Shown: positions 1 through 64,000 of the stretch, piece after piece
How positions within the stretch are numbered: the stretch's first letter is position 1
Layout: each line of letters begins with the position of its first letter
Assembly: GCA_964628585.1 (NCBI GenBank)
Contig: CAZVMH010000002.1
Span: forward strand, 97,751 to 161,750
Reading direction: 5' to 3'
Source of the DNA: an uncultured Candidatus Saccharibacteria bacterium
Lineage (GTDB): Bacteria; Patescibacteriota; UBA1384; XYA2-FULL-43-10; 1-14-0-10-43-13
Length of the DNA: 64,000 nt
Position numbers and translations under genes: made by a program
The notes under the pieces: generated by a model
What the model was told of the DNA's origin: nothing
Seen by the model: the letters and a program-made list of their open reading frames with translations, nothing else
Database searches by the model: none

Positions 1-520
1 AGATTTTTTCACGCATTCTACCCTCGTGTCCAGCAAGGCCTTTCCATGCTTCAGCGAAACTACGGCCAACAGCAGAACCACCAATCATCCAACCGGCAAC
101 TGCTCCTGTACCGCCAGTTGCAAGTCCAAGTAGAGAAGCAATTGCGGCAGTTTTGCCTGTCTTCCAGCCAACATTGGCAACCCTTCTTAAAATTTCGTTT
201 CCAATGTTATGTCTTGCTGTTCCAGTTGCTGCATCATATGTAAAATCGTCCTCGCCACCAAGGAATAATCTCATTCTGTTCCACCACATATCCAGATTTC
301 TGTCACCATATAATTGTTGCAGTCGTTCTGTTCTTTGTGTGGCTTCCCATTGACCAGATCTGACTCTTTCAACCAAACTATTTATTTCTTCGTTTCTGGC
401 ATAATTGTCTTCACGCTCAATTTGACCGGCACCAGGACCTGGTACGGCAGGAGCGTCTTTATTTTCCGAATCTACAACGTTTTCAATATACGGACTATCG
501 TCTCTTTCGGGACTTGCCAT
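1..520 (-). CDS. hypothetical protein, 3' end truncated by window edge; C-terminal Gly/Ala-rich glycine-zipper-like hydrophobic segment
   Basis: ATG at 520..518 (rc) opens a reading frame with no stop through position 1. The manual translation reads MASPERDDSPYIENVVDSENKDAPAV...GWKTGKTAAIASLLGLATGGTGAVAGWMIGGSAVGRSFAEAWKG. Its start overlaps the stop of the upstream gene as TAATG. Confidence 0.45.
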   Translation of the reverse strand, partial: MASPERDDSPYIENVVDSENKDAPAVPGPGAGQIEREDNYARNEEINSLVERVRSGQWEATQRTERLQQLYGDRNLDMWWNRMRLFLGGEDDFTYDAATGTARHNIGNEILRRVANVGWKTGKTAAIASLLGLATGGTGAVAGWMIGGSAVGRSFAEAWKGLAGHEGRMREKI

Positions 521-864
521 TACTCCTCCTTATCTTGCATCAGCTGAACCATTTCCATTTTATAGATAATCGATTCCTGTGCGTAAATTTGGTCCACGTT
601 AATATTTAGTCCTTTCATATATTGATCAAACTCCTCTTTGCTGGCTCTCTTTACAATTTCTTTTAGCTTTTTAGCCTCTTCGTCACTAAGTTGGTCATCG
701 ATTTTTGCAATAACTCTTGTTTCAATTGTTTCAATCATGCTCTTGTAGATCTGTTGTTTCTGTTCTTCTGGCATTTCTTTTGCTCCCATCAATTCCAGAA
801 TATCCTTATCAATAATTTCGTCTGCTGTATACTTATTTTTTCCTGTTTGTGCATTTGAGTCCAT
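520..864 (-). CDS. hypothetical small acidic protein (114 aa)
   Basis: ORF track. Its stop TAA overlaps the ATG of the downstream minus-strand ORF as TAATG. I recognise no domain. Confidence 0.5.
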   Translation of the reverse strand: MDSNAQTGKNKYTADEIIDKDILELMGAKEMPEEQKQQIYKSMIETIETRVIAKIDDQLSDEEAKKLKEIVKRASKEEFDQYMKGLNINVDQIYAQESIIYKMEMVQLMQDKEE

Positions 865-989
865 AAAATTCCTTTTTTAATCTAATTGTTTATATTTTAC
901 CATAAAATGATATTTGAATATATCAAAATGGTTTACTTAAAGGAATTTCTGCAATATAATGTAATAAATACTCAAATGGAGGGTTTTTT

Positions 990-2603
990 ATGTTTGCGGT
1001 TAATTTACCAAACAAAAATTTAACTGAACGCCATCTTGGGCCAGAGGGGATCAGTAATTTAAGGTCTCAAATTGATAATGGTATACCTGTTCCTCAAGAG
1101 GACATCGATTTGATGTATGATGAAATTTCAAAGAAAATATTGTCAGATATTGACTCAAATTCAGATCTGAAATCGGAAACTGCAGAAAATATTCGAACAG
1201 CGGTGCCGTTTGAGGCGACTGATATGGGTCCGGATAAAGATGGTGAATCAGTAAAGCCAGAAGTTGTGGATAAGTCAGAATCAAAAGAGGATATCGAAAA
1301 AGAACGGGCCGAGTTGCGAGAACAAATTGAACATTACAACGAATATGTTCAGGAAGCACTCGATGCTGAAACAAAAATTAAAGACCTAGGAGATCAAGCG
1401 GGGATTGCAAAGGATGAAATAATTGCAGCTATTGTCAATGTGGAGGATCCTTTCTTTCATCCAGCAACACCAGGTTTAGTTAGAAGCCGACTTTTGACAG
1501 AACGATCAAGAATTGCAGGTGGAGACGACAAACTTAGTCAATTAAAAGAGCAATGTGACCAAAAATTGGGCAGTTTGGCTAGTCTAGGCGAAAAGATCGA
1601 AGCAGTTCGAGAACAAATTAACTCACTATTCAAAAGTATGTTATCAGCGTGCAGGGGCCAGAAAGAAGTGGCAGATCTGCGTGATTTTATTAATGAAATT
1701 AGATTTTATGATCAGGAACTTCAAATATTACAGAGAGATGAAGTTGAGGCGCGTTATCGCGATATGAAGGAGGGTCTAGGGGCAGATTGTGCTGCCAGAA
1801 TGGTGGAAATTTCAAAAACTAATAAATCAATAAAGGAAACCGTGGAGGAACCCGTGCCTAGCGTAATAGAACGAAAACCTAAAGAATCTACAGATCAGAC
1901 TCAAGCCATTGTTCAGGAAACTACAGGGACAGGTCAGGGCGTTGGATTTGAAACATTTGTTCCAAATCAACAACCAGTAGTAGAGACAGGAGCAGTCCAA
2001 GAAGACAAAAGTTTTGGACCAAATCAAGACATAAAGTTGCCGGGTGTGACAGAGGGTTCTATTGAAAACGAACAGAAGATTGCGAAGATTCAAGAAGAGC
2101 TCAAGGAGCCACCACTTCAAATGCCAACTTCTCCGCAAGATGCTGATACTGCCAAACCAGAAGGCACTTCAACGGGAGAGGGTGTAGAGCAAATTGCCGA
2201 TTTAGAGGGGCATACAATGGAAGTTGATTATCAACATCCTCAAGACGGAGCTGGTGTTACTGTAAATGCTCCGGAAAAAGTTGCGACCGAAGAGTCTACT
2301 CTGCCAGAGGCTCCAACGGTCGCGGAAAATCAAACTGTTGGTGTCAGTACCGATCAGCCCGCTCCAGAAGCACAAGTTCAGACTCCAATTCAACCCGAAG
2401 TACCTGTGGTGGCATCACCAGAACAATCAAAAGAAGTTGTATCTTCGGAAACTCCAGTAAAAGAGAAACAAAAAGGTGGTATAGGAGCTTTCTTAGGAAG
2501 ATTTTTAAAGAAAAATCATGATCCGACATCAAATGAAGCGGCAGAATTAGACAAAATGGTAACAGAGGAAAGAAAAGAGGCGGGGACCGCTCAACAAGAA
2601 TAA
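990..2603 (+). CDS. acidic, low-complexity coiled-coil protein (537 aa), E/Q/P/T-rich, with a short amphipathic basic C-terminal segment
   Basis: ORF track. A GGAGGG Shine-Dalgarno sits 7 nt upstream of the ATG. It is first in a co-directional plus-strand cluster with the two T4CP-like genes. Confidence 0.6.
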   Translation: MFAVNLPNKNLTERHLGPEGISNLRSQIDNGIPVPQEDIDLMYDEISKKILSDIDSNSDLKSETAENIRTAVPFEATDMGPDKDGESVKPEVVDKSESKEDIEKERAELREQIEHYNEYVQEALDAETKIKDLGDQAGIAKDEIIAAIVNVEDPFFHPATPGLVRSRLLTERSRIAGGDDKLSQLKEQCDQKLGSLASLGEKIEAVREQINSLFKSMLSACRGQKEVADLRDFINEIRFYDQELQILQRDEVEARYRDMKEGLGADCAARMVEISKTNKSIKETVEEPVPSVIERKPKESTDQTQAIVQETTGTGQGVGFETFVPNQQPVVETGAVQEDKSFGPNQDIKLPGVTEGSIENEQKIAKIQEELKEPPLQMPTSPQDADTAKPEGTSTGEGVEQIADLEGHTMEVDYQHPQDGAGVTVNAPEKVATEESTLPEAPTVAENQTVGVSTDQPAPEAQVQTPIQPEVPVVASPEQSKEVVSSETPVKEKQKGGIGAFLGRFLKKNHDPTSNEAAELDKMVTEERKEAGTAQQE

Positions 2604-2614
2604 AGGGTATCATA

Positions 2615-2700
2615 CCTCAGGGCAAGCCCTGCACTCTGTTCCGATTCATCGGAACATGTTGCCCCTACAAGTCGGGGCGGTATTTCACCTTTTTACGCAC
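2615..2700 (+). terminator. GC-rich multi-hairpin element followed by a T-run, downstream of the 990..2603 gene
   Basis: Three consecutive hairpins: cagggcaagccctg, ttccgattcatcggaa and cccctacaagtcgggg. They are followed by cacctttttacg, in an otherwise AT-rich context. Confidence 0.4.
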
Positions 2701-2730
2701 TGAATTCTTTACTAAGATATCTTGTAATAA

Positions 2731-5277
2731 ATGAATCAATACAGTTATTCAAATGGAGGATATAATAGCGGAGTCGAATCAGCCGGCCTTGCCTGGTGGA
2801 TTTTTGCGTTAATTAGTATTGCAATTGGAATTTTGGGCTATATCGCGTATTTAGCGATTCGTAAATCAATAATTCGCAAAAATCAAATTGCTCTGACTCG
2901 TGATTGGGTAATGTATAAAATCTCTGTACCAAAGGAGTTTCATGCCGAGGAAGATGATCAGCGTAAAAATTTTCAAGAAATGATGGCAGTGGTAGAACCA
3001 TTTTATGCTAACCTAAATTCAATTTTTACTGATTCAATTGAAAAAAAATGGACCGGACAGGATCACATCTCATTAGAAATTATTGCAAAAAACAATTTGA
3101 TATACTTTTATGTCGGTTGTCCTAGAAGGATCTCTGAAATTGTAGTAAAAAATCTGCATGCCCAGTATCCACACGCCGAAATTGTATTAGACGATCAATA
3201 TTCAATATTTCCAGATAAACCTCTCAAAATTGGAGCGGCTATTTTGGGGTTAAAAAAGCCATTTATGTTTCCAATAAAAACGTATCGACTTTTGGAAGAA
3301 GACCCGCTTAATGCAATAACTAATTCTCTTTCAAAATTTAAGGAAGATGAATCAGCTGGAATTCAATTTTTACTTCGGCCAGCTAACTCAATGTGGCGTA
3401 TTGCGGTAGAGAGAACTGCCTACAATCTTCAACATGGTAAAGTGAAAATTACTTCAAACTCTCCAGGGTTAAAGGCAATGGATACTATTTTTAATGTTCT
3501 GGGATCGGTGGCAAAAACTGCGACGACAGGAGACTCAGAATCGAAAAAAGACGGATTGATCGACGAGAATAAGTTAACTCCAATGCAGGAGAGTCAGGTT
3601 AAATTACTTGGCGAAAAAGCCTCAAAACTTGGTTTTGAGTGCCAAATTCGTGTTATGACAGTATCACCAACACAGGAAATGGCAGATCAAAATGTGAAAG
3701 AAATCTGCTCCGCTTTTAGCCAATTTAACGCTCCTGAGTCCAACGGATTGGTGAAAAAAAGAGCTAAAAAGAAAGCGGAAGAAATTGCGAACTACGTTTT
3801 TCGTATTTTTGGACCCGGTAAAAGATTAATTCTAAACACTGAAGAGCTTTGCACAATATACCATTTACCAAACAGATTTTTAGAGGCACCTTCCATTGCT
3901 TGGCTTTTATCTAGAAAATCGGCTCCGCCGTTTAATCTACCAACCGAGGGGACGATCATTGGAAATAGTGTATTTAGAGGAGAGACAAAACCTATACGCA
4001 TGGCCGAAAAGGATAGATTGAGACATATTTATATGATAGGTAAAACTGGCGTAGGTAAAACAGTTTTGTTTCAGAATATGATTGCCCAAGATATTGCTGA
4101 AGGCAGGGGAGTATGCTACTTAGATCCGAATGGAGATGCAGCTGAGTGGATTTTGCGTCATGTGCCGAAGGAACGGGCAGACGATGTAATATATTTTGAT
4201 CCTTCCGATATTGAGAGACCTTTTGGCCTAAACATGCTTGAGTGGAAAACACCAGAGCAAAGAGACTTTTTGGTTCAGGAAGCAATTCAGATGTTTTACA
4301 AACTATTTGATCCAAATCAAACCGGTATGGTTGGGCCACAGTTTGAACATTGGATGCGAAACGCTTCGCTTACTTTAATGATGCATCCAGATGGTGGCAC
4401 TATCATTGATATCCCAAGACTTTTCACAGATCCAGATTTTGAAAAAGATAGAACAAAATATGTGACAGATCCGGTTGTAAAATCGTTTTGGGAGAAACAG
4501 ATGGCAAAGACAGCTGACTTTCACAAGTCTGAAATGTTAAACTACTTCACCTCGAAATTTGGTCGTTTTATGACCAACGATATGATGAGAAACATTTTGG
4601 GTCAAACTAAATCTTCGTTTGATTTTCGCGAAGTAATGGATAATAAAAAAATACTAATTTGTAATCTTTCTAAAGGAAAGATAGGGGAGATTAATACTTT
4701 TCTTTTAGGTATGATCATTGTTTCAAAGTTGGCGATGGGAGCATTTTCGCGTCAGGACATTAACGAAGAAGAGAGAGTACCATTTTTCTTATATGTAGAC
4801 GAGTTTCAGAACTTTATTACCGATGTCTTTGCCACAATACTTTCGGAATCCAGAAAATATAAATTGGCTCTCAACATTACAAATCAATATATTGCTCAGC
4901 TAGACGACAAGGTTCGCGAAGCAGTTATTGGTAATGCTGGTACCTTACTTGCTTTTAGAATTGGAGCAGCTGATGCAGAGTTTTTAATAAAAGAGTTCGA
5001 TCCTGTTAAGGCAGATGATATGACTAGTATCGATAAATACAATTTCTACATTAAGATGTTGATAGATGGTTCTCCGACAAAACCGTTCAATGGTTTAGGT
5101 ATTTGGCCAGACAATCCTGAAGGTAATATTGAATTAGGAAACTCTATAAGGGAATTGTCTCGTTTAAAGTTTGGTCGTCCCCGTGAAATTGTGGGTGCTG
5201 AAATTTTAGAACGGTCCAAAGTCGATGTTATAGATTTGCCAGGAATTGGGGCGACCGACAACAATTCAAAATTATAG
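2731..5277 (+). CDS. VirD4/TraG/TraD-family type IV coupling protein-like P-loop ATPase with N-terminal transmembrane helix and long novel N-terminal domain
   Basis: N-terminal hydrophobic helix WWIFALISIAIGILGYIAYLAI. Walker A is HIYMIGKTGVGKT. A DPNGD motif follows, matching the T4CP DPKGE motif. Walker B is YVDEFQNF, compared with the TraG-family DEFxxLG. Confidence 0.65.
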   Translation: MNQYSYSNGGYNSGVESAGLAWWIFALISIAIGILGYIAYLAIRKSIIRKNQIALTRDWVMYKISVPKEFHAEEDDQRKNFQEMMAVVEPFYANLNSIFTDSIEKKWTGQDHISLEIIAKNNLIYFYVGCPRRISEIVVKNLHAQYPHAEIVLDDQYSIFPDKPLKIGAAILGLKKPFMFPIKTYRLLEEDPLNAITNSLSKFKEDESAGIQFLLRPANSMWRIAVERTAYNLQHGKVKITSNSPGLKAMDTIFNVLGSVAKTATTGDSESKKDGLIDENKLTPMQESQVKLLGEKASKLGFECQIRVMTVSPTQEMADQNVKEICSAFSQFNAPESNGLVKKRAKKKAEEIANYVFRIFGPGKRLILNTEELCTIYHLPNRFLEAPSIAWLLSRKSAPPFNLPTEGTIIGNSVFRGETKPIRMAEKDRLRHIYMIGKTGVGKTVLFQNMIAQDIAEGRGVCYLDPNGDAAEWILRHVPKERADDVIYFDPSDIERPFGLNMLEWKTPEQRDFLVQEAIQMFYKLFDPNQTGMVGPQFEHWMRNASLTLMMHPDGGTIIDIPRLFTDPDFEKDRTKYVTDPVVKSFWEKQMAKTADFHKSEMLNYFTSKFGRFMTNDMMRNILGQTKSSFDFREVMDNKKILICNLSKGKIGEINTFLLGMIIVSKLAMGAFSRQDINEEERVPFFLYVDEFQNFITDVFATILSESRKYKLALNITNQYIAQLDDKVREAVIGNAGTLLAFRIGAADAEFLIKEFDPVKADDMTSIDKYNFYIKMLIDGSPTKPFNGLGIWPDNPEGNIELGNSIRELSRLKFGRPREIVGAEILERSKVDVIDLPGIGATDNNSKL

Positions 5278-5281
5278 TATT

Positions 5282-5305
5282 CAGATAACAGAATACAGAT
5301 AACAG
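5282..5305 (+). repeat. tandem direct repeat CAGATAACAG-aata-CAGATAACAG
   Basis: Seen directly, immediately after the stop of the first T4CP-like gene and upstream of a promoter-like TTGACG-N17-TAAGAT at 5355..5383. Confidence 0.6.
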
Positions 5306-5411
5306 CCACTATCTATAGTAGCGCATATTTGTAATGGTTAATCTGTTTTTTTGTTGACGAATTAAAGATTATATGGTAAGATATTTTCAAGTTCATAATA
5401 AAAAAACAAAA

Positions 5412-5912
5412 ATGGCAGAAGAAAAAGAATTACAAATTATCAGGCAGCTTTTAGATAACGTTGAAAACCAGATTCGTCAGGTTAGAAGTATTTTATTTGC
5501 AAAAGAGATAAACAAAAAAGCTAAAGCGCTTGATCTTGAATCTCAGGGGGATATTATTGAAGGTATTTATAGTGGCGAGGAAATGGTAGACGCTGAAGGT
5601 AAGAGTCATCCTGTTCCTCCAAACTATGCTTCAAAGTCCAAACTAGTGCCTGGTGATGTTCTGAAATTGACGATTCTTCCAGACGGTTCATTTATTTATA
5701 AACAGATAGGGCCAGTTAAAAGAAAAAAAATAGTGGGAGTATTGGAAGATATCGGAAAAGGAAAATTTGTAGTAAATGCTGATAACAAAAAATATCGTGT
5801 TCTTTATGCTTCAGTAACCTATTTTAAAGCAGTAGATGGTGACAATTTAACAATTATTGTTCCAGAAAAAGGCGAGTCAGAGTGGGCTGCAATTGAAAAT
5901 ATTATTAAATAA
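5412..5912 (+). CDS. hypothetical protein (about 167 aa)
   Basis: ORF track 5373..5912. The track ATG overlaps the putative -10 hexamer, so the downstream ATG at 5412 (MAEEKELQ...) is preferred. I recognise no domain. Confidence 0.45.
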   Translation: MAEEKELQIIRQLLDNVENQIRQVRSILFAKEINKKAKALDLESQGDIIEGIYSGEEMVDAEGKSHPVPPNYASKSKLVPGDVLKLTILPDGSFIYKQIGPVKRKKIVGVLEDIGKGKFVVNADNKKYRVLYASVTYFKAVDGDNLTIIVPEKGESEWAAIENIIK

Positions 5913-5938
5913 TACAAATATAATTAAATAAGAAAACT

Positions 5939-6967
5939 ATGGCAATCAAAAACTTTAGTCCTTACAAAATTGTAAATGAGGCAAAACAGAATTTAAAACC
6001 AAATGAGCAAAGAGTCACTTCTGGTCGTTTTGGTATCGGTGAAGAAAGAAAGACGTTGTCGTCTATCGGGAAGGAACTAAAGCTTTCCAGAGAACGTGTC
6101 CGTCAGATAGAGAAAGATGCCCTTAAAAAACTTTCTGTTTTAATTATTGAAAAAGAAAATATTAATATAGAAAATATTCTGACTGCTTTTGCTGAAGTCG
6201 GAGGCGTTGCTAAGCATGATCAGATTGCCGAAAAGTTTTTGGAAAAGATACAACATAAAGATATTAATGAATTTAATTCTTTAAACTTAATTTTTACCCT
6301 AATCCCACAACTTAAAAAAATTGAGAAGACAAAAGAATTGGAAGCAAGTTGGATTTTTTCTACGATTGACAAAGAAGATATTACCAAAGTTGTTGAAGAT
6401 TGGGCCAAACATCTTTCAAAAACAAAAACACCTGAAAGTGTAGATATTTTGCGAAATGTTAATCCCGAAAATGGAAAATATGAGATCACTTTTCTCTCAG
6501 AACTACCATTGGTTAGTAAAAAAATTATTAAAACTGAAGATGGCAAAATTGGTTTATCTTCTTGGCCAGAAATTAATCCGCGTAATGTTCGTGATAAAAT
6601 CTATTTTATTCTAAAAAAAGAAGGTAAACCTACTCACTTTGATGACATTGCAAAGAAAATTAACGCTGAGAATTTAGACGCAAAAAAAGTTGTAAGGGCA
6701 ACTGTTCATAATGAACTAATTGCTGACAAAAGATTCGTCTTAGTTGGCCGTGGCATATATGCTTTAACTGAATGGGGTTATAAGCCCGGTACAGTTAAAG
6801 ACATGATAGTAGAAACTCTAAAAAAACATCCAAATGGTATTTCTGCTAACCAAATTGTTGACGAGGTTTTAAAACAGAGAACAGTTAAAAAAAATACAAT
6901 TTTAATTAATTTGCAGACTAAATCTGATTTTATAAAAGTAGGGGATAAGTACTCTCTTAAATCGTAA
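5939..6967 (+). CDS. DNA-binding protein with N-terminal sigma-70 region-4-like HTH and C-terminal HARE-HTH-like domain
   Basis: The N-terminus RFGIGEERKTLSSIGKELKLSRERVRQIEKDALKKL matches the sigma-70 region 4.2 pattern. The C-terminus KRFVLVGRGIYALTEWGY matches the HARE-HTH signature (RFvrvgrGxWgLxeW). Confidence 0.55.
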   Translation: MAIKNFSPYKIVNEAKQNLKPNEQRVTSGRFGIGEERKTLSSIGKELKLSRERVRQIEKDALKKLSVLIIEKENINIENILTAFAEVGGVAKHDQIAEKFLEKIQHKDINEFNSLNLIFTLIPQLKKIEKTKELEASWIFSTIDKEDITKVVEDWAKHLSKTKTPESVDILRNVNPENGKYEITFLSELPLVSKKIIKTEDGKIGLSSWPEINPRNVRDKIYFILKKEGKPTHFDDIAKKINAENLDAKKVVRATVHNELIADKRFVLVGRGIYALTEWGYKPGTVKDMIVETLKKHPNGISANQIVDEVLKQRTVKKNTILINLQTKSDFIKVGDKYSLKS

Positions 6968-7061
6968 CCAGCTTTATTATGTCAGTAGTATAGATGTTTC
7001 TTTTGATGTATAATAAAAACAACGGTTAAATCAATCGGGGTTTTTTACATAAGAAAGTCAA

Positions 7062-10000
7062 ATGGAATACTTTGTTTTCGTTATAATAGCGGTTTTAATA
7101 GCGGTACCTTGGTACCTTATTTCTGCGATGAAAAAAACTAGAAACGAACAAAGGAAAATTGATTGGCACTCAAATTTAAAGTTAACTACTTTGCGCATTG
7201 ATGTGCCAAAAAATAATGATAAAGCGCCTCTTTCGGCTGAGCAGATGTTCGCTGCTATTCATGGTATATATTCAGCATCATCTTTAGAGCAATACCATTT
7301 AAGTTTTGAATTAGTAGCAAAAGATAAGTTTATTCAATTTTATGTCACAGTTCCTACTCACCTTAAAGATTTTGTTGAGGGACAAATTTATGCTCAGTAT
7401 CCAACAGTAGAGATAAGTGAAGTTCCAGACTTTACGACAGGCAAGAAAGCACACGAATTGAACTTTTCTCTTTGTGAACTAAAAATGACAAAACCGGATG
7501 TCTACCCAATTCGTTTTTTTGACAGTTTCGACGTAGATCCGCTTTCAGGCATTACTTCGGTGATGGGGAAGCTTGGTCAAAACGAAGAAGTTTGGTTTCA
7601 ACTAGTTACTAAGCCAGTTGGAGACGAGTGGCAAGACAAAGGCAATAGTATTGTAAGTAGTGTTCGTGCAGGTAAAAAACCTGGTGGTCAGGCGATATTT
7701 GATTCGTTTATTTCGGGATTTAAAAACTTTTTGAAAATATTTTTGGCTCATGCTATAAATCCTTCAGCTGAAATAGCAGAGGAAAAACCATCTGAAATAA
7801 AACTACCTTCAACCGTGGAAGAAGCACTCAAAGGGATAGAACAAAAAATTACAAAATTGGGGTTTGAGTCAAAAATTCGTATACTCTGTATTGCAAACGA
7901 TCCAATGACAGCCTCTGTAAAATGTCAGAGCATTGCGGCAGCTTTTAAACAATTTAACACTACAAATTTAAATGGTTTTGTTTCTGGCGAAATTAAAAAA
8001 AATGATTTCGATGCTTGGCAAATGTTTGTTAACAGGGAATTCGTAGATAAAGGTAATATTTTTAACATTTCAGAGTTAGCCTCTATCTATCACTTACCCA
8101 ATCAAACAGTTGAAACGCCAAATATAGTCTGGTCTGGTTTTAAGAAAGGCGAACCACCTGCAAACTTACCCCTTGATTCAAACACTCCAGCAGAAACTTT
8201 AACAGCAATCGGGTCTACAAATTTTAGAAATGTCTATGCTGATTTTGGTATTAAACTCGATGATCGAAGACGTCACATTTATATTATTGGTAAGTCAGGT
8301 ACAGGTAAATCTACTTTAATTGAAAATATGGCCATAGATGATGTTTATGAGGGCAGGGGAGTAATTATAGTTGATCCTCATGGAGAATTGGCGGAAAAAA
8401 TTTTATCATGCGTTCCAACAGAAAGAATTAAGGATGTAATAATTTTTGATCCATCTGATCGTGGTTTTCCAGTAGCATTCAACCTTTTAGAAATGGTAGA
8501 TGATGATTTTAAGGGCATGGTTGCTTCTGGTTTTGTCGGGATTTTTAAGAAAATCTTTGGTGAATCTTGGGGCCCTCGTCTAGAGCATATTTTACGAAAT
8601 ACCGTTTTGGCTTTACTTGATAATCCAAACTCAACAATGCTGGATATCCCAAGAATGTTGACAGACAATCACTTTCGAGACAAGGTTGTAACAAAAGTTA
8701 AAGATCCAGTGATTCGTGACTTCTGGGTTAATGAATTTGCTCAATATGATGCTAAATTTAGGACAGAAGCGGTTTCTCCAATTTTAAACAAGGTTGGTCA
8801 GTTTCTGGCAACTGCAACTATCAGAAATATTGTAGGGCAACCTCATTCCAAAATAAATATTCGTGAAATTATGGATCAGAAGAAGATACTGGTTGTTAAT
8901 CTATCTCGCGGAAAAATTGGTGAAGATAATTCTGCCTTACTTGGTGCCATGATGATTACAAAAATACAGCTTGCGGCAATGAGTCGAGCTGATGTTACAG
9001 TCGATAAAAGAGAAGATTGTTTTCTGTATGTAGATGAGTTTCAAAACTTTGCTACTGATTCCTTTGCCGTAATTTTGTCTGAGGCGAGAAAGTATAACTT
9101 GTGTTTGACAATGGCAAATCAATATATCGAACAGATGCCAGAAAGTGTTAGAAGTGCTGTTTTTGGTAATGCTGGTACAATAATTGCTTTTCGTGTTGGT
9201 GGAACCGACGCAAGCTTTTTAGTTCGAGAATTTGAGCCAGTTTTTGACGCAAATGATATGGTTAATCTAGATAAGTTTAATATTTATATTAAACTTTTGA
9301 TAGACGGTATTTCTGGACCAGCTTTTTCAGCAAGAACCTTCCCACCTGTGCAAAAAATTGCCGGAAATGCAGATGAAATTTTAACATATTCTAGAGATCA
9401 TTATTCTGCTCCACGTGCGCTAGTAGAAGAGAGAATTGCTAATCGAGATGAAGAAGAAAAGAAAGAAATGTTGGCAGAAGCAGAAGCATTTAAATCTGGT
9501 GGGCTAGAAGCTTTGTTGGTAAAAAAGGGGACAACACCAAACACAATACCACCTGCGGTTGAGACAATAGAACCAAAAGAAATTGTTCCAAAAAAAGAAG
9601 AAAAAGAGGAAAAAATTATTAAGGAAAAAACGGAAAAGAAACCATCAAAACCTCGAGTATTTAAATATCAAAATATTATTGGAGATAAAATCTATAAAGA
9701 ACAAACTGCTAAAGGGGGAGTGAAGTGGTTTATTGGTGAGAGTATAGATTGGGAAAAAATGAAAGAAACTGAGGTAGAAATTGGTCCTGAAGCTGAGAAA
9801 ACAATTGAACTAGCTAAAAAAGTTGCTCACGAATCGGAGCATAGATCTATTCATCAATCAGGTAGTCCATCAAAAATAGAGAAGAAAGAAGAAATCTCAA
9901 ATAGTGTAATCGAAGATAAAACACAAGAGGAAGAAACACAAGCACCCAATGTGAAAGAAGATAATATATCCGAAAAAAAACCAGTCGAAAAAATCGATGA

Positions 10001-10175
10001 TAAAGCAGGGGAGTCTCTTCCTAAAAAAAATGATGATATCCCAAAAGTAGATACAGATAACGGTACTAATGTTTCAAATCAAAACACAACGCAAACAAAT
10101 AATTCAGATAATAATCCTGGCCCTCAAGTCTTAAAGTCAGGTCACTTACAAGACGGAGAAGAGGAAAAACTCTGA
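7062..10175 (+). CDS. VirD4/TraG/TraD-family type IV coupling protein-like ATPase, paralog of 2731..5277, with long low-complexity K/E-rich C-terminal tail
   Basis: N-terminal TM helix. Walker A is HIYIIGKSGTGKST. Motifs DPHGE and YVDEFQNF are present. Other blocks are shared with 2731..5277: IYHLPN, KILxxNLSRGKIGE and GNAGTxxAFRxG. Confidence 0.65.
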   Translation: MEYFVFVIIAVLIAVPWYLISAMKKTRNEQRKIDWHSNLKLTTLRIDVPKNNDKAPLSAEQMFAAIHGIYSASSLEQYHLSFELVAKDKFIQFYVTVPTHLKDFVEGQIYAQYPTVEISEVPDFTTGKKAHELNFSLCELKMTKPDVYPIRFFDSFDVDPLSGITSVMGKLGQNEEVWFQLVTKPVGDEWQDKGNSIVSSVRAGKKPGGQAIFDSFISGFKNFLKIFLAHAINPSAEIAEEKPSEIKLPSTVEEALKGIEQKITKLGFESKIRILCIANDPMTASVKCQSIAAAFKQFNTTNLNGFVSGEIKKNDFDAWQMFVNREFVDKGNIFNISELASIYHLPNQTVETPNIVWSGFKKGEPPANLPLDSNTPAETLTAIGSTNFRNVYADFGIKLDDRRRHIYIIGKSGTGKSTLIENMAIDDVYEGRGVIIVDPHGELAEKILSCVPTERIKDVIIFDPSDRGFPVAFNLLEMVDDDFKGMVASGFVGIFKKIFGESWGPRLEHILRNTVLALLDNPNSTMLDIPRMLTDNHFRDKVVTKVKDPVIRDFWVNEFAQYDAKFRTEAVSPILNKVGQFLATATIRNIVGQPHSKINIREIMDQKKILVVNLSRGKIGEDNSALLGAMMITKIQLAAMSRADVTVDKREDCFLYVDEFQNFATDSFAVILSEARKYNLCLTMANQYIEQMPESVRSAVFGNAGTIIAFRVGGTDASFLVREFEPVFDANDMVNLDKFNIYIKLLIDGISGPAFSARTFPPVQKIAGNADEILTYSRDHYSAPRALVEERIANRDEEEKKEMLAEAEAFKSGGLEALLVKKGTTPNTIPPAVETIEPKEIVPKKEEKEEKIIKEKTEKKPSKPRVFKYQNIIGDKIYKEQTAKGGVKWFIGESIDWEKMKETEVEIGPEAEKTIELAKKVAHESEHRSIHQSGSPSKIEKKEEISNSVIEDKTQEEETQAPNVKEDNISEKKPVEKIDDKAGESLPKKNDDIPKVDTDNGTNVSNQNTTQTNNSDNNPGPQVLKSGHLQDGEEEKL

Positions 10176-10182
10176 AAATTTT

Positions 10183-10275
10183 CACCCACCCCCGAGACGA
10201 AGTCTTCCCTTTGGGAAAGGGGCCGCTTTGTGGCGGGGGATTATAAAATCGGGGGAGTGGCTTATTTTGCATTTT
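10183..10275 (+). terminator. GC-rich structured element and probable terminator after the second T4CP-like gene
   Basis: An outer stem, ccacccccg with cgggggagtgg, encloses the inner hairpins cccttt-ggg-aaaggg and ccgc-tttgtg-gcgg. The element is followed by cttattttgcatttt. Confidence 0.4.
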
Positions 10276-10463
10276 ATATGGAATTTTATTTATTTCTAAT
10301 TTCTATCAAAACCAAATCAGGTCAATTCCAAAATATACCTAGTACAAATAAATCATATTTTAACTATGTTCTCTGGCGATAAAAATAAAAAAGTTTACCT
10401 ACTTGGTATTGACGGTATATTTCTAACTATACTAAAGGTAAATTGGCGAGATAAGATGATGCA

Positions 10464-10510
10464 AACCCCTCTTTCCAGAGAAGTGGCCGGAGAAGTGGTC
10501 GAGAGGGGTT
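10464..10510 (+). repeat. perfect 9-bp inverted repeat (aacccctct/agaggggtt) enclosing a loop with the direct repeat gagaagtgg x2
   Basis: Seen directly. It lies in a 550-bp non-coding stretch, with a possible promoter TTTACC-N18-TATATT near 10394..10423. Confidence 0.5.
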
Positions 10511-10726
10511 GTAAAATCTAGTATTTTAATATATTTAAACAAGCAATAATAGCACTTTCTTAAACCATGAATAATGTCGCATAACATACATTATGCGACA
10601 TATTATCAATTAAGCTCAAATATGTATTATTCTTTCAAAACTCATACAAAGTATGACAAAAAAAAGCCTGTATTGAGCTCAAAAAGCCCTACAAGCCATT
10701 TTCTGACACTTTTATTTGTAATGTGG

Positions 10727-11098
10727 TTAGTTCTCTATTTCGTTGCTAATTTGATTGTTTTTACTGACTAGTTTGTCAACGGTCGCAGTTTTGATAACTC
10801 CAATATTTGAGAAAATGCGGATTGTAAATGCTATTAGTACTGCCAAATAAATGTCAAGGTTTAGTTCATCTCCTAGGAACGTCAACAGGACTGCTACAGT
10901 CATATTGAAGAGCAAACCAGAAAGAAATACAGTAGTATCAAATCTTTTTTCAATTTGAGCTCTAACAGCACCAAATAGTGAATCCAATATTCCAACAATT
11001 GCTACAGCGGTATAGCGAGCGTATTCTGGAGGAATATCAAACTTTAAAAAAGTGCCAACAACTAGACCAAATGTAAGCCCGATAATTACTAGATACAT
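10727..11098 (-). CDS. small basic membrane protein resembling the DUF1290/Sbp family
   Basis: About 120 aa with three hydrophobic segments. IPPEYARYTAVAIVGILDSLFGAVRAQ...VFLSGLLFN resembles B. subtilis Sbp/YlxX, from memory. Confidence 0.5.
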   Translation of the reverse strand: MYLVIIGLTFGLVVGTFLKFDIPPEYARYTAVAIVGILDSLFGAVRAQIEKRFDTTVFLSGLLFNMTVAVLLTFLGDELNLDIYLAVLIAFTIRIFSNIGVIKTATVDKLVSKNNQISNEIEN

Positions 11099-11203
11099 AT
11101 TTTCCTTTTTATATTACTGAATATATATTTAGTCGTTACTTTAAAAATCTAGAAAAAATAAACTGAAAAATAAAACACTAATTTATAATCACCACTCCCC
11201 TAC

Positions 11204-12109
11204 TTAATCACTAACTGACTGCACCTTTTTCTTCTTATGCCAAACAACTACAAGCGCAGCAGCGATAAATATTGAGGAATATGTTCCAAAAAATATACCT
11301 ATAATCAGAGTTAATACAAAATGTTTAATCGCTAATCCGCCCATCAAAAACAAGGCTAGAAGAACAATAATAACCGTAAGAGATGTGTTTATAGATCGAG
11401 CCAAGGTTTGATTTACACTCTCTTCTGTTGAAATAGCAATATTCTCGTGAGGATTTTTAAAATAATTTTCTCTAAGCCGATCATACACCACAATTGTATC
11501 ATGGACAGAAAAACCCATTATAGTTAATAGCGCTGTTATAAAAAGCGCATCAACTTCCATCCATGTAACAAAGTGACCAATAAGGGCTACGAACCCAGTC
11601 GTAATTAAAAGATCATGAATAATTGCTATTACAGCACTTGCTCCGAATCTCCAAGAAGAAAGTGGTTTTGGCACTTTTCGAAACGCATAAGCAATATATA
11701 AAATAATTCCAAGTGAAGCTAGTACGACCGCCCAAATAGATTTATTAATTAAGTCTTTGCTAATTGTGGCACCTACTGAATCGTAACTTGTTTCGGAAAA
11801 ATCAGAAAGTTTTGTTTTTAAAGAAGTGTTTAAATCAATATGCTCCTGATTTGTAAGAATTGGAAGCTTTAGAATTACTAAATTGTTACTACCTTCTTTA
11901 ATTTGGTAGCTAGTAATTGATTTGTCCTTTAACACTTCTTCAGAAAGAGCAACACGATCAGAATTAGCGGATTGAAACTCTAGAACAGTTCCGCCTCTAT
12001 AGTCTATACCAAGTCTTAAGCCAAAAATTGCGATAAATGTAATTGACAAAATCATTAATAAACCAGAGATCACAAACCAATATTTACTTTTTTGGATTAT
12101 TCTATACAC
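11204..12109 (-). CDS. secF: protein translocase subunit SecF
   Basis: Contains GIDYRGGT and multi-TM topology. Overlaps secD by 8 bp. Confidence 0.9.
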   Translation of the reverse strand: MYRIIQKSKYWFVISGLLMILSITFIAIFGLRLGIDYRGGTVLEFQSANSDRVALSEEVLKDKSITSYQIKEGSNNLVILKLPILTNQEHIDLNTSLKTKLSDFSETSYDSVGATISKDLINKSIWAVVLASLGIILYIAYAFRKVPKPLSSWRFGASAVIAIIHDLLITTGFVALIGHFVTWMEVDALFITALLTIMGFSVHDTIVVYDRLRENYFKNPHENIAISTEESVNQTLARSINTSLTVIIVLLALFLMGGLAIKHFVLTLIIGIFFGTYSSIFIAAALVVVWHKKKKVQSVSD

Positions 12110-13397
12110 TTAATACCTCTTTTGATTTACTATTTGCAATTAGCAACAATATTGTTCTGGTGACAGTAATAGCGGTAAACAAGCTTACTATGATACCAAT
12201 ACCTAGAGTTAGAGCAAAACCACGAACAGGTCCAGAACCAGCGGTATAATAAAGAATAACGCAGGTTATCAGAGAAGAAAAATTGGAATCCTTTACTGAA
12301 GAAAATGCTCTTTTGAAACCATCTTGAATTGCTAAATTCATGGTTTTTCCCAATTTGAGTTCTTCTTTCATCCTCTCAAAAATTAGAATATTGGCGTCTA
12401 TTGCCATGCCTATTGAAAGAATAAAACCGGCAATTCCAGCTAATGTTAGAGTAACAGGAATTATTTTAAATAGTGCTAAAGTAATTAGAGCATAAATTAT
12501 TAAAGCGATAACTGCAATAAAACCAGAGAATTTATAATAAATGATAATGAAAGCAGCAACCAATATGAGCCCAATTAGCCCAGCAATAATACTATTTTTA
12601 AGCGAGTCTTGACCTAATGTCGCTCCAATATTTTGTTGACCAATTAGTTTTGCTGGTACTGGTAACATACCTTCACTCAATCTGTCAGCCAGTTTTTGTG
12701 CTTCCTGAATATTTTTTGAGCCAGTTATAACTGCTTCCCCGTTTGTAATCTCGGTCTGAACTGTTGGAGCAGAGACAATTTTATTATCCAAAACTATGGC
12801 AATTTGTTTTTGTAGATTGTTCTTTGTTAATTGGGCGAATTTCTGTTGCCCAGAATTATTGAATTTTAAAGATACGACCGGTTCAGTTTTAACAGAGTTT
12901 GTATCACCACCCTGAAAAGTAGTTTCGGCGCCTACTAATTCGCGACCGGTTAGGTCTGATTTTACCCAATAATTGGGATAAAGATAGCTTGATTCGTAAA
13001 AATCTTGAAGTTGGATTCCGTTTTCAGCTGTGCCTTCTGTCATAAAAATAAGCTCGTAAGTTGCGCCAATACGGTCTATTGCCTGTTCTACGTTTTTAAT
13101 GCCAGGAAGCTCTATCAATATTTTATCGCTTCCAGAAGTTTGCAAACTTGGTTCGGCTACGCCCAGACTATCAATCCTACTCCGAAATACATTTTTAAGA
13201 TTGTTTAAATCTTTCAACTTATCGGTTGAAGCAGAAAGGTCGGCCTGATAAACAAGCTCGGTTCCACCAACTAAGTCTAGACCAAGACTAGCTTTAATTT
13301 TGTCTTTCCACAAGAAACTTCTTGGTATGTCAATAACGATAGCAAAAAATAGTACTATAACGATAACCGAAAATGATATCCAGAGATTTTTTCTCAT
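12102..13397 (-). CDS. secD: protein translocase subunit SecD
   Basis: Contains LGLDLVGGTELVY. A periplasmic domain is followed by a 6-TM C-terminus. Confidence 0.9.
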   Translation of the reverse strand: MRKNLWISFSVIVIVLFFAIVIDIPRSFLWKDKIKASLGLDLVGGTELVYQADLSASTDKLKDLNNLKNVFRSRIDSLGVAEPSLQTSGSDKILIELPGIKNVEQAIDRIGATYELIFMTEGTAENGIQLQDFYESSYLYPNYWVKSDLTGRELVGAETTFQGGDTNSVKTEPVVSLKFNNSGQQKFAQLTKNNLQKQIAIVLDNKIVSAPTVQTEITNGEAVITGSKNIQEAQKLADRLSEGMLPVPAKLIGQQNIGATLGQDSLKNSIIAGLIGLILVAAFIIIYYKFSGFIAVIALIIYALITLALFKIIPVTLTLAGIAGFILSIGMAIDANILIFERMKEELKLGKTMNLAIQDGFKRAFSSVKDSNFSSLITCVILYYTAGSGPVRGFALTLGIGIIVSLFTAITVTRTILLLIANSKSKEVLSV

Positions 13398-13443
13398 TTT
13401 TTTCCTTTAAGTATATTTTAGAGCAAAATTATAACGAGGTCAA

Positions 13444-14067
13444 TTAAATTGGTTTGATAATTAGTTTTTTGTCTGCAATTAGCCTTGGAAATACGTCTGT
13501 TTCAAGCATAGAAAAACCCTTGCTGATATAGGAAAAAATTTCTGGCTCACAAATATATAATCCGTTTAAAGTCTCTAGATCATTAGTAACAACAGTAACA
13601 ACAGCATTGGAATTATTATGCTGTTCCAACATTTCTTCAATATCAAGTTTTTTGATGTCAATATTATTTATAACCATGAAAGTATCACTGTATTCGTTCT
13701 TTAGTGGCAAAAGAACACCAGCGGAACCCTCTTCGCTTTCAATATATTCTAAGTCAATCTTTCCAAACGAGCTGTCTCCTATTTTATCTTTGATTTCATT
13801 AGCCAGATAACCAACAGCTATATATGCACTCTCTAAACCAAGTAATTCTAATTTTTTCAAATTCTCTTTTACTTGAGGGATTGTTTTTAGGGCGTCTTCT
13901 CCTCCGACTAGAATAACAGCGTTTCCATTGGAATTTTGCTTTATTGCCTTCATCGCTAGGGTTTCAATTGCATGCGAACGATTTCTTACTTCAATTCCAT
14001 CAATAGTTCGATCGATTGCATTTAGTACGTTTTTTCTAATTGAAATAGTGATTCTTTCTCGTTCCAT
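13444..14067 (-). CDS. ribbon-helix-helix (CopG-like) N-terminus fused to a degenerate nucleotidyltransferase-like domain
   Basis: The N-terminus RKNVLNAIDRTIDG...RSHAIETLAMKAIK is RHH-like. The downstream AVILVGGEDALK resembles an NTP-transferase G-loop lacking GxGTR. Confidence 0.45.
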   Translation of the reverse strand: MERERITISIRKNVLNAIDRTIDGIEVRNRSHAIETLAMKAIKQNSNGNAVILVGGEDALKTIPQVKENLKKLELLGLESAYIAVGYLANEIKDKIGDSSFGKIDLEYIESEEGSAGVLLPLKNEYSDTFMVINNIDIKKLDIEEMLEQHNNSNAVVTVVTNDLETLNGLYICEPEIFSYISKGFSMLETDVFPRLIADKKLIIKPI

Positions 14068-14151
14068 GTTACCTTTCGTTAATACTAACTAAAAAGTATC
14101 ACAACAAAAGTTGATATGCAAATCTCGTATGAAAGAGTATGAATTTTAGTC

Positions 14152-15105
14152 CTATTTGATCTGTTTGAGTATTAATTTAAAATCTTCTGGCATCGGAGCT
14201 TCAAATGTTTTTGCCCTACTTTCTCCTGGTAGTGAAATTGTAAGTTCTTTAGCGTGCAGAAGCTGTCTTCTTATATCCAAACTGATTGATAATTTTTCTG
14301 ATAGTCGGTTGCCATAAAAATTGTCTCCCAAAATAGGGTGACCCAGACTACTTATTTGAACACGTATCTGATGAGTTCTTCCAGTCTTAATATCAAATTC
14401 CACTAATGACACTTTCTCTTTGTTAAAGGTATAATTTTGTATTACTCGGTAATTGGTAATTGCTTCTTTACCCTTATCTTCCGCGATTTCGGCAATTTTT
14501 TTTCGGTTTTTAGAGTGACGACCCAAAAAACTTCTCATAATCCCCTCTTCCTTTTTTGGCCAACCATAGCAAAGTCCTACATATATTTTCTTTACTGTTC
14601 TGTTCTGAATTTGCTTAGAGAGAGAGTGCATCGTTCTCTCGTTTTTCGCCACAATCATAATACCAGAGGTGTCTTTGTCTAGTCGATGAACCAGACCAGG
14701 TCTCATTCTTGATAAAGGATTATCTTTATCATAAACTGCTTCTGATATCTTTGGAAAATGATTAAGAAGTGCGTTGATAAGCGTATTATCAGCATGTCCA
14801 GCTGCTGGGTGAACAACTAACCCTGCTGGTTTATTTATTACGATAACATTCTCATCTTCAAAAATAATATCGAGTGAGATGTCTTCTCCTTGTGGATCTT
14901 TGAGTTGGGTCTTTACAAGAAAATCAATAGTAATTCTATCATTAAATTTTAATATCTGGTTAGCTTTTATCGTTTTGCCGTTGACCAATACCCTTTTGTC
15001 CAGAATTAATTTCTCAAAATAGGAACGGGAGGATTCAGAAAACTCTTGAGCTAAAAATTTATCAGCTCTCTCCCCTATTTCATTTTTATAAACAATATTT
15101 TTCAT
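14152..15105 (-). CDS. rluD: RluA-family 23S rRNA pseudouridine synthase (RluD-like) with S4 domain
   Basis: Catalytic motif HRLDKDTSG. N-terminal S4-like segment. Confidence 0.85.
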   Translation of the reverse strand: MKNIVYKNEIGERADKFLAQEFSESSRSYFEKLILDKRVLVNGKTIKANQILKFNDRITIDFLVKTQLKDPQGEDISLDIIFEDENVIVINKPAGLVVHPAAGHADNTLINALLNHFPKISEAVYDKDNPLSRMRPGLVHRLDKDTSGIMIVAKNERTMHSLSKQIQNRTVKKIYVGLCYGWPKKEEGIMRSFLGRHSKNRKKIAEIAEDKGKEAITNYRVIQNYTFNKEKVSLVEFDIKTGRTHQIRVQISSLGHPILGDNFYGNRLSEKLSISLDIRRQLLHAKELTISLPGESRAKTFEAPMPEDFKLILKQIK

Positions 15106-15941
15106 TTTATATATGCCGAAATATTCGTATCGTGATTTACTCGATATCTATTTAATAGCAAAAGATCGGAAAAGCTAGTTAATTTGCTGTTGGTCGTGAC
15201 AGCGTAAGTGTAGCCAATATTCTTTGCAATGGTCTCTACTTCGGAATTAGTTTTTCCTGACGGGTAGCATAGCGATATGACTTTTATCCCGAACATGGTT
15301 TCTAAATTTTCTTTGCTTTGCTTTAACTCTGTGTCTATTTTGTCACTCGATATTTTTGTAAGGTCAGGATGTGACAAAGTATGAGATCCGATTTCGATGT
15401 TGCTTTGGCGCAACTCATTAATTTGATCTCTGCTCATGTAATTCGATTTACCGATATCATTTACAATGATAAACGAAACTGCTTTCATTTTTCTTTTCTT
15501 GATTTCGGGGTAGGCACTGGTATAAAAATCGGCATATCCGTCATCAAACGTTAATATAACGGGTTTTGCGGGAATATTTCCAGCCTCAATATCCTTAAAA
15601 GTTATCGTGGTGTATCCTTTTTCAACTATCAAATCTAATTGTTTTGCAAAAGCTTCTGGGTTGACAGAAAGATTCGTTCCAATTTTATCATTTGGATCAT
15701 CTAGCGTGCGAATATAGTGATACATCAAAATTGGCATATCGGGAATTTCTTTTTTAGTATCAGAAGATTGATTAGCTATAATTTCTGGGGTGGATTCGAT
15801 CTGTTGGTCGTGTGGAATATTCTCTAATTGTGCAGGCGCCATATTACCAGAAACTTTCTTCTCACTTTTGATTGAATAAAAAAGTCCCAGCAATGCTATA
15901 AAAAAAGTTAGAATCAAGATGGATAATTTTTTATGTTTCAC
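15102..15941 (-). CDS. polysaccharide deacetylase (NodB homology) family protein, membrane anchored
   Basis: Contains TFDDGY and SHTLSHPDL. N-terminal TM helix. Confidence 0.8.
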   Translation of the reverse strand: MKHKKLSILILTFFIALLGLFYSIKSEKKVSGNMAPAQLENIPHDQQIESTPEIIANQSSDTKKEIPDMPILMYHYIRTLDDPNDKIGTNLSVNPEAFAKQLDLIVEKGYTTITFKDIEAGNIPAKPVILTFDDGYADFYTSAYPEIKKRKMKAVSFIIVNDIGKSNYMSRDQINELRQSNIEIGSHTLSHPDLTKISSDKIDTELKQSKENLETMFGIKVISLCYPSGKTNSEVETIAKNIGYTYAVTTNSKLTSFSDLLLLNRYRVNHDTNISAYIK

Positions 15942-15943
15942 AA

Positions 15944-17071
15944 TTACTCAACTAGCTTAATATCTTCAGAGTCAGTTTCAATAATGTTTTGGCTTTTAAT
16001 TTTATCAATTACGCTTGTTAATTGACGATTTCGAGTATTGGCAACGGTATCGAACTGTCGGCTGGCAGAGGCAATTCTTTCACCTAAAGTATCGACTGCT
16101 CCAGAATACTTTTGGTATTCACTATCGAATTTTTGAATCAGGCCAATTATATGTTGCAAGTTTTCCTGATATCGAAAATTGGTATAAGCTTGTTTAACCA
16201 TTCTTAATATTGCAGTAAAAGAAAAGGGGCCAGCCAAAATTACTTTTTTCTTCATTGCCTCTTCCCAAATTTCATTCATCTTATCGTAAATAAAACTAAA
16301 GATCATCTCGTTTGGAATAAAGAGAATAACAAAATCCACAGTTTTTTCTTCAGGGTTAATATATTCCCTAGTACAGACCTGTTTAATCTTATTTTTTACG
16401 TCTTGTTTAAAGTCTCTCAAATATTTTTCTTTAGCTGTTCTATCTTTGGCCTCAACATATTTTACAAGTGAAGCATATGGAAATTTAACATCAATATTGA
16501 TTTTGGTTTGGTCTGGGAGAAAAATTGTAAAGTCAGGACGAGTACTTTCTGTTGTCTGAGACTCATTTTTAGAGTACCCCTGTCCTATTACAAAACCAGC
16601 CATCTGCAAAAGATCTTCAGCAATTTGTTCGCCAAAGGCACCGCGCATCTGGTTATTTGACAAAAGTTCTTTTAGCTTTTCAGTGCTTACTTTTAAATCA
16701 CCCGTGATTTCTTTGTAACTTTTTAGTTCGTTTTCTAATGCGGAGAAAGAACGCACTCTTTCGTCATCACTTTTGGCAATTCTTTCCTCGTTTTTACGAA
16801 TATCTTTGCGGATTTCTTCAACTAGGTTAGTAATGGCAGACTTCTTGCCCTCTAAGTCAACTTTAATTTCATTCTTCTGTGCCCCGAGAACTTCTTTAGC
16901 TAATTGCAAAAACTGTACATTGTTACTTTGCAGGGCTTCGCTTGATAATCGGGCAATTTTGTCCTCTAAGCCAAGATCTTCTTTCGAATTTTTTCGACCT
17001 GCCAATATCAAAAAAATTAGTACAATCAATGCTGCCAAAACAAGCGCTATTAGAATAAATAAAGTAATCAT
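15944..17071 (-). CDS. rmuC: DNA recombination protein RmuC
   Basis: N-terminal TM and coiled coil. The C-terminal RmuC nuclease-like region includes DFTIFLP...VDFVILFIPNE. Confidence 0.8.
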   Translation of the reverse strand: MITLFILIALVLAALIVLIFLILAGRKNSKEDLGLEDKIARLSSEALQSNNVQFLQLAKEVLGAQKNEIKVDLEGKKSAITNLVEEIRKDIRKNEERIAKSDDERVRSFSALENELKSYKEITGDLKVSTEKLKELLSNNQMRGAFGEQIAEDLLQMAGFVIGQGYSKNESQTTESTRPDFTIFLPDQTKINIDVKFPYASLVKYVEAKDRTAKEKYLRDFKQDVKNKIKQVCTREYINPEEKTVDFVILFIPNEMIFSFIYDKMNEIWEEAMKKKVILAGPFSFTAILRMVKQAYTNFRYQENLQHIIGLIQKFDSEYQKYSGAVDTLGERIASASRQFDTVANTRNRQLTSVIDKIKSQNIIETDSEDIKLVE

Positions 17072-17122
17072 ATGGCTACATTATACCGAACACTAGTCGA
17101 ACATGCAAGAACATATTCTGGG

Positions 17123-20100
17123 TTATTCATTTAATCCATTGTGACAGATATTAAAGTATTGGCACTTGCCATCTTTTTGTTTGCAAGCCTGTTCCTCTAA
17201 ATGGAATTCTAGATTTACAATTTTGTCATATGTTTCTTCAACAATTTTTTTAAATTCAGCGTATTGAGCTGGATCAACTGGAACGCTGACTCGTTTAAAT
17301 TTATCTCTTTCTGGAGCAATGAAATCAAACTCAATTTCCCCTATCTTCCACTTAAACAAAGGATCGGTTTCAGAGAGTAAATTATAAAAATATGCCTGAT
17401 ACAAAAGTCGAGTATCTTTTTCTTTGGTCTGGCCCATTAAAAAATTCAAGGATTTTGGTGATGATGTTTTATAGTCAACAATTCTAACTTTGTTAGCCGT
17501 AGCGTCTACCATATCTATTCGATCAATCTTACCGGTAATCGGAATGTCATTAAAATGAACCTCGTGACGAGAGAAATCAAATTCACAGGAAAGTGGCACC
17601 CCCCTTTTTTGCCAGTCTGTGGCATAAAAATCGTAATATTTTGCGAGAATCTCTTTTCCTTTCAGTTGAGCTCGTTTTCTGTCTTCGCTTGTAAAGATTT
17701 CTTCTTTTAATGCATCCTCAAAATCGGCAATAAACTCTTCACGTGTTGGCATCTTAAAGTCACGTTTGAATTTCTTAAATAGAAGCTCAAGGGCTTTGTG
17801 AACAGCCGTACCATAGCTTTGGGTAAAATCTTTGGTCTTAGGAACACGAAGGATATTATCGTAAAAAAATCTTTGTGGACATTCTAAATATGAATTAAGA
17901 GATGTCGGACTTAACTTAAAATCTTTGATCAAGTTTTGAAGAAAATCGGACAAAGCTTGCGAAGGTTGCCATTTTTTCTGTGCAAAAGTTAGCCTTAGGC
18001 GCTCATCAAAAGTATTTTCATACTTTTTCGTATCTGTTTTAGTAATTAACTCTGATGGGGTTTCAGCTATGAATTTAGACGGTACGGCCAGTGTCGGATT
18101 ACTTTCATCTCCATAAGAATCAGCAAGGGTTAGGAAAATATGTTTTTTAGCTCTTGTCATTGCCACATAAAATAATCTTCTCTCTTCCTCATCATTCTCC
18201 TCGGCCGATGACTTGGTTTGGATGATGCCTTGTGGTAATTTAATTAATTCTTTTTTAACTTTATTGCCCCAATGTCTATCTGTAGCATGGATAATAAATA
18301 CATATTCAAATTCAAGTCCCTTGGCTTTGTGGGCGGTCATCAAGTGGACTCCCTCATAGTTGGCAGATAATTCTCGTTGTTTAATAGAAAGTTCATTTTC
18401 ATTTAGCTGGTCAATATAGCTGAGAAAATCCTTGAGTTTAAAGTGTTTATCTCTGGTATTAAGTTTTTTAATTTCGTCGAATAAAGTTTGTAAACGATTT
18501 AAATGATGAACAGATTCGGAAAGTTTAAGAAGATAATTTAAGTAGCCAGTCCTGTTGATAATAAACTCAAAGGCATGAGCGAAGGTTGTGTTTTCTACCA
18601 TGTTTCGACAATCCAAAAGAGAAATTACAAATTCATCTACCGCTTTTGGCTCGTCAAGTTCGAGCGTATCCAATAGTTTTTTTGAGGTAATAACATCAAA
18701 GATGTTTTTTCTCTCACGATTCGCACAAACGGTAATTTTGTAAATATCTAAAACCGAGATTCCAAAAAAAGGAAAGTGCATTACTTCAAGAAGAGTCTGG
18801 CTATCAATTTTATTAATGCCAAAAGAAAGAACCTTGAGGTATGAAATTATCTTATCTATTTCTGGATCATCCAGAATGTTACCACCAATTTCTAGGATAT
18901 AGGGAATATTCAACTTCGATAAAAAATCGATCAATTCGGTTGCATCACGATGCTCTTTGTAGAGGATTGCGATCTCATTTGGAGAAACTTTGTTTTTAAT
19001 TAATTCTTCGATCTTTTTGGCTACGAAAAAAGATTCAATAGAGCCCTCGGAAAATTGAGCCAGTTCAATATCGCCAGTTTTTCCTGCAAGCTGGCTTTTT
19101 AATTTTTTTTCAATGTTTAGGTGATTGAAAATTTGATTTTGATTGTTCTGTATAAGTGCTCGCGAAGCGTCTAGAATTTTTTGTATAGAGCGATAGTTAT
19201 TTTCCAATACAATAATTTGAGTAGCTGGGTAAGTTTTTTTGAATGCTAAAATGTTTTCAAGTGATGCACCCTGAAAGCGAAAAATCGATTGCTCATCATC
19301 CCCTACTACAAAAACATTTGGTTCATCATAAAAACTAGCAAGCTGCGAAATCAATTCATTTTGGGCCGAGTTTGTGTCCTGATACTCGTCGACTAAAATA
19401 TATTGATACTTTTCCTGATAGGTTGAAAGTATTTCCTGATCGGTTCGAAAGGCGTTTAGGACAAACAAAATCATATCGGAATAGTCGTATTTGCCCTCTC
19501 CAATTAGTGTTTCAATATATTTTTCATATATTTCTGCTAGCTCCTGATTTTTAAGAAGATTGTTTTTCTGTTGCTCATATTTCGCTTTCATTTTTCCTTT
19601 ATAAGCACCTTTTTTATGATATAAATCTTCAATATCGTCAAAACTCTTAAGCTCCTCGGCGATAATTTTTTTAAATTTATCGGGAGTAATATTTTCTTGC
19701 TTTAGGTTGCCAATAGCGCTCATTATTGCTTTTTGATAATGGAATGGTGCCTTAAATGGTTTTATCTGAGTAAAATTATTGTTCTTTAAAATTTTTTGAA
19801 TAATTAAAATCTGATCTAGATCAGAGATCTGATTGATTTTCTTTGAAGTCAAAAACTTTTCTGGAAAAAGAGAAATTATCTCATTACAGAATGAGTGAAA
19901 GGTATGAATATTAACTTGATATGAGACAGGCCCAATGATCGAGAGTAGACGTTGCTTCATTGCCTGGACACCAGAATTAGTGAATGTCAGACACAATATA
20001 TTGCTAGGATTGATCTGTGTTTTGCGCAAAATTTGAGCAATTCGCATTGCTAGAATTTGAGTTTTTCCTGTCCCTGGTCCGGCCACTACCATAACGGGAC

Positions 20101-20176
20101 CCTCAATCGTATCAACGGCCAATTTTTGTTTGGAGTTTAAGCGCGCGTATTCAATATCGAAAGCTTGATTGCTCAT
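17123..20176 (-). CDS. single-polypeptide UvrD/PcrA-type helicase fused to C-terminal RecB/AddB-like PD-(D/E)XK nuclease with Cys cluster
   Basis: Walker A is VVAGPGTGKTQ. UvrD motifs are present. The C-terminus has ECPQRF ... CKQKDGKCQYFNIC. Confidence 0.8.
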   Translation of the reverse strand: MSNQAFDIEYARLNSKQKLAVDTIEGPVMVVAGPGTGKTQILAMRIAQILRKTQINPSNILCLTFTNSGVQAMKQRLLSIIGPVSYQVNIHTFHSFCNEIISLFPEKFLTSKKINQISDLDQILIIQKILKNNNFTQIKPFKAPFHYQKAIMSAIGNLKQENITPDKFKKIIAEELKSFDDIEDLYHKKGAYKGKMKAKYEQQKNNLLKNQELAEIYEKYIETLIGEGKYDYSDMILFVLNAFRTDQEILSTYQEKYQYILVDEYQDTNSAQNELISQLASFYDEPNVFVVGDDEQSIFRFQGASLENILAFKKTYPATQIIVLENNYRSIQKILDASRALIQNNQNQIFNHLNIEKKLKSQLAGKTGDIELAQFSEGSIESFFVAKKIEELIKNKVSPNEIAILYKEHRDATELIDFLSKLNIPYILEIGGNILDDPEIDKIISYLKVLSFGINKIDSQTLLEVMHFPFFGISVLDIYKITVCANRERKNIFDVITSKKLLDTLELDEPKAVDEFVISLLDCRNMVENTTFAHAFEFIINRTGYLNYLLKLSESVHHLNRLQTLFDEIKKLNTRDKHFKLKDFLSYIDQLNENELSIKQRELSANYEGVHLMTAHKAKGLEFEYVFIIHATDRHWGNKVKKELIKLPQGIIQTKSSAEENDEEERRLFYVAMTRAKKHIFLTLADSYGDESNPTLAVPSKFIAETPSELITKTDTKKYENTFDERLRLTFAQKKWQPSQALSDFLQNLIKDFKLSPTSLNSYLECPQRFFYDNILRVPKTKDFTQSYGTAVHKALELLFKKFKRDFKMPTREEFIADFEDALKEEIFTSEDRKRAQLKGKEILAKYYDFYATDWQKRGVPLSCEFDFSRHEVHFNDIPITGKIDRIDMVDATANKVRIVDYKTSSPKSLNFLMGQTKEKDTRLLYQAYFYNLLSETDPLFKWKIGEIEFDFIAPERDKFKRVSVPVDPAQYAEFKKIVEETYDKIVNLEFHLEEQACKQKDGKCQYFNICHNGLNE

Positions 20177-20485
20177 TTACTTTAGTGCTTCGTTGATTTT
20201 TTCCGCTATTGCGTCTTTTGGGACAGCCCCGACGAATTTGTCAACCTCTTTCCCGTCTTTCAGTATCAAAAATGTGGGTACGCTCATCACAGAATATTTG
20301 CTTGAAATGTCAGGATTTTCATCGATGTCAATCTTTAGAAATGTTACCTTTTCCTTATATTCTGACTCGAGTTCTTCAATGATCGGAGTCATCATTTGGC
20401 AGGGTCCGCACCAAGTAGCGAAAAAATCTACCATAAAAATTTTATCCTTTTCTTCTATTTTTTTATCAAATTCTTCTTTATTCAT
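20177..20485 (-). CDS. trxA: thioredoxin
   Basis: WCGPC active site. Confidence 0.9.
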   Translation of the reverse strand: MNKEEFDKKIEEKDKIFMVDFFATWCGPCQMMTPIIEELESEYKEKVTFLKIDIDENPDISSKYSVMSVPTFLILKDGKEVDKFVGAVPKDAIAEKINEALK

Positions 20486-20496
20486 TTCTCTCCTTT

Positions 20497-20940
20497 TTAC
20501 TTACTTAATTTTTCTGCTTCTTTTTGGAACTTTTTGGCACTGGCAAAACTCTTATACACCGACAAGAATCGTAAATATGCGACTTCGTCTACTTCTTTTA
20601 ATTTATTAATAATTATATCACCTACTTGGCGAGTATGAATTAATTTGCTTTTTAGCCTTGAAAGCTCATGTTCAACATCTGAAACAATATTTTCAATTTG
20701 ATTTTCTCCAAATGGGCGCTTCTCCATAGCCAAACGAATTCCCTTAGCCATTTTATTGCGCTGATAGTCTTCAATTGTGCCGTCTCTCTTTAATATTTGT
20801 ATTTTTGGTGCTTCGATTCGCTCATAAGTAGTAAAGCGGAATTTGCAGCGCAAACACTCTCGACGGCGTCGAACAAATTTTTCCTCGCTACGCGAATCGA
20901 GGACTTCTGTTGCGGATCTTTTACATTCAGGACAAAGCAT
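20497..20940 (-). CDS. nrdR: transcriptional repressor NrdR
   Basis: N-terminal CPEC...CLRC zinc ribbon plus ATP-cone. Confidence 0.9.
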   Translation of the reverse strand: MLCPECKRSATEVLDSRSEEKFVRRRRECLRCKFRFTTYERIEAPKIQILKRDGTIEDYQRNKMAKGIRLAMEKRPFGENQIENIVSDVEHELSRLKSKLIHTRQVGDIIINKLKEVDEVAYLRFLSVYKSFASAKKFQKEAEKLSK

Positions 20941-21002
20941 ATGTTAATTAAAAGTTATTAAGTCTATTTATAGAATAGTGAATTTTAAAGTTGCGGTCAA
21001 AC

Positions 21003-21030
21003 AAAAAAGACCCGAGTGGGTCTTTTTTGA
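21003..21030 (-). terminator. bidirectional intrinsic terminator downstream of ftsZ
   Basis: aaaaaagaccc-gagt-gggtcttttttga. Confidence 0.75.
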
Positions 21031-21047
21031 TATCGTATATTTGAATG

Positions 21048-22184
21048 TTATTTCAATTTTCTTCGAATAAAGGCTGGTACTTCTAGCTCGTCTTCATCAT
21101 CTTCTTCTTTTTTTTCTTCTACAATTGGTGGCTCTTCTCTTTCGGCTCGGCGTAAAATTTGTGAAGATGGAATTTCTTTGGCTGAAGTTTCGTTTATAAT
21201 GTAATTCTTTTGTTTGGATTTGCCCTGGTCTGACTCAAAACCGGTTGCAATAACGGTTATTTTCACTTCCCCCGCCATTGCTTCATCGATAATGGCGCCG
21301 AAGATAATGTTAGCGTCTGCATCAGCCGCTTCTGTTATTGCTTTAGCAGCTTCATCGATCTCATACATTCCAAGGTCTGGTCCACCAGTAATATTAAAGA
21401 GAATACCTTTTGCACCGTCGATTGAAAGTTCAAGTAATGGTGAATCGATGGCTGCTCTGGCTGCCTCAATCGCTCTGTTGTCTCCTGTGCCATGTCCAAT
21501 ACCCATGAGAGCCGATCCAGCATCTGCCATAATTGCCTTAACATCAGCAAAGTCAACATTAATAATGCCGTGGTAAACAATCAAATCCGCAATACCCTGA
21601 ACACCCTGACGAAGAACATCATCAACTACGCCAAAGGCGTCGAATAATGAAGTTTTTTTGTCTATAACTTGAAGTAACCTATCGTTTGGAATTGTGATCA
21701 AAGTGTCTACTCTGTCTTTCATTTCGGCGATACCGAGTTCAGCAATCTTCTTGCGTCTTTGACCTTCAAAAGCAAAAGGCTTGGTTACAACACCAACTGT
21801 GAGAGCACCGAGTTCTTTTGCAATTTCTGCCACGAATGGAGCAGCACCAGTTCCAGTCCCACCACCCATTCCACAGGTAACAAAAACCATATCCGAGCCT
21901 TTTAGAGCTTCATATACTTCTTCTTTATTTTCTTCAATTGATTTTCGTCCAATCTCAGGGTCTGCACCAGCTCCTAGACCACGAGTAGTATCTTTACCTA
22001 TCTGTATTTTTGTTGGGGCTTCATTAAATGAGAGTGCTTGAGCGTCTGTGTTAATGGCAATAAAATCAACCCCGCGCAATTTAGAGTTGATCATTCGAGT
22101 AATAGTGCTTCCACCAGAACCACCGACACCAACAGCTCTAATTACAGCGAAGTTATCTAGCTCTGACCCTTTTTTTTCTACCAT
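21048..22184 (-). CDS. ftsZ: cell division GTPase FtsZ
   Basis: Tubulin signature GGGTGTG. Confidence 0.95.
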
Positions 22185-22238
22185 TGTTTCAGTCTCTATT
22201 AATATTTAGCCCTCTAGGGTGCCATAATTGGCACTTGA

Positions 22239-23474
22239 TTAGGGCATGAAATTCTTGATTGCGGATTTAATTTTTCCGAATAATCCTGTCATTCCAGGTA
22301 CACCAAAATCTATGGAATTCCCTCCTCCAATTTTGTCTTTTCCCCATATCATTAATCCTATGCTTGTAGAGTATACTGGATCATCAATTTTGTCAACAAG
22401 TCCGGAAATTTCCATAACTGGTTTGCCAACTTGAGCGGGCAGACACATGGTTGATTTTGCTAATTCCACCACTCCGTCTATCTTAGCTCCGCCTCCAGTG
22501 AGCACAATTCCAGCTGGCAAGGTGCCGTCTCGGTCAATTTCGCGTAAACTATCTTTTATCATCAAAAATATTTCATTTAAACGGGCTTCAATTATTTCCG
22601 CAACATATTTGATCGAAGCAGTTCCCTCTTCGTTTTTATCGAGTTTATTTAATTGAATTTCTTCCTTCTCTGCTACTTTATCTGGAACGGCGTAACCGTA
22701 TTTTAGCTTAATTGAATCGGCAATTTCAATATTTGTCCTAAGTCCAATAGCAATATCATTTGTAATATGGGTTGAACCAATTGGTATGACACCAGAACTA
22801 ATCAAATCCCCTTCTTCGTAAACAGCAAATGTTGTAGTCGAGGCACCTATATCTACCAAAATTACGCCGATATCCATTTGTCTTTTTGAGAGCAGAACCT
22901 TGGCTGTGGCGAGAGGAGAAAAAACTAATTCTACAATCGAAAGACCAGACTGCTCAACCGCTCTTGCCAAACTTTTTACGGCATTGGTCGATGAAGAAAT
23001 AACGCTAGCGTTTGCTTCAAGTCTAATACCGTTCATACCAGCAGGATCTTTTATTTCGTCTTGTCCGTCTATAACATAGGTTTGCGGAATAACATGAAGT
23101 ACTTCTCTATTTGGTTTATTTGGAGTAATCTTCGCTGCTTCCAGTGCGCGAGCCGCGTCTGTTTCTGTTATTTCACCATCAGTTCTGGCAACTGCAACTA
23201 CACCTTTTGTTGCTTCTGATTCAATATGGCGCCCTGAAATCCCTACGATTGCTCCTTGAATCGGAACACCAGCCATTCTCTCGGCCTCTTCTAAAGATGC
23301 CGATATAGCCGAAACGGTCTCTTCAATATCAACAATTACACCCTTTCTAATGCCCTGGTTAATTGAAGTTCCAAGCCCAATAATATCAATAGCACCGTTT
23401 TCAAATTTACCAACAGTGGTAATAACTTTGGTGCTTCCAATATCGAGACCGACCGAGATTGTATTTTGTGCCAC
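22239..23474 (-). CDS. ftsA: cell division protein FtsA
   Basis: Actin-like fold starting VGLDIGSTKV. Immediately upstream of ftsZ. Confidence 0.9.
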   Translation of the reverse strand: MAQNTISVGLDIGSTKVITTVGKFENGAIDIIGLGTSINQGIRKGVIVDIEETVSAISASLEEAERMAGVPIQGAIVGISGRHIESEATKGVVAVARTDGEITETDAARALEAAKITPNKPNREVLHVIPQTYVIDGQDEIKDPAGMNGIRLEANASVISSSTNAVKSLARAVEQSGLSIVELVFSPLATAKVLLSKRQMDIGVILVDIGASTTTFAVYEEGDLISSGVIPIGSTHITNDIAIGLRTNIEIADSIKLKYGYAVPDKVAEKEEIQLNKLDKNEEGTASIKYVAEIIEARLNEIFLMIKDSLREIDRDGTLPAGIVLTGGGAKIDGVVELAKSTMCLPAQVGKPVMEISGLVDKIDDPVYSTSIGLMIWGKDKIGGGNSIDFGVPGMTGLFGKIKSAIKNFMP

Positions 23475-23560
23475 TTCTATCCCTCCAAAATTTCGATTAC
23501 AAAAGAAAAATAACCTTTATCTAAGTTTATATGAAAACTACCTTAATATCAATCAAAGTA

Positions 23561-23938
23561 TCAGAACAAATTCCTGATATGTGGAAGAAATACTAATACA
23601 AAAACTACTGCAGCAATGATGGCAGCAATAAAAACAGCACCGGCCATAGCATCTTTTACAACTCGGATTGTGCTGTGCTTTTGCGGATGCAATAGGTCAA
23701 AAGTTTTTTCTATGGCAGTGTTTATAATCTCAATAGCAAAAACTAATATCACTGCCATAAATAAGACAGCGGCTTCTAGCCTGGAAACGCGGAGTAAGTA
23801 GGCAATAATACCTACACCTATGGAAATTAATGCATGGACACGAGCGTTTTGTTCATTAAGTATCAGATACCATACACCGTTAAAAGCGTATTTAAAACTA
23901 CGAAAGAATTTCTTGTAATTAAATTTCGTGTAAGTCAT
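23561..23938 (-). CDS. dgkA: diacylglycerol/undecaprenol kinase DgkA family
   Basis: Three TM helices. EIINTAIE motif. Confidence 0.75.
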   Translation of the reverse strand: MTYTKFNYKKFFRSFKYAFNGVWYLILNEQNARVHALISIGVGIIAYLLRVSRLEAAVLFMAVILVFAIEIINTAIEKTFDLLHPQKHSTIRVVKDAMAGAVFIAAIIAAVVFVLVFLPHIRNLF

Positions 23939-23950
23939 TATGCCTCAATA

Positions 23951-24340
23951 TTATAAGTTGCAATCAATTTTTTTTGCCGATTCATCCCAATCCTCTTCAT
24001 TGTTCTCATGATCAAATCCGACGAGATGAAGAAGGCCATGCTTTAACACGTCAGAAATTATTTCATCTTTTTCGGCAACAACAGCAGGGCAAATTACAAT
24101 ACTACCTAAAATATTCTCGCTTCCTGGTACCTGTTGTTGTGGAAAGGACAAAACATCGGTGGGCCGATCGATAGAGCGAAATTTTTTATTCAATTCAGCA
24201 ATTTCTGTTTTATCCACAAATAGTATCTCAACTTCTCCTTTGAAGGTCAAATCGAGTTTCTCCGAAGCGCCTAAAATCATTTTCTCGACCACTTCTTTTT
24301 CAATTGGAGCCTTAATTTTTTCAACTATATTTATTTTCAT
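23951..24340 (-). CDS. ybeY: rRNA maturation endoribonuclease YbeY
   Basis: HGLLHLVGFDHE motif. Confidence 0.85.
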   Translation of the reverse strand: MKINIVEKIKAPIEKEVVEKMILGASEKLDLTFKGEVEILFVDKTEIAELNKKFRSIDRPTDVLSFPQQQVPGSENILGSIVICPAVVAEKDEIISDVLKHGLLHLVGFDHENNEEDWDESAKKIDCNL

Positions 24341-25248
24341 TTATATTCTAGCCGTTGGTGATAAATTGAAAGTAATGTTTCTTCAAGCGAATTTGAAATT
24401 TTTTTAATTTCTTCGTTAGAGAATCCTACTTGTTTAAATTGCTTATCTTCAATGCGCTCATCGATTGTTTTCTTAACAATATTCTTTATGTCATTATTAG
24501 TTAGAAGAGGATTGGACCGAGCTATTGCTTCAACACAGTCAGATAGCATTAATATTGCAGATTCTTTTGACCTGGGTGTTGGCCCAGCATATCTAAAATC
24601 GGTTTTTTTAATTTTTAAACCTTTTTCTTTTGCTAATTGGTAAAAATATATTGCACGCGTTGTGCCATGATGTTCGCGAATTAGGTCTACAATATTACTT
24701 GGTAAATTGGCGTTTGTGGCCATTTTTACACCGTCTTCAACATGAGCAATAATTTTTTTAGCATTATCACGAATGGAATCGGCCTCCAATTCTGTTGGGA
24801 CCTCAGAACCAGATTGATTTTCTACGAATGAAAGTGGGTTCGTCAATTTGCCTAAATCATGATAGTAGGCAGCAGTTCTTATTAAAAGAGTGTCTGCTCC
24901 AACGGCTCTAGCGACATTTTGAGCTAACGTTGAAACATTTAAGGAGTGATGATATGTCCCCGGAGCTTCACTTGATAATTTTAATAAAAGCGGATTGGAG
25001 AGACTTTCCACTCGCAACATTCGTTTTAAAGTTGCCATTGCTTCTCCCACAACGGGCGCAAATAAGAAAATTCCCCCCGAAAGAATTGAAGCTGCTACAA
25101 GCGCGAAGACTAAGTTTAGTAGAGCTACTTCCCAAATACTAAAATCAACTAAATAATAAATATAATCTTCAATGGAAAAAAGAATAAAAATTATCAGGGC
25201 AATACCAGCTGTCAATGAAGCAGTATATTTTATAGTATATTTACGCAT
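24337..25248 (-). CDS. membrane-anchored HD-domain phosphohydrolase (YqfF/PgpH-like)
   Basis: N-terminal TM helices. HD motif HHSLNV...AAYYHDLGK. Firmicutes-like synteny of HD-ybeY-dgkA. Confidence 0.7.
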   Translation of the reverse strand: MRKYTIKYTASLTAGIALIIFILFSIEDYIYYLVDFSIWEVALLNLVFALVAASILSGGIFLFAPVVGEAMATLKRMLRVESLSNPLLLKLSSEAPGTYHHSLNVSTLAQNVARAVGADTLLIRTAAYYHDLGKLTNPLSFVENQSGSEVPTELEADSIRDNAKKIIAHVEDGVKMATNANLPSNIVDLIREHHGTTRAIYFYQLAKEKGLKIKKTDFRYAGPTPRSKESAILMLSDCVEAIARSNPLLTNNDIKNIVKKTIDERIEDKQFKQVGFSNEEIKKISNSLEETLLSIYHQRLEYK

Positions 25249-25269
25249 AAAACAAAGAGTCGTCGGTTA

Positions 25270-25710
25270 TTAATTCAATTCTTCTGCTACGATACGAGAA
25301 ACGGTTTTCCCATCAATTTCGCTGCCGTGATCCTTCATGATTAAGCCGATTGCCTGTCCCATTTTGCTTTTATCTGTAATTGAGTTATCTAACAATACTT
25401 TTTTAACAACCTCACGAGTAGCTGATTCATCTAGCTGTTTTGGTAAATATGCCTCGATAATTTTGATCTCTTTTTGTTCCTGTTCTTTTTTTTCTGCTTC
25501 TCCTGCTTTTTCGTATGTTTCGCCTGCCTCCACTCGCTGTTTAACCTCTTTTTTCAAGATGGTAATTACTTCATCATCAGAAAGCTTATCTTTTTTGGCG
25601 ATTTCAGCATTTTGCAGGCCACTTTTAATCATACGCAAAACAGACACTTTTTCCTCGTCATGTGCTTTATAGCTCTCTAAATAGTCCTTATCAATCTGAT
25701 CTTTGAGCAT
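25270..25710 (-). CDS. GatB/YqeY domain protein
   Basis: YqeY-like sequence. Adjacent to rpsU, as in Firmicutes. Confidence 0.75.
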   Translation of the reverse strand: MLKDQIDKDYLESYKAHDEEKVSVLRMIKSGLQNAEIAKKDKLSDDEVITILKKEVKQRVEAGETYEKAGEAEKKEQEQKEIKIIEAYLPKQLDESATREVVKKVLLDNSITDKSKMGQAIGLIMKDHGSEIDGKTVSRIVAEELN

Positions 25711-25730
25711 AAACCTCCTTCACAAATGGT

Positions 25731-25925
25731 TTAATATCCGCGTTTAAGTTTGCGAATCATGTTGCGACGAACGGCAGAGCGTCTTCGCATAGAACGGTTT
25801 TGGTCTTTTTCAAAATATCTTTTAGTTTTAGCAACAGTCAAAATACCGCTTTGTTGAACCTCTCGGTTAAAACGGCGTAGCAGTACATCAAATTTTTCTT
25901 CACCTTTTCTTTTGATCTCGATCAA
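25731..25925 (-). CDS. rpsU: 30S ribosomal protein S21 (TTG start)
   Basis: KFDVLLRRFNRE...RRRSAVRRNMIRKLKRGY. The track ATG at 25949 lies inside the Shine-Dalgarno AAGGTGGTGA. TTG sits 5 nt downstream of the SD at 25925. Confidence 0.75.
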   Translation of the reverse strand: MIEIKRKGEEKFDVLLRRFNREVQQSGILTVAKTKRYFEKDQNRSMRRRSAVRRNMIRKLKRGY

Positions 25926-26035
25926 GTAAATCACCACCTTCCGGAACATCGCATAGAAGCGAATTGCTTATTGTTTACTCTATATTTATAACAAAAAAAC
26001 ACTAACTTGGCAAGGAGAAGTTATCAAACAAATAT

Positions 26036-26524
26036 TTATCCAGAGATTAAAAATCTAAAAGCGTCTTTTAGAGTAATATTTCTGCGAGATCGTCTTCTAA
26101 TTCGTCTTTTGGGCTTATCAATAATGGTAGGCCAAACCTCTTTAAGCCATTTTTTCTGATTTTTGAGCTGTTTTTCAAATCCTCTTTCTTTTAACTCACT
26201 ATCTACCACTCCACCACTATGCGGATGCTTTGAAGCTTGTGGATGTGGCGAGGAGAAACCGTGAGCGTAATGGCAGAGCTCATGGGCAATTGTTAGGTCT
26301 ATTATATATTCTGGCACGCGCTCGTCTTTAAAATAACCGGTTAAGGTAATTACTGAGTCATTATCGTTTTTCTGCTTATAACTGTGAAGCTGCTTAATCG
26401 AGCCCAATCGAGCCCGTGCCTTTTTGCCAAACTTAATCGTGACGTTATTAATTCTATCAACATCAGAAAAATACTCTCTCCAGATGATATCCAATTTTTC
26501 TTCAAGCCATTCATTGTTTCTCAT
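26036..26524 (-). CDS. putative zinc metallopeptidase, SprT/YgjP (DUF45)-like
   Basis: HELCHYAH (HExxH) motif. Basic C-terminal tail. Confidence 0.45.
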   Translation of the reverse strand: MRNNEWLEEKLDIIWREYFSDVDRINNVTIKFGKKARARLGSIKQLHSYKQKNDNDSVITLTGYFKDERVPEYIIDLTIAHELCHYAHGFSSPHPQASKHPHSGGVVDSELKERGFEKQLKNQKKWLKEVWPTIIDKPKRRIRRRSRRNITLKDAFRFLISG

Positions 26525-26564
26525 AAAACTATGATAGCTGGTGCGAAGTTTGTTCGCAAATTTT

Positions 26565-26597
26565 TTCTAAAACAAAAGGGCCCTTGCCAGGGGCCCC
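26565..26597 (-). terminator. GC-rich intrinsic terminator for the GC-rich PlsY-fusion gene
   Basis: A GGGCCC-ttgccag-GGGCCC hairpin with a T-run on the minus strand. A second hairpin, gtcgaagg-attagt-cctttcgac, lies at 26608..26632. Confidence 0.6.
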
Positions 26598-26638
26598 ACG
26601 GAACTTTTGTCGAAGGATTAGTCCTTTCGACGGGCATG

Positions 26639-28558
26639 TTACTCCGCGTCAGCTTCTCCTTGATAAAGCTGCTGTTCGTTGTGTTTTCTGGCGACGACCT
26701 CAAAACCGAATCTCTTGCAAGCTTCGGTATAGAAGTCAACGTCATCTTCTGTGACGTCTGCTGCCAGCGAGGCGTGCTCGTAGGCCTGAGTCAGGGCGAG
26801 GATTATTGCTTCCACCAGACATGCTGGGAAAAGCGGAACGCCCTGATCCTGCCCAAAGTGGAAATCAATCGGACAGGAGATGTTACCAGGCAGTTTCATA
26901 AGCCCGCAACGAATCAGCGTGACATCTGGCCGAAGTTCCAGAATCTTATCCGCAACGTCTGGCGGATACGCCACATCGAGAAGATAACAACCCTCTTTCA
27001 AGAGATGGCAGTTTTCTGCTGTGATCAGAGGCTCAGGTGAGCTAGTACAACAGAAAACGATGTCGGCAAGTGAAAGTGCACTCAAGTCGTCGCTCGAGAG
27101 GACGGTGCCGATATTGATCTGTCGGTCCGATCTCGATGAGTTGCCTCTTAGGAAAGCGATCGACTCCTTGGTCTCTCTGGCCACGGTGTCATAGAGACGA
27201 TGTCCAATCAGACCTCGAGCACCAAGAGCTGCCATGACCAGATCTGAAAGTTGTCGGTCTCCTAGCACTTTCTTTAGGGCAATCAGAGTAGCGCTAACGG
27301 TATTAGCAGCACCGTTGTCTATCTGAATGGTCAGACCTCTCTTCTTGCACCAGAGATCGAGGTCCTTGCCTCCTCTGGCTTCAGATGAGAGCAAACCACC
27401 TAGACCCAACACAGTCGCACCGAGTCGTTGAGCCAAAACAGCAGCAGCTTTGAGAAGCGCATAGAGTAATCTGTTGTGGGACGATTTCTTGAGCTTCTCT
27501 TGAGCTTGAGAAATGCGACGAAGAACGTGCTCCATTCCTTGATTGCCTTTCGTTATGGCAGTAATGACCTTGTCGCATCCTCGAACCAAAATCGCTGCAG
27601 TCTCGAGAAGAGCGTAAAGCGACTTGTTGTATGACACCTCTTTGATCATCTCTGGTATCTGGATGATGCCCAGAAGAATAACCCGCACCTTCCTGCCATC
27701 TTTGGTCACGATGCCAGTGATCTCACCGCACTCCATGACAGGACAAAGCCGAAGAAGCATTCGCACGAAGCGTTCGCTAATCTTCTTGCCCTCTAGCGCT
27801 TTGATCACAAGCTTGCCACCAGGCAGCTGCTTCAAGTCGTTCAAGTCTCTATTGTGCATTGCGAAGGCGGCTACTACTTCATCGCCAACATTGTGCACTC
27901 CACGCTTCTCTGAAAACTTCGGCTCGGTACCATTTCGGAGACGAACAACGTTTCTTGCATGCATTCTGATGACTGCGATAGGCACAGCCAGAAAGACTCC
28001 TAGTATTGCAGGACTGGCTTGGAAGATATAGGCAAAAACTGGCGTGCTCAACGCCGCCAACATTGAGGCCATAGACATATAGCCGGTAGAAAAGAGCACT
28101 ACCAGCCAAATGCCAAATGCACTTAGCGCCACTTTGTAGTTAAGAGCGAGTGCTCCACCACAGAGTGTTGCTACCATCTTACCTCCGCTGAACATACCTT
28201 CGGCAAGAAAGAAGTAAAATGAAAAGCCATGACCAATTCCGGCCGCGATCATGCAGAAAGCAGCGGGGATCTCCCCGATATACATTTTGCAGATCATAGT
28301 CGGAACGAATCCTTTGGCAAGATCTAGTAGCAGAACGGGAATTCCCACTTTCCATCCCAGAACTGCTTTCACGTTGGTGAAGCCAATGTTACCGCTTCCC
28401 CAGTCTCTGATGTCAAAGTGCTTCCCCTTGAATACCTTTGCCAGCCAATACCCGAAGGGCATCGAACCGCACAGGTATGAGAGGACAATAAATCCGATCC
28501 ATATAAGCATACGACCTCCTTTTTCCCCGTCTGTTTGCTTCGGCGTGAAGTATAACAA
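26639..28558 (-). CDS. plsY: fusion protein: N-terminal PlsY (acyl-phosphate:glycerol-3-phosphate acyltransferase) plus C-terminal acyl-ACP-reductase-like Rossmann domain
   Basis: The N-terminal PlsY has GSGNIGFTNV and is multi-TM. The C-terminal GLIGHRLYD, ADIVFCCTSSPEPLITAENCHLLKEGCYLLDVAYPP and CPIDFHFGQDQG...ACLVEAIIL resemble the cyanobacterial acyl-ACP reductase family, from memory. The gene is markedly GC-rich relative to its flanks. Confidence 0.65.
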   Translation of the reverse strand: MLYFTPKQTDGEKGGRMLIWIGFIVLSYLCGSMPFGYWLAKVFKGKHFDIRDWGSGNIGFTNVKAVLGWKVGIPVLLLDLAKGFVPTMICKMYIGEIPAAFCMIAAGIGHGFSFYFFLAEGMFSGGKMVATLCGGALALNYKVALSAFGIWLVVLFSTGYMSMASMLAALSTPVFAYIFQASPAILGVFLAVPIAVIRMHARNVVRLRNGTEPKFSEKRGVHNVGDEVVAAFAMHNRDLNDLKQLPGGKLVIKALEGKKISERFVRMLLRLCPVMECGEITGIVTKDGRKVRVILLGIIQIPEMIKEVSYNKSLYALLETAAILVRGCDKVITAITKGNQGMEHVLRRISQAQEKLKKSSHNRLLYALLKAAAVLAQRLGATVLGLGGLLSSEARGGKDLDLWCKKRGLTIQIDNGAANTVSATLIALKKVLGDRQLSDLVMAALGARGLIGHRLYDTVARETKESIAFLRGNSSRSDRQINIGTVLSSDDLSALSLADIVFCCTSSPEPLITAENCHLLKEGCYLLDVAYPPDVADKILELRPDVTLIRCGLMKLPGNISCPIDFHFGQDQGVPLFPACLVEAIILALTQAYEHASLAADVTEDDVDFYTEACKRFGFEVVARKHNEQQLYQGEADAE

Positions 28559-28615
28559 TATTTAATATTATTGGCAAATAAATTCGAGGTCTTTTATTAA
28601 AAAACCCTCCCCCCC

Positions 28616-28643
28616 TTGACATCTGTGCCCCATGCTGTATAAT
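28616..28643 (+). promoter_or_regulatory. consensus sigma-70 promoter TTGACA-N16-TATAAT (P1)
   Basis: TTGACA at 28616..28621 and TATAAT at 28638..28643, preceded by an A-rich tract. Confidence 0.6.
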
Positions 28644-28685
28644 CCCATATTGTTGTTGCAAATTATGCCTCTGAGCTCAATGGTA

Positions 28686-28714
28686 TTGACAAATAAGCTC
28701 AAGTGTGCTATAAT
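28686..28714 (+). promoter_or_regulatory. consensus sigma-70 promoter TTGACA-N17-TATAAT (P2)
   Basis: TTGACA at 28686..28691 and TATAAT at 28709..28714. Confidence 0.6.
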
Positions 28715-28724
28715 TACAACATAT

Positions 28725-28752
28725 TCTGGAGAATGGGTCCAGAATTTTTTAA
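28725..28752 (+). terminator. hairpin plus U-run immediately downstream of P2, a possible attenuator
   Basis: tctgga-gaatggg-tccaga followed by attttttaa. It begins about 4 nt after the predicted P2 start site. Confidence 0.45.
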
Positions 28753-28836
28753 TTAATACGAGTGCTTGGTACAAGGCTAGAAATCGATTCGATTTCACTA
28801 CTCTGAATACACACGCCGAATATCCAAGCTTCAATC

Positions 28837-29538
28837 ATGACTCTCTATTTTGAGAGAATGAAACGGTTCGCAAATAAGTTCAAAGACAATTTCATAGTCA
28901 ACAAAACTGCTTCTTTCGTTATTTTGAGCGCAATGTTGCCTTTGTCGGTTCTTTCTGCTGATACAAATACTATGTCAGAAAATCCTCGCGCAAACGACAA
29001 TATCGTTCTAAATACTACTTCTCCTAAACCTGTTGTGATTAATCAGGAAAAATCCACGATTGTTCCTGGTGAATCTAAGGTAGAAAAGGAAGCTAGAGAA
29101 AAAGCAGAAGCCAATGCTAAAGTAAAATCCTCAGCAGAAGCTGTAAAATTGCGTAACACAGTCGCTAGAGAAAGTAGGGTTTACAATAATCCTTCTGACT
29201 TCGACTCAATATACGCACGAGCACAGGCCACATATGGTGTTGATGCTCGTATCCTTAAGGCTATTCACACTGTTGAAACTGGTCGTTCCGGGTCAACTTT
29301 GAGGGCTAACCCCTCTGGTGCTACCGGTCCTATGCAGTTTTTGCCCTCCACTTGGAGACGACACGGTGTAGATGGTAATGGTGACGGTGTTGCCGATATC
29401 GGTAATGTAGAAGATGCAATCTTCTCTGCCGCCCACTACCTTAAAGCCTGTGGTTACCCAGATGTAAAGAAAGCTTTGTGGGGTTACAACCCTTCAAGTC
29501 GATACTACACTAAAGTTATGAACATCGCCGGATTATAA
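28837..29538 (+). CDS. lytic transglycosylase, SLT_2/MltB-like domain, secreted
   Basis: N-terminal signal peptide. SGATGPMQFLPSTW motif. Alternative start at 28858. Confidence 0.7.
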   Translation: MTLYFERMKRFANKFKDNFIVNKTASFVILSAMLPLSVLSADTNTMSENPRANDNIVLNTTSPKPVVINQEKSTIVPGESKVEKEAREKAEANAKVKSSAEAVKLRNTVARESRVYNNPSDFDSIYARAQATYGVDARILKAIHTVETGRSGSTLRANPSGATGPMQFLPSTWRRHGVDGNGDGVADIGNVEDAIFSAAHYLKACGYPDVKKALWGYNPSSRYYTKVMNIAGL

Positions 29539-29614
29539 TTCATTCGACCATGAGCCAAGGGCTTTCCTTAGGGGCTCAGGATAAATTGCTGCTTATCGGA
29601 ATAGATATATAGGA

Positions 29615-29645
29615 AAAGACCCTTTCGCAAGATCGGGTCTTTTTC
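29615..29645. terminator. bidirectional intrinsic terminator between the convergent lytic transglycosylase and enolase genes
   Basis: aaaagaccc-tttcgcaagatc-gggtcttttt. Confidence 0.65.
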
Positions 29646-29666
29646 TATTATGAATTCATATAATAT

Positions 29667-30977
29667 TTAGAGCTGCCCTTGTCCTTCGTTTCCAACTGTA
29701 TCCCATTTAGCAAACTGGGCTTTATTACCGAGCTTAAGTTCAATTTCAAGTAAACGATTATATTTTGCTGTTCGTTCAGAACGACAAGGAGCACCAGCCT
29801 TAATGGTGCCACAACCAGTTGCAATGGAAAGATCTGAGATAAAGTCATCTTCTGTTTCGCCAGACCTGTGAGAAATAATTACTTTATAGCCATATTTTTG
29901 AGCTAATTCGATTGCTTCGAGTGTTTCAGAAAGGGTTCCAATTTGATTTGGTTTAATCAAAATGCCGGTGGCAGACTTGTAATCTATACCTTTTTTAAGT
30001 AAATCTTTATTGGTTGAGAAAATATCATCACCAATCAATTCGACTCGATTCCCTATTCTCTGTGTTAAATCACGCCATCCATTCCAATCATTCTGATCGA
30101 GACCGTCTTCTATTGAAATGATTGGGAATTTCTCAACCCATTTTTCATAAAAATCTACCATTTGATTTGTAGTAAGCGCAAGGTTCTCCCTATGGAGGTT
30201 GTAAATATCCTGTTCAAAAAAACGACTTGCAGCTGGGTCTAAGGCACAAAAGACGTTTTCTCCTGGAGTATAACCAGCTTCTGATATGGCCATTACCAAA
30301 AGTTCCATTGCTTGTTCGTTTGAAAAAAGCGATGGAGCAAACCCGCCTTCATCACCAACAAGGGGTTGATAGTTTCGCTCTTCCAGTATTTTGCCTAGAG
30401 AATGGTGAATTTCACAACCGGCTCGCAATGACTCACGAAAAGTTGAAAACTTGACTGGAACTACCATGAATTCCTGAAAATCTGTTGAACCGACTGCATG
30501 TTTGCCACCATTTAAAATATTCATAAAGGGAATTGGAATGGTGAGCTTATCTGTTTTTTTACCCATTAGCTGTGCCAGAAAGAGATAAAGTGGCATTTTT
30601 TGGCTCTTCGAAGCAGCTTTGGCAGAAGCGAGAGAGACCGAAAGAATTGTATTTGCACCTAGATTTGATTTATTCGGGGTTTTATCAATTTCAATCATTC
30701 TTTGATCAATAGATTGAAGATCAGAGGCGTTCATACCCAAAATTGCTTCTTTTATTGGTCCATTTACATTGGCAACGGCCTTTAGCACTCCTTTCCCTCT
30801 GTAGCGCTTAGGATCACCGTCTCGTAATTCTAGTGCTTCATTGCCTCCAGTTGAGGCACCAGAAGGAACAAACCCAAGAGAGTGCATTCCATCGGACAAT
30901 TCAATTTCACAGGCTAAAGTTGGGTTTCCCCTAGAATCCAAAACCTCTCTAGCAAGAACATTCTTTATAGTGGCCAT
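29667..30977 (-). CDS. eno: enolase
   Basis: The N-terminus VLDSRGNPT is typical of full-length enolase. Confidence 0.95.
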   Translation of the reverse strand: MATIKNVLAREVLDSRGNPTLACEIELSDGMHSLGFVPSGASTGGNEALELRDGDPKRYRGKGVLKAVANVNGPIKEAILGMNASDLQSIDQRMIEIDKTPNKSNLGANTILSVSLASAKAASKSQKMPLYLFLAQLMGKKTDKLTIPIPFMNILNGGKHAVGSTDFQEFMVVPVKFSTFRESLRAGCEIHHSLGKILEERNYQPLVGDEGGFAPSLFSNEQAMELLVMAISEAGYTPGENVFCALDPAASRFFEQDIYNLHRENLALTTNQMVDFYEKWVEKFPIISIEDGLDQNDWNGWRDLTQRIGNRVELIGDDIFSTNKDLLKKGIDYKSATGILIKPNQIGTLSETLEAIELAQKYGYKVIISHRSGETEDDFISDLSIATGCGTIKAGAPCRSERTAKYNRLLEIELKLGNKAQFAKWDTVGNEGQGQL

Positions 30978-31006
30978 AATAATCCCTCGAATTTAAATAA
31001 ATATTT

Positions 31007-32326
31007 TCAATTCACTGTAATTGTGCTGTCAGAAGAAACTATGCAGATCCAGAGTTGTCCGCGATCAAAGATAATTTCTGTGCCGCTTGCATCGTAAAAA
31101 AGCTCTCTGCTAGCAGCCGACTCCTTCTTCCATGTGCCAATTGTCTCTTGACCGTCGATGTAAAAACGAGCTTTGCCGGAACCGACCGTAGTCATGGTGT
31201 AGCCCTGCTCATTGATTTTTGTAACGGTTGATTTTTTATCAACTGTCATTGTGGCGATGTTTTTTGGGGTAATCTGATTTTTTGTGATTCTGTCGGTGTG
31301 AGGCTTGCCAGCTTGCGATCTTTTGTAAGAATTAGTTGCTTTATCATAGGCAAAAACAACATCATAGGCAGAGCTACTGCTGCCGGAGAATTTGATACTA
31401 ACATTTTGTGCTTCAGGTAGTGTTTCGGTTGGGTCTTCTTTATATTTGTAAACAGTAAAGGTATTGGCAGTAGCATATTTATTCTTTTCTGCCTGTTCTC
31501 GCAATTTTATCGTCGAAGAAAACATGGTATGTTCGGAAGCAACACCCAAACCTTTTTCTCGCCAGTATGGTCCTGAATATCTAAATTGATCTAAGTCTAA
31601 AACTCCATCAGATCTGATTTTTTCTAATGCGTCATAATTTCCACCAACATGAGCGAGGTAACCATTATAACCATGGATCCAATCAACGAAGTAAGTTCTA
31701 GCTGAACGAACGGGACCAACTTTTTCCGGTTGGTTCGTACCATAAATTGCTAAGAATCTGGTAATCCCTCCCTCTGCGATTGCTTCATAAACAACATCGG
31801 CTTGATCTAATCCAGATTGTGGTCTTGCATCAGTATGATTCTCAATAATTACACCGAGTGGATGGCGATTTGCCGAAGCCTGATCTGTCATTATACCATT
31901 TAATACTGCGGGATATTTTTCTTCTGTTGGTGGAGCAGTTGTTACTTTCTCTGGTTCTTCGATCTTTGTTTTGTCATGAGTCATTAAATATAACCCTAAA
32001 CCAAAAATTGCTATTAATAACAAACCGAGGGAAATAATAAAAATCAATCTTTTTTTAGGATTTTGAAAAAAATTTCTAATCCTTTGACCCATTTTTAATT
32101 TTTTGCCGGAAGTAGTTTTCTCGTCAGCCTTTTTGTTGTTATTGTGTTCTTCTTTTTCTTCGCCCTCATTCTTTTCAGTTTTTTTATCATCATCTTCTGT
32201 ATCATTATCGCTTTGATCAATTTTGTTTTCTTCTGGATCGGAATCTTCTTTTTTTTGCTCTTTTAGATCAATCTCTGACATTTTTCCTCCACTAAGTTTT
32301 ATTATTTTTTGTTTTTCTTTTCCCAA
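31007..32326 (-). CDS. DUF3048-domain protein (YerB-like), membrane anchored, with acidic low-complexity N-terminal region
   Basis: RPQSGLDQADVVYEAIAEGGITRFLAIY is typical of DUF3048. The track start overlaps trxB by 25 bp, so the true start may be an internal Met. Confidence 0.55.
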   Translation of the reverse strand: MGKEKQKIIKLSGGKMSEIDLKEQKKEDSDPEENKIDQSDNDTEDDDKKTEKNEGEEKEEHNNNKKADEKTTSGKKLKMGQRIRNFFQNPKKRLIFIISLGLLLIAIFGLGLYLMTHDKTKIEEPEKVTTAPPTEEKYPAVLNGIMTDQASANRHPLGVIIENHTDARPQSGLDQADVVYEAIAEGGITRFLAIYGTNQPEKVGPVRSARTYFVDWIHGYNGYLAHVGGNYDALEKIRSDGVLDLDQFRYSGPYWREKGLGVASEHTMFSSTIKLREQAEKNKYATANTFTVYKYKEDPTETLPEAQNVSIKFSGSSSSAYDVVFAYDKATNSYKRSQAGKPHTDRITKNQITPKNIATMTVDKKSTVTKINEQGYTMTTVGSGKARFYIDGQETIGTWKKESAASRELFYDASGTEIIFDRGQLWICIVSSDSTITVN

Positions 32327-33240
32327 TCTCCTACTATCCCTTTCTTCCCCTCTTTTTTCTGAATAAAATCAAAAGCAGAGAGTGCTGCTTTGGCTCCTTC
32401 GCCAGCTGCAATTATAATCTGCTTATAAGCAGTATCTGTAATATCACCGGCTGCAAAAACCCCAGGAACAGATGTTTCCTGACGCGAATTGGTTTTAACC
32501 TGACCTTTTTCATTTAATTCAACAAAGTTCTCTAATATTGTTCTGTCTACAATGTAACCTATTTCAACAATTACTCCGCTTACACTCAGCGATTTCCCTG
32601 ATTTTAACTCAATTTTTTCAACGGTTTGTGAACCTGATATTTGGGCAATTTCGGACTCGAGTAGTGTTTCAATTTTTGTTTCTGCTTTTACTTTTTCAAT
32701 TAAAAATTGTTCGGCTGGAAAAGTTGTTCCCCTATAAATTAAATATATTTTTTGACAAATTTTTGAACAATAAAGTGCAGCGTCGAGAGCGGAATTACCG
32801 CCACCAATTATTGCGATAGTTTTTTCTTTAAAAAATGGTCCGTCACAGGTGGCGCAGTAAGAAACACCCTTGCCTTTAAACTCCTCTTCTCCAGGAACTC
32901 CTAGTTCGCGTGGTTTTTTGCCAGACGCGAGAATTATTGTTTTGCTCTCATAAACATTTGAACCTGTTTTTAGCTTGAAACCTTCTGATTTCTTTTGAAT
33001 ACTTTTTGCTTCTTCAAATTTAACCTCAGTTCCGAATAATTTTACTTGATTGAAGAAATTATTACATAAATCAGCCCCAGAGATTTTTTCAAATCCAGGG
33101 TAATTTTCAACATCCCATGCCTTTGAAGCTTGTCCGCCGATATCTCGTGACAAAACTAAGGTTTTAAGGGCGCGTCTTGCAGCATAAATTCCAGCAGTTA
33201 AACCAGCTGGTCCCCCGCCAACTATTATCACATCGTACAT
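32302..33240 (-). CDS. trxB: thioredoxin reductase
   Basis: GGGPAG FAD site. CATC redox motif. Confidence 0.9.
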   Translation of the reverse strand: MYDVIIVGGGPAGLTAGIYAARRALKTLVLSRDIGGQASKAWDVENYPGFEKISGADLCNNFFNQVKLFGTEVKFEEAKSIQKKSEGFKLKTGSNVYESKTIILASGKKPRELGVPGEEEFKGKGVSYCATCDGPFFKEKTIAIIGGGNSALDAALYCSKICQKIYLIYRGTTFPAEQFLIEKVKAETKIETLLESEIAQISGSQTVEKIELKSGKSLSVSGVIVEIGYIVDRTILENFVELNEKGQVKTNSRQETSVPGVFAAGDITDTAYKQIIIAAGEGAKAALSAFDFIQKKEGKKGIVGDWEKKNKK

Positions 33241-33266
33241 TTATTTCTCCAAAATTAATACTTATC

Positions 33267-33536
33267 TTAAACTGATAACCCACCCTTATTTAATAGAAAC
33301 TGCAACACTTTCCAAACATAATTTAATATCTGTCTTAAAGCAGGCCAGGTTCCAGGCAAACAGATTATTAATATGGCCAAGAACATCCAATGGCCGCTTT
33401 TAATAAACATATAAATTTGCCAGACCAAAAAGAAAAGAAGTACCAAAGCAATTAAGGCCTGAGCAGAAGGCGACAGGCCAGAAACCATTTTATCATAATA
33501 GCTGAAAACTTGAACCAACACGTTGTCTGCATTCAT
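33267..33536 (-). CDS. small membrane protein
   Basis: Two hydrophobic helices. 4-bp overlap with the upstream gene. Confidence 0.4.
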   Translation of the reverse strand: MNADNVLVQVFSYYDKMVSGLSPSAQALIALVLLFFLVWQIYMFIKSGHWMFLAILIICLPGTWPALRQILNYVWKVLQFLLNKGGLSV

Positions 33537-34264
33537 TTTGTCCCCACTACTACTAATACATTATAATTTCCGGCAATGGCGTCATCCAGTTTTTGTATGA
33601 TAGTTCTTCCTGCCAGGGCGGTAGCAACAAGTCCCGCCTCTGTTTCTTTACCGGTTTGATAATAAATATATGTGCTTGTATAAGAAAAGCTTCTTGCGTT
33701 GGCTACCTTTGTTGGACTAAAACCAGCAGTTTTGAGTGTCTGGCTTACCGATTCAGCAGATCCCTTTATTCCGTTTCCATTTAAAACACTCAATGTAATT
33801 AATGCCTTATCAATAACTGGTGCTGTTACTGCTGGAGTAGTAGGTGTTGCTGTGGTGGTCGATTCTGAAGTAGTTGAAGGTGTCTCAGTTTGCGATGTAG
33901 TAGGTGTGTTTGTATATGTTTCAGTCTTTTCTGCTGTTTCAGATTTATTTTGTGGTAAGAGGCCAACATATTTTAAAACAGCGTCATAATTTTGATAAGC
34001 GAGCAAACCGAAAAGAGCTAAAATAAAGATTGCTGCCAACCATTTGGGGACTGAACTTTTTCTTTCGGTACCAGTTTTAAGTGGTTTTTCTCGTTTCTTT
34101 TTTTTATTATAAAAAAAATCGTCTTCCAGCTGTTCATGCTCATGACCAGTTTCTATCGAAGAAGAACTTTCTCTTAAATCTTCTTCTTTAATATCAACAT
34201 TATGAGCTGGTGCTTCGCCGTAACGATAGACTTTTTTTGGTCTTATATCGTGGCTTATTCCCAT
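33533..34264 (-). CDS. membrane-anchored LytR_C domain protein with Thr/Pro-rich linker
   Basis: C-terminal LSVLNGNGIKGSAESVSQTLKTAGF...VLVVVG resembles the LytR C-terminal domain. Confidence 0.5.
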   Translation of the reverse strand: MGISHDIRPKKVYRYGEAPAHNVDIKEEDLRESSSSIETGHEHEQLEDDFFYNKKKKREKPLKTGTERKSSVPKWLAAIFILALFGLLAYQNYDAVLKYVGLLPQNKSETAEKTETYTNTPTTSQTETPSTTSESTTTATPTTPAVTAPVIDKALITLSVLNGNGIKGSAESVSQTLKTAGFSPTKVANARSFSYTSTYIYYQTGKETEAGLVATALAGRTIIQKLDDAIAGNYNVLVVVGTK

Positions 34265-34400
34265 TGCCCCTCTTCCAACTATTACTTTAGTACATTATAA
34301 CAAACAAAAGTAGTTTGTAGCAAGAAAGACATCTTCGATCAAGTGGGCTATAACTATGATCCATACTACTTTCTGTATGCTATGGATTATTTGCTACTTC

Positions 34401-35324
34401 TTATTGCCATTTTTTCATCTGATCAAAATTTGAGTGCATTTTAAACTTAATAATACTTTTTTGCCAATCGTCGCCAATGACAAAATAATCTTCTTTTTGC
34501 TCATCTTTTTCATTTAGAATTGAAAGATAGCCAACATTCTCAATTTTAATATCCATAAGTTGGCAAGCCAACCAATCAACGGCCAAAGAATCAGATGAAG
34601 CAATCGCCCAATGCGCTGGCACCATATCACCATTAGCAGGTCCTTCTCCCTCCATTGCTTCATATCCATCAAGTATAGAAAGTTTTGTGGGCATCTTATC
34701 TGATATGGTGGCAATATTCATATTTAGAGCCTTTGTTCCTTGATGAATTAGAGCTTTGTTATTGCGTGGCATACCGAGCGATTCTTTGATTCTATTCATA
34801 GCCTTTGAAAAACTCGGGATAGATCTAACCAACGAACCAACCGCAACGTTTTTAATTGCACCAGTATACACAACCCCATCATGAGTTTTTGGTGGAGAAA
34901 TTGAAATTAGATAATCTGAGTTTAAAATTGTTTTGGAAACCTGGGCATTCCAGGGTTTATTATTTTTATCAATAAGTTGAACCAACTCTGACTCGTCCTT
35001 GTTTAGGTCAACTAAAGCTAAATCGTACTTTTCCTGAAGTTTTAAATAGCCATAATTTTTGAAAGCAGTCATTGTGTCACCGACTCCGGAGCCTTCGGCT
35101 AGTACAATTTGACTTTTAGCATATGGAAAAATAAATTCTAAAATTGTTTCGATTGCTTCAACATTTGTTGTGGCCAATTGATTGTTTTCTACAATACAAT
35201 TTGGCTTAATCACAATTCTTTTTGCTTTGCGCACGCCAGAAATAATCTCACTTTTAATTAAAGAGAGACATCTTTCAATGTTATATTTTCGATCATCGGA
35301 TTTAATGAATGAAACTTTAGACAT
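34401..35324 (-). CDS. DUF362 family protein
   Basis: RIVIKPNCIV resembles the DUF362 N-terminal motif. Confidence 0.45.
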   Translation of the reverse strand: MSKVSFIKSDDRKYNIERCLSLIKSEIISGVRKAKRIVIKPNCIVENNQLATTNVEAIETILEFIFPYAKSQIVLAEGSGVGDTMTAFKNYGYLKLQEKYDLALVDLNKDESELVQLIDKNNKPWNAQVSKTILNSDYLISISPPKTHDGVVYTGAIKNVAVGSLVRSIPSFSKAMNRIKESLGMPRNNKALIHQGTKALNMNIATISDKMPTKLSILDGYEAMEGEGPANGDMVPAHWAIASSDSLAVDWLACQLMDIKIENVGYLSILNEKDEQKEDYFVIGDDWQKSIIKFKMHSNFDQMKKWQ

Positions 35325-35392
35325 GCTTTAACTTAAAAATTTAATACAAAAATTGAAAACCATCTACTACTTATCTTAATATAGCAGAAAAT

Positions 35393-36007
35393 TTATAATT
35401 TGAATTTGCGGATAACACCCTTAACTTTTCCCTGTATTACGACTCGATTTTTGGCAAAATGCATTGGTTTCATAGTGCTATTGGCTGGTTGAAGGCGAAC
35501 AGTATCTTTTTCATTGTAAAACCTTTTTAAAGTAGCATTTGCATTATCTACTAAAGCAACAACAATATCACCATTTTTTGCTGTATTGGTTTGTTCAATA
35601 ATGACATAATCACCGTCAAGTATGCCATCTTCTACCATGGACTCTCCTCTGACTCGCAAAGCAAAAGTTTTTTTGCCAAGCATATCGCGTGGAATGTCGA
35701 TAGTTTCGTGAGTGCGAATGGCCTCAATAGGCCTGCCGGCATCTATGACTCCCTCGAGGGGAATATTAAAAATCTCGAGTCCGTCATCGAATGCAGGTGT
35801 AAGCTGAATTGCCCGTGCTTCCATAGCGTCTTTTGTAATATAACCCTTTTCTTCAAGTATCGAGATATATTCTGCCACTGTTCCCGTTGAAGAAAATTCA
35901 AAATAATATGCAATTTCGCGAAAACTTGGTGCATAACCATTTTCATCTATGAAATGACGAAGGTATTCTAATATTTCTTTTTGCCTTCGTGTTAATGAAT
36001 TACCCAT
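35393..36007 (-). CDS. lexA: LexA repressor
   Basis: N-terminal winged HTH. S24 peptidase GESM Ser...Lys dyad. Confidence 0.9.
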   Translation of the reverse strand: MGNSLTRRQKEILEYLRHFIDENGYAPSFREIAYYFEFSSTGTVAEYISILEEKGYITKDAMEARAIQLTPAFDDGLEIFNIPLEGVIDAGRPIEAIRTHETIDIPRDMLGKKTFALRVRGESMVEDGILDGDYVIIEQTNTAKNGDIVVALVDNANATLKRFYNEKDTVRLQPANSTMKPMHFAKNRVVIQGKVKGVIRKFKL

Positions 36008-36052
36008 TTAGCCCCCATTCTTAAATTATATAGTGTTCGTTTTTTGTTTGTG

Positions 36053-36102
36053 GAACAAATACCGAACAATTTCATTATCGAACAAAAACCAAACACTGTC
36101 AA
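36053..36102 (-). promoter_or_regulatory. lexA promoter TTGACA-N17-GATAAT with a downstream GTTC-N7-GTTC direct repeat (putative LexA operator)
   Basis: On the minus strand, TTGACA is at 36102..36097 and GATAAT at 36079..36074. GAAC-aaatacc-GAAC at 36053..36067 on the plus strand is GTTC-N7-GTTC on the minus strand. Confidence 0.5.
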
Positions 36103-36217
36103 ATGGGGGCTGTGGAAAACTATTTCTATGATATTGTGATATATTAATTCACACGAGGATTTGGTGGTTCTTCCTCAACTAGCTCGCGTATCGAGCACCG
36201 GCAGGTCGGCAGTTTTG

Positions 36218-37525
36218 TCAGCCTGCTTTTCTTAATATTCCGACACATTCAATGTGGTGGGTTTGGGGGAACATATCTATTGGAACAACTTTTTGTAAGA
36301 AAATATCATACTTTTCAAACTCTTTAATGTCTCGGGCAAATGTTGAAGGGTTGCAGGAAACATAAACAATATGCTTATAGCTGGTAGTTGATAGCTTGTG
36401 GATTATCTCTTTTGATAAACCGGCGCGTGGAGGATCAATAATTATTTTGTCAAACTTTGCACTCTTATTGTTATTTAACCATTTTTCAGCATCAGCACAA
36501 ATAAATTCGCAATTTTGAATATTGTTTATTTTTGCATTGTCTTTTGCATCAGCAATAGCTTCTCGAACGGATTCAACACCAATTACTTTTTTTGCCATTG
36601 CAGAGAGATAAATGCCAATCGTTCCTGTGCCACAATATAAATCTAGTAAGGTATCCCCTATCTTTATGTTTGCGTATGATTTTATATGATTATATAGATT
36701 CTCTACTCCCATTGAATTGGTCTGAAAAAAGGATTCAGGTGAAATTTGGAATTTATATTTTCCTATTTTTTCATAAATAATTGGAGAACCAAATATTAAT
36801 CTTCTCTTCAGATTTCTCAATGACTTTCCTAGAGCTATTGTATGATAAATTGATTTAATACTTTCGATACTTCTTAAACATTCAATAATTCCCTGTTGGT
36901 TTGGTAGATCATAATCTTTGGTAATTATCTCAACCATAAATTGATCGGTAAATTTACCTTCCCTAATCTTTAATTGCCAGAAAGAAGATTTGTCTTCAAT
37001 ATTTTGATTAATATATTCTTTTAAGTTCTCTAATATCGAATCAGCAGTTTTAGACTGAAGTAAACATTTTTTAATTTCAACAAAACCTTTGTCATATAAA
37101 TAATTGTGTCGAGAAAACTGGATTTGATTCTTGCCATCAACTACAAAAAAGAATCGGATCGAATTTCTATAATAGAACTCTGAATCTGACCCTGCTACTA
37201 TCGATTCAATTTTAGTCTCAATCCCCTGTCTTTCTAGTGTTTCTTTAAAAACTTCCTCTTTAAATTTTAATTGATCTTTATAGCTAATGTTTTGGTGCTC
37301 ACAACCTCCACAACTATTAAAATAAAAACATTTAGGTTCAACGCGATAAGGCGATGATTTTAGAATTTTTGTAATTTTTCCCTTAGCAAAACTCTTTTTA
37401 TCTTCTATTAAATCAATCTCAAGCTCGTCTTCTGGCACAGATTTGTAAACAAAAATTGCTTTGCCATCGCTTTTTCTGCCAAGTCCAAAACCTCCAAAAA
37501 CTAGTTTTTCAACTTTAATTTTCAT
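36218..37525 (-). CDS. rlmD: 23S rRNA (uracil-5-)-methyltransferase RlmD/RumA family (TRAM + Fe-S + SAM MTase)
   Basis: TRAM region VFGGFGLGR. Cys cluster. LDLYCGTGTIG and IIDPPRAGL. Start taken at internal Met MKIKVEKL. Confidence 0.8.
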   Translation of the reverse strand: MKIKVEKLVFGGFGLGRKSDGKAIFVYKSVPEDELEIDLIEDKKSFAKGKITKILKSSPYRVEPKCFYFNSCGGCEHQNISYKDQLKFKEEVFKETLERQGIETKIESIVAGSDSEFYYRNSIRFFFVVDGKNQIQFSRHNYLYDKGFVEIKKCLLQSKTADSILENLKEYINQNIEDKSSFWQLKIREGKFTDQFMVEIITKDYDLPNQQGIIECLRSIESIKSIYHTIALGKSLRNLKRRLIFGSPIIYEKIGKYKFQISPESFFQTNSMGVENLYNHIKSYANIKIGDTLLDLYCGTGTIGIYLSAMAKKVIGVESVREAIADAKDNAKINNIQNCEFICADAEKWLNNNKSAKFDKIIIDPPRAGLSKEIIHKLSTTSYKHIVYVSCNPSTFARDIKEFEKYDIFLQKVVPIDMFPQTHHIECVGILRKAG

Positions 37526-38063
37526 TTGCTTTAAAAAGAATAATGCCAGCGGCGGTTGCAACATTGAGTGAATTAGCAATACCTTGCATTGGAATATCAA
37601 TTGCATTATCACACAGTTCCAGCACTTCCTGACTTATACCATCAACTTCATTGCCAATAATAACGGCTAGTGGTTTTTTATAATCAAAATCTAAATAACA
37701 AATGCTTTCTTTGCACTGTTCTAACGCGACAACCTGAATATTATCAGCTTTCAATTTATTAACGATTTCGGCGGTTGATTTTGAATACTCCCATGGGACA
37801 AAATCAATAGTTTTTAAGGCTGTTTTCTCTATCTCTTTTCTTGGTGGATAAGCAGTTATGCCACAAAGATAAAGCTTTTTAATTTTGGCAGCGTCGGCAG
37901 TTCTAAAAATTGCCCCGACATTATAAATTGAGCGAATATTGTCTAAAATTAAATAGACCTCGTTGCGAGGAGATGCTTTTAGCTCATCAAGATTGCCCTT
38001 GCTCATAACCAGATCGTTCGTAGAATATTTATGATATTTCATTATCGCATTTGCATTTGTCAT
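37515..38063 (-). CDS. SpoU/TrmH-family RNA 2'-O-methyltransferase
   Basis: SpoU motifs NVGAIFRTADAAKI and IGNEVDGIS. The track start overlaps hisS by 35 bp, so an internal Met is likely the true start. Confidence 0.75.
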   Translation of the reverse strand: MTNANAIMKYHKYSTNDLVMSKGNLDELKASPRNEVYLILDNIRSIYNVGAIFRTADAAKIKKLYLCGITAYPPRKEIEKTALKTIDFVPWEYSKSTAEIVNKLKADNIQVVALEQCKESICYLDFDYKKPLAVIIGNEVDGISQEVLELCDNAIDIPMQGIANSLNVATAAGIILFKANEN

Positions 38064-39342
38064 AACGGCGTTTTAGTTCTGCAACAAGAGCAGAAGTCGG
38101 AAAAACTTCCTGAGAAGAGGCTTCTAAGTCTCGCAAAATAATCTCGTCCTTAAATGCTTCTCTCTGACCAATCATGATGGCATATTTTGCTCCGAGTTTG
38201 GTTGCCATTCGAATTTGTTGGCGCAAACCTTCGTCTGAGGGAATAAAGAAAACATTAATATCATTATTTGTAAGCTCATCATATATCTTCTTTGAAACGG
38301 CTTTTGCTTTTTCTCCGAGTTGCAAAATACAAACTTCAACTCCTCGTGTTTTTGGAACCTTAATCCCCTGCTCCTGCATTAAAAAAACAACTCGGTCTAC
38401 ACCAATTGAAAATCCTACAGCTGGTACTTCTCCACCACCGAGCAATTTTATTAAACCGTTATATCTTCCACCACCAGCAACGACATTTTGTCTGGTCTTA
38501 TCAGTTTTATCTGCAATTTCAAAAACAGTATTTGTGTAATAGTCTAAACCCCTAACCAATGTTGAATCCAGATCATATTTAATATCAAAATAATCTAGAT
38601 AGCCCAGAGCATTCTGAAAGTAGTCTCGACACTCCTTACAGAGAGAGTCTAGAATTAATGGAGCCGATTTAATAATTTTCTGGCAAGATTCTTCTTTGCA
38701 GTCAAAAATTCTTAGAGGATTTTTTTCATATCTACTCTGACAGTCTGGGCAAAGTGACTTAACTTTCTCTTTAAAGTATTTCTTAAGTTTGGCAGTAAAT
38801 TTTGGTCGACAAGTTGGGCAACCGACTGAATTGGCATAGACTTTAAGGTTTTTAAGTCCAATTCTATTTAAAATTTCCCAAGCCGACATTATGGCCAAGT
38901 AGTCTGATTTAGGACTAGAATCACCAAAAATTTCTACACCAAGTTGATAGAACTCTCGATAGCGTCCTTTTTGGGGTCTTTCTCTTCTAAACATGGCACC
39001 AGAATAATAGAGTCTAACGGGTTGGGGCCAGCTTGCCATTCCATTTTGGATAAAAGCTCGAACTGCGCCCGCAGTACCTTCTGGACGCAAAGCGTATCTA
39101 TTTTGATCATCTTTTTCACTTGAAGCTTCGAGCACAAACATCTCTTTTTGTACTATGTCCGTGCTTTCACCAATTCCTCGGGAAAAGATTTCAACATCCT
39201 CAAAGTGTGGCAAATCTATCTTCTCAAAACCAAGACCATTGAGAGTTTTTTTAGCGACATCGTCAAAAAAAGTCCAAAAAGCTTGATGCCGTGGTAAGAT
39301 GTCTCGTGTTCCGCGAGGTGACTGATAAGATTGTTTTGCCAT
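38029..39342 (-). CDS. hisS: histidine--tRNA ligase
   Basis: Class II aaRS motifs with HisRS N-terminal RGTRDILP. Confidence 0.9.
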   Translation of the reverse strand: MAKQSYQSPRGTRDILPRHQAFWTFFDDVAKKTLNGLGFEKIDLPHFEDVEIFSRGIGESTDIVQKEMFVLEASSEKDDQNRYALRPEGTAGAVRAFIQNGMASWPQPVRLYYSGAMFRRERPQKGRYREFYQLGVEIFGDSSPKSDYLAIMSAWEILNRIGLKNLKVYANSVGCPTCRPKFTAKLKKYFKEKVKSLCPDCQSRYEKNPLRIFDCKEESCQKIIKSAPLILDSLCKECRDYFQNALGYLDYFDIKYDLDSTLVRGLDYYTNTVFEIADKTDKTRQNVVAGGGRYNGLIKLLGGGEVPAVGFSIGVDRVVFLMQEQGIKVPKTRGVEVCILQLGEKAKAVSKKIYDELTNNDINVFFIPSDEGLRQQIRMATKLGAKYAIMIGQREAFKDEIILRDLEASSQEVFPTSALVAELKRRYDKCKCDNEIS

Positions 39343-39465
39343 TTTGTACTCCTACTATTACAAAAATAGTTTACTGATCAAATCGTAGCAACATGAGAGC
39401 CAAAAATCAAGAAGAATCATTAGCAATGATCGGCAGGCAAAGATTTCACGGACAACAATTATTAC

Positions 39466-41325
39466 TTATAACTTAATAAAGCGGAGGGGGTCGCCGGAAC
39501 TTATTTTCTTACAATCTTTTTTATGAATTTTTATAATGTGTGATCGTGTAACATACCCAACTACGGCGTCTTTCTCTTTTGGCTTACAACAACCGGCATA
39601 TGAATGACGGATTCCCTTGAGAGAAGCAATCAATTTTTTACTTTCACCAACAGTCTTTTCTTTCTTATTCTCTTTGATCGTAAAACCAGGATAAAGAGCT
39701 TTTATCAGGCGAATTTTGCTTAAATGCCTTTCCCCGATGGCGGATAGTGCAGAATCGAAGTCATTATATGAAATCTTTGAATTTTGGAGCATTATTTCAA
39801 TTTGTTTTGGGTCGAGTGTTTTTAATCTATGCTTCTGTAATGCTTCTTCAAAAATTGTCTTACCAATTTCTCTGTACTTTTCGATATGTTGTTCGCGAAT
39901 GAAGTGATTAATTTTAGCTCTGGCTCCAGAGGTTTTTACCATTTTGAGCCAGTCTTTTGAGGGTTGACTAGTTTTTGACGTAATAATTTGGACTATGTCT
40001 CCAGACTGAAGAACTGTTTTCAATGGCTCCAATCTTCCGTTTATTTTTACTCCTTTGCAGTGGTTTCCTATATCGGTGTGAATACGATATCCTAAGTCAA
40101 TTGCAGTTGATCCAGACGGCAAGTCTATGATTCGTCCTTTTGGAGTAAAGATAAAAACTTTTTTAGAAAATAATTCTTCTTTAATCGTTTTTATCAATTC
40201 TTTTCCACTTTCGATCTGTTCAATTTTTCTTAATTCTTCAAGCCATTCGTTTTTATTTTTATCGTCATGTCCCTCTTTATATTGCCAGTGAGCGCATGTC
40301 CCATGTTCTGCAATCTGATGCATTTCGTTGGTACGAATTTGAATTTCAAAAACATTTCCATCTGAATCTTTTACTGTAGTATGAATTGATTGATATCCAG
40401 AGGGTTTTGGTCTGGCTATAAAATCAAAAATTCTGCCAGGGAGTGGTTTATACAGAGAGTGAATTATACCCAAAGTTTTGTAACAGTCTTCTAAGGAATC
40501 AACAATAACCCTGAGTGCTACAATATCAAAAATGGTAGAGAGATCCCTAGTTTTCATTTTTAGAAAAAGACTATATAAATGCTTTGATCTTCCAGAAACG
40601 GAAACAGACTTTATTGAAGAACGATCAAGACTTTCTTTAACTTTTGGTATAACTGAATTAATTACCGCTTTCGGATCTTTATAAGCTCTTTTTGCGGACT
40701 TAAGAAATTTTCGATATTCTTTAGGGTAAGCATAAGGGAAAGAAAGATCTTCGAGCATTCCTTTGAGCTCGCCCATACCAAGTCTTTCGGCAATTGGAGC
40801 ATAAATTTCAATTGTTTCTCTGGCATAAAACTCTAGTTTGGAGGGATGAAGATACTTTATCGTTTCAATATTGTGCAACCTATCGTATAATTTTATAACA
40901 ATTACTCGAATGTCTGAAGTAGCCGCCAATAAAAGTTTGCGATAATTATCAACTTGGGCTAAAAAAAGATCATCGTTTGAAAAAAACTCTGGTTTATTAT
41001 TTATTTTTATTGAAGAAATTTTTGTAATACCATCAACAATTTTGGCGACATCTTTATTAAAAACTGTTTCAATTTCTTTCCTTGTTGTATTGGTATCTTC
41101 AATCGTATCGTGGAGAAGAGCTGCGATAATTGAAGTTGAGTCAGAACCATCTTTTGCTAGGTATGAGGCAACAGAAACAGGATGGATAATATATTTCTGA
41201 CCAGATTTTCTTTTTTGACCCTCGTGTTTGCTCTTAGAGAAAAGATAAGCTTCTAAAATTAATTTTTTTTCCTGTTCAGAAAAAGAATCAAGATGTTTTT
41301 TTATTTTTAAAGGCAACGTGGCCAT
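39466..41325 (-). CDS. rel: bifunctional (p)ppGpp synthetase/hydrolase RelA/SpoT homolog
   Basis: HD hydrolase domain AALLHDTIEDT. A RelA/SpoT synthetase domain is followed by a TGS domain. The Cys-rich C-terminus replaces the ACT domain. Confidence 0.85.
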   Translation of the reverse strand: MATLPLKIKKHLDSFSEQEKKLILEAYLFSKSKHEGQKRKSGQKYIIHPVSVASYLAKDGSDSTSIIAALLHDTIEDTNTTRKEIETVFNKDVAKIVDGITKISSIKINNKPEFFSNDDLFLAQVDNYRKLLLAATSDIRVIVIKLYDRLHNIETIKYLHPSKLEFYARETIEIYAPIAERLGMGELKGMLEDLSFPYAYPKEYRKFLKSAKRAYKDPKAVINSVIPKVKESLDRSSIKSVSVSGRSKHLYSLFLKMKTRDLSTIFDIVALRVIVDSLEDCYKTLGIIHSLYKPLPGRIFDFIARPKPSGYQSIHTTVKDSDGNVFEIQIRTNEMHQIAEHGTCAHWQYKEGHDDKNKNEWLEELRKIEQIESGKELIKTIKEELFSKKVFIFTPKGRIIDLPSGSTAIDLGYRIHTDIGNHCKGVKINGRLEPLKTVLQSGDIVQIITSKTSQPSKDWLKMVKTSGARAKINHFIREQHIEKYREIGKTIFEEALQKHRLKTLDPKQIEIMLQNSKISYNDFDSALSAIGERHLSKIRLIKALYPGFTIKENKKEKTVGESKKLIASLKGIRHSYAGCCKPKEKDAVVGYVTRSHIIKIHKKDCKKISSGDPLRFIKL

Positions 41326-41330
41326 AATTA

Positions 41331-43847
41331 TTATTTTTTTATTCTTGTTTTTTTGACGACTATTTTGTCGTTTTTTAGGTCAACCAAAATTTGGTCACTT
41401 TTTACAATTTCTTCGGTTAAAATCATCTCTGAAAGAATGGTTTCGATGTTATCAGAGATTACCTTACGAATTGGTCGGGCACCAAACAAAATATCAAATC
41501 CATTATCAGCAATCCATTTTCTAGCGGTTTTTGAAACCAACAATGTATATTTACCTTTTAGTCTTTCTATTAATTTTTTAAGCTCTAGGTCAACAATTTT
41601 TTGTATCGAGCTTTTATTCAAAGGTTTAAAAACTATTATCTTATCAATTCTATTAATAAACTCTGGCTTAAAATGTTTTTCTACCGTTTCTAAAACATTC
41701 TCCTCCATTTTTTTATAGTCAACAAAGGAATCGTTTCTATCAAAACCAATTGCGGCTTGTTTGCTCAATATATCTGTTCCTAAATTTGAGGTCATAATAA
41801 TAATAGTATTTTTAAAATCAACTTTTCTACCTTTTGTATCAGTTAGTTCTCCATCTTCCATAATTTGGAGCAGAATGTTAAATACTTCAGGGTGAGCCTT
41901 TTCAATTTCATCAAGCAATATCACAGCGTATGGGTTTTTTCTAACAATTTCAGTTAATTTTCCCCCTTCTTCATAACCAACATAACCGGCCGGTGCGCCG
42001 ATTAAACGAGAAACATTGTGGCGTTCCATAAACTCCGACATATCAATTTTAATCAGAGAATTTGTACTTCCCAATATCTCTTTAGCTAAAACTTTGGCCA
42101 ATTCAGTTTTACCTACTCCTGTAGGACCCAAGAAGATAAAAGCACCCATTGGACGATTTGGATTGGCAAGCCCAACTCTGGCTCTTTTAATTGCTTTAGA
42201 GATTTCCTCAACCGCTTCGTCCTGTCCGATAATCTGTTTTCGAATTCGATTTTCAAGTCCCAAAAAACGTTTTTTTTCAGAGAGATCCATATTGGAAACT
42301 GGAATACCGGTCCACTTAGAAACCAAACTTGCGATATCCGAATCTGTAATCGTTGTTTTTTGGTGTGACTTATTTAATGCGTTTATACCTTTAATTTTAT
42401 TTTCTAAGATAATTTCACGATTTCGCAAAAGAGTTGCTTCTTTATAGTCCTCGTTCATTATAAGGTCCTCTTTTCGATGTAATATTTCTCTTAATTCTTT
42501 TCGCAAAGTAGCTAGCTTAATCGCATCTTTAGAGATAAACGAGCCAGCAGCAGCTGCTGCTTCGTCAATTAAGTCAATAGCTTTGTCAGGCAAAAATCTA
42601 TCATTAATATAACGTTTAGACAGAATTGCGGCAGCCAAAATTGCTTCATCTGAGTATTTAATATTATGATGTTTCTCATAGCGATCTTTAATTCCAAAAA
42701 GAATTTTTTCCGTTTCTTCCACAGACGGTTCATTGACCCGAATTGGCTGAAATCTGCGTTCAAAAGCAGGATCTTTCTCAATATATTTTTTATATTCATC
42801 ATGTGTTGTAGCACCAATTAATCTCAACTCTCCTTTAGCAAGCATTGGTTTCAATAAATTGGCGGCGTCAACAGAGCCCTCAGTTGCTCCTGCTCCAACA
42901 ACAGTGTGAATTTCATCAATAAAAAGTATGATGTTGCCTTTTTGCTTAATTTCGGCAATTATTTTTTTAACTCGGCTTTCAAATTGTCCTCTATACATTG
43001 TTCCAGCAATTAAGGAACCCATGTCCAGAAGTAAAAGTTCTTTACCTATAAGTTTAGTTGGAACTCTACCTGCTACGATTCTTCTGGCTAAACCTTCAAC
43101 GATTGCTGATTTGCCAACACCAGGTTCACCAACTAAAATCGGATTATTTTTAGTTCTACGTGAAAGAATTTGAATTAAACGAAGTGTTTCGTCTTCTCTG
43201 CCAATAACCTCGTCTAATTCATTCTTTTCAGCCAATCGATTCATATTGGTTGTAAAGGTAGTTAAAAGAGATTCTTTTTTTGCTTTTGTCCCGAATTGGG
43301 TACCAGACATTGATCCCATCATGCCTAAGGAATCTGGTTCTGGCATTTCGTCGGAAAATTGATTTGAGAAAGGTTCTCCCCCACCTTTATTCTTTTCTAA
43401 GTTTTCTTTAATTGTGCCAAAAACGTATTCAATTTGTGCCGAAATATCTTCAGGCTTAGCATTTAGGGCTATCAATATTTTGTAAGCTTTAAATTTATTA
43501 TTTTTTACTAAGGCCAGAAGCAAGTGTTCACAATCAATAACATAATGACCGTTGGCAGAGGCTATAGAAACAGCGGATTGAATTGCCTCTTTCACTTCCA
43601 AAGAAACATTCTCTGCAACTGACGGAGAAAGCTCTGACTTTATTGAATCAAAATTTAGTCTGATCTTTTCTGGGGTAACTTTAAAACTTAGCAGGATTTC
43701 ATAAGCTAAAGTTCCCTTGGTCATACAAAGGGCTAAAAGCAGATGCTCTGTTTTAGTCTTAGAACTATATTCTCCTGCAATTTTCTCCGATAAAACGAGT
43801 ACATTTTTGAGATTTTGACTAAATTTTTTAAACAATTCTTGATTCAT
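41331..43847 (-). CDS. clpC: Clp ATPase ClpC/ClpB-type chaperone (two AAA+ modules)
   Basis: Clp_N repeats. GEPGVGKS and GPTGVGKT Walker A motifs. Confidence 0.9.
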
Positions 43848-44002
43848 TTGCTAGTTTGTGGTTAGAAGTTATTAGCTTATAGAAAGAGCTGTGTGTAGAA
43901 ACAATTATACACTTATATGTCAAGGGTCTCAAGGGGTGAGTACATCAAAAATATCTAAAGTGTTGGAATTATTTACAAATCAGAAATTTATGATTAGAAT
44001 AT

Positions 44003-45136
44003 TTATTTTGATTTTTTTGAAGCTTTTTTCTTAGTTTTTGGTTTCTCTTCGCCCTCTTCTGCTTCATCCTCATCGTCTTTAGCATTGTCTTCATCTAGCA
44101 TTACATCTATTCCCCACCCGGTTAGCTTTGAAGCGAGACGAACATTTTGGCCACCCTTGCCAATTGCCAAAGAAAGACTGTCCTCTGCTACATAGACAAT
44201 CGCTTTGTTTTCTTTAGAATTTATAACAATTTTTCGAGTTTTTGCTGGTGAAAGTGCGTTCATAATAAATTGCTCTACATCTTCATCCCAAAGAACAATA
44301 TCGATTTTTTCATCTCCAATTTCACCCAAAACTGCCTGCACGCGAGTACCGCGCTGACCTACGCATGAACCAACTGGGTCAATATTATCTTCAGTTGCAA
44401 TAACGGCAATTTTTGTTCTAGAACCAGCTTCTCGAGTTATACTTTTAATTTCAACAGAACCAGTCTGAATTTCTGGAACTTCAAGTTCAAACAATCCTCG
44501 AATTAATTCTTTGTCGCTTCTTGAGACCAAAATTTGTGGGCCACGAACTGTTTCGGCCACCTCTTTAACATAGACTTTCAGTCTTTGACCAATATAATAT
44601 CTTTCTTCACGAATCTGATCGGCTGGATACATAATTCCATTAGCTTTTCCAAGAGCCACAACCACATTTCTACCTTCAAGCTGTTGAACTGTTGCATTAA
44701 CAACATGCTCTTCTTTGTCTTTGAATTCTTTGTAAAGCATTTCTCGTTCTGCTTCACGAATTCGTTGAATAATCACTTGTTTTGCGGTTTGGGCAGCGAT
44801 ACGACCAAAATCGGAGTGTTTTTCAAGTGGAATAAGAATTTCATCTCCTACTTTAGCTTTCTTATCAAATTTTGAGGCTTGATCAAGAGTTAGTTCCTGT
44901 TCAGACTCTTTAACTTCCTCTTCTGACTCGACTACAACATATGACCGAAACATGTCGGCTTCGCCGGTTTCAGGATGAAGTTTAGCCTTCAGAGTTTGTT
45001 TTGGTTTGCCATAATCTTTTCTGTATGCGGCAGCTAGTGCTGCTTCTACAGTTTCTAAAATAACATCTTTATCGAGTCCTTTTTCTTCACAAAGTTCCTC
45101 TATTGCAGACATAAATGGGTTTCTAGTTGTTGCCAT
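44003..45136 (-). CDS. nusA: transcription termination/antitermination factor NusA with K/E-rich tail
   Basis: NusA N-terminal domain, S1 and KH domains. Extended -10 (TGTTATAAT) and AAAGGAG SD upstream. Confidence 0.9.
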   Translation of the reverse strand: MATTRNPFMSAIEELCEEKGLDKDVILETVEAALAAAYRKDYGKPKQTLKAKLHPETGEADMFRSYVVVESEEEVKESEQELTLDQASKFDKKAKVGDEILIPLEKHSDFGRIAAQTAKQVIIQRIREAEREMLYKEFKDKEEHVVNATVQQLEGRNVVVALGKANGIMYPADQIREERYYIGQRLKVYVKEVAETVRGPQILVSRSDKELIRGLFELEVPEIQTGSVEIKSITREAGSRTKIAVIATEDNIDPVGSCVGQRGTRVQAVLGEIGDEKIDIVLWDEDVEQFIMNALSPAKTRKIVINSKENKAIVYVAEDSLSLAIGKGGQNVRLASKLTGWGIDVMLDEDNAKDDEDEAEEGEEKPKTKKKASKKSK

Positions 45137-45209
45137 ATTCTCCTTTGGTTAATTCTACTTTAATTATAACATGATTTTTAAGATATCGATTGAACAAAAT
45201 TTAGTCACT

Positions 45210-45231
45210 GGCCTTTTTTAAAAAAAAGGCC
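45210..45231. terminator. perfect palindrome GGCCTTTTTTAAAAAAAAGGCC at the AT-rich/GC-rich junction
   Basis: Seen directly. It may act as a bidirectional terminator or insulator between the PEP-CTERM gene and the nusA promoter. Confidence 0.5.
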
Positions 45232-45332
45232 AACCTCCATTAAAGGTTACCTTATCTTTTTAGATTGTATATTATCTTTGTTATTTTGTCAACGCCGTTT
45301 ATTCTGTCTTTATTAAAGACCTATACGAGAAG

Positions 45333-45360
45333 TGGCACGCCCCAACTGGGACGTGCCACG
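45333..45360 (-). terminator. GC-rich hairpin downstream of the PEP-CTERM gene
   Basis: gtggcacg-ccccaactggga-cgtgccac. Confidence 0.45.
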
Positions 45361-45363
45361 GCG

Positions 45364-45888
45364 CTATTTGCGCTTGCGAAGAATGGTTGCGGCACCGGTG
45401 ACTGCAAGAACGAAGAAGCTTGAGGGCTCGGGTACCGGTTCGCAGCTTACATCGAATCGGTAGTTCCCGCCAGGCAGGCATATCCATTCGATTGTGCCTG
45501 CCGCAGGGAAGGGCACCTCTGTAATGCTTCCCTGGGGGTCGATGAAGGTGGCACTTAGAGTGTAGCCTTCCTGGCCACTCCACCACATCTGCAAGTTGCA
45601 TTCGGAATCGCATCCGACCAGCTGACCAGTCCAGGTAGACAGGATGCTTTGGTGCCAATCAGCCCAGAGCAATCTCCCGTCCAAACCCTCTAAGACAATG
45701 TCCGCACCATTTTCCGACAGAGTCCCGATTACATCATGTTCGTCGGGTCCGTCTGAAGCGTAACTGGCCACATATCCAGCTACGCCTCGATTTTCCGCGA
45801 AAGCGGGCAACATCATTCCAAACTCGAGCGTGTTTGCACAAGTCGAACTGACAATGCCGAGAAGCAATACGACTGTAAGAAGAAACAT
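45364..45888 (-). CDS. secreted PEP-CTERM-anchored protein (GC-rich, foreign-looking)
   Basis: Signal peptide MFLLTVVLLLGIVSSTCA. C-terminus VPEPSSFFVLAVTGAATILRKRK is VPEP plus TM plus a basic tail. GGAGG SD. GC much higher than flanks. Confidence 0.7.
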   Translation of the reverse strand: MFLLTVVLLLGIVSSTCANTLEFGMMLPAFAENRGVAGYVASYASDGPDEHDVIGTLSENGADIVLEGLDGRLLWADWHQSILSTWTGQLVGCDSECNLQMWWSGQEGYTLSATFIDPQGSITEVPFPAAGTIEWICLPGGNYRFDVSCEPVPEPSSFFVLAVTGAATILRKRK

Positions 45889-46019
45889 TTTCAACTCCTT
45901 CACCTGCTTTCTATGAAGATAGCATATAATATAGCACAAAAATGCAAAAAAGTCAATATCAATTTGCTAAAACCTCATGATAAATATTATAATGTAATCA
46001 TTAATCATCTAGGAGGAAT

Positions 46020-48383
46020 ATGAAAAGAATTTTATATTTACTGTTTTTTTTCTTTTGTTTTTACATAATCCAACTAGCTGTTTTAACACATTCTGACTTG
46101 AATAGCCACAGAAGAGCAAAAGCAAACGAAGCAATAGAAAATGACAATAGCGTAATTGTAAAAATTCCTCCAACAATAAATTCAAAAGAATTCTCAGAGT
46201 ATCTTTCTGGCAATGTAGCCAAAGATAGATACATTGAAATTTCAAACATAATGGAGATGCCTCACTATGAGGCCATTAGCAAATTGCCATTGATTGAGGG
46301 AGCTCTACAATTTAAATACTTTGATTCCACCCTTTTAGAAATACTTCCTGCAAAACAAACAAAAACTAGCAGTGTTTTCGGTGCTGATCCAGCTAACGAA
46401 ATTACTTTTATTATTCCTACGGAAAATGACACGAACTGTCAGCATTCGTCTATTGCATATATGGACTGCTATCCTTGGACGCAAGCGCAAGCCGATATTT
46501 TAGAAAATTCAATTATACAAGCTAAGCCGATTATATTGGAAAAGTTTGGTCCTCCTAGCGCCAACGGATCATATATAATTAAACACGTACCAAGATCTCA
46601 ATATGCCGGTCAAACTGTTACCGGGATTATCTATATTACTGACCCTGCACTTCCAGATTATGAAAGTACAAATTTAGCTCTTCCTGTTTTTTGGCATGAA
46701 TGGGGTCATGCTCATGTCTTGCCATACGCTTATTTTAACCCAGAATGGAACGAATCTTTATCAGCACAAACTTTTTCTCATTTTATATCTTGGGGCATCA
46801 ATTATTCTGGAAATCCAGGTAGCCAACCAATTAATGTTGCGAATTATGAACAATATAATAAATCGTTTTTTGATGCAAAGGCTATAAGTGACTCAGATAA
46901 CAATGCAATGTACCGGTCGACTCCAACTCTTTGGATTAAACTTGAAAAGGAACATCCGGGCACAATTAAAGAACTTTATTCTCGTTCATATGACTCAAGA
47001 TCGAATGGCTTGCCTTTTCAAAACAATGAAGCAATCACGGCTTTAAATGACATAATAGGTCAAAACGAAAACAGTAGAGTCGAAGGGCAACCATTTCTTG
47101 AATGGTTTGCAAAACAATACTCAATTGCTCAAGCCACAGGCAAATATAAATTTGGTGGAAGATTAATTCAAGAGGGAGAGGGTTCTATAGCAACGGCCTC
47201 TTTGTTTGTTAATTATGTTCGATCAAATAATATGCGGCTCGATGTAAGATCTACCAGCGATTCTGGTTATTCTGGAAGCTTTACCTATGAATTATTTCGT
47301 GGCGATGGTACAATGTTCGCTTCTGATCTGTGTCGACCAGGAGATTGCGGAACTGATAGCACTGGAAGATCAAAGATTGATTTAACGCAGATAATAAAAC
47401 AAAATTGGACAACAACACCAATTAGCCAACTCCCAGAAAGCAAAATATGTGCCAGAATACAACTTTATGGCGTTTCCGAAAATTTTCTTACTCCAAATGT
47501 GTCTTGTTATTATTTTCGTGGCGAAAGAACAGACATTACAAATATGGGAATTATTGGAACTGTAGGGCCTGAGAATGAAAATATCTCTGGGCTCGTTACT
47601 ATTTCCCCATTAGGCACACAGTCTGGCATAGAACAATCTGTGACTGTTTCATTAGGGAAGTTTGCAACATCTGGACAAAATAATAGTTATTACAACGAGG
47701 GTGGTCCTTATAGGATTGATTTTTATGACCAAAATGGTTCAATTGTTTCTTCAAAAACAATAACAAAAGATGATAAAGATTATTATTTTACACATCTTGA
47801 CTTAGATGTAGAACCTCCACTTCTTAATAATTTAAACTCATCTGTTTTAGTGAACGGATCTTCAACTTTTAATTTATCAAGCAAAAAACCGGCTGGAATA
47901 ACGTATTACGTTAAAAAAAATAACGGCTACGTTCTCTCAACTAAGACATACGAATTGAATTCATTGTATACTCCTGTTATCAATTCTTTGGTTAGCGGAG
48001 ATAGCTATAACCTGTACATAGAAAATGGGAAAGGAACAGGAGCAATTTTTTCAGAAGACTGGCAATTATTTGGGCAAACAATTCAGGCATATATTACTAA
48101 ATGGGTTGCAAATCAAAAAAATCATGAAATTGAATATAAGATGAGGATAGTAAATTTATCTAGTAGCCCCATCACAGATATCAATGTTCAAGATCCGATT
48201 ATTATTCCTTCTCAATATGTTCCATCTTCGGGTCAATTAAATGGTCTGAGCGTAACCGATTTAGCAGACGACGGCGACGGCTATGCTGTTGTTGACAATA
48301 AACCCACATGGCAATTATTAACATTGCCTGATAATTCTGCACCAGAAAATTTTGCCATACTAGGGCTTAAAGCAGCATATTAG
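46020..48383 (+). CDS. large secreted protein with HExxH (HEWGH) zinc-metallopeptidase-like motif
   Basis: AGGAGG SD. N-terminal hydrophobic anchor. PVFWHEWGHAHV. AT-rich. Confidence 0.55.
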   Translation: MKRILYLLFFFFCFYIIQLAVLTHSDLNSHRRAKANEAIENDNSVIVKIPPTINSKEFSEYLSGNVAKDRYIEISNIMEMPHYEAISKLPLIEGALQFKYFDSTLLEILPAKQTKTSSVFGADPANEITFIIPTENDTNCQHSSIAYMDCYPWTQAQADILENSIIQAKPIILEKFGPPSANGSYIIKHVPRSQYAGQTVTGIIYITDPALPDYESTNLALPVFWHEWGHAHVLPYAYFNPEWNESLSAQTFSHFISWGINYSGNPGSQPINVANYEQYNKSFFDAKAISDSDNNAMYRSTPTLWIKLEKEHPGTIKELYSRSYDSRSNGLPFQNNEAITALNDIIGQNENSRVEGQPFLEWFAKQYSIAQATGKYKFGGRLIQEGEGSIATASLFVNYVRSNNMRLDVRSTSDSGYSGSFTYELFRGDGTMFASDLCRPGDCGTDSTGRSKIDLTQIIKQNWTTTPISQLPESKICARIQLYGVSENFLTPNVSCYYFRGERTDITNMGIIGTVGPENENISGLVTISPLGTQSGIEQSVTVSLGKFATSGQNNSYYNEGGPYRIDFYDQNGSIVSSKTITKDDKDYYFTHLDLDVEPPLLNNLNSSVLVNGSSTFNLSSKKPAGITYYVKKNNGYVLSTKTYELNSLYTPVINSLVSGDSYNLYIENGKGTGAIFSEDWQLFGQTIQAYITKWVANQKNHEIEYKMRIVNLSSSPITDINVQDPIIIPSQYVPSSGQLNGLSVTDLADDGDGYAVVDNKPTWQLLTLPDNSAPENFAILGLKAAY

Positions 48384-48442
48384 ATTAAATATTAGTTTAG
48401 AGATTTCTCCTTATTTGAGTTAAGTGTATTAACCCCGTTTTT

Positions 48443-48811
48443 CTATTTAATACAAAACAATTTGTAAATATTTTTAAAATATATTATTAGCATTATGGTT
48501 AAGACAAAATAAACCAAATGATTAAAACTATAAGCATCGGAAAAATTGCCATGAAGAAGGGCGGAAAATGCGTGTGTTAGTCCACAACTTGGGATATGAC
48601 AGTCGGCAAAAATTCCAGCAGAGGGGCAATTATTATTAAATACTATTGGTAAAATGAAGCGATGCCAAATACAAAGGTCAGGAGCTGTATCCCAAAAAGC
48701 TGTTGGGACAATCCCAATGATTATGAAAATCATACTGAAATTTGCCACAACAGCTCTTGGTGAGCCAAAGCTCAAAAATTCTTTTAAAATTTGACCAATA
48801 TTTTTATGCAA
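48443..48811 (-). CDS. Cys-rich integral membrane protein (possibly DUF2085-like)
   Basis: Multi-TM with conserved cysteines CPSAGIFADCHIPSCG. Confidence 0.4.
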   Translation of the reverse strand: MHKNIGQILKEFLSFGSPRAVVANFSMIFIIIGIVPTAFWDTAPDLCIWHRFILPIVFNNNCPSAGIFADCHIPSCGLTHAFSALLHGNFSDAYSFNHLVYFVLTIMLIIYFKNIYKLFCIK

Positions 48812-48820
48812 ACAAATTAA

Positions 48821-49147
48821 CTACTCTACCCACTCTATACCAGGAAAATCTTTTTTCATTGCAATCAAAATAACATCAATTAGCCACCAAATACCGCAAC
48901 CACCACCAGTGATAAGCTTTAAAATTCCCAATCCTATTTGTCCCATCATAAATCTATCTACTCCAAGCGTACCAAATAAAATTGACAATATTAATGTTAC
49001 GACCCAATTTAACTGTTTCTTTCCACCTGCTGTTGCAGCACTAGCTACTGGAGCGGCAGCAGGAGCCGGAGCTTCAGCGGGTGCTTCAGTTTTTACTTCT
49101 TTTACCTCTTCTGTCTCTTTTATCTCCTTTTTCTCTTCTTCGGCCAT
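48821..49147 (-). CDS. TM2 domain protein with Ala/Pro/Glu-rich N-terminus
   Basis: LGVDRFMMGQIGLGILKLITGGGCGIWWLIDVI matches the TM2 domain pattern. Confidence 0.7.
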   Translation of the reverse strand: MAEEEKKEIKETEEVKEVKTEAPAEAPAPAAAPVASAATAGGKKQLNWVVTLILSILFGTLGVDRFMMGQIGLGILKLITGGGCGIWWLIDVILIAMKKDFPGIEWVE

Positions 49148-49231
49148 TTGTCTCCTTGTTTAATAAATTTATCCAATCCAATTATATCAAAAATATTATT
49201 TCTTATTCAAATTCATGATACAATTATATGT

Positions 49232-49939
49232 ATGAAGGAATTTTTTAAGAAACATTTGTTTCAAATATTAGTTATAATTTTAGTTATTTTAACTGGTTTT
49301 TCAAATTATTTATTATATGATTATTATAAAAAAATAACCAATCTTCAAAACGAAAAAGAAGTTCTAAATCAAGAATATATAAAAACAAAACAAGATTTAG
49401 AAGCAGCAAATGAGAGCATTAAACAAAAAGATGCTCAGCTTGATGAAAAGAGCAAGGAAATAGAAAACTTAACACAATCTAAAGCAAATACAACTACTAC
49501 TGATACTATTGCACAAGCTCCTGCTACAACGACCAACCAACATACTTCATCCATATATGACAGAATTAGCGGTTCAGATGAATTTAAGAATAAAATAGTC
49601 AGTGCTCTGGATTTATTAAAAGCGCAAGACAATGAGCACTATAATATTGTATCTAGTCAAGTAGGAACAATTTACGAGTATGACAATTATGGTGGATATC
49701 AGGAGAAAAGAAATATCCACATCGGAGCAGATGCTAACCCTGCAATTACGGCCCCTATTATTGTTCACGAGGCTCAGCATGTTTACAATGTTTATGTAAA
49801 TAAGATCTATTCATACAATACTAAAGAACAAGAGTTGCCATGTTATGAGGCTGAACTGGTAGCAGCACAGAGAGTGGGTTCGCCAGCTTTTTTCATTACT
49901 TCAATTGAAAGTAGTATAAGTTATTGGCAATCGCAATAA
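49232..49939 (+). CDS. membrane-anchored coiled-coil protein with C-terminal HExxH (HEAQH) motif
   Basis: Start moved to the internal ATG at 49232 (MKEFFKKHLF...), because the track start abuts the divergent TM2 gene. IVHEAQHVYN. Confidence 0.5.
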   Translation: MKEFFKKHLFQILVIILVILTGFSNYLLYDYYKKITNLQNEKEVLNQEYIKTKQDLEAANESIKQKDAQLDEKSKEIENLTQSKANTTTTDTIAQAPATTTNQHTSSIYDRISGSDEFKNKIVSALDLLKAQDNEHYNIVSSQVGTIYEYDNYGGYQEKRNIHIGADANPAITAPIIVHEAQHVYNVYVNKIYSYNTKEQELPCYEAELVAAQRVGSPAFFITSIESSISYWQSQ

Positions 49940-49974
49940 ATAATTTTTGATTAATTTTTTGCATCCTTAAACAA

Positions 49975-50007
49975 CGAAAAGAGGCGACCCGTCAGGCGGG
50001 TCGCCTC
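49975..50007 (-). terminator. strong GC-rich intrinsic terminator for the GC-rich operon
   Basis: gaggcgacccg-tcag-cgggtcgcctc with a minus-strand U-run (plus-strand cgaaaa). Confidence 0.65.
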
Positions 50008-50044
50008 TTTGCTCTGACTTTTGGCCTCTCGGCCTTAAGTCTTG

Positions 50045-51250
50045 TTATCTTCGCCTTTTCAGGATGACACCGTGCTCCTGCCGGAGCTGGGTGTTCCAGG
50101 CGTTGCAGGCGATGTCGCCCGCACTGTTGACGGCGACTGCTTCGCCGTCTAGCCTCCATATGGGGAGCGTCTTACCATCCAACACCCAAGTGCCTAGGTC
50201 GGTAACTTTGGCGAGGTCAATCATCTTGCCGTTCTCCCAGAGAAACGGTCTCAGATAGAGGTTGTGGGTAGCGGCGTCATACGAGATCGCTGTTCCCACT
50301 GCCTGGCCACGGTTATTGATGCAGTTGACTCGGCTGTTCGTGTACCCTGGAAGGGTACCCATCTCGTCTACCTGCCTGACACCGTCTTCGTCCAGGTACC
50401 AGTACAGAGCATGCGATGTCCTTTCGAAGGAGTATGCGGTCTGGTAGTTTCCTACCGTCTGACCACAGTTGTTTACGTCCTTCGCCTCCGCTTTCGCGAA
50501 AGTTACGAGCGGCATAGGCAGGGGTTGTACTCCGCCCATGTTGCTCCATAGTGCCGGCGTCAGGTGATTCGACGAATTTCCGGCAACTAGGCCATTGTCA
50601 CTCATCCCCCTGACTCCGTAGAGGGGAAGGAGCTTGGCGTTGAACCTTCTGTCGGAAACGAATGTCTTCCAGTACCCGCCGACGTTCATTTCTCCGCAGA
50701 ATGCATTGCCAGTGATGCTGGTAACCCAGGTCGCCGCAGATCCCAGCGGCAGACCCTTAAGGGTGCTTGTCAGATCGACAATGCTTTCCTTGCTGATGTT
50801 GCCCAGGAACGCCCGCTGTACGGGCCATTGATATCCTGGCAGGGTCTGGAAACCTATTCCGCCGAACTGGCCGGAATTGTTGATGGCCGAACAGACAGCT
50901 GTTCCCTCAACCCGCTTCAACTTGCCGTCTTTCAACCAGCAGGCACCGGTTTTGTTGCCCTGCGCGTCGTAGGTCCAGCCAACCGATAGCCCAGCGTCGT
51001 TGATGTCCATGACGTTGGACCATCCTTCAGCCATCAACTCAACGACGTTGTACAGGGCCTTTCTTCGGTTCCCTCTCGTCATAACTGGTCCAGTGACCGT
51101 TTCGAACTGCTCATTGGGTGAGAGCATTGGAACCAGCTCACCCTGTTCGCGCAATGCCAGGTTTTCTGGACCGGCAATTGGCGACAAATCTGCCGCCTGC
51201 GCACCCAAGCACATGGCCAGTGCCATGATCATGACTAGCATCATCTTTAC
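50045..51250 (-). CDS. secreted repeat protein resembling HAF-family extracellular repeats
   Basis: Signal peptide MMLVMIMALAMCLGAQAA. Probable GTG or ATG start at 51250..51242 with an AGGAGG SD. Repeats AINNSGQ, MSDNGLVAG, INNRGQAVG and VNSAGDIA. GC-rich. Confidence 0.55.
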   Translation of the reverse strand, partial: VKMMLVMIMALAMCLGAQAADLSPIAGPENLALREQGELVPMLSPNEQFETVTGPVMTRGNRRKALYNVVELMAEGWSNVMDINDAGLSVGWTYDAQGNKTGACWLKDGKLKRVEGTAVCSAINNSGQFGGIGFQTLPGYQWPVQRAFLGNISKESIVDLTSTLKGLPLGSAATWVTSITGNAFCGEMNVGGYWKTFVSDRRFNAKLLPLYGVRGMSDNGLVAGNSSNHLTPALWSNMGGVQPLPMPLVTFAKAEAKDVNNCGQTVGNYQTAYSFERTSHALYWYLDEDGVRQVDEMGTLPGYTNSRVNCINNRGQAVGTAISYDAATHNLYLRPFLWENGKMIDLAKVTDLGTWVLDGKTLPIWRLDGEAVAVNSAGDIACNAWNTQLRQEHGVILKRRR

Positions 51251-51429
51251 CACGTTTACGCCTCCTGTGTTTGCCCACTTTGCAAAAGCTGGGCAATATG
51301 CCCATATTATACAACAAATTAATATAAAATGCAATAGCAACAGCCGAAAACAAGAATCTCTTATTTACAAATACAAAGGGGGCTCCGCGCGTTTCCACAC
51401 GGAGCCCCTGTTACTTCTCCTTCCTCTCC

Positions 51430-51945
51430 TCACGGTTCTACGGCGACGGCAAAGACGATTGTGCCGTCTACTACGGGTAGTGTAGTCAGATAGTTCGGCT
51501 GTAAGTAGTCGTCCTTGACAATCAGGGCGTAGATTACGCCGCTGTGCGCGGGCGCGATCCACGAATTGTCATTTCTGACGCCGATGCTGGTGCTATCCAG
51601 CGGTTGAACATAGTAGCCATTGGTATAGCTGTAGACAATGACCTTTCTGCCGGTCATTGAGCCAGCTATTTGGCCATAGGCAACCTGGTTTGTGCCTTCG
51701 TAGATGCTAGACGAGCTGTCCGGGTGGACAATGGAGTCAAACTGGACAACCTCGTTGATGCGTATAGCCGTTGCCGTTTCCGACCAGGGCGGAAACGATC
51801 TGGTTGGCGGAGCAGGCTTCATGTAGACAGCCACGCCGAGCCTATACCCGAACTGAAGACCCTTGTCGGTCCCGCCACCGCCACCACACCCTGCCATGAC
51901 GATTGCCGTTACGATACAGACGAGAACAAGCGCTATCGTTCTCAT
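51430..51945 (-). CDS. lipoprotein (lipobox VMAGC followed by Gly-rich linker)
   Basis: MRTIALVLVCIVTAIVMAGCGGGGG. GC-rich. A GC-rich terminator hairpin, ggggctccg...cggagcccc, lies at 51378..51410. Confidence 0.6.
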   Translation of the reverse strand: MRTIALVLVCIVTAIVMAGCGGGGGTDKGLQFGYRLGVAVYMKPAPPTRSFPPWSETATAIRINEVVQFDSIVHPDSSSSIYEGTNQVAYGQIAGSMTGRKVIVYSYTNGYYVQPLDSTSIGVRNDNSWIAPAHSGVIYALIVKDDYLQPNYLTTLPVVDGTIVFAVAVEP

Positions 51946-51960
51946 TTCCCTCTCTCCTTC

Positions 51961-53238
51961 CTACTGCACTGTGACATTCTGAATGTAGATCTCGGTGTTC
52001 TTGAAGATCTCTTTCGGTTCCTTCTTCACCAGATCTACGGTGAAGATCTGACAGCTAGTGTTGAGCAGAATCGTCTTGCTGTCGGGAGTCCAGCAGAGAT
52101 TCTGAACTGAGCCCCAGAACTTCGGAATTCCCAGCAAGCCGTATCCTCCCATTCCGGCTGGCGCGTCGAGTCCTCTTTCCTTGGCCTCAAGAGTATCGAC
52201 CAGTTTGACTGCCTTCTCATCTCCTACATTCCAGAGCCAGAGCCCGCCGATTGCCAAGAAGGCGTACTTCTTGCCGTCTGGTGAGAAGGCCGCATCGATA
52301 ATGTAGGGAATGTCGACGAACGGATCGCCGGCTTCCTTTGGCGCTTTCTTGTAGAGGCGCTTCTCGGTGAAGTCGTAGACATACAGCGTCGGGTCATCTA
52401 GCGACTTAACGAAGTTCCTCTCTTCTTCTGTGTCGAAGATGCCCATGACCTGCTTCGGCGAGAAGAATCCGAGTCTCTTTCCGTCCTTAGACCACTCGAG
52501 GAACCTTGTCATCTGCAGGTAGTTGATCTTCATGTTGATGACGTTTGTGGCAGGGCTCGGTAAAGGAGTCAGATGCTTTGACTTCCTCATGTCAATGACG
52601 CTCGCTTGGACGGGGACGGTCGCGACATAGTGACGATACAGCGAGGACTGCTTGTCTTCCGCCTTCGTGGCATTTTCGTCATAAATGACATACGCGAAGG
52701 CCAACTTTGTCGCGCTTGGCGACATTGTTGGGTTGAACAGAAGATGTCGCACCGGTGTATGGAGCAGACAAGTTCGCTTACCCGTGACCGGGTTTAGCCG
52801 CCAGATAGATGACTCGTTCTTGTCACCCATTGTGGCGTAGAGTATGTCCTTTCCATCCGGTGACCAGCTATAGTGCGTATCGAAGCTGGCCTCCATGTCT
52901 TCCTCGACGATACGGGGAATGCGTCGAATCTCCTTGCCGTCTTTCCCATAGACGCAGATAAAGTCCTTGACCAACCCCGTATCTGCAGTGACAAGCGAGA
53001 CCAAGATCCTGCCACTCTTGTCTGGTGCAGGATACACATGGCTGATGTTCGAGACCGAAATGTTCCAGTCCCGCAGATTCTTGCCGTCAAGGCCCATGGA
53101 GAAGATATCGCACTTGGTCGGCTTCTCCTTGTCCTTGCTTGCAGTGAAGTACACCGTGCTTGCAGGTACTACTGCGCCCTGTGCTACTAGAGCGAGAGCC
53201 AGAAGCACTACTACCAACAGAAAACATAGCCGGTTCAT
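51961..53238 (-). CDS. secreted TolB-like beta-propeller (PD40/WD40-like repeats) protein
   Basis: Start taken at the internal ATG at 53238 (MNRLCFLLVVV...), with an AGGAGG SD 7 nt upstream. Repeats YSWSPDGKDILY, AFSPDGKKYAF and CWTPDSKTIL. Confidence 0.6.
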   Translation of the reverse strand: MNRLCFLLVVVLLALALVAQGAVVPASTVYFTASKDKEKPTKCDIFSMGLDGKNLRDWNISVSNISHVYPAPDKSGRILVSLVTADTGLVKDFICVYGKDGKEIRRIPRIVEEDMEASFDTHYSWSPDGKDILYATMGDKNESSIWRLNPVTGKRTCLLHTPVRHLLFNPTMSPSATKLAFAYVIYDENATKAEDKQSSLYRHYVATVPVQASVIDMRKSKHLTPLPSPATNVINMKINYLQMTRFLEWSKDGKRLGFFSPKQVMGIFDTEEERNFVKSLDDPTLYVYDFTEKRLYKKAPKEAGDPFVDIPYIIDAAFSPDGKKYAFLAIGGLWLWNVGDEKAVKLVDTLEAKERGLDAPAGMGGYGLLGIPKFWGSVQNLCWTPDSKTILLNTSCQIFTVDLVKKEPKEIFKNTEIYIQNVTVQ

Positions 53239-53422
53239 TCGAATCCTCCTGTTCCCAAGGCTGAATTTTGGTGCAACCATCGGCGCAAGTATACAATTTT
53301 TACTCAATTTATTCAATAGAGTAAGCAATATTAAAAAAAGACTCCTACAGTTACAGCAGATGAGAGTCTAGTTTGTTGATATTATATTACAATTTGTCGA
53401 TTACGCGTTCAAAAACAGGAAA

Positions 53423-54130
53423 CTATTTCTGTGATGACGGCTTAAATTTTGCTAAACATTTCGTCTGGTCAAATGGTCCCTGTCCAATCTGTCTCACGGC
53501 CAACCCCTGGTCATCGTTTATATCTTGAATTAGACCCTCGTTCCCATTTATTGTTTCAAGATCAGCCACCAAAACGACTGCGGCCTCCCTCTGGCTTTTT
53601 GGGATCTCAGCAGTTAATCCTCGCATTACTTCATGAAAGTCGCTCGTCCAGTAGTACTCTGGTTTTGGTTCCTCAGAGGGCTGCGTAATTCTAAAGAATA
53701 GGACTTTGCTCGGATTGATCTTTGCTTCTGCTAGAGCGTTAATATTTATTTTATAGCCCTCTTCCTCTCGCCTCACTCTACCATTATGGTGCATAGTTTC
53801 TGGAACTGCCATCTCTTTGCCAAAAAAACCGGTATCGTCTCCGCTCCATCTTTTTGTTCTTGCCTTATAAAAGTAGTCGCCAAAAGCCATAGAATGGCCG
53901 ATGTATTCTGCCATTCGCGCGTCTGATTCTTTAATATCGGCTGGCAAGGAATTGTATAGGTCTGGGTCTTTAAAATAATCTAAAACCATCGGATTTAAAG
54001 TGATCCCATGCTCGGTCAAAATATTACAAGCGTTAGCTACTTTGGCCTCAACTTTCTCATCGCGATAAACTGGTGGTAACTCAACTTGATCAATTAAATC
54101 AATTTTTTTAGGGTCGCCAATATCATTCAT
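53423..54130 (-). CDS. hypothetical protein (235 aa), last gene of a five-gene operon
   Basis: ORF track. Start ATGA overlaps the upstream gene. I recognise no domain. Confidence 0.5.
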   Translation of the reverse strand: MNDIGDPKKIDLIDQVELPPVYRDEKVEAKVANACNILTEHGITLNPMVLDYFKDPDLYNSLPADIKESDARMAEYIGHSMAFGDYFYKARTKRWSGDDTGFFGKEMAVPETMHHNGRVRREEEGYKININALAEAKINPSKVLFFRITQPSEEPKPEYYWTSDFHEVMRGLTAEIPKSQREAAVVLVADLETINGNEGLIQDINDDQGLAVRQIGQGPFDQTKCLAKFKPSSQK

Positions 54131-54363
54131 TTGTTTTGCTTATTATCAATCGACTCGTTTTTGTCTGGGTAGCAACAAATTACATTGTCTAAATATTCTA
54201 TTCCACAAAAATATTTACAAATTGAGACATTCTTGACTGCACATTTGTGCTCATTAGTTCCTTCTTTTGCGTTCCATGGACAGGCGGTTTGTTTCCAAGA
54301 GGTATTATCTTGCGAAACCAAATCAATATCCATATTCGCCCCATCTAAAATTATTTTTTTCAT
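54127..54363 (-). CDS. small Cys-rich protein (78 aa, six Cys)
   Basis: C-x12-C-x7-C-x3-C-x9-CC pattern. Translationally coupled to its neighbours. Confidence 0.45.
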   Translation of the reverse strand: MKKIILDGANMDIDLVSQDNTSWKQTACPWNAKEGTNEHKCAVKNVSICKYFCGIEYLDNVICCYPDKNESIDNKQNK

Positions 54364-54368
54364 TTTTT

Positions 54369-55100
54369 TTACTCTTTGTTTTTATTTCTAAAAAATATTT
54401 TTTTAATATGTTCTGGGGTTCGTGTTTCTACGCCGTCATGAAACTTACGGTTTACTTCTTCTGAAATTTTCATCGCATTAATACTGCTTCTTCGCTGATA
54501 AAAGGGGTTCTTTGCTAATTCTCTAATATATGCAATTTCTTCATCGGAATAAGGCAATTTACCTTGAGAAATTGCTCCTAGCCGACCAATTTCTCTTCTT
54601 TCTGCGGGCGTTTGCGCGTGTATTCCTATCCCCCGTTCAAATTGTTTTTTGCCAGATTCCTGTCCAATTTCACTTCGTCTTTCTTTTGATAATCCAAAAA
54701 TTCCTCTCTGTTCTTCCACCATCTGTTTCCCTGTCACCCTAGCACTTTCAGAATTATGGACTACCCCTATTTGTTTTGCTTCTTCTCTATTCGCAATCAG
54801 CCCAGAATATGGTTCTTCTTCTGCAATTCTCATGTGCCCGTCGTAACCTCTTAAGGCGTGAAGTAGTGCAGTTTCTGCAACTCTATACTTTACGCCATAT
54901 TTGCCAGTTAGCCCGTATTTTTCTACTATTTTTGAAAGAGAAGATTCGGCATTTCTATAATCTTCTGCAACTTCTGGAAAATCTTCTTGAATTTGCCGTC
55001 CTAGTGTAATACTGCGAATAATAGCTGCCTTTTGTTGGTCGGACAGATCTGCCTCAAAAGTTCCTTCGGGTATATAGTCTGACGTTTTAATTTCTCCCAT
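54369..55100 (-). CDS. hypothetical protein (243 aa) with a single Rx4H (RGYDGH) HEPN-like motif
   Basis: ORF track. LHALRGYDGHMR seen. Weak. Confidence 0.5.
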   Translation of the reverse strand: MGEIKTSDYIPEGTFEADLSDQQKAAIIRSITLGRQIQEDFPEVAEDYRNAESSLSKIVEKYGLTGKYGVKYRVAETALLHALRGYDGHMRIAEEEPYSGLIANREEAKQIGVVHNSESARVTGKQMVEEQRGIFGLSKERRSEIGQESGKKQFERGIGIHAQTPAERREIGRLGAISQGKLPYSDEEIAYIRELAKNPFYQRRSSINAMKISEEVNRKFHDGVETRTPEHIKKIFFRNKNKE

Positions 55101-55115
55101 TTTTCTCCTTGATAA

Positions 55116-55397
55116 TTATTTTCTATCCTGAACGAATTTTCTTATCTCAACTCGCAGTTTTTCTTGCAACCTTTTTTGCTTTCGCTCTTTTCTTTCAGAA
55201 ATCTGGACTCCAATATAAACCATCGGTGAGACAATTAAGCCTATGTAAACTGCATACCGCAAACTTTCAGCTCTTCCCATATCAACTGTTTCTGATGTGA
55301 GTGCCAAATATGTGAGCAATCCGATACAAAAACCATAAAAAATATAAAAGAAAATAAAATTTAATAACTCGGCAAGAATTGCTCTTCTTTTACTCAT
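55116..55397 (-). CDS. small two-TM membrane protein with basic C-terminus
   Basis: ORF track. Hydrophobic helices followed by a KRKQKRLQEKLR tail. Confidence 0.4.
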   Translation of the reverse strand: MSKRRAILAELLNFIFFYIFYGFCIGLLTYLALTSETVDMGRAESLRYAVYIGLIVSPMVYIGVQISERKERKQKRLQEKLRVEIRKFVQDRK

Positions 55398-55409
55398 GAT
55401 TCTACTCTA

Positions 55410-56165
55410 TTATTTTACAACTTTTTCTACTGCTTCAATATAGTTACAATAATCACAATTGGGATCAGGAGAAGGAATTGAGTCGGACATCAGACATCTT
55501 TTGGCGTCTAAAATTGTCTTTTCAACCCAAGAGTCGTCGCCCTTGTATGGGATCAAAGTAATATCAAATTCAAGCTTTCCATCAAATGCATCACAATCAG
55601 TTTTGCCGTTGCAGTAAACAAAATAACCCGTACTAGACACTTTCAGACCATTTTGGCGCAAGAGCCATTGGTATATCTCCATCTGCCTTTTGTAGCCGTC
55701 TTGCCAGTCTTTATTCAGTTCGGTAATTTCTTCATCTTTGCTGGTGCTCTTATAATCAACCACAATATACTCGCCTTTGCTATTGATCCAAAGGTCATCG
55801 ATGGCACCCGTTATCATCAAATTGGTTTTTTTATGCAAAAACTGCACGCCCTTAAAATTCTCCCGCCAAGTATTTAGTTCAATGTGCTCTACTGGCCGAG
55901 CATCAACCCCATACTTTTCAATAAGCGGATGTTTTTCGCCTTTGCTTCTGTGAATATCAAATTCTTTTTTGAGGAGACAATCAACAGCACTATTCAAAGC
56001 AAACGGATATCCCGGTGGTCGTCCAACCCCTAACTTTCTATCTAAATAAAAACAGCGTGGGCATTCTGTAAACAGCTCCAACTTCGACCGACTTAATTTA
56101 AAAGATTCTTTTGACTTACTGTCGAACAAATTTTTTGTTCTGTTAGCGTTGTAATACTCAGACAT
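55410..56165 (-). CDS. Cas4/DUF83-family PD-(D/E)XK nuclease with Fe-S Cys cluster, standalone (no cas1/cas2)
   Basis: N-terminal SRSKLELFTECPRCFYL matches the Cas4 CPR motif. ITGAIDDLW...VVDYK is motif II/III. QMEIYQ is the QxxxY motif. C-terminal CLMSD...CDYC. Confidence 0.75.
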   Translation of the reverse strand: MSEYYNANRTKNLFDSKSKESFKLSRSKLELFTECPRCFYLDRKLGVGRPPGYPFALNSAVDCLLKKEFDIHRSKGEKHPLIEKYGVDARPVEHIELNTWRENFKGVQFLHKKTNLMITGAIDDLWINSKGEYIVVDYKSTSKDEEITELNKDWQDGYKRQMEIYQWLLRQNGLKVSSTGYFVYCNGKTDCDAFDGKLEFDITLIPYKGDDSWVEKTILDAKRCLMSDSIPSPDPNCDYCNYIEAVEKVVK

Positions 56166-56202
56166 AACTATTCCTTATTTTCTAATGATGCGGTTAGTAC
56201 CC

Positions 56203-56231
56203 TTTACAATCTAGTAAAAACCCACTATAAT
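56203..56231 (+). promoter_or_regulatory. consensus-like sigma-70 promoter TTTACA-N17-TATAAT on the plus strand, antisense to the flanking genes
   Basis: TTTACA at 56203..56208 and TATAAT at 56226..56231. Confidence 0.55.
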
Positions 56232-56237
56232 TGACTC

Positions 56238-56445
56238 AAACACCGAGCAAGAGGCGCGCCTGATGGTTAAAGCTGCTTTATGCAACGACTGACTATCTTA
56301 AACGTACAGGTGTGGTTGCTAATTTTCCGAAATTTAATCGCGAGGTCTTAAGCCCACAAGCTTAAATGAAGTATGGCCTGACCAGACGAGTACTTCTCGG
56401 TTAACAATCCTATCAATGACCGCGGCTGCGGTCATTTTTAGTTAT
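56238..56445 (+). ncRNA. candidate small RNA or small-peptide transcript (about 200 nt), bounded by promoter and intrinsic terminator
   Basis: Promoter as above. Terminator tgaccgc-ggct-gcggtca plus ttttt at 56417..56445. There is no ORF of 60 aa or more, only ORFs of 9, 11 and 22 aa. A 5' accgag and 3' ctcggt could form a closing stem. Confidence 0.35.
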
Positions 56446-56449
56446 ACAT

Positions 56450-58867
56450 CTATTTCTTGCTCCGTGAAAATAATTGTGCCAATCGAGATTTTTGTTTTTG
56501 TTGCATATACAAATGCTTCTGAAATTCAATAAAAGTGGCACGAATTATCTCAGACTCTCCAAGTACTTTTTCTGCATCAGCCACTGACTGATACTTCAGA
56601 TTTATCAATTTTGGTAGCTTATCCTCACTAAGTTCTTCAACCCCTTCGCCAATATATTTTGACAGAACAAACAGCAAAAACTCTTTTTGTTTATCGTCAA
56701 GTCCATTCAAAATTGCACTTTTTGCTTTAGCTACTCGTTCCTCTCTCGATATAGGTTTCAAAGCGAATGAAATATATGCCAGCACGTCGAACAAGTCAGA
56801 ATTTTCAGCGTCAATTAGTTTTTGCAATGACCTCAGTTTTTCTAGGTCATACCCCATTTCAGAAATATTATACAAAAACGCATCTCTAGTTTTCGGATTA
56901 GACCAAATTTTTCTTAATTCTTCTTCTGACTTAAATAAACTTGGTAGATCGCCATACATATTTTGAATAAATTCTTCGGAAGATATTGGTTTGCCGTCAG
57001 CACTCCAAAAAGATGTAGAGACCATGTGCTGGATTTCTCTTTCTTTTCCATCTCGTAGTTTTATCTTTACCTTTTTCTTTGGTTTGTCCTCGCATTCGCA
57101 AGGATCCATTCCACATACAGGGCAAATTTTAGGTGGTTTTTCGCATTGGCACGGGTCCTGCCCACAAACGGGGCATTCTTTTGGTGGTTTTTCGCATATG
57201 CATGGATTTTCACCACATTTTGAACAAACTTCATTTATCGGCTCGCCATCCCATTCTGGATCGGAAAAATGATGATAAGCGTCAACAAAATCAATAATTG
57301 TAAAATATTCCTTGCCATCAAAAAGCCTTGTTCCCCGGCCAATGATTTGCTTAAACTCTATCATCGAATTCACAGGTCGCATTAGAACGATATTCCGAAT
57401 ATTCCGCGCATCAACGCCTGTTGAAAGCTTTTGTGATGTGGTTAATATGGTTGGAATCGTTTTTTCATTGTCTTGAAAATCTCGGAGGAATTGATCCCCG
57501 CGAGCGCCATCGTTGGCAGTAACACGAACACAGTAATTTGGCTCTTTGCTATCTTTCATTTGATTGACCAATTCTCGAACGGCGGCGGCGTGGTCCTGAG
57601 TGGCGCAAAAAATAATTGTCTTTTCGTTTTGATTTATTTCGTCGAGAACGATCCTGACTCTTTTTGCTTCTCGCTCTTTTATTTCAATAATCCGATTGAA
57701 ATCCGGTTCGGTATAAATTTTGCCTTCTTCGACCTCGCCCTCGATAAGTTCATCGTCAGAAGTGTAGACATAATCGTCGAGAGTTGTTTTGATCCGTTTT
57801 ACTTTAAACGGTGTCAGAAAACCGTCGTTTATTCCCTGTTTCAATGAATAAATATAAACTGGCTCGCCAAAGTATTTATATGTATCAATGTTATCTTTTC
57901 TCTTTGGAGTGGCAGTCAAACCAAGCTGAACGGCAGGTGAAAAATATTCGAGAATGCCTCGCCAATTGCCTTCGTCGTTTGCACCGCCTCTATGGCATTC
58001 GTCGATAATAATAAAGTCAAAAAAGTCTTTTGGATATTCACCAAAATAAGGAGTATTACCAGTGCCACTCATAAATGTCTGAAAAATTGTAAAAAATACA
58101 CTACCGTTTGTCGGCACAGCACCTTTTTTGCGAATATCGGCTGGGTTAATACGGACTAAAGCGTCTTCGGAAAACGCCGAGAACGAGTTGAAAGCTTGAT
58201 TAGCTAAAATATTTCTATCAGCCAAAAATAATATCCTTGGTCTACGCCCACCATCACGATTTAGATTCCATCGTGTATGAAAAAGCTTCCAAGCGATTTG
58301 AAAAGCGATAAATGTTTTGCCCGTACCAGTTGCAAGAGTTAGCAAAATTCGATCTTTATTCTCAGCTACGGCATCAAGAGCATTGTTTACGGCATTTTCT
58401 TGGTAATATCGAGGTGTTTTAGTGCCACCCATATCTTCAAAAGGAATTGAGGCAAATTTTTCTTTCCAGTCATTGTGCGAGGAAAAAGTTAAATTCCATA
58501 ATTCATCAGGAGTTGGAAATTTATCAATCGTTTTTTCCTTACCGGATTTCATCGATATTTCATAAATTTCTTTGCCGTTGGTTGAATAGGTATAATCAAT
58601 TTCTAATTTCTTGGCATATGCTTTGGCTTGAGCCACTCCTTCGCCAACACCGAGCTCGTCTTGTTTGGCTTCAATCACCGCTAGTTTTTGGTTCTTATAA
58701 ACCAAAATATAGTCGGCAATTTCTTTTTTGCCACGTACACCACCAGCCTGAATTTTGCCTTCGGTAATATGAAATTCACGAAGAATCTTTGATCCCTCGA
58801 CTTCACCCCAACCACATTCCTTTAGTTTCGGGTCAATATATTCAGCTCTTGTTTCTGCTTCGTTCAT
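56450..58867 (-). CDS. hsdR: type I restriction enzyme R subunit HsdR with C-terminal triplicated Cys-repeat insertion
   Basis: Typical HsdR N-terminus MNEAETRAEYIDPKL. Walker A LATGTGKT. DECH box IIIDECHRG. The insertion is three KPPKxCPVCGxDPCxCE repeats. Confidence 0.9.
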   Translation of the reverse strand: MNEAETRAEYIDPKLKECGWGEVEGSKILREFHITEGKIQAGGVRGKKEIADYILVYKNQKLAVIEAKQDELGVGEGVAQAKAYAKKLEIDYTYSTNGKEIYEISMKSGKEKTIDKFPTPDELWNLTFSSHNDWKEKFASIPFEDMGGTKTPRYYQENAVNNALDAVAENKDRILLTLATGTGKTFIAFQIAWKLFHTRWNLNRDGGRRPRILFLADRNILANQAFNSFSAFSEDALVRINPADIRKKGAVPTNGSVFFTIFQTFMSGTGNTPYFGEYPKDFFDFIIIDECHRGGANDEGNWRGILEYFSPAVQLGLTATPKRKDNIDTYKYFGEPVYIYSLKQGINDGFLTPFKVKRIKTTLDDYVYTSDDELIEGEVEEGKIYTEPDFNRIIEIKEREAKRVRIVLDEINQNEKTIIFCATQDHAAAVRELVNQMKDSKEPNYCVRVTANDGARGDQFLRDFQDNEKTIPTILTTSQKLSTGVDARNIRNIVLMRPVNSMIEFKQIIGRGTRLFDGKEYFTIIDFVDAYHHFSDPEWDGEPINEVCSKCGENPCICEKPPKECPVCGQDPCQCEKPPKICPVCGMDPCECEDKPKKKVKIKLRDGKEREIQHMVSTSFWSADGKPISSEEFIQNMYGDLPSLFKSEEELRKIWSNPKTRDAFLYNISEMGYDLEKLRSLQKLIDAENSDLFDVLAYISFALKPISREERVAKAKSAILNGLDDKQKEFLLFVLSKYIGEGVEELSEDKLPKLINLKYQSVADAEKVLGESEIIRATFIEFQKHLYMQQKQKSRLAQLFSRSKK
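57078..57230 (-). repeat. three imperfect 51-bp tandem repeats encoding the Cys-rich repeats inside hsdR
   Basis: The core ggtggtttttcgca recurs with a 51-bp period. Confidence 0.6.
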
Positions 58868-60000
58868 AGCTCCCCCTCAAATGCTTTTTTCAATATTGAT
58901 TTTTTCAGCTCGTCCAAATCCGCCAATTTTTGTTTATAAATCGCTTCCAGTTTTTTAGTCTGCTCCGACAACGCATCAAGCTTTTTGACGATGGATTTTT
59001 GTTCAGCCAACCCTGGTAATTTTATCTTAAAATCCCTCAAATACCCCAAACCAACAAACTTTTGTGTTGTTCCTTTGGCTTCGTTCAGCATCTTGTCAAT
59101 AACAAATTTGGAATCTAGGAAATATTTGAGAAAATAACTGTCATTTTCTTTTGAAATTTTAAATAAAGCAACATTTTTTATAGCAAAATTAGGCTCAACT
59201 TTTATAACAACAGGGTTACCGATTGTCCCAATCATGGCAAACAAAATATCGCCTTTGTCTACTTTACTTCGGTTATTTATTTTGTCATAGTCTTTTTCAG
59301 AAATATATTTGATATTTTTGTAATCAAGTTCATCTCTTTTAAGATTTTTTGAAGTAATCAGGGCAAAACCGTTTTGATGATATTGTGGCGAATCATGTGT
59401 GCCGTCGCGAACATCGTACGCATCTCCCAATCTTTTCTCCTTCCAATCATCTCCTGGGCTTGCAAAAACACTTTGCAAATATGATTCAAAAAGCTCTTTA
59501 GAATTTTGGAGATTTTTTTGGGTATTTTCTTTCGCATTAGCAATTTTCTCAAAAACCTCATCCAAAATCTTCACAATCCGCTTTTGTTCCTCAATCGGCG
59601 GAACTGGAACTTCAAGATCTTCAAAATGTCTTCTTCTTAATGATTTTGCAGTTGCACCAACCGCAACTCTTTCAAAATATTTATGTTCAAGTATTAAATA
59701 ATACTCTACAAATTTAATATTTACATTTTCGTCAAAATCCAATAACGCGTAAGCTCTTTGATGTAAATTGAATTTTCCAAAGTAATACCTTGGGAAGAAT
59801 TCTGCGCCTTCGCCAGGTATTATTAGTGCTTCACCTTCAAATAGAAAATGGTTACTTCTTTTGATTATTTTTGATCTATCAAAAAAGGCATACTTTCCAT
59901 CTACAACAGCATCAACTGTGTTTGAACTCCCAGTTGTAATTTTACAAACCTCACCAAGTTTTTTTATTTGCCAATTATTAGGCAAGTTTTTATTACTCAT
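58864..60000 (-). CDS. hsdS: type I restriction-modification specificity subunit HsdS (two target-recognition domains)
   Basis: N-terminus LPNNWQIKKLGEVCKIT. Duplicated TRD architecture. 4-bp overlap with hsdR. Confidence 0.85.
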   Translation of the reverse strand: MSNKNLPNNWQIKKLGEVCKITTGSSNTVDAVVDGKYAFFDRSKIIKRSNHFLFEGEALIIPGEGAEFFPRYYFGKFNLHQRAYALLDFDENVNIKFVEYYLILEHKYFERVAVGATAKSLRRRHFEDLEVPVPPIEEQKRIVKILDEVFEKIANAKENTQKNLQNSKELFESYLQSVFASPGDDWKEKRLGDAYDVRDGTHDSPQYHQNGFALITSKNLKRDELDYKNIKYISEKDYDKINNRSKVDKGDILFAMIGTIGNPVVIKVEPNFAIKNVALFKISKENDSYFLKYFLDSKFVIDKMLNEAKGTTQKFVGLGYLRDFKIKLPGLAEQKSIVKKLDALSEQTKKLEAIYKQKLADLDELKKSILKKAFEGEL

Positions 60001-62311
60001 TATTACCTACTAATTTTTCAATCTTCTTCCATAATTCCTTGAACTGAGATTCTTTAATCAGGATCACAAATTCTTCAAGTAATTTTGAAGTACTTTCAGG
60101 AGGTAACGGATCAGTACTAGCCTCTGGATTACCATGACTGTAATAATTGATCGCAGAGTAAAATGCCTTATACTTATCCACATCAAAATTTGTGAAGATC
60201 GTTCTAATAGACTCTGCTTCAAATTGATGAAGTCCATAGAAATGTCTTACTGTTTCAAAGAATCTTCTCATATCATTTCCGATATTTCCTTCATATTTAT
60301 CATCCACGGAGGCTTCGTAAATTCTTTGAAGTGCTGTCTCGAATTCCGAAATCAATTTTCTATTTGATATAATTTTTATTGTTTTTTCATTTAAGATGAA
60401 ATAAAGTGCAGATTCTTTAAAAATATTACCTCTCAACATATTGAAAAATTGTGTATTATGTGTTAATACTATTTTTTGGATTTTAGGCTTTTCTTCACCC
60501 TTCCATAGTTCAGTATATATTTTATTTTCATATTCCTCTAATAAATTACAAATTCCAAAGAAGTTTCCGTAACTAGTACTACAAATTGGATCATCAATCA
60601 TAAATACAGAATTATTATATCTCTCTGGGCTATCAAATTTTTGTATACTTGATGCTAAAAAATAACAGAAACCGATCATTGTTTTCTCGCCTTCACTGAT
60701 CTTTCTTGTTTCCTTCGAAATATCCACATCATTTAATCGTAAGGATATGGTTCCATTTAATATTTCGGCTTTATACTTATGCAGATCTAGATAATTATGT
60801 AAAAATTTATTAAACAAATTAACAATATTTGAAAGAGCGTCTGTTTTAGGCAGCTTATCTTTTTCAATTTTTAACTCAGATTTATTATCTTCGATAATCT
60901 TACCCAATTTATTAACTTCATCAAAATCACTCTTATTATCCATATAAAAATTATAAAGGTGCTTCTGTCCAATCATTTTTCTTAGTTCTGTTTCTCTATG
61001 ACTGCTATTATCGATCTTTTTATTAACATCAAAAATTAAATCATTGTTCTTTTTGATCTTTACATTTAATTCCTTAATTTCTTTCGAAGTATCAATGTTT
61101 AAAATAGGGCATTCTTCGGGATTTTGTTTTTTTGAGTCAAGTAGCTTCTCTAAGGATTCGATTTTTTCAATCATAGATTCCGTAGTTAAATCTTCCCATT
61201 TGTTTTTCAAAGAAAATATTTCAATATATTCCTCGGTTTTAGACTGCAAGTTATTATTAACTTTTTGTAAATTAGTTTTTAATAATTGTAAATCTTTTTT
61301 AAATTGATCTACTTTTGACTCAAATATTCCTTTTTCGTCTTTAAAATAGTTTTTGTAGCTATTAAATAATTCTTTTACAGAATTATCTATCGCTCTGTTA
61401 CATAGTAAGCACTTATTAACAGCTTCGCTTTTTTCAATCCCCTCTTTTAATAGCGACTGCTGTATCCAATTTGTAGTAATATTGGCAATATTACTTTCCG
61501 TTTCTTCATCAAATTTACTGAATTTCTTTTCTTCCTTCAAAATGGTGGAAATATCGTTCAGTTCGTTTATTTGATTGACAGATATCTCAGTTAATTGAGA
61601 AACCATTTTGTCGGATATTCTAAATCCTTTAACTTTTTTAAACTGATCCTCACATGAACTAAATTCGTTTTTATTTATGGGTGGTGTAACTTCAAACTCT
61701 TCACTCATGATATTAATCAATGAAAACTCCTGCCATATACTTAGATCTTTTCCCTTATAATCATTTTTTTTAAGTTTTGTTTTTGCAGTAGTTAGGGTTT
61801 CCGAAAGAGTCTCGCATATCTTTTCTCTATTTTTAGTTTTCTGCTCAATATCTAATTCGAGCGATTGGATTTTAATATTTTCTTTTCCTACTGGAATTAA
61901 TATAGTCCCGTCGATATCCTTTTCAGAAAAATTAACACACTTGATATTTTCTTCGATATAATCAGAGTTAAAAATACACAGATCACCTAGAATCTTTTGA
62001 TTTTCATCTAAAGAATAATTTGATTGATTAATAATTTTTCCGTCAACACAAATAGAAAAATCTGATTTACTACTGGTTTGTTCTGCTTCATGAGATAATA
62101 ACTCATCAATATTATTTTCTGAACTAGAGATATATTTAAATAATCGACTGAGGTTTGTTTTTCCTGATCCATTTGGTGCATAAATAATTGTTTTATGATA
62201 ATCTTCAAAATCGCCATCTTTATTCTTTTTTGAATGCAACAAAACTCCTTCTCCGTTGAAATCCAGAAAATTTCGTATATATTTAATTGATTGAATTTGT
62301 TCTAATTTCAC
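59993..62311 (-). CDS. RloC/PrrC-like protein: split ABC/SMC-type ATPase head, long coiled coil with CxxC zinc hook, C-terminal HEPN-like (Rx6H) putative anticodon nuclease domain
   Basis: Walker A YAPNGSGKT. Walker B and D-loop VFMIDDP and H-loop VLTHN follow the coiled coil. CLLC sits mid coiled coil. C-terminal MRRFFETVRH. It lies between hsdM and hsdS with 4-bp and 8-bp overlaps. Confidence 0.55.
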   Translation of the reverse strand: MKLEQIQSIKYIRNFLDFNGEGVLLHSKKNKDGDFEDYHKTIIYAPNGSGKTNLSRLFKYISSSENNIDELLSHEAEQTSSKSDFSICVDGKIINQSNYSLDENQKILGDLCIFNSDYIEENIKCVNFSEKDIDGTILIPVGKENIKIQSLELDIEQKTKNREKICETLSETLTTAKTKLKKNDYKGKDLSIWQEFSLINIMSEEFEVTPPINKNEFSSCEDQFKKVKGFRISDKMVSQLTEISVNQINELNDISTILKEEKKFSKFDEETESNIANITTNWIQQSLLKEGIEKSEAVNKCLLCNRAIDNSVKELFNSYKNYFKDEKGIFESKVDQFKKDLQLLKTNLQKVNNNLQSKTEEYIEIFSLKNKWEDLTTESMIEKIESLEKLLDSKKQNPEECPILNIDTSKEIKELNVKIKKNNDLIFDVNKKIDNSSHRETELRKMIGQKHLYNFYMDNKSDFDEVNKLGKIIEDNKSELKIEKDKLPKTDALSNIVNLFNKFLHNYLDLHKYKAEILNGTISLRLNDVDISKETRKISEGEKTMIGFCYFLASSIQKFDSPERYNNSVFMIDDPICSTSYGNFFGICNLLEEYENKIYTELWKGEEKPKIQKIVLTHNTQFFNMLRGNIFKESALYFILNEKTIKIISNRKLISEFETALQRIYEASVDDKYEGNIGNDMRRFFETVRHFYGLHQFEAESIRTIFTNFDVDKYKAFYSAINYYSHGNPEASTDPLPPESTSKLLEEFVILIKESQFKELWKKIEKLVGNNE

Positions 62312-63783
62312 AGAGCTTCTTTTATGGATTTCATAATGTTATTGCTTTCTTCATCTAATTGCTTTATCCCCTCCAAAATCTCCTTTGGTTCACGGAGAGT
62401 TGTTTCGGTGGATTTGTTTGGGTTTTTGACAGATAGATCGAAGGTTTTTGGATCGATATTGCTTACATCAATTGACCAGCTGTTTTTGCTGTCGGATTTG
62501 GTTTTTTGCAAGTTCACAAATTCTGCGAGGTCGGTTTCAGAAAGCGGATTGCCTTTGCCGAGATTGCGGGCGAGGTTGAGCTGATAAAACCAGACTTTTC
62601 TGGTTGGTGTACCCTTCTCAAAGAATAATATTACTGTTTTCACACCAGCGCCGGCAAATGTGCCGCCGGGGAGATCGAGAACTGTGTGCAAATTGCAACT
62701 TTCAAGTAAATATTTACGAAGTGAAACCGAGGCGTTGTCGGTATTGGAAAGAAAAGTATTTTTGATGACGATACCTGCTTTGCCACCGGCTTTGAGTGAT
62801 TTAATAAAGTGTTGGAGAAAAAGGAATGCTGTTTCACCGGTTTTGATGGGAAAGTTTTGCTGAACTTCACTTCGTTCTTTGCCACCGAAAGGCGGATTGG
62901 TCAGAATGATGTCATAGCGATCTTTTTCCTGAATATCGGCAATATTTTCCGAAAGCGTATTGGTATGAATAATATTTGGCGCTTCGATGCCGTGAAGAAT
63001 CATATTCATAATGCCGATTATATATGGAAGTGGTTTCTTTTCTTTGCCATAGAAAGTTCTTTTTTGAAGTATTTCCGCATCGGTAGTTGAAAGATTTTTA
63101 CTTTCTTTTAAATAATCGTAAGCTTCACATAAAAAGCCGGCCGAGCCAACGGCGCCGTCATATATTTTATCGCCAATTTTTGGATTGACAACTTTGACAA
63201 TAGTGCGAATAAGCGATCGAGGTGTGTAGTACTCACCACCGTTGCGACCGGCATTGCCCATATTTTTGATCTTGTCTTCGTAGAGATGAGAAAGTTCATG
63301 TCTTTCTGATTGCGAGCGAAAGTGCATTGTGTCGACGATGTCGAGAATATTGCGAAGAGTATAGCCCGAGTTAATTTTGTTTCTAATTTCGCCAAATATT
63401 TCGCTGATTTTGTACTCAATGGTATCGGGCTCGGCATTTGCCTTTATCTTTTTCAAATAAGGAAAAAGTTCGTAATCAACAAAGTCCTTGAGATCATCAC
63501 CAGAGAAAGCTTTATTGTGATCAAGTTTTTTGTCTGCGTTTTTTGGACAAGCCCAGACTTCCCAACGAAATTTTGGCTCGAGAATATATTTGTATTCTTT
63601 GCCAGCCAAAATGGCTTCTTTTCTTTTTTGTTCTTCGAGATCGTCGAGATATTTCAAAAACAAAATCCAGGAAGTTTGCTCAACATAATCAAGCTCACTT
63701 GATACTCCCGCATCCTTCCAAAGTACATTGTCGATGTTTTTAAATGCTTGCTCAAATGATGGAGCTGTATTTTCTTTTGCCAT
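62308..63783 (-). CDS. hsdM: type I restriction-modification N6-adenine DNA methyltransferase HsdM
   Basis: N-terminal HsdM_N-like WILFLKYLDD. NPPFGG catalytic motif. Start taken at ATG 63783 (MAKENTAPS), because the track TTG extension to 63822 overlaps an upstream ORF. Confidence 0.9.
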   Translation of the reverse strand: MAKENTAPSFEQAFKNIDNVLWKDAGVSSELDYVEQTSWILFLKYLDDLEEQKRKEAILAGKEYKYILEPKFRWEVWACPKNADKKLDHNKAFSGDDLKDFVDYELFPYLKKIKANAEPDTIEYKISEIFGEIRNKINSGYTLRNILDIVDTMHFRSQSERHELSHLYEDKIKNMGNAGRNGGEYYTPRSLIRTIVKVVNPKIGDKIYDGAVGSAGFLCEAYDYLKESKNLSTTDAEILQKRTFYGKEKKPLPYIIGIMNMILHGIEAPNIIHTNTLSENIADIQEKDRYDIILTNPPFGGKERSEVQQNFPIKTGETAFLFLQHFIKSLKAGGKAGIVIKNTFLSNTDNASVSLRKYLLESCNLHTVLDLPGGTFAGAGVKTVILFFEKGTPTRKVWFYQLNLARNLGKGNPLSETDLAEFVNLQKTKSDSKNSWSIDVSNIDPKTFDLSVKNPNKSTETTLREPKEILEGIKQLDEESNNIMKSIKEAL

Positions 63784-63785
63784 GT

Positions 63786-64000
63786 TTAGTCCTTTTTTAA
63801 TCTTGCGAAGAGGATTTTCCAACTTTCTGGAATTCCTTTTTCCTCTTTTATCGATTGCAAATATTCTGTTAAATCTTTGTTTAGTTTATCATTTTGATCT
63901 TTGGACATGTTTTTTGCTTTGGCAAAGAAGGAAATATCCATTTTGTCCACAACTTCTTCTGGGTTTTTGTAATAGTAAATGCTGTCGGCTATATGTGTGC
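63786..64000 (-). CDS. hypothetical protein, 5' end outside the window; its stop abuts the hsdM start
   Basis: The manual minus-strand translation ...EEVVDKMDISFFAKAKNMSKDQNDKLNKDLTEYLQSIKEEKGIPESWKILFARLKKD* is open to the window edge. Stop TAA at 63788..63786. Confidence 0.4.
   Translation of the reverse strand, partial: THIADSIYYYKNPEEVVDKMDISFFAKAKNMSKDQNDKLNKDLTEYLQSIKEEKGIPESWKILFARLKKD

Follow-up and report, generated by a model that had tools for sequence, protein, structure and literature searches.

Two large proteins encoded at positions 990-10175 of the window (the whole stretch of DNA analysed, 64,000 nucleotides), hereafter ATPase A and ATPase B, descend from an ancient duplication within a single family of FtsK-HerA ATPases, in the VirB4/VirD4 branch. 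We propose that both are coupling-type motors, and to this overall explanation, as a compromise between what can be said of identity and of mechanism, we give a probability of about 0.55. Their identity and architecture, namely a transmembrane (TM) anchor, a DUF8128 domain with a VirB4-like fold and a coupling-type NTPase, are considered highly probable; that they handle DNA by a coupling-type mechanism is a tentative suggestion with somewhat less than even odds.

A large part of bacterial diversity belongs to the Patescibacteria, which are host-dependent, and the T4SS is essential in their sole genetically tractable member. That T4SS cluster has been described as having no recognisable coupling protein (PMC10633639), while nearly every genome of the phylum carries about two orphan "T4CP homologues". 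Quinonero-Coronel et al. 2025 reported 5,713 such homologues in 2,918 Patescibacteria genomes, about two per genome as detected with VirD4-type HMMs, of which only 148 lie near virB4, and suggested that they are exapted (PMC12102498). A and B are almost certainly the same genes. The orphans are now given an anatomy of membrane anchor, VirB4-type N-domain and coupling-type NTPase, and the recognition of two old clades, each paired with a partner gene of its own, replaces a vague annotation with testable hypotheses on the pairing of partner and motor, on docking of the N-domain on VirB3/VirB8-type proteins and on DNA as the substrate. What is more, a coupling lineage with a VirB4-like N-domain on plasmids, phages and CPR chromosomes bears on the origin of VirD4 from a VirB4-like ancestor. 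If A and B are ordinary coupling proteins for a distant T4SS, the finding shrinks to an annotation refinement.

The gene cluster and its two paralogous ATPases

The preliminary description had reported a co-directional cluster, and all of its coordinates were confirmed as five open reading frames on the plus strand (Table 1), including the acidic protein that precedes the pair and the DNA-binding regulator and small protein that the pair flanks. The remaining window holds housekeeping genes (SecDF, FtsZ/FtsA, enolase, ClpB, RelA, NusA, HisRS), and the GC content at the locus, 0.34-0.40, is the same as that of the flanks. A Pfam scan of 33 window ORFs, which are most, not all, of those of at least 120 aa, detected no AAA_10, CagE_TrbE_VirB, VirB6, relaxase or pilus families, in agreement with the earlier statement that VirB4, VirB6 and relaxase are missing from the window. 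Rfam and tRNA scans across the window gave no matches, and the numbers of promoters and terminators predicted over 400-10800 were no different from those in shuffled sequence, which makes these scans uninformative on operon structure.

Table 1. Features of the cluster, in window positions
Feature	Position	Strand	Description
Acidic protein, 537 aa	990-2603	+	pI 4.5, 20% D+E; coiled-coil/disordered; upstream of ATPase A
ATPase A, 848 aa	2731-5277	+	TM anchor, DUF8128 (VirB4-NTD-like), T4CP-like NTPase
A: single N-terminal TM helix, ~aa 20-43	2788-2859	+	from sequence and hydropathy; followed by RKSIIRK
A: DUF8128 domain, aa 50-410	2878-3960	+	modelled; VirB4 N-terminal-domain fold
A: NTPase half, aa 404-848	3940-5274	+	RecA-like core with all-helical insert
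A: Walker A GKTGVGKT, aa 437-444	4039-4062	+	
A: Walker B VDEFQNF, aa 689-695	4795-4815	+	
179-aa protein, conserved partner of A-type ATPases	5373-5912	+	N-terminal helix and beta-rich domain
342-aa DNA-binding-type protein, conserved partner of B-type ATPases	5939-6967	+	from Pfam
342-aa protein: sigma-70 region 4, aa 18-65	5990-6133	+	
342-aa protein: HARE-HTH, aa 223-279	6605-6775	+	possibly a second winged helix besides
ATPase B, 1037 aa	7062-10175	+	TM helix, DUF8128, NTPase, acidic tail
B: TM helix, aa 1-23	7062-7130	+	
B: DUF8128 domain, ~aa 30-385	7149-8216	+	
B: NTPase	8217-9461	+	
B: Walker A GKSGTGKS, aa 410-417	8289-8312	+	
B: Walker B VDEFQNF, aa 657-663	9030-9050	+	
B: acidic low-complexity tail	9462-10172	+	21% D+E

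A and B share 36% identity over about 840 residues (E 3e-158), with 33.8% in the N-domain and 45.1% in the ATPase half; with identity in both halves at this E-value, the paralogy claimed earlier is far beyond chance, and the conservation of the extra residues between TM helix and NTPase holds as well. Each protein has a single N-terminal hydrophobic helix with a cluster of K/R right after it, and by the positive-inside rule A would be cytoplasmic beyond this helix. The catalytic residues are conserved and the Walker motifs are intact in both. Of the hallmarks listed beforehand, the TM helix, Walker A and VDEFQNF recur in both proteins, with the correction that A reads DPNGD, not DPNGE; similarly, the motifs KLGFE..IR and IYHLPN are common to the two N-domains, and A has CTIYHLPN in place of the reported CSIYHLPN. 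The acidic tail of B was found by composition; T4CPs typically end in an acidic domain (PMC7434980).

The family has matches in at least 566 species-level genomes over many Patescibacteria lineages, falling into 2229 clusters at 50% identity. In a simple NJ/Kimura tree of a subsample, whose support values are consequently rough, the A clade is recovered with bootstrap 95/100 and the B clade with 73/100, and their monophyly relative to members from mobile elements with only 48/100. Each clade spans many lineages, and within Patescibacteria the divergence of A from B came early.

Partner genes and chromosomal neighbourhoods

The neighbourhood survey envisaged in the preliminary description yielded a conserved partner for each clade. 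In 25 of 67 loci the 179-aa gene is encoded on the strand of the A-type gene, at most two genes downstream of it, and the sigma4/HARE-HTH gene stands upstream of 19 of 29 B-type gene pieces, versus none of 64 A-type genes, at loci that include Saccharibacteria-like, Microgenomates and Parcubacteria genomes. The 179-aa protein carries the motif NYASKSKLVxGD..KLTI..G.F.YKQI; it found no significant match in the PDB-sequence profile search or NCBIfam, and only a sub-threshold RimP-SH3 match in Pfam. The 342-aa protein matches Sigma70_r4 (E 1.3e-12) and HARE-HTH (E 3e-11) in Pfam, its N-terminus is also similar to structures of RpoD region 4 (E 6e-17), and it could simply be a transcription factor; a literature search on HARE-HTH/sigma fusions returned nothing relevant. 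The idea that it is a degenerate MobC/Replic_Relax relaxase was rejected, as neither a BLASTP comparison with SPO1 gp27.3 nor an hhalign comparison with the replication-relaxation protein of a Bacillus plasmid gave a match. As for the 537-aa acidic protein, all Pfam and NCBIfam matches are below every cutoff; a 460-aa acidic, unrelated-looking protein occupies the same position upstream of A at a related locus, and in 18+7 loci a small acidic protein is the gene product immediately before the A-type gene, a placement which suggests that the acidic protein may belong to the system.

A and B are adjacent only in a Berkelbacteria-like clade and a few related loci, and in this lineage, to which the window belongs, the A and B modules are fused into a single co-directional cluster. 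Gene order, including the SecDF and RluD-like flanks, is kept in relatives at 55-68% identity. Throughout Patescibacteria the A and B genes are chromosomal and sit amid housekeeping genes. DnaX lies at most four genes downstream, on the same strand, of 16 A-type genes and is present in 24 loci; in two lineages the B module has TopA upstream, joined by DprA in one locus. About 90 Patescibacteria loci, searched to 10 kb on either side, yielded no T4SS or relaxase homologue, VirB3/VirB6/VirB8-type neighbours were absent from these loci, and neither an oriT-type partner nor a channel component nor a relaxase was seen in the window or related Patescibacteria loci.

This setting invites the reading that A and B are motors of a housekeeping DNA translocase independent of the T4SS, with the HTH protein as DNA-recognition subunit. 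Such domesticated coupling proteins would act at the membrane on chromosomal or incoming DNA, translocating it in segregation, repair, uptake or export, a job like that of FtsK/SpoIIIE or of competence. In its favour are the chromosomal, phylum-wide occurrence at about two copies per genome, the rarity of virB4 nearby (PMC12102498), the several neighbours in DNA metabolism, the lack of T4SS genes at the surveyed loci, and the report in the same study that the T4CP homologue of S. epibionticum is non-essential where the T4SS is essential. That dispensability, together with the want of a relaxase or channel partner at the loci and the description of the T4SS cluster as having no recognisable coupling protein (PMC10633639), counts against a coupling role. 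We nevertheless hold the housekeeping translocase to be unlikely, if worth serious attention. The reported occurrence of T4CP homologues in 96% of genomes and of VirB4 in 80% (PMC12102498) is not usable as a sign of T4SS independence, because two copies at about 80% MAG completeness give the same numbers. A role of A and B as an FtsK replacement was also considered, and is weakened by the annotated ftsK in TM7x and by a lower structural similarity to FtsK. Still more doubtful is a reading in which a phylum-wide machine, independent of the T4SS and built from the two motors together with the 179-aa and sigma4/HARE-HTH proteins, translocates DNA or nucleoprotein at the membrane of these epibionts, the family being a surviving VirB4-VirD4 intermediate.

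Domain affinities and relatives on mobile elements

Judged by its sequence, the NTPase half is closest to type IV coupling proteins. Both proteins exceed the Pfam cutoff of TrwB_AAD_bind (20.5 bits) by small margins, A with 21.2 and B with 32.3 bits, and B also matches DUF87 (25.6 bits). In a PDB profile search DotL (1.1e-6) and TrwB (1.1e-5) rank first and neither VirB4 nor FtsK appears, while the NCBIfam matches include TraD and CD1115 VirD4-like. The former label of VirD4/TraG-like coupling ATPases finds support in TrwB_AAD_bind, DotL and TrwB; TraG-D_C scores 20.8 and 21.6, just below the cutoff of 22, and PF02534 (T4SS-DNA_transf) gives only weak or faint precomputed matches in homologues. 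Profile searches do not place A and B in VirB4 or FtsK: AAA_10 and CagE_TrbE_VirB have no Pfam match at E<=0.1 for either protein, and the NCBIfam VirB4/TrbE scores are far below their cutoffs. The FtsK_SpoIIIE motor profile, the multi-helix N-terminal membrane domain and the gamma domain of FtsK/SpoIIIE were not found, nor were the HAS-barrel N-domain with HerA ATPase and the NurA partner of HerA. In the model, the NTPase has a RecA-type core with the all-alpha insert that is a feature of T4CPs; in predicted structure it resembles VirB4 a little more than TrwB, and the whole protein is colinear with VirB4. This structural proximity, the marginal T4CP Pfam scores and the sub-cutoff TraG-D_C count against the proposal.

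The region of about 360 residues between membrane anchor and NTPase, formerly taken as novel, turns out to be already a Pfam family, PF26449 (DUF8128), as assigned from precomputed matches on P0001, whose sequence is 100% identical to that of A, and on the listed homologues of both ATPases, about 240 in number. When modelled, the region folds like the N-terminal domain of VirB4. An hhalign comparison of the DUF8128 alignment with the N-terminal 492 aa of Bacillus AAA_10 VirB4, a weak test with a single sequence on one side, gave no match (probability 0.1%), and the Pfam scan and hhalign revealed no sequence-level link between DUF8128 and the VirB4 N-domain, so the likeness to VirB4 is one of predicted fold. 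A literature search returned no mention of DUF8128 or PF26449 and nothing relevant on VirB4-like N-domains in coupling proteins, and a T4CP review describes no such domain. Standalone DUF8128 proteins of about 424 aa in Parcubacteria might be read as "TrsD" beside a real VirB4; this was rejected because they correspond to the N-half of a B-type gene divided in two, with the HTH gene before it and a distinct gene for the T4CP-like NTPase after it.

Relatives that match over the full length are found in Bacillus phages and on plasmids of Bacillota (Bacillus), Actinomycetota and Archaea, and the family is not CPR-specific. The phrog_5156 profile matches A at aa 81-829 (E 6.5e-88) and B at aa 76-800 (E 6e-96), covering profile positions 48-812 of 824, and phage G gp156 shows 23% identity over 90% of the query in tblastn. 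On a B. subtilis plasmid the order is family member, replication-relaxation gene, TcpD/TcpE and an AAA_10 VirB4 (854 aa, 285 bits); on an Embleya plasmid it is PrgI, an ATP-binding protein known by annotation only, family member, replication-relaxation gene and NlpC/P60. In both of these bacterial plasmids, the two inspected, the family member occupies the position of the coupling protein, in Bacillus beside a T4SS operon. Likewise SPO1 gp27.4, a family member, adjoins the Replic_Relax gene gp27.3, and orf201 of 0305phi8-36 has been published as a VirD4-like "coupling ATPase" (PMC3357382).

It might be argued that A and B are true, if divergent, VirB4 assembly ATPases to which the label of coupling protein was wrongly given, and which power T4SS or pilus assembly and not substrate recruitment. 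The T4CP profiles that do match, set against the silent VirB4 profiles, leave this little probability, as do the negative hhalign and a single-sequence phmmer with the Bacillus AAA_10 VirB4, which matched no family member in the loci. Furthermore, a separate AAA_10 VirB4 on the B. subtilis plasmid and a separate untyped ATP-binding protein on the Embleya plasmid stand beside the family member, and the phylum has its own VirB4 clade with VirB3/6/8 neighbours (PMC12102498); such neighbours are absent here. The preliminary suggestion of a CPR-specific minimal module, with coupling ATPases bearing a domain new to science, is compatible with the T4CP-like signals and the silence of the literature on DUF8128; it becomes very improbable in view of a domain that is already a Pfam family with a recognisable fold, of the phage and plasmid relatives, and of the rare adjacency of A and B. 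Finally, the idea that the cluster is left over from a conjugative or phage-derived element once integrated here, conceivable for a family common on MGEs and phages, is scarcely credible at a locus with the GC content of its flanks and a gene order conserved in relatives, in clades each spanning many lineages, with no integrase, relaxase or T4SS genes in the window or about 90 loci.

Proposed mechanism and comparison with known systems

Under the coupling-type reading that we prefer, A and B would derive from conjugative coupling proteins and would be anchored in the membrane as oligomers, probably hexamers, that receive or translocate substrates at the expense of ATP. The motor of B would most likely act on DNA or on a nucleoprotein complex presented by the HTH partner, which may stand in for a relaxosome accessory protein, and its acidic tail may be an adaptor-binding site by analogy with other coupling proteins. 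The VirB4-like N-domain would serve in docking close to the membrane or in oligomerisation; its docking partner may be the Gram-positive-type T4SS that the phylum encodes separately, or it may act independently.

Compared with the T4CPs VirD4, TrwB, TraG and DotL, which usually have a two-helix TMD directly before the NBD, A and B have a single TM helix and carry the VirB4-NTD-like domain between anchor and NTPase. Moreover, their genes in Patescibacteria are chromosomal, duplicated and without a nearby relaxase or T4SS, whereas T4CP-type linkage to these is present for the plasmid and phage relatives. The consulted part of Quinonero-Coronel et al. 2025 describes neither a DUF8128 or VirB4-like N-domain, nor the split into A and B, nor conserved partner genes (PMC12102498).

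With VirB4 (TrwK of R388 and VirB4 of Thermoanaerobacter pseudethanolicus) A and B share, in the models, the fold of the N-terminal domain, but they lack its CagE_TrbE_VirB and AAA_10 matches, lie outside VirB3/6/8 clusters and have a TM helix fused to the N-terminus; besides, a bona fide AAA_10 copy coexists with a family member on the B. subtilis plasmid. Among the phage relatives, the SPO1 ATPase has a Replic_Relax/MobC-like nickase and an actin-like protein as its partners, whereas those in Patescibacteria differ, the sigma4/HARE-HTH protein having no similarity to the SPO1-type nickase; the operon of 0305phi8-36 was described with a VirB6-like protein, and its orf201 was reported without a TM helix. 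The ATPase of the phage DNA translocation operon (0305phi8-36 orf201, SPO1 gp27.4, phage G gp156) is homologous to A and B over the full length, the N-domain included.

Two paralogous ATPases in one cluster

The plus strand between 990 and 10175 holds five co-directional ORFs, and two of them encode ATPases A and B, which share 36% identity across ~840 residues (E 3e-158), with 34% in the region that separates membrane helix from NTPase and 45% in the NTPase. At the N-terminus of each, a single hydrophobic helix precedes a K/R cluster, and Walker A and the VDEFQNF Walker B are intact in both. The ORFs, the alignment and the Walker motifs bear out the preliminary description of a co-directional cluster with two paralogous ATPases; the motifs that it listed are present in general, but two were slightly mis-transcribed. 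In line with its remark that VirB4, VirB6 and relaxase are missing, no canonical gene for these or for a pilus was found among 33 window ORFs scanned against Pfam, most of those with 120 aa or more. No RNA genes were found in the window.

Features of the window with their positions
Feature	Position	Strand	Remarks
ORF, 114 aa	520-864	-	weak DUF5663 similarity; 126 nt upstream of the cluster
Acidic protein, 537 aa	990-2603	+	first ORF of the cluster; pI 4.5
ATPase A, 848 aa	2731-5277	+	second ORF
179-aa protein	5373-5912	+	third ORF
HTH protein, 342 aa	5939-6967	+	fourth ORF; Sigma70_r4 and HARE-HTH (Pfam)
ATPase B, 1037 aa	7062-10175	+	fifth ORF
ORF, 639 aa	26639-28558	-	N-terminal PlsY (G3P_acyltransf), weak C-terminal Shikimate_DH-like Rossmann match; locally GC-richer (0.47)
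787-aa protein	46020-48383	+	signal-peptide-like N-terminus; no Pfam match; among few + strand genes in its part of the window
263-aa protein	49148-49939		membrane-anchored; HExxH-like 'HEAQH' motif
GC-rich island	50000-53400	-	GC 0.48-0.54 (window ~0.35); three proteins with signal-peptide or lipoprotein-like N-termini, no Pfam family except one sub-cutoff DPPIV_N beta-propeller match
Type I restriction-modification locus	55410-63822
PD-(D/E)XK (Cas4-like) gene	55410-56165
HsdR	56450-58867
HsdS	58864-60000
AAA_13 ATPase, 772 aa	59993-62311		between hsdS and hsdM
HsdM	62308-63822

Some of these features lie apart from the cluster. The GC-rich island may have arrived by horizontal transfer or reflect a chimeric assembly, the PlsY/Shikimate_DH-like fusion is unusual if real, and the placement of the AAA_13 gene is PrrC/RloC-like. 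Six related loci (L001, L008, L010, L013-L015) have DUF5663-family genes in the same direction as the cluster, directly or several kb upstream of it, and the difference in orientation points to a local inversion or rearrangement at the left end of the window.

For the motor half, structure comparison gave 27.1 for the DptH C-domain, 25.8 for TrwB, 25.4 for HerA, 22.9 for DotL, 18.9 for TrwK and 17.6 for FtsK and TcpA, and therefore VirB4 and coupling proteins are not separable by structure; judged by sequence similarity, in contrast, the two do separate. In Pfam, TrwB_AAD_bind is above cutoff for A and B and TraG-D_C slightly below it, and AAA_10, CagE_TrbE_VirB and FtsK_SpoIIIE have no match in either, in line with the earlier coupling-protein assignment. 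Among NCBIfam families, TraD and the VirD4-like CD1115 family match best; when PDB sequences were searched with the family profile, DotL and TrwB came top, and neither VirB4 nor FtsK was among the matches. Thus the protein is VirB4-shaped overall, with a coupling-protein-like motor sequence. We regard family identity, architecture and intact catalytic motifs as established.

Spread, clades and partner genes

The N-domain alone as query gave 2229 clusters at 50% identity, and a genome scan gave at least 566 species-level matches in Berkel-, Uhr-, Falkow-, Magasanik-, Parcu-, Microgenomates-, Peregrini-, Gracili- and Dojkabacteria. In a rough NJ tree the A and B clades (bootstrap 95/100 and 73/100) each hold several Patescibacteria lineages, therefore the duplication is old; monophyly of A plus B against four members from mobile genetic elements (MGEs) has a bootstrap of 48/100. 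It is mainly in the Berkelbacteria-like clade of the window that the A and B modules lie side by side, and there synteny extends over the entire cluster and its SecDF flank. Parcubacteria have a natural split of the B gene, one part encoding a 424-aa TM+DUF8128 protein and the other a 521-aa NTPase. Two parcubacterial loci (L088:8843-12853 and L091) show the HTH gene, the 424-aa gene and the separate T4CP-like NTPase gene in this order, haloarchaeal plasmids (L096:6770-10964) encode a 382-aa N-domain protein and a 1018-aa NTPase protein, and at locus L089 the N-domain gene has no NTPase gene after it.

A survey of ~90 homologue loci with +/-10 kb flanks, as the preliminary description had proposed, found a conserved partner for each ATPase. 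In 25/67 cases an A-type gene has a homologue of the 179-aa protein at most two genes downstream, and the sigma4/HARE-HTH protein lies upstream of 19 of the 29 B-type gene pieces versus none of 64 A-type genes, a pairing seen also in one Saccharibacteria-like and one Microgenomates contig and in Parcubacteria. The N-terminus of this HTH protein matches primary sigma factor region 4 (E 6e-17, RpoD structures), and one or two HARE-HTH modules come after it; comparison with the Replic_Relax partners from MGEs showed no similarity. Conservation is strong across the 179-aa family (motif NYASKSKLVxGD..KLTI), for which profile searches of PDB sequences and NCBIfam gave no known match. As further recurrent neighbours, unbiased clustering of all neighbouring ORFs added only housekeeping genes (DnaX, TGT, CysS, L10, SecDF, CorA) and small acidic proteins immediately upstream of A-type genes, and single-sequence phmmer searches of the surveyed loci for VirB4, PrgI, TcpD/E and Replic_Relax returned just weak ATPase-to-ATPase matches to family members. 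Two ancient clades, partner specificity and a neighbourhood free of T4SS and relaxase genes are likewise established.

DnaX (DNA polymerase III gamma/tau) is present in 24 loci (L030-L064 and similar), and it lies at most four genes downstream of 16 A-type ATPases on the same strand; in L003 and L005 TopA stands ahead of the HTH-B module, and in L003 DprA does too. These recurring links to DNA metabolism may be functional or mere synteny.

Proposed function and its alternatives

We infer that A and B, anchored in the membrane, work as oligomeric receptors or translocases that are driven by NTP and have their ancestry in conjugative coupling proteins. The VirB4-like N-domain would provide membrane-proximal docking or oligomerisation. 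For B, most likely, DNA or nucleoprotein would be presented by the HTH partner and handled by the motor, and its acidic tail could be an adaptor site like that of other T4CPs. The motors may pass their output to the T4SS of Gram-positive type that the phylum encodes at a distance, or they may act alone. A T4SS-independent housekeeping translocase is unlikely, though it keeps some weight; in Quinonero-Coronel et al. 2025 (PMC12102498), the T4CP homologue of S. epibionticum is non-essential versus an essential T4SS, and exaptation of Patescibacteria T4CP homologues is suggested.

Relatives on mobile elements bear on a second alternative. The phage family phrog_5156 matches A (E 6.5e-88) and B (E 6e-96) almost end to end, and tblastn found the family in 77 phage records, nearly all Bacillus phages (phage G gp156, SPO1 gp27.4, CP-51 and 0305phi8-36 ORF201 included), and in 407 plasmid records from Streptomyces, Bacillus, Staphylococcus, Clostridium, haloarchaea and Sulfolobus. 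Four MGE gene contexts were examined. On a B. subtilis plasmid a replication-relaxation gene and a Tcp-type T4SS operon come after the family member, and on one from Embleya the genes run PrgI(VirB3), ATP-binding protein, family member, replication-relaxation gene and NlpC/P60; therefore the family holds the coupling-protein position on these bacterial plasmids. In SPO1, gp27.4 adjoins the Replic_Relax protein gp27.3, and orf201/gp27.4 was named a VirD4-like coupling ATPase in a phage 'DNA translocation operon' dispensable in the laboratory (Pathria et al. 2012, PMC3357382). Bacillus phage G (L007:3327-7469) has two ATPases in tandem, the VirB4-type gp155 (549 aa, P-loop_TraG/AAA_10/DUF87) directly upstream of the DUF8128-type gp156, and ~5 kb away lies a gene whose annotation makes it a SPO1 gp27.3 homologue (replication initiation by nicking). 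That A and B, with their VirB4-like shape, are true VirB4s is improbable: the plasmid position, and the genuine VirB4 (AAA_10, 854 aa, 285 bits) which the T4SS operon of the Bacillus plasmid encodes separately beside the family member, count against simply divergent VirB4s.

The extra N-terminal domain, for which the literature searched has no mention of DUF8128, had been proposed as novel and CPR-specific, a version now very improbable; it is catalogued as DUF8128 and has a VirB4-like fold. The finding is real, and its novelty is below that proposal. An MGE remnant is scarcely credible, the cluster having the GC content of its flanks. Outside the cluster the window has housekeeping genes (SecDF, FtsZ/FtsA, enolase, ClpB, RelA, NusA, HisRS) and the type I system.

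Comparison with known coupling proteins

In Quinonero-Coronel et al. 2025 (PMC12102498), 5,713 VirD4-type T4CP homologues are counted in 2,918/3,035 Patescibacteria genomes, only 148 of them near virB4, and the phylum has its own separate VirB4 clade with VirB3/6/8 neighbours; the resulting ~2 homologues per genome match the A/B pair. A T4SS cluster without recognisable coupling protein or relaxase was also described (Wang et al. 2023, PMC10633639). What is new here is the VirB4-like fold assignment of DUF8128, the division into A and B and the pair of conserved partner genes. The coupling-protein domains reviewed are TMD, NBD, AAD and CTD, with no VirB4-like N-domain among them (PMC7434980), and in comparison with known T4CPs, A and B are a chromosomal, duplicated and relaxase-less kind of type IV coupling-type ATPase.

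What the first reader, a model, noticed from the sequence alone, without database searches (positions are those of the whole stretch)
26560..28600. GC-rich foreign-looking gene: PlsY fused to an acyl-ACP-reductase-like domain inside an AT-rich backbone
The 639-aa ORF has a clear PlsY N-terminus (GSGNIGFTNV, multi-TM). A C-terminal approximately 400-aa region has internal repeats (LLYALLETAAILV and LLYALLKAAAVLA). It ends in a Rossmann-like domain whose blocks line up with the cyanobacterial acyl-ACP reductase family (GLIGH; ADIVFCC...LLDVAYPP; CPIDFHFGQ). By eye, its GC is about 50%, against about 33% for both flanks. It has its own GC-rich terminator. This combination suggests recent horizontal acquisition. 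I do not know of a described membrane-anchored acyl-phosphate acyltransferase fused to a reductase.
Basis: partly seen in the sequence, partly recalled or inferred. Interest (0 to 1): 0.65.

Follow-up and report, generated by a model that had tools for sequence, protein, structure and literature searches.

The report
PlsY fused to acyl-ACP-reductase-like domain
This gene encodes a membrane enzyme for the first step of phospholipid synthesis (PlsY) fused to a cysteine/NADP-type acyl-handling domain; the fusion is conserved in tiny symbiotic (CPR) bacteria and may be their long-sought substitute for PlsX, the enzyme that normally makes PlsY's substrate.

Summary
The gene is 26639-28510 (-), 623 aa from an ATG preceded by AGGAGG, not the 639-aa TTG ORF. 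It encodes a canonical PlsY (residues 1-195) fused to a complete acyl-ACP-reductase (AAR)-fold domain (residues 211-617). That domain keeps the catalytic Cys and the GxGxxG/Arg NADP site. GC is 0.50 (GC3 0.53) against GC3 0.29±0.05 for 47 other window genes (z 5.2). The gene has its own promoter-like site and GC-rich terminator.

"Recent acquisition" is not supported. A relative carries the gene at the same site, with the same GC excess and the same divergence as its flanks (90% vs 82-97%). The fusion is a rare, old family of about 40 clusters in Patescibacteria/Berkelbacteria. Both halves form matching clades, and gpsA usually lies immediately downstream.

The PlsY half keeps its acyl-phosphate "phosphate hole". 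CPR genomes with PlsY and PlsC but no PlsX have been reported. A FakB-like protein is also known fused at the same PlsY C-terminus. I therefore propose, by inference (about 0.4), that the AAR-like domain supplies or interconverts acyl-phosphate through an acyl-S-Cys intermediate, as a non-homologous PlsX analogue. A true aldehyde-forming reductase remains the main rival. I found no published description of this fusion.

The parts
26639..28510 (-). Complete coding sequence of the PlsY~AAR-like fusion protein (623 aa; ATG at 28510, TAA stop at 26639-26641)
   Evidence: ORF listing. 100% identical to database protein P0001, 623 aa. The N-termini of 8 homologues align to this ATG. AGGAGG lies 4 nt upstream.
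28515..28520 (-). Shine-Dalgarno sequence AGGAGG
   Evidence: Read directly from the sequence.
28549..28577 (-). Sigma-70-like promoter match: TTGCCA, 17-nt spacer, (TG)TATACT
   Evidence: Consensus scan, 10 of 12 positions with an extended -10 TG. This is a pattern match only.
27926..28510 (-). PlsY domain (residues 1-195). Seven predicted TM helices. Motifs GSGNIGFTN (38-46), GH (93-94), SGGKMVAT (108-115), HARNVVRL (184-191)
   Evidence: PF02660 E 8.8e-40; TIGR00023 144 bits against cutoff 137.2. AF2 model vs PlsY 5xj5: TM 0.91, rmsd 1.9 A. Motif positions. Roles of the phosphate-hole residues from PMC5700162.
27881..27925 (-). Conserved inter-domain linker (residues 196-210, EPKFSEKRG...)
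   Evidence: E196, K198, R203 and G204 are invariant in the 9-sequence alignment. E196 is 100% conserved in 40 fusions.
26660..27880 (-). AAR-fold domain (residues 211-617): N-terminal subdomain plus Rossmann subdomain
   Evidence: TIGR04058 E 3.2e-8 and PigE N-domain E 2.4e-7. Profile vs PDB: AAR 1.1e-13, PigE 2.3e-9, GluTR 7.4e-7. Foldseek: AAR 6jzy E 3.8e-11, TM 0.66-0.69; TAD 9e56 TM about 0.6.
27485..27637 (-). Lineage-specific 51-aa insertion (residues about 292-342) containing a diverged partial duplication of the LLYALLKAAAVLA helix
   Evidence: Absent from all 8 homologues. The 153-nt gap is visible in the DNA alignment with L002. pLDDT is below 50 for residues 292-315 and 336-344. 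The exact boundaries are ambiguous because of the duplication.
27203..27223 (-). Dinucleotide-binding motif GARGLIG (residues 430-436). An Arg in AFLRGN (452-457) follows at the position of the AAR TARN motif
   Evidence: G430 and G433 are 100% conserved in 40 fusions. The motif aligns to AAR VGATGDIG / TARN. NADP preference is inferred, not tested.
26819..26821 (-). Codon of Cys564, the equivalent of the AAR catalytic Cys294
   Evidence: Aligns to the Cys in AAR 'MFAC'. Conserved in 40 of 40 fusions and in 66 of 66 family members, including AAR. The role of Cys294/Cys2238 is described in the TAD preprint.
26567..26597 (-). Intrinsic-terminator-like hairpin (7-bp stem, 6 G-C pairs) followed by TTTTGTTTT
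   Evidence: Terminator scan; sequence read directly.

Best explanation
What it is (confidence about 0.95): a single-gene transcription unit encoding a bifunctional membrane protein. The N-terminal part is a canonical seven-helix PlsY, the acyl-phosphate:glycerol-3-phosphate acyltransferase, with all substrate-binding motifs intact. Its cytoplasmic C-terminus continues through a conserved short linker into a complete AAR-family domain. That domain keeps the active-site cysteine and an NADP-type dinucleotide site. It is a member of a rare, old family of such fusions in Patescibacteria (CPR) bacteria.

How it most likely works (inferred, about 0.4): the AAR-like domain loads an acyl chain onto Cys564 as a thioester. 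The donor would be acyl-ACP or acyl-CoA, or a fatty aldehyde oxidised with NADP+. Phosphate then attacks the thioester, as in GAPDH or aspartate-semialdehyde dehydrogenase. The labile acyl-phosphate is released beside the PlsY active site, PlsY transfers the acyl group to glycerol-3-phosphate, and the phosphate is recycled. The domain would thus be a non-homologous functional replacement for PlsX. It might also run in reverse, as PlsX does, converting acyl-phosphate to a thioester.

Origin: the GC excess reflects either an old transfer into the common ancestor of this organism and its relative, or a family-wide compositional bias. It is not a recent insertion.
For: Shown:
- Both domains are identified by HMM, profile and fold.
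- PlsY motifs, including the acyl-phosphate 'phosphate hole' (GGK-x-V-A-T and His94), are intact in the window protein and throughout clade I. Their roles are given in PMC5700162. PlsY here therefore still needs acyl-phosphate.
- The catalytic Cys is conserved in 40/40 fusions and 66/66 family members. The GxGxxG glycines are 100% conserved.
- About 40 fusion clusters exist. The PlsY tree and the C-domain tree both recover the same clade containing the window protein. The two halves have therefore co-evolved for a long time.
- gpsA, which supplies glycerol-3-phosphate, lies immediately downstream in 7 of 12 loci from other lineages, with a 4-bp overlap in 5 of them, and also follows the truncated copy in L091. 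This indicates a glycerolipid-synthesis operon.
- An AcpP-type ACP gene lies 1.4 kb from the fusion in L086.

Literature:
- The only PlsY fusion previously noted is a FakB-like (DegV) acyl-phosphate carrier at the same C-terminal position (PMC5700162).
- For the related TAD domain, off-loading of the acyl-S-Cys by a non-hydride nucleophile has been proposed (bioRxiv 10.1101/2024.10.28.620694).

Parallel case: the AAR-like domain is also fused C-terminally to a PlsC/Aas-type acyltransferase (P0093). In Aas, an acyl-activating domain occupies that place.
Against: - No activity has been tested.
- The NADP-type site is strictly retained, which a pure PlsX-like transacylase would not need. This favours a redox step, either reduction to an aldehyde or oxidation of an aldehyde.
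- No invariant Arg/Lys/His that could form a phosphate site near the Cys was found across all 40 fusions. Only H219 qualifies, and it is family-wide.
- Absence of plsX or fakAB in the fusion-bearing genomes could not be checked. Only about 238 kb of such genomes was available, and my PlsX probe had no positive control.
- The Nealsonbacteria PlsY of the literature report was not shown to be a fused one.
- The source of fatty aldehydes for the oxidative variant is unclear.
- This lineage lacks the gpsA linkage.
Confidence: 0.45

Rival explanations
1. The C-terminal domain is a true AAR-type reductase. It reduces acyl-ACP, acyl-CoA or acyl-phosphate with NADPH to a fatty aldehyde at the membrane. 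This could feed an ether or vinyl-ether lipid, a fatty alcohol, or a control valve on acyl flux. PlsY would act as membrane anchor and partner.
For: This is the only demonstrated chemistry of the family (AAR; the PigE N-domain). The Cys and the NADP-type site, with an Arg at the AAR 'TARN' position, are strictly conserved. Fusions of reductases with glycerolipid acyltransferases exist in myxobacterial ether-lipid synthesis (ElbD; from my own knowledge).
Against: It would fuse two enzymes that compete for the same acyl donor. No aldehyde-consuming partner (ADO, alcohol dehydrogenase, aminotransferase) is seen in any of the 13 fusion loci. In a CPR-enriched cell fraction, all 72 intact polar lipids were acylglycerols, with no ethers (PMC7242380). 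TIGR04058 scores 33 bits against a cutoff of 450.
Confidence: 0.22
2. The domain is a keto-reductase or dehydrogenase that supplies or repairs the glycerol backbone. Examples would be a 1-acyl-DHAP reductase or a GpsA substitute.
For: It has a Rossmann fold with weak matches to many dehydrogenase families. This lineage has no gpsA next to the gene.
Against: Homology extends over the whole AAR fold with an invariant thioester-forming Cys. Most relatives carry a genuine gpsA directly downstream, so the function is not redundant with GpsA.
Confidence: 0.05
3. The AAR-like domain is non-catalytic. It would be an NADP(H)- or acyl-ACP-sensing regulator of PlsY, or a docking site for ACP.
For: Activity is unknown, and the related TAD domain showed no turnover in vitro.
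Against: The nucleophile and cofactor glycines are 100% conserved over a family whose members are only about 35-45% identical. This argues for catalysis.
Confidence: 0.08
4. Origin rival: the gene was acquired very recently by this genome from a GC-richer donor, or the region is an assembly chimera.
For: GC3 z-score is 5.2. The GC island coincides exactly with one gene that has its own promoter-like site and terminator. The window holds other GC-rich, foreign-looking islands, including a PEP-CTERM protein. The synteny differs from the YchF-fusion-gpsA-S6-SSB-EFP order seen in other lineages.
Against: L002, from a different run, has the same junctions and the same GC excess; L001 is co-linear too but may rest on the same reads as the window's record. 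The fusion is 90.1% identical between the two organisms, within the range of the flanks at 82-97%. It is nested in the Patescibacteria-type fusion clade. No close donor exists: the next relatives are at most 44% identical by BLASTP. No copy is found on plasmids or phages.
Confidence: 0.08

Closest known systems
PlsY (acyl-phosphate:glycerol-3-phosphate acyltransferase; PF02660/TIGR00023; structure 5XJ5)
   Same: Residues 1-195 score above the equivalog cutoff. All three motifs and the phosphate-hole residues are present. The predicted fold superposes at TM 0.91.
   Different: Characterised PlsY proteins are about 200 aa and stand alone. This one carries a 410-aa cytoplasmic domain on its C-terminus.
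Cyanobacterial acyl-ACP reductase AAR (TIGR04058; 6JZQ)
   Same: Two-subdomain fold. The catalytic Cys sits in the same helix-start motif (PAC vs FAC). GxGxxG and a following Arg are present. Homology covers the full length.
   Different: About 15-17% identity, and 33 bits against the family cutoff of 450. There is no ADO partner. The protein is membrane-tethered to PlsY. 'TTG' near the Cys is replaced by 'DNG'. It forms a separate clade from AAR and from the stand-alone homologues.
PlsX (acyl-ACP:phosphate transacylase, PF02504)
   Same: Only the proposed role is shared: making or interconverting the acyl-phosphate that PlsY uses, at the membrane.
   Different: No sequence or fold relationship. 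PlsX needs no nicotinamide cofactor and forms no Cys thioester.
PlsY~DegV(FakB-like) fusions of Bellilinea/Thermanaerothrix (noted in PMC5700162)
   Same: An acyl-phosphate-handling partner is fused to the C-terminus of PlsY. The authors interpreted this as substrate channelling of a labile intermediate.
   Different: The partner domain is a fatty-acid-binding protein of the kinase system, not a Cys/NADP enzyme.
Phosphorylating Cys dehydrogenases (GAPDH, aspartate-semialdehyde dehydrogenase, ArgC) and glutamyl-tRNA reductase
   Same: Acyl-S-Cys chemistry that links aldehyde, thioester and acyl-phosphate (or an activated ester) using NAD(P). GluTR is detectably homologous (E 7e-7).
   Different: Substrates are small and soluble. 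The catalytic domains differ. For GAPDH, ASADH and ArgC the link is only a mechanistic analogy.
TAD (putative terminal amidation domain, carmabin pathway; 9E4S-9E56) and the PigE N-terminal domain
   Same: AAR-fold domains used as fused modules. Each has an invariant Cys next to the nicotinamide. For TAD, a non-reductive release of the acyl-S-Cys has been proposed.
   Different: They are NRPS/PKS or aminotransferase partners in secondary metabolism. TAD binds NAD rather than NADP.

Membership tests
PlsY (TIGR00023 / PF02660) | Sequence scores above the curated family cutoffs | tested here: met
   TIGR00023: 144.0 bits against cutoff 137.2. PF02660: 136.9 bits against 24.1.
PlsY (TIGR00023 / PF02660) | Three conserved motifs, including the acyl-phosphate 'phosphate hole' (His92; Lys104-Gly-Val-Ala in Aquifex numbering) and the His/Asn of motif 3 | tested here: met
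   GSGNIGFTN, G-H94, SGGK111-M-V-A-T and H184-A-R-N187 are present. Roles come from PMC5700162.
PlsY (TIGR00023 / PF02660) | Seven-TM fold | tested here: met
   AF2 model vs 5xj5: TM 0.91, rmsd 1.9 A over about 200 residues.
PlsY (TIGR00023 / PF02660) | Acyl-phosphate-dependent acylation of glycerol-3-phosphate | not testable with these tools
   Needs an enzyme assay. The conserved gpsA neighbour in relatives is supportive context.
Acyl-ACP reductase AAR (TIGR04058) | Sequence scores above the equivalog cutoff | tested here: not met
   33.3 bits against cutoff 449.7. It is a homologue, not an equivalog.
Acyl-ACP reductase AAR (TIGR04058) | AAR two-subdomain fold | tested here: met
   Foldseek 6jzy/6jzq E about 1e-10 to 1e-11, TM (target) 0.63-0.69. 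Profile E 1.1e-13 over AAR residues 47-335.
Acyl-ACP reductase AAR (TIGR04058) | [quoted passage not shown] | tested here: met
   Cys564 aligns with it and is invariant in 66 of 66 sequences.
Acyl-ACP reductase AAR (TIGR04058) | NADPH site | tested here: inconclusive
   GARGLIG and an Arg at the 'TARN' position are conserved. Whether the cofactor is NADP or NAD, and whether it is used at all, is inferred only.
Acyl-ACP reductase AAR (TIGR04058) | Works with aldehyde-deformylating oxygenase in alkane synthesis; produces fatty aldehyde | tested here: not met
   No ADO-like or other aldehyde-using gene appears in the window or in the fusion loci that were read. Aldehyde formation itself is not testable here.
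PlsX (PF02504) | Homology to the PlsX/phosphotransacylase fold | tested here: not met
   No PF02504 or PlsX hit in the Pfam, NCBIfam, PDB or fold searches. Only functional analogy is proposed.
Shikimate dehydrogenase AroE | AroE substrate-binding N-domain plus full-length family match | tested here: not met
   PF01488 matches only residues 492-542 (E 1.5e-6). There is no Shikimate_dh_N hit and no aroE model hit.

The most novel reading that the evidence does not exclude
The AAR-like domain is the missing acyl-phosphate-forming enzyme of PlsX-less CPR bacteria. It would be a non-homologous PlsX replacement that makes acyl-phosphate by phosphorolysis of an acyl-S-Cys intermediate and channels it directly into the fused PlsY. 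In its most novel form, the thioester comes from NADP+-dependent oxidation of a scavenged fatty aldehyde. Together with the co-operonic GpsA, that would give an ATP-free, redox-balanced route: fatty aldehyde + DHAP -> lysophosphatidic acid.
Probability: 0.35. Interest if true: 0.8.

Novelty: new variant of a known kind. Interest (0 to 1): 0.62.

Why it matters
CPR/Patescibacteria make up a large share of bacterial diversity. They have normal fatty-acid-based membranes but no recognisable complete lipid pathway. [quoted passage not shown]

A conserved fusion that places a thioester-forming Cys/NADP enzyme on the cytoplasmic tail of PlsY gives that question a concrete, testable candidate. It would also extend the AAR fold, known from alkane, prodiginine and possibly amide biosynthesis, into core membrane biogenesis. 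If the rival reading is right and the domain is a true reductase, it would instead point to unrecognised aldehyde- or ether-lipid chemistry in these organisms. Either outcome would change how lipid autonomy of CPR symbionts is scored from genomes. At present these proteins are annotated simply as 'PlsY'.

Tried and rejected
1. rRNA as the cause of the GC-rich stretches: Rfam found nothing in the window.
2. Shikimate dehydrogenase identity: rejected, because only a 51-residue Rossmann match exists.
3. Chimera: rejected; L002, from another run, has the same junctions, and L001 is co-linear though possibly built from the same reads.
4. Mobile-element carriage: tblastn against plasmids and phages found only ordinary PlsY matches, with no fusion.
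The 1.2 Mb of control loci also gave no hit, so the test is uninformative.
7. Context of the nearest stand-alone AAR-like genes in thermophilic Firmicutes: a conserved cluster with two unannotated genes and no lipid link, so no help on function.
8. Literature searches for PlsY with acyl-ACP reductase, Patescibacteria, Saccharibacteria or Berkelbacteria: no description of the fusion.
10. A direct DNA repeat search inside the gene found only a chance 19-mer. The duplication is too diverged for that tool and was seen by alignment instead.
11. Inter-domain geometry (distance from Cys564 to the PlsY phosphate hole) could not be read, because model coordinates and PAE are not returned.
Full report
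**Observation**

The finding's ORF exists at 26639..28558 on the minus strand, 639 aa from a TTG. The functional start is the ATG at 28510, giving 623 aa. A perfect AGGAGG lies 4 nt upstream. The identical database protein P0001 and every homologue begin there. A sigma-70-like match with an extended -10 lies at 28577->28549. A 7-bp, 6-GC hairpin with a T-run lies at 26597->26577, about 40 nt after the stop. The gene therefore looks like its own transcription unit.

GC is 0.49-0.515 across the gene and falls to about 0.33-0.42 in the genes on either side. GC3 is 0.528 against 0.288 ± 0.046 for 47 other genes of the window, z = 5.2.

The 'internal repeat' is real. It is a 51-aa (153-nt) insertion specific to this lineage, holding a diverged partial duplication of one helix. 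It is missing from all eight aligned homologues, including the 90%-identical one, and AF2 predicts it with low confidence.

**Identity of the two halves**

Residues 1-195 are a canonical PlsY. PF02660 gives E 8.8e-40, and TIGR00023 gives 144 bits against its equivalog cutoff of 137.2. The AF2 model (pLDDT 76, pTM 0.71) superposes on Aquifex PlsY 5xj5 at TM 0.91.

The residues that Li et al. (PMC5700162) showed to bind the substrates are conserved. These include the acyl-phosphate 'phosphate hole' (His92 and Lys104-Gly-Val-Ala, here H94 and K111-M-V-A) and motif 3 (His/Asn).

Residues 211-617 are a full-length homologue of cyanobacterial acyl-ACP reductase.
- The single sequence gives TIGR04058 E 3.2e-8, which is 33 bits and far below the 450-bit equivalog cutoff. 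It gives the PigE N-domain at 2.4e-7.
- A nine-sequence profile gives AAR 6jzq at 1.1e-13, PigE 4ppm at 2.3e-9 and glutamyl-tRNA reductase at 7.4e-7.
- Foldseek places AAR (TM 0.66-0.69) and the AAR-like 'TAD' domain of the carmabin pathway next after PlsY.
- Cys564 (P-A-C) aligns with the AAR acyl-enzyme nucleophile Cys294. GARGLIG aligns with VGATGDIG. An Arg follows at the position of the AAR 'TARN' motif.
- The Pfam Shikimate_DH hit covers only 51 Rossmann residues, so this is not AroE.

**Distribution and history**

The word-indexed search of 5.8 billion proteins found only nine relatives. All are fused, 572-623 aa, and 37-79% identical.

The exhaustive profile search with the C-terminal domain found 2,479 family members.
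- About 40 of the best 150 are PlsY fusions of 550-636 aa.
- The rest are stand-alone proteins of about 350 aa, or fusions to other modules. These include a PlsC/Aas-type acyltransferase (P0093), SRPBCC lipid-binding domains with or without PilZ, and AMP-binding + carrier + aminotransferase modules.

In named genomes the fusion occurs in Patescibacteria and Berkelbacteria MAGs, including a complete 929-kb chromosome.

An alignment of 40 fusions shows the Cys and both Rossmann glycines 100% conserved. It splits the fusions into two clades.
- Clade I has canonical PlsY motifs and includes the window protein.
- Clade II has altered motifs (HNLG / RGRG / WRHKENLGR).

Neighbour-joining trees, without bootstrap, of the PlsY half and of the C-terminal half both recover clade I as one group with the window protein nested inside. 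That group is separate from unfused PlsY of Fibrobacter, Chloroflexota, Cyanobacteria and Firmicutes, and from stand-alone AAR-like proteins and AAR itself. The fusion is therefore old, and its halves have evolved together.

**Genomic context**

gpsA (glycerol-3-phosphate dehydrogenase) follows the fusion in seven of twelve loci from other lineages, with a 4-bp overlap in five. It also follows the contig-truncated copy P0018 in L091. In two lineages the order is YchF-fusion-gpsA, and in L087 S6-SSB-EF-P follow. An AcpP-type ACP gene, which scores above the TIGR00517 cutoff, lies 1.4 kb away in L086. No PlsX, FakA/B, ADO or other aldehyde-using gene was seen in any locus.

In the window lineage the gene sits between an SLT transglycosylase and a SprT-like gene, S21 and YqeY, without gpsA.

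**Horizontal transfer**

The compositional anomaly is real, but 'recent acquisition' is not supported.
- An assembly from another run (L002) contains the gene at the same junctions. A second assembly (L001) is co-linear with the window, though it may be built from the same reads.
- L002 shows the same GC excess: 0.519 against 0.38-0.43.
- The fusion is 90.1% identical between the two organisms, within the range of the flanking genes at 82-97%. It has been inherited with its flanks since they diverged.
- In most other lineages the fusion, and gpsA where present, is also 3-10 GC points above its surroundings.
- No copy lies on plasmids or phages.
- The nearest other relatives are at most 44% identical by BLASTP.

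The best reading is an older transfer into the common ancestor from a GC-richer member of the same fusion-bearing group, or a family-wide bias. I cannot separate these two.

The window does contain other GC-rich, foreign-looking islands. One is a PEP-CTERM protein at 45.4-45.9 kb. Another is three secreted proteins at 50.0-53.3 kb with GC3 0.65. This genome does therefore take up GC-rich DNA.

**Mechanism (inferred)**

Four points are shown. PlsY is intact and still built for acyl-phosphate. The AAR-like domain keeps its thioester-forming Cys and its dinucleotide site. The two halves are joined by a conserved linker at the PlsY C-terminal segment that carries motif 3; Lu et al. 2007 place that motif in a cytoplasmic domain (from my own knowledge). 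Relatives place the gene in an operon with the G3P-producing enzyme.

Three points come from the literature.
- Probst et al. [quoted passage not shown] They asked explicitly how acyl-phosphate is made.
- Li et al. (PMC5700162) found no PlsX-PlsY fusions. They did find a FakB-like acyl-phosphate carrier fused to the PlsY C-terminus, and read it as channelling of a labile substrate.
- Rankin et al. proposed that in the AAR-like TAD domain the acyl-S-Cys is released by a nucleophile other than hydride.

From this I infer that the domain forms acyl-S-Cys564 from acyl-ACP or acyl-CoA, or from a fatty aldehyde plus NADP+. Phosphate then releases it as acyl-phosphate beside PlsY, as in GAPDH or ASADH. 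This would be a non-homologous PlsX analogue, possibly reversible. The parallel fusion to a PlsC/Aas-type acyltransferase (P0093) fits a general 'acyl-donor-supplying' role.

Several points count against this. The strict retention of the NADP-type site argues for a redox step and keeps a true aldehyde-forming reductase alive as the main rival. No conserved candidate phosphate site was identified. The absence of plsX or fakAB in these genomes could not be tested. Against the reductase or ether-lipid rival, CPR-enriched cells contained only acylglycerols, and no aldehyde-using partner is linked.

I put the acyl-phosphate-supply model at about 0.4, the reductase model at about 0.2, and other roles at about 0.15. 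The remainder is unassigned.

**Novelty**

Databases label these proteins simply 'PlsY'. I found no paper describing the architecture. It joins two known families in a new combination, so it is a new variant of a known kind. Its interest lies in making the CPR acyl-phosphate question directly testable.

Noticed in passing
window 50045-53328 (-) and 45364-45939 (-): Two further GC-rich islands (GC 0.52-0.55, GC3 0.57-0.66, against about 0.29 for the genome). One holds three secreted or lipoprotein-like genes: a DUF3466-like protein, an unknown protein, and a PD40/DPPIV beta-propeller. The other is a small protein ending in a PEP-CTERM sorting motif, which is odd for a CPR-like bacterium. Neither is rRNA (Rfam found nothing). 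They look like foreign DNA, possibly host-derived.
   Followed up: partly
window 56450-63822 (-): A type I restriction-modification operon, hsdM-(AAA_13)-hsdS-hsdR. A 772-aa AAA_13 ATPase is inserted between hsdM and hsdS. This recalls the PrrC/RloC anticodon-nuclease arrangement. That gene is extremely AT-rich (GC 0.28).
   Followed up: partly
window 2731-5277 (+) and 7062-10175 (+): Two large VirD4/TraG/TrwB-like coupling ATPases lie close together, separated by a sigma-70 region 4/HARE-HTH protein.
   Followed up: no
P0032-P0046 (representative search); alignment: A second clade of PlsY-like~AAR-like fusions, with amino-acid composition typical of GC-rich genomes. Its PlsY motifs are systematically altered: GSGN->xHNLG, GGKxVAT->RGRG, HxRNIxR->WRHKENLGR. 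The AAR-like Cys and Rossmann motif stay invariant. This suggests a different acyl donor or acceptor.
   Followed up: partly
P0093, P0061, P0069, P0074, P0137: The AAR-like domain is also fused to a PlsC/Aas-type acyltransferase, to SRPBCC lipid-binding domains (some with PilZ and HTH), and to AMP-binding + carrier + aminotransferase modules. It appears to be a widely reused acyl-handling module.
   Followed up: partly
L092 5495-9095, L094/L095 4260-9083: Stand-alone AAR-like genes number more than 5,200 clusters, mostly in thermophilic Firmicutes. They are variously annotated as shikimate dehydrogenase or NAD(P)H-binding protein. They sit in a conserved cluster after coaX and dus, together with genes of about 320, 175 and 300 aa that have no family assignment.
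   Followed up: partly
window 27485-27637 (-): A 51-aa in-frame insertion with a diverged tandem duplication lies inside the AAR-like domain. It is present here but not in the 90%-identical relative L002. It is predicted as a low-confidence helical excursion, and its effect on activity is unknown.
   Followed up: yes
window 23561-23938 (-): A prokaryotic diacylglycerol kinase gene lies next to ybeY, 2.7 kb from the fusion. It is the only other lipid-related gene found in the 64-kb window. No gpsA, ACP, plsC or plsX was detected here.
   Followed up: partly

Follow-up and report, generated by a model that had tools for sequence, protein, structure and literature searches.

A candidate orphan small-RNA gene with its own promoter and terminator between type I restriction genes and a gene for a Cas4-like nuclease

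Introduction

Does the gap between two genes that both read in the opposite direction hold a small-RNA gene of its own, and what might such an RNA do there? We addressed this question for a 284-nt non-coding gap (56166−56449, 41% G+C) with hsdR on one side and a Cas4-like nuclease gene on the other, lying in a 64-kb stretch of DNA (64,000 nt, hereafter the window, whose numbering is used throughout). The host is a Patescibacteria-type genome of 851 kb in 18 contigs (97% complete, 38% G+C). A first-pass annotation had proposed that a promoter and an intrinsic terminator delimit a transcript of about 200 nt in this gap, and that it might be a regulatory sRNA, an RNA antitoxin or a small-peptide gene in a defence island. 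Here we follow the two signals, the RNA body between them and its possible relatives, and weigh what the unit may be for.

Genomic setting

Both genes flanking the gap are encoded on the minus strand, as had been noted. The left neighbour, divergent from the promoter described below, is a PD-(D/E)XK/Cas4-like nuclease gene (55410−56165, minus strand) coding for 251 aa (PF12705, E 7e-16); its product scored under the cut-offs of the Cas4 models. The right neighbour, convergent with the unit, is hsdR (56450−58867, minus strand), whose product carries ResIII, EcoEI_R_C and HSDR_N domains. It closes a type I restriction operon that also comprises hsdS (58864−60000), an AAA_13 ATPase gene (59993−62311; PADLOC PDC-S06, E 2e-67; C-terminal part of PrrC, E 1e-14) and hsdM (62308−63822), all on the minus strand. 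In window coordinates, this strand carries every ORF-called gene from 50045 to 69418, the closest plus-strand genes being located at 49148−49939 and 69484−69795; the candidate is the sole plus-strand unit within this ~20-kb run of minus-strand genes.

The stretch was contained in five sequencing runs from two studies, all of DNA and all from wastewater. A contig of a ~95% identical strain spans 56309−56560 with 12 differences, and another contig carries an 88%-identical Cas4-like gene followed by 169 nt without likeness to this gap.

Promoter and terminator

The near-perfect TTTACA-N17-TATAAT reported by the first-pass annotation was confirmed on the plus strand at 56203−56231 as a sigma-70-type promoter with 11 of 12 consensus matches, and it was the top promoter-like site between 55000 and 58000. 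Weaker promoter-like sites (≥9/12) were not enriched in this 3-kb region, with 4 observed vs 7.7 expected. The predicted transcription start is the A run at 56238−56240. A −10-like TATAGT on the minus strand (56224−56229) overlaps the plus-strand TATAAT and reaches 8/12 when combined with TTGCTC at a 15-nt spacer; judging from the symmetry of the promoter, it may act as a weak partner promoter that serves the Cas4-like gene. Within the gap, 8/12 was the highest promoter score on the minus strand. The divergent start sites of the TATAAT and TATAGT elements, both of them predictions, would be ~21 bp apart.

The overlap of the two hexamers speaks for a reading in which the RNA is a functionless by-product of a strong promoter and the terminator alone is selected, to halt antisense transcription into hsdR. 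The plus-strand signal would then be either the stronger arm of a symmetric promoter serving the Cas4-like gene or a recent promoter in horizontally shuffled DNA. In line with this, bacterial promoters are often bidirectional owing to −10 symmetry, notably in horizontally acquired DNA, where they are enriched, as stated in a preprint (10.1101/2020.01.31.928960). However, the minus-strand partner is poor in both its match and its 15-nt spacer, and the predicted ~21-bp spacing falls outside the favoured values, at least those named in the preprint (18 bp as the commonest, and also 7, 10, 12, 23 and 29; 10.1101/2020.01.31.928960). The genome is moreover streamlined (91% ORF coverage) and nevertheless retains 160 nt between promoter and terminator, which argues against a mere by-product.

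The intrinsic terminator held up equally well. At 56415−56439 of the plus strand, a 9-bp stem (5 G-C) with a GGCT loop (AATGACCGC-GGCT-GCGGTCATT, 56415−56436) is followed by the T-rich TTTAGTTATA, the T run occupying 56435−56439, so that the description of this site as a strong terminator was borne out. On the minus strand, the sequence after the stem reads GATAGGATTG (GATAGG) and contains no T run, indicating that the hairpin would terminate transcription of the plus strand only. Because of this directionality, and because the nearest plus-strand genes are far away, the terminator would serve only a transcript born in the gap. Between the end of its T run and the hsdR stop codon, which starts at 56450, lie 10 nt. 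For hsdR itself, the minus strand offers a single terminator-like site, and a weak one (7 pairs, 3 G-C, 56359−56338); since the gap contains no minus-strand promoter above 8/12 either, it appeared plausible that hsdR transcription reads through into the Cas4-like genes. Taken together, promoter and terminator frame a predicted transcript of ~200 nt (56238−56440, plus strand; ends placed according to the two signals) in antisense orientation to both neighbours, as the first-pass annotation had it.

Genome-wide use of both signals

The host genome contained 79 promoter sites of ≥11/12, 16 of them perfect, compared to 27−32 in five first-order Markov genomes. As many as 46 of the 79 fall in the non-ORF 9% of the genome (91% ORF coverage, taken from a crude ORF map), where ~3 were expected from simulated sequence of intergenic composition (405 sites per 20 Mb); the intergenic DNA of the host is ~15-fold enriched in sites of this quality. 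A case in point is the RNase P RNA gene (C1:54135−54470), which has a 12/12 promoter whose end lies 12 nt ahead of it. Terminators, defined by a stem of ≥7 bp with ≥4 G-C and a T run, and with nested forms of one hairpin counted separately, numbered 210 vs 40−41 in the simulated genomes, and 141 of the 210 were intergenic. The host thus clearly uses both types of signal.

The combination of the two is far rarer by chance. A promoter of ≥11/12 with a terminator (stem ≥8 bp) 40−330 nt further on occurred once in 20 Mb of simulated intergenic-type sequence, so that chance would give ~0.007 such pairs over the 148.6 kb of intergenic strands in total. With promoters of ≥10/12 admitted, the genome had five promoter-terminator pairs enclosing no ORF of ≥70 aa, the candidate included. 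The other four were a gene for a 63-aa protein (C1:66748−67062) with a strong AGGGAGG ribosome-binding site and a long frame, a G+C-rich and very stable 369-nt RNA, and two short units of 63−111 nt. The genome-wide enrichment of the signals and the ~0.007 pairs expected led us to take the unit as real. The orphan character of the sequence, documented below, would fit a chance juxtaposition of unused signals from which nothing is transcribed; given the joint expectation per genome and the strong intergenic enrichment of both signals, we regard such a coincidence as very improbable.

RNA body and small open reading frames

The full predicted transcript has a minimum free energy (MFE) of −59.1 kcal/mol (z −2.19), an advantage that stems from the terminator. 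Its core (56240−56405) reached a z of only −1.07, with 27 of 200 shuffles folding equally well, and the opposite strand of the core folded alike (z −1.16). A fold no better than that of shuffles or of the opposite strand counts against the reading that we favour below. The MFE fold is multibranched with a three-way junction and includes the predicted hairpins AGG-CGCG-CCU and UUAAGC-CCACAA-GCUUAA. The closing helix suggested earlier, between ACCGAG (56242−56247) and CTCGGT (56396−56401) of the plus strand, was indeed present in the MFE fold, but neither statistics nor comparison lent it support.

The unit had been described as free of ORFs above 22 aa; it contains no credible ORF, although the longest frame is 23 aa by the count of our tool. 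This ORF (MQRLTILNVQVWLLIFRNLIARS, 56280−56351, plus strand) is partly hydrophobic and positively charged, with a 13-residue hydrophobic run and three arginines, and has no Shine-Dalgarno motif upstream. Such a motif does precede a 9-codon mini-ORF, MVKAALCND (56263−56292, plus strand), where AAGAGG (56249−56254) is followed by an 8-nt spacer and ATG (56263−56265). By our estimate, a start codon 5−10 nt past GAGG arises by chance in roughly one case in four. Across the genome, Shine-Dalgarno motifs precede 38% of longest-ORF starts vs 10% background, the starts being uncurated, which makes the motif only moderately informative. A further plus-strand frame within the unit has 17 aa and a GTG start.

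These frames raise the prospect of a small-peptide gene, possibly of the type I toxin kind, in which the RNA would be the mRNA for the 9-aa or the 23-aa ORF and the closing helix would keep it inactive. The well-spaced AAGAGG and ATG, the hydrophobic run with its three arginines and the 5′/3′ helix within the MFE fold are all consistent with it. Several observations weigh against it: no Shine-Dalgarno motif precedes the 23-aa ORF, whose hydrophobic run falls short of the length needed for a membrane helix, nine codons behind a Shine-Dalgarno motif are about what chance provides, the top minus-strand promoters score 8/12, leaving no better antisense promoter for an antitoxin RNA, and there are no homologues for a comparison at codon level. 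The genuine 63-aa unit of the same genome shows, with its strong AGGGAGG and long frame, what a small-protein gene looks like here. We consider a peptide-coding function unlikely.

The gap is also poor in repeats. No tandem repeats (score ≥30) were found in 55900−56700 and no direct repeats in 56100−56520, the genome contains no second copy of the gap, and the gap shares no 11-mers with the DNA at the other end of the restriction cassette. An imperfect 12-nt inverted repeat (56241−56252 / 56455−56466) brackets the unit. We dropped a reading of it as a MITE, since ~0.2 such repeat pairs are estimated to occur by chance in 421 nt and no other copy was present.

Homologue searches

A blastn search of the candidate against 60 relatives returned no homologue, and none of the 22 other genomes of the family had one, whereas this search did recover the control, RNase P RNA, from 17 of these 22. 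A single-sequence covariance model likewise detected no homologue in 43 genomes of the order at E ≤ 1. Extending blastn to 161 genomes of the class yielded only chance matches of ~17−33 nt in 16 genomes (E 0.016−0.09), and 400 sampled genomes of the phylum gave no homologue but two matches of ~20−36 nt (E 0.004−0.006), both covering the 3′ linker and the terminator. The phage collection contained no match and the plasmid collection only six matches of ~29 nt (E 0.07−0.9). In the JGI metagenome contigs, a single 20-mer from the 5′ part of the RNA hit eight times without revealing a real homologue: all eight matches lie in contigs of 59−69% G+C and consist of the seed only, two of them extending by ≤4 adjoining bases. 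As judged from these comparisons, the candidate RNA is probably a young, lineage-restricted orphan.

Targets were searched for within the host. No complementarity of more than 15 nt to the candidate RNA was present elsewhere in the genome, and 10 of 16 shuffled RNAs did as well as or better than the best duplex predicted with a translation start region (−36.8 kcal/mol).

Known RNA families

The covariance scan that had been suggested as a check (Rfam 15) produced no match at gathering score across the 64-kb window. At E ≤ 10 in 54000−59000, one match touched the unit, a partial S4-Bacteroidia leader at 56399−56428 that remained below threshold (17.2 bits vs a gathering score of 34.7, E 4.3). 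A tRNA/tmRNA scan of the window was negative. RNase P RNA and tmRNA were both detected in the host genome, and neither 6S RNA (RF00013) nor SRP RNA (RF00169, RF01854) had a match at E ≤ 1 in this 97%-complete genome.

These two vacancies suggest that the unit might be a divergent 6S or SRP RNA missed by the Rfam models, and its ~200-nt size and closing helix loosely fit 6S RNA. A 6S RNA forms a rod-like fold with a central bubble and is conserved across relatives. We rejected this identity for the candidate, which has no RF00013 match, folds into a three-way junction (z −1.07) and has no homologue in any of the 22 family genomes. The SRP RNA is marked by its domain IV hairpin, which has a GNRA tetraloop as well as conserved loops. 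This identity was rejected as well, as no RF00169 or RF01854 match was obtained and the predicted loops, CGCG and CCACAA, are not of the GNRA type; a domain IV motif (≤2 mismatches allowed) had no match within the gap and did not locate an SRP RNA elsewhere in the genome. Scanning the gap at E ≤ 10 also returned no 6S or SRP match, the multibranched fold is not significant, and RNase P RNA occurs in 17 of 22 family genomes as opposed to none for the candidate. A misrecognized housekeeping RNA is therefore the least probable of the identities considered, and an exceedingly improbable one.

Type III toxin-antitoxin RNAs of the ToxI type consist of tandem direct repeats of ~34−36 nt beside an endoribonuclease toxin gene. 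A ToxI-like identity was rejected because 55900−56700 contains no tandem repeats at a score of ≥30 and 56100−56520 no direct ones.

Association with hsdR and Cas4-like genes

If the unit served the restriction system, it should accompany hsdR, and conservation of the region beside hsdR homologues had been set in advance as a test of the first-pass proposal. This prediction failed: the region was absent from the best 80 hsdR loci, where blastn of the gap gave matches of ≤22 nt only (E ≥ 0.46) and nhmmer nothing at E ≤ 10. Among the 72 loci with ≥300 nt downstream of hsdR, a single one (L049) had an analogous convergent promoter-terminator pair, with a promoter of 11/12 and a weak terminator; in this count hsdR was taken as the longest plus-strand ORF per locus, which is possibly wrong in two loci. 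The hsdR homologues, 62−77% identical, occur in many phyla and in archaea, indicating that the cassette is horizontally mobile.

The Cas4-like side was no more informative. Homologues of this gene were found in 8 of the 22 other family genomes, and a second copy in the host genome (84% identical) has no upstream gap whatever. A covariance model run with filters off against nine Cas4-like loci found no match (best 9.9 bits, E 0.52), and local alignment against the upstream regions of seven Cas4-like homologues showed no extended similarity; 3 of 14 comparisons just exceeded the maximum of 30 shuffles (27−29 vs 23−27), owing to matches of ~14 nt. The Cas4-like genes form a widespread family of solo genes, not part of a defence operon, and their neighbours differ between loci.

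One relative in the family, G013, has the two genes close to each other: an hsdR gene without the EcoEI_R_C region lies ~1.25 kb upstream of the Cas4-like gene, with a DUF3800 gene between them. No such RNA was found there between hsdR and the Cas4-like gene, an observation that counts against the role favoured below. A different promoter of 11/12, 19 nt from the ATG, faces away from the Cas4-like gene of G013, as does the promoter studied here, which again fits the by-product reading. Since the gap is not tied to its neighbours and G013 has the arrangement with DUF3800, the hsdR/Cas4-like junction reads as an old neighbourhood with a fast-changing filling.

What, then, became of the proposed regulatory unit of a defence island? 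The self-contained plus-strand unit stood, and its link to the island did not. A trans-acting sRNA or RNA antitoxin would have a suggestive place here, between hsdR and a nuclease gene, next to a type I restriction operon that includes a PDC-S06/PrrC-like AAA_13 ATPase, and the architecture of the unit is that typical of stand-alone sRNAs. Against this stand its absence beside the 80 hsdR homologues and beside the Cas4-like homologues, the single analogous unit in 72 loci, the absence of ToxI-type tandem repeats, and the target searches, in which genome complementarity never exceeded 15 nt and shuffled RNAs matched or beat the best duplex in 10 of 16 cases. We regard a dedicated defence regulator as quite unlikely.

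Favoured role and alternatives

We favour the view that the gap holds a real, self-contained unit coding for a young local RNA, most likely with an insulating or antisense role between the two operons, and give this reading a probability of roughly 0.45. According to it, the near-consensus sigma-70 promoter would fire on the plus strand and produce an RNA of ~200 nt, which the one-directional terminator would end 10 nt ahead of the stop codon of hsdR. Such an RNA would act locally and not via a conserved structure. Transcription of the unit would meet hsdR read-through head-on, and the RNA would be perfectly complementary to the hsdR read-through RNA or to a long leader of the Cas4-like gene, so that transcriptional interference and antisense pairing together might uncouple the restriction operon from the Cas4-like gene set. 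The terminator would at the same time spare hsdR antisense RNA from the strong promoter. We infer both the transcription of the unit and its role, the latter from the arrangement of the genes: a lone plus-strand unit is placed right between two operons, hsdR lacks a convincing terminator, and the minus-strand promoters of the gap reach 8/12 at most.

Promoter and terminator look selected, and the RNA body looks unconstrained. That the searches gave no homologue in which selection on the RNA might show counts against the favoured reading. We also note that 160 nt of spacer would be unnecessary for insulation, a point that counts against the insulator role.

An RNA body with neither conservation nor a significant fold nor a target is also what a functionless by-product of a strong promoter would leave behind. 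As the poor minus-strand partner, the spacing of the start sites and the retained 160 nt weigh against it, we hold this by-product reading, the main alternative, to be a serious possibility, if a rather doubtful one.

A bolder version would cast the unit as a regulated switch working by antisense RNA, or as an RNA module of a toxin-like kind, that controls the restriction and PrrC-like anticodon-nuclease island. As a switch, the 9-codon leader ORF and the terminator would form an attenuator, read-through of which would send antisense RNA across hsdR, and this conditional transcript would lower restriction (restriction alleviation). As a toxin, the 23-aa cationic hydrophobic peptide would act in the manner of a type I toxin. 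Either version, if true, would give this phylum a first described case of RNA-based control over defence genes. Both are speculative, and we rate them as decidedly unlikely.

To return to the favoured reading of a young local RNA, the unit, if transcribed, would add to a very short list of small-RNA candidates from Patescibacteria, which are ultra-small and uncultured; the literature on small or noncoding RNA in this group contained nothing pertinent among the matches listed, which is no claim of absence from print. The unit would also show what a very young RNA gene can look like, with strong signals around an unconserved body at a junction made by horizontal shuffling. As such, it would bear on the origin of new sRNA genes and on the means by which antisense transcription into adjacent operons is halted in compact genomes. 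Being an orphan, it holds no general lesson for restriction systems or for Cas4-like nucleases, and its interest is limited, since comparison teaches nothing further.

Comparison with known systems

Symmetric bidirectional promoters share with this locus the overlap of −10-like hexamers on opposite strands (TATAAT and TATAGT), a position upstream of a divergent gene and a setting in shuffled or horizontally acquired DNA. Unlike in these promoters, the predicted starts are ~21 bp and not the favoured 18 bp apart, and the arm that is stronger by far faces away from the gene and has a terminator of its own.

Type I toxin-antitoxin loci combine the mRNA of a hydrophobic peptide, locked by long-distance 5′-3′ pairing, with an antisense RNA. 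The candidate resembles them in its ~200-nt transcript, the 5′/3′ helix of its MFE fold and the hydrophobic, cationic 23-aa ORF, and differs from them in having an ORF without a Shine-Dalgarno motif, a hydrophobic run of only 13 residues, no antisense promoter above 8/12 and no homologues.

Antisense RNAs have been reported within restriction-modification genes, and the oop RNA of phage lambda is a short convergent antisense RNA that ends at or in the 3′ end of the neighbouring gene. As in oop-type RNAs, a strong promoter and a terminator would here give a short RNA converging on the 3′ end of a gene. In contrast to these RNAs, the candidate would end 10 nt before the hsdR stop codon and have no coding overlap, and could for this reason pair only with the 3′ UTR or with a read-through transcript.

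Promoter and terminator searches in model bacteria have uncovered stand-alone intergenic sRNA genes, which have a sigma-70 promoter, a length of 50−300 nt, a Rho-independent terminator and no ORF. The candidate differs from them in its host, an uncultured Patescibacteria-type genome, in its lack of conservation even within the family and in having no predicted target above shuffles. It shares with them what defines such genes at the level of sequence, namely a promoter of its own, a U-tailed Rho-independent terminator on the same strand, a predicted length of ~200 nt and no credible ORF in between. We conclude that the gap contains a credible candidate for an orphan small-RNA gene, whose sequence is without known relatives.

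Surroundings of the unit and comparison of hsdR loci

The whole candidate small RNA unit is enclosed by a 12-nt inverted repeat, with arms at 56241–56252 and 56455–56466 that are complementary at 11 of 12 positions, the second arm falling within the last codons of hsdR; by our estimate, chance alone would yield about 0.2 such pairs over the 421 nt searched. The unit was found only once in the source genome. Among 72 hsdR homologue loci, the sole analogous convergent unit was detected at about 5430–5576 of locus L049, from an Omnitrophota MAG (JBAZKL010000001.1), where a TTAACA-18-TATAAT promoter (11/12 matches to the sigma-70 hexamers) is paired with a weak 6-bp terminator just past hsdR. This unit and the window showed no sequence similarity. 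Positions 49500–53500 of the window form a block of 48–57% G+C, compared to 38% in the genome; this block codes for a HAF-repeat protein (50045–51340) and a beta-propeller protein (51961–53328).

The source genome also contains a second Cas4-like gene on the minus strand of contig C6 (10070–10819), which shares 84% identity with the copy in the window, is packed tightly, and has different neighbours. In a family relative (G013, positions 1–6000 of its contig C2), the order was hsdR, a 350-nt gap, a DUF3800 gene, and a Cas4-like gene; the contig begins inside this hsdR gene, which lacked the EcoEI_R_C domain. The 97-nt gap preceding the start of the Cas4-like gene of the relative holds overlapping back-to-back promoter-like sites, and the site on the strand directed away from that gene scored 11/12.

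Other promoter-plus-terminator units and housekeeping RNAs

Elsewhere in the source genome, a 369-nt G+C-rich, RNA-like stretch with a minimum free energy of −158.8 kcal/mol lies between a 10/12 promoter and a 12-bp terminator on the plus strand of contig C3 (103957–104349), and this locus had no Rfam match at E ≤ 1. Two short plus-strand units without an ORF, one of 111 nt (C1:71885–72020) and one of ~65 nt (C5:67648–67738), also returned no Rfam match. The C5 unit is on the strand opposite to its two neighbours, and its hairpin is a bidirectional terminator, since it bears an A tract in addition to its T tract. An unlisted gene for a 63-aa protein (MKKLQDRKG...) was identified on the minus strand at C1:66748–67062, where a strong ribosome-binding site (AGGGAGG) is combined with a promoter scoring 11/12 and a terminator of 12 bp.

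At 2.7 kb before the window, ARAGORN called a “tRNA-???” with a two-base anticodon (C2:95001–95091) just downstream from a perfect 12/12 promoter (C2:94885–94913); the called sequence had no Rfam match at E ≤ 1. In the 97%-complete genome, the Rfam models of 6S RNA (RF00013) and of the small and large bacterial SRP RNAs (RF00169, RF01854) gave no match at E ≤ 1, while tmRNA and the RNA of RNase P were both detected. An SRP domain IV motif had no convincing site in the genome.

ATPase gene inside the restriction operon

Between hsdM and hsdS, the restriction operon contains a minus-strand gene for a 772-aa AAA_13 ATPase (59993–62311), which matched PDC-S06, a candidate system in PADLOC (E = 2e-67). 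The low G+C content of this gene (27–31% versus 38% for the genome) suggests that an anticodon-nuclease-like insert in the operon was acquired separately; the C-terminal 300 residues of the ATPase matched PrrC (E = 1e-14).
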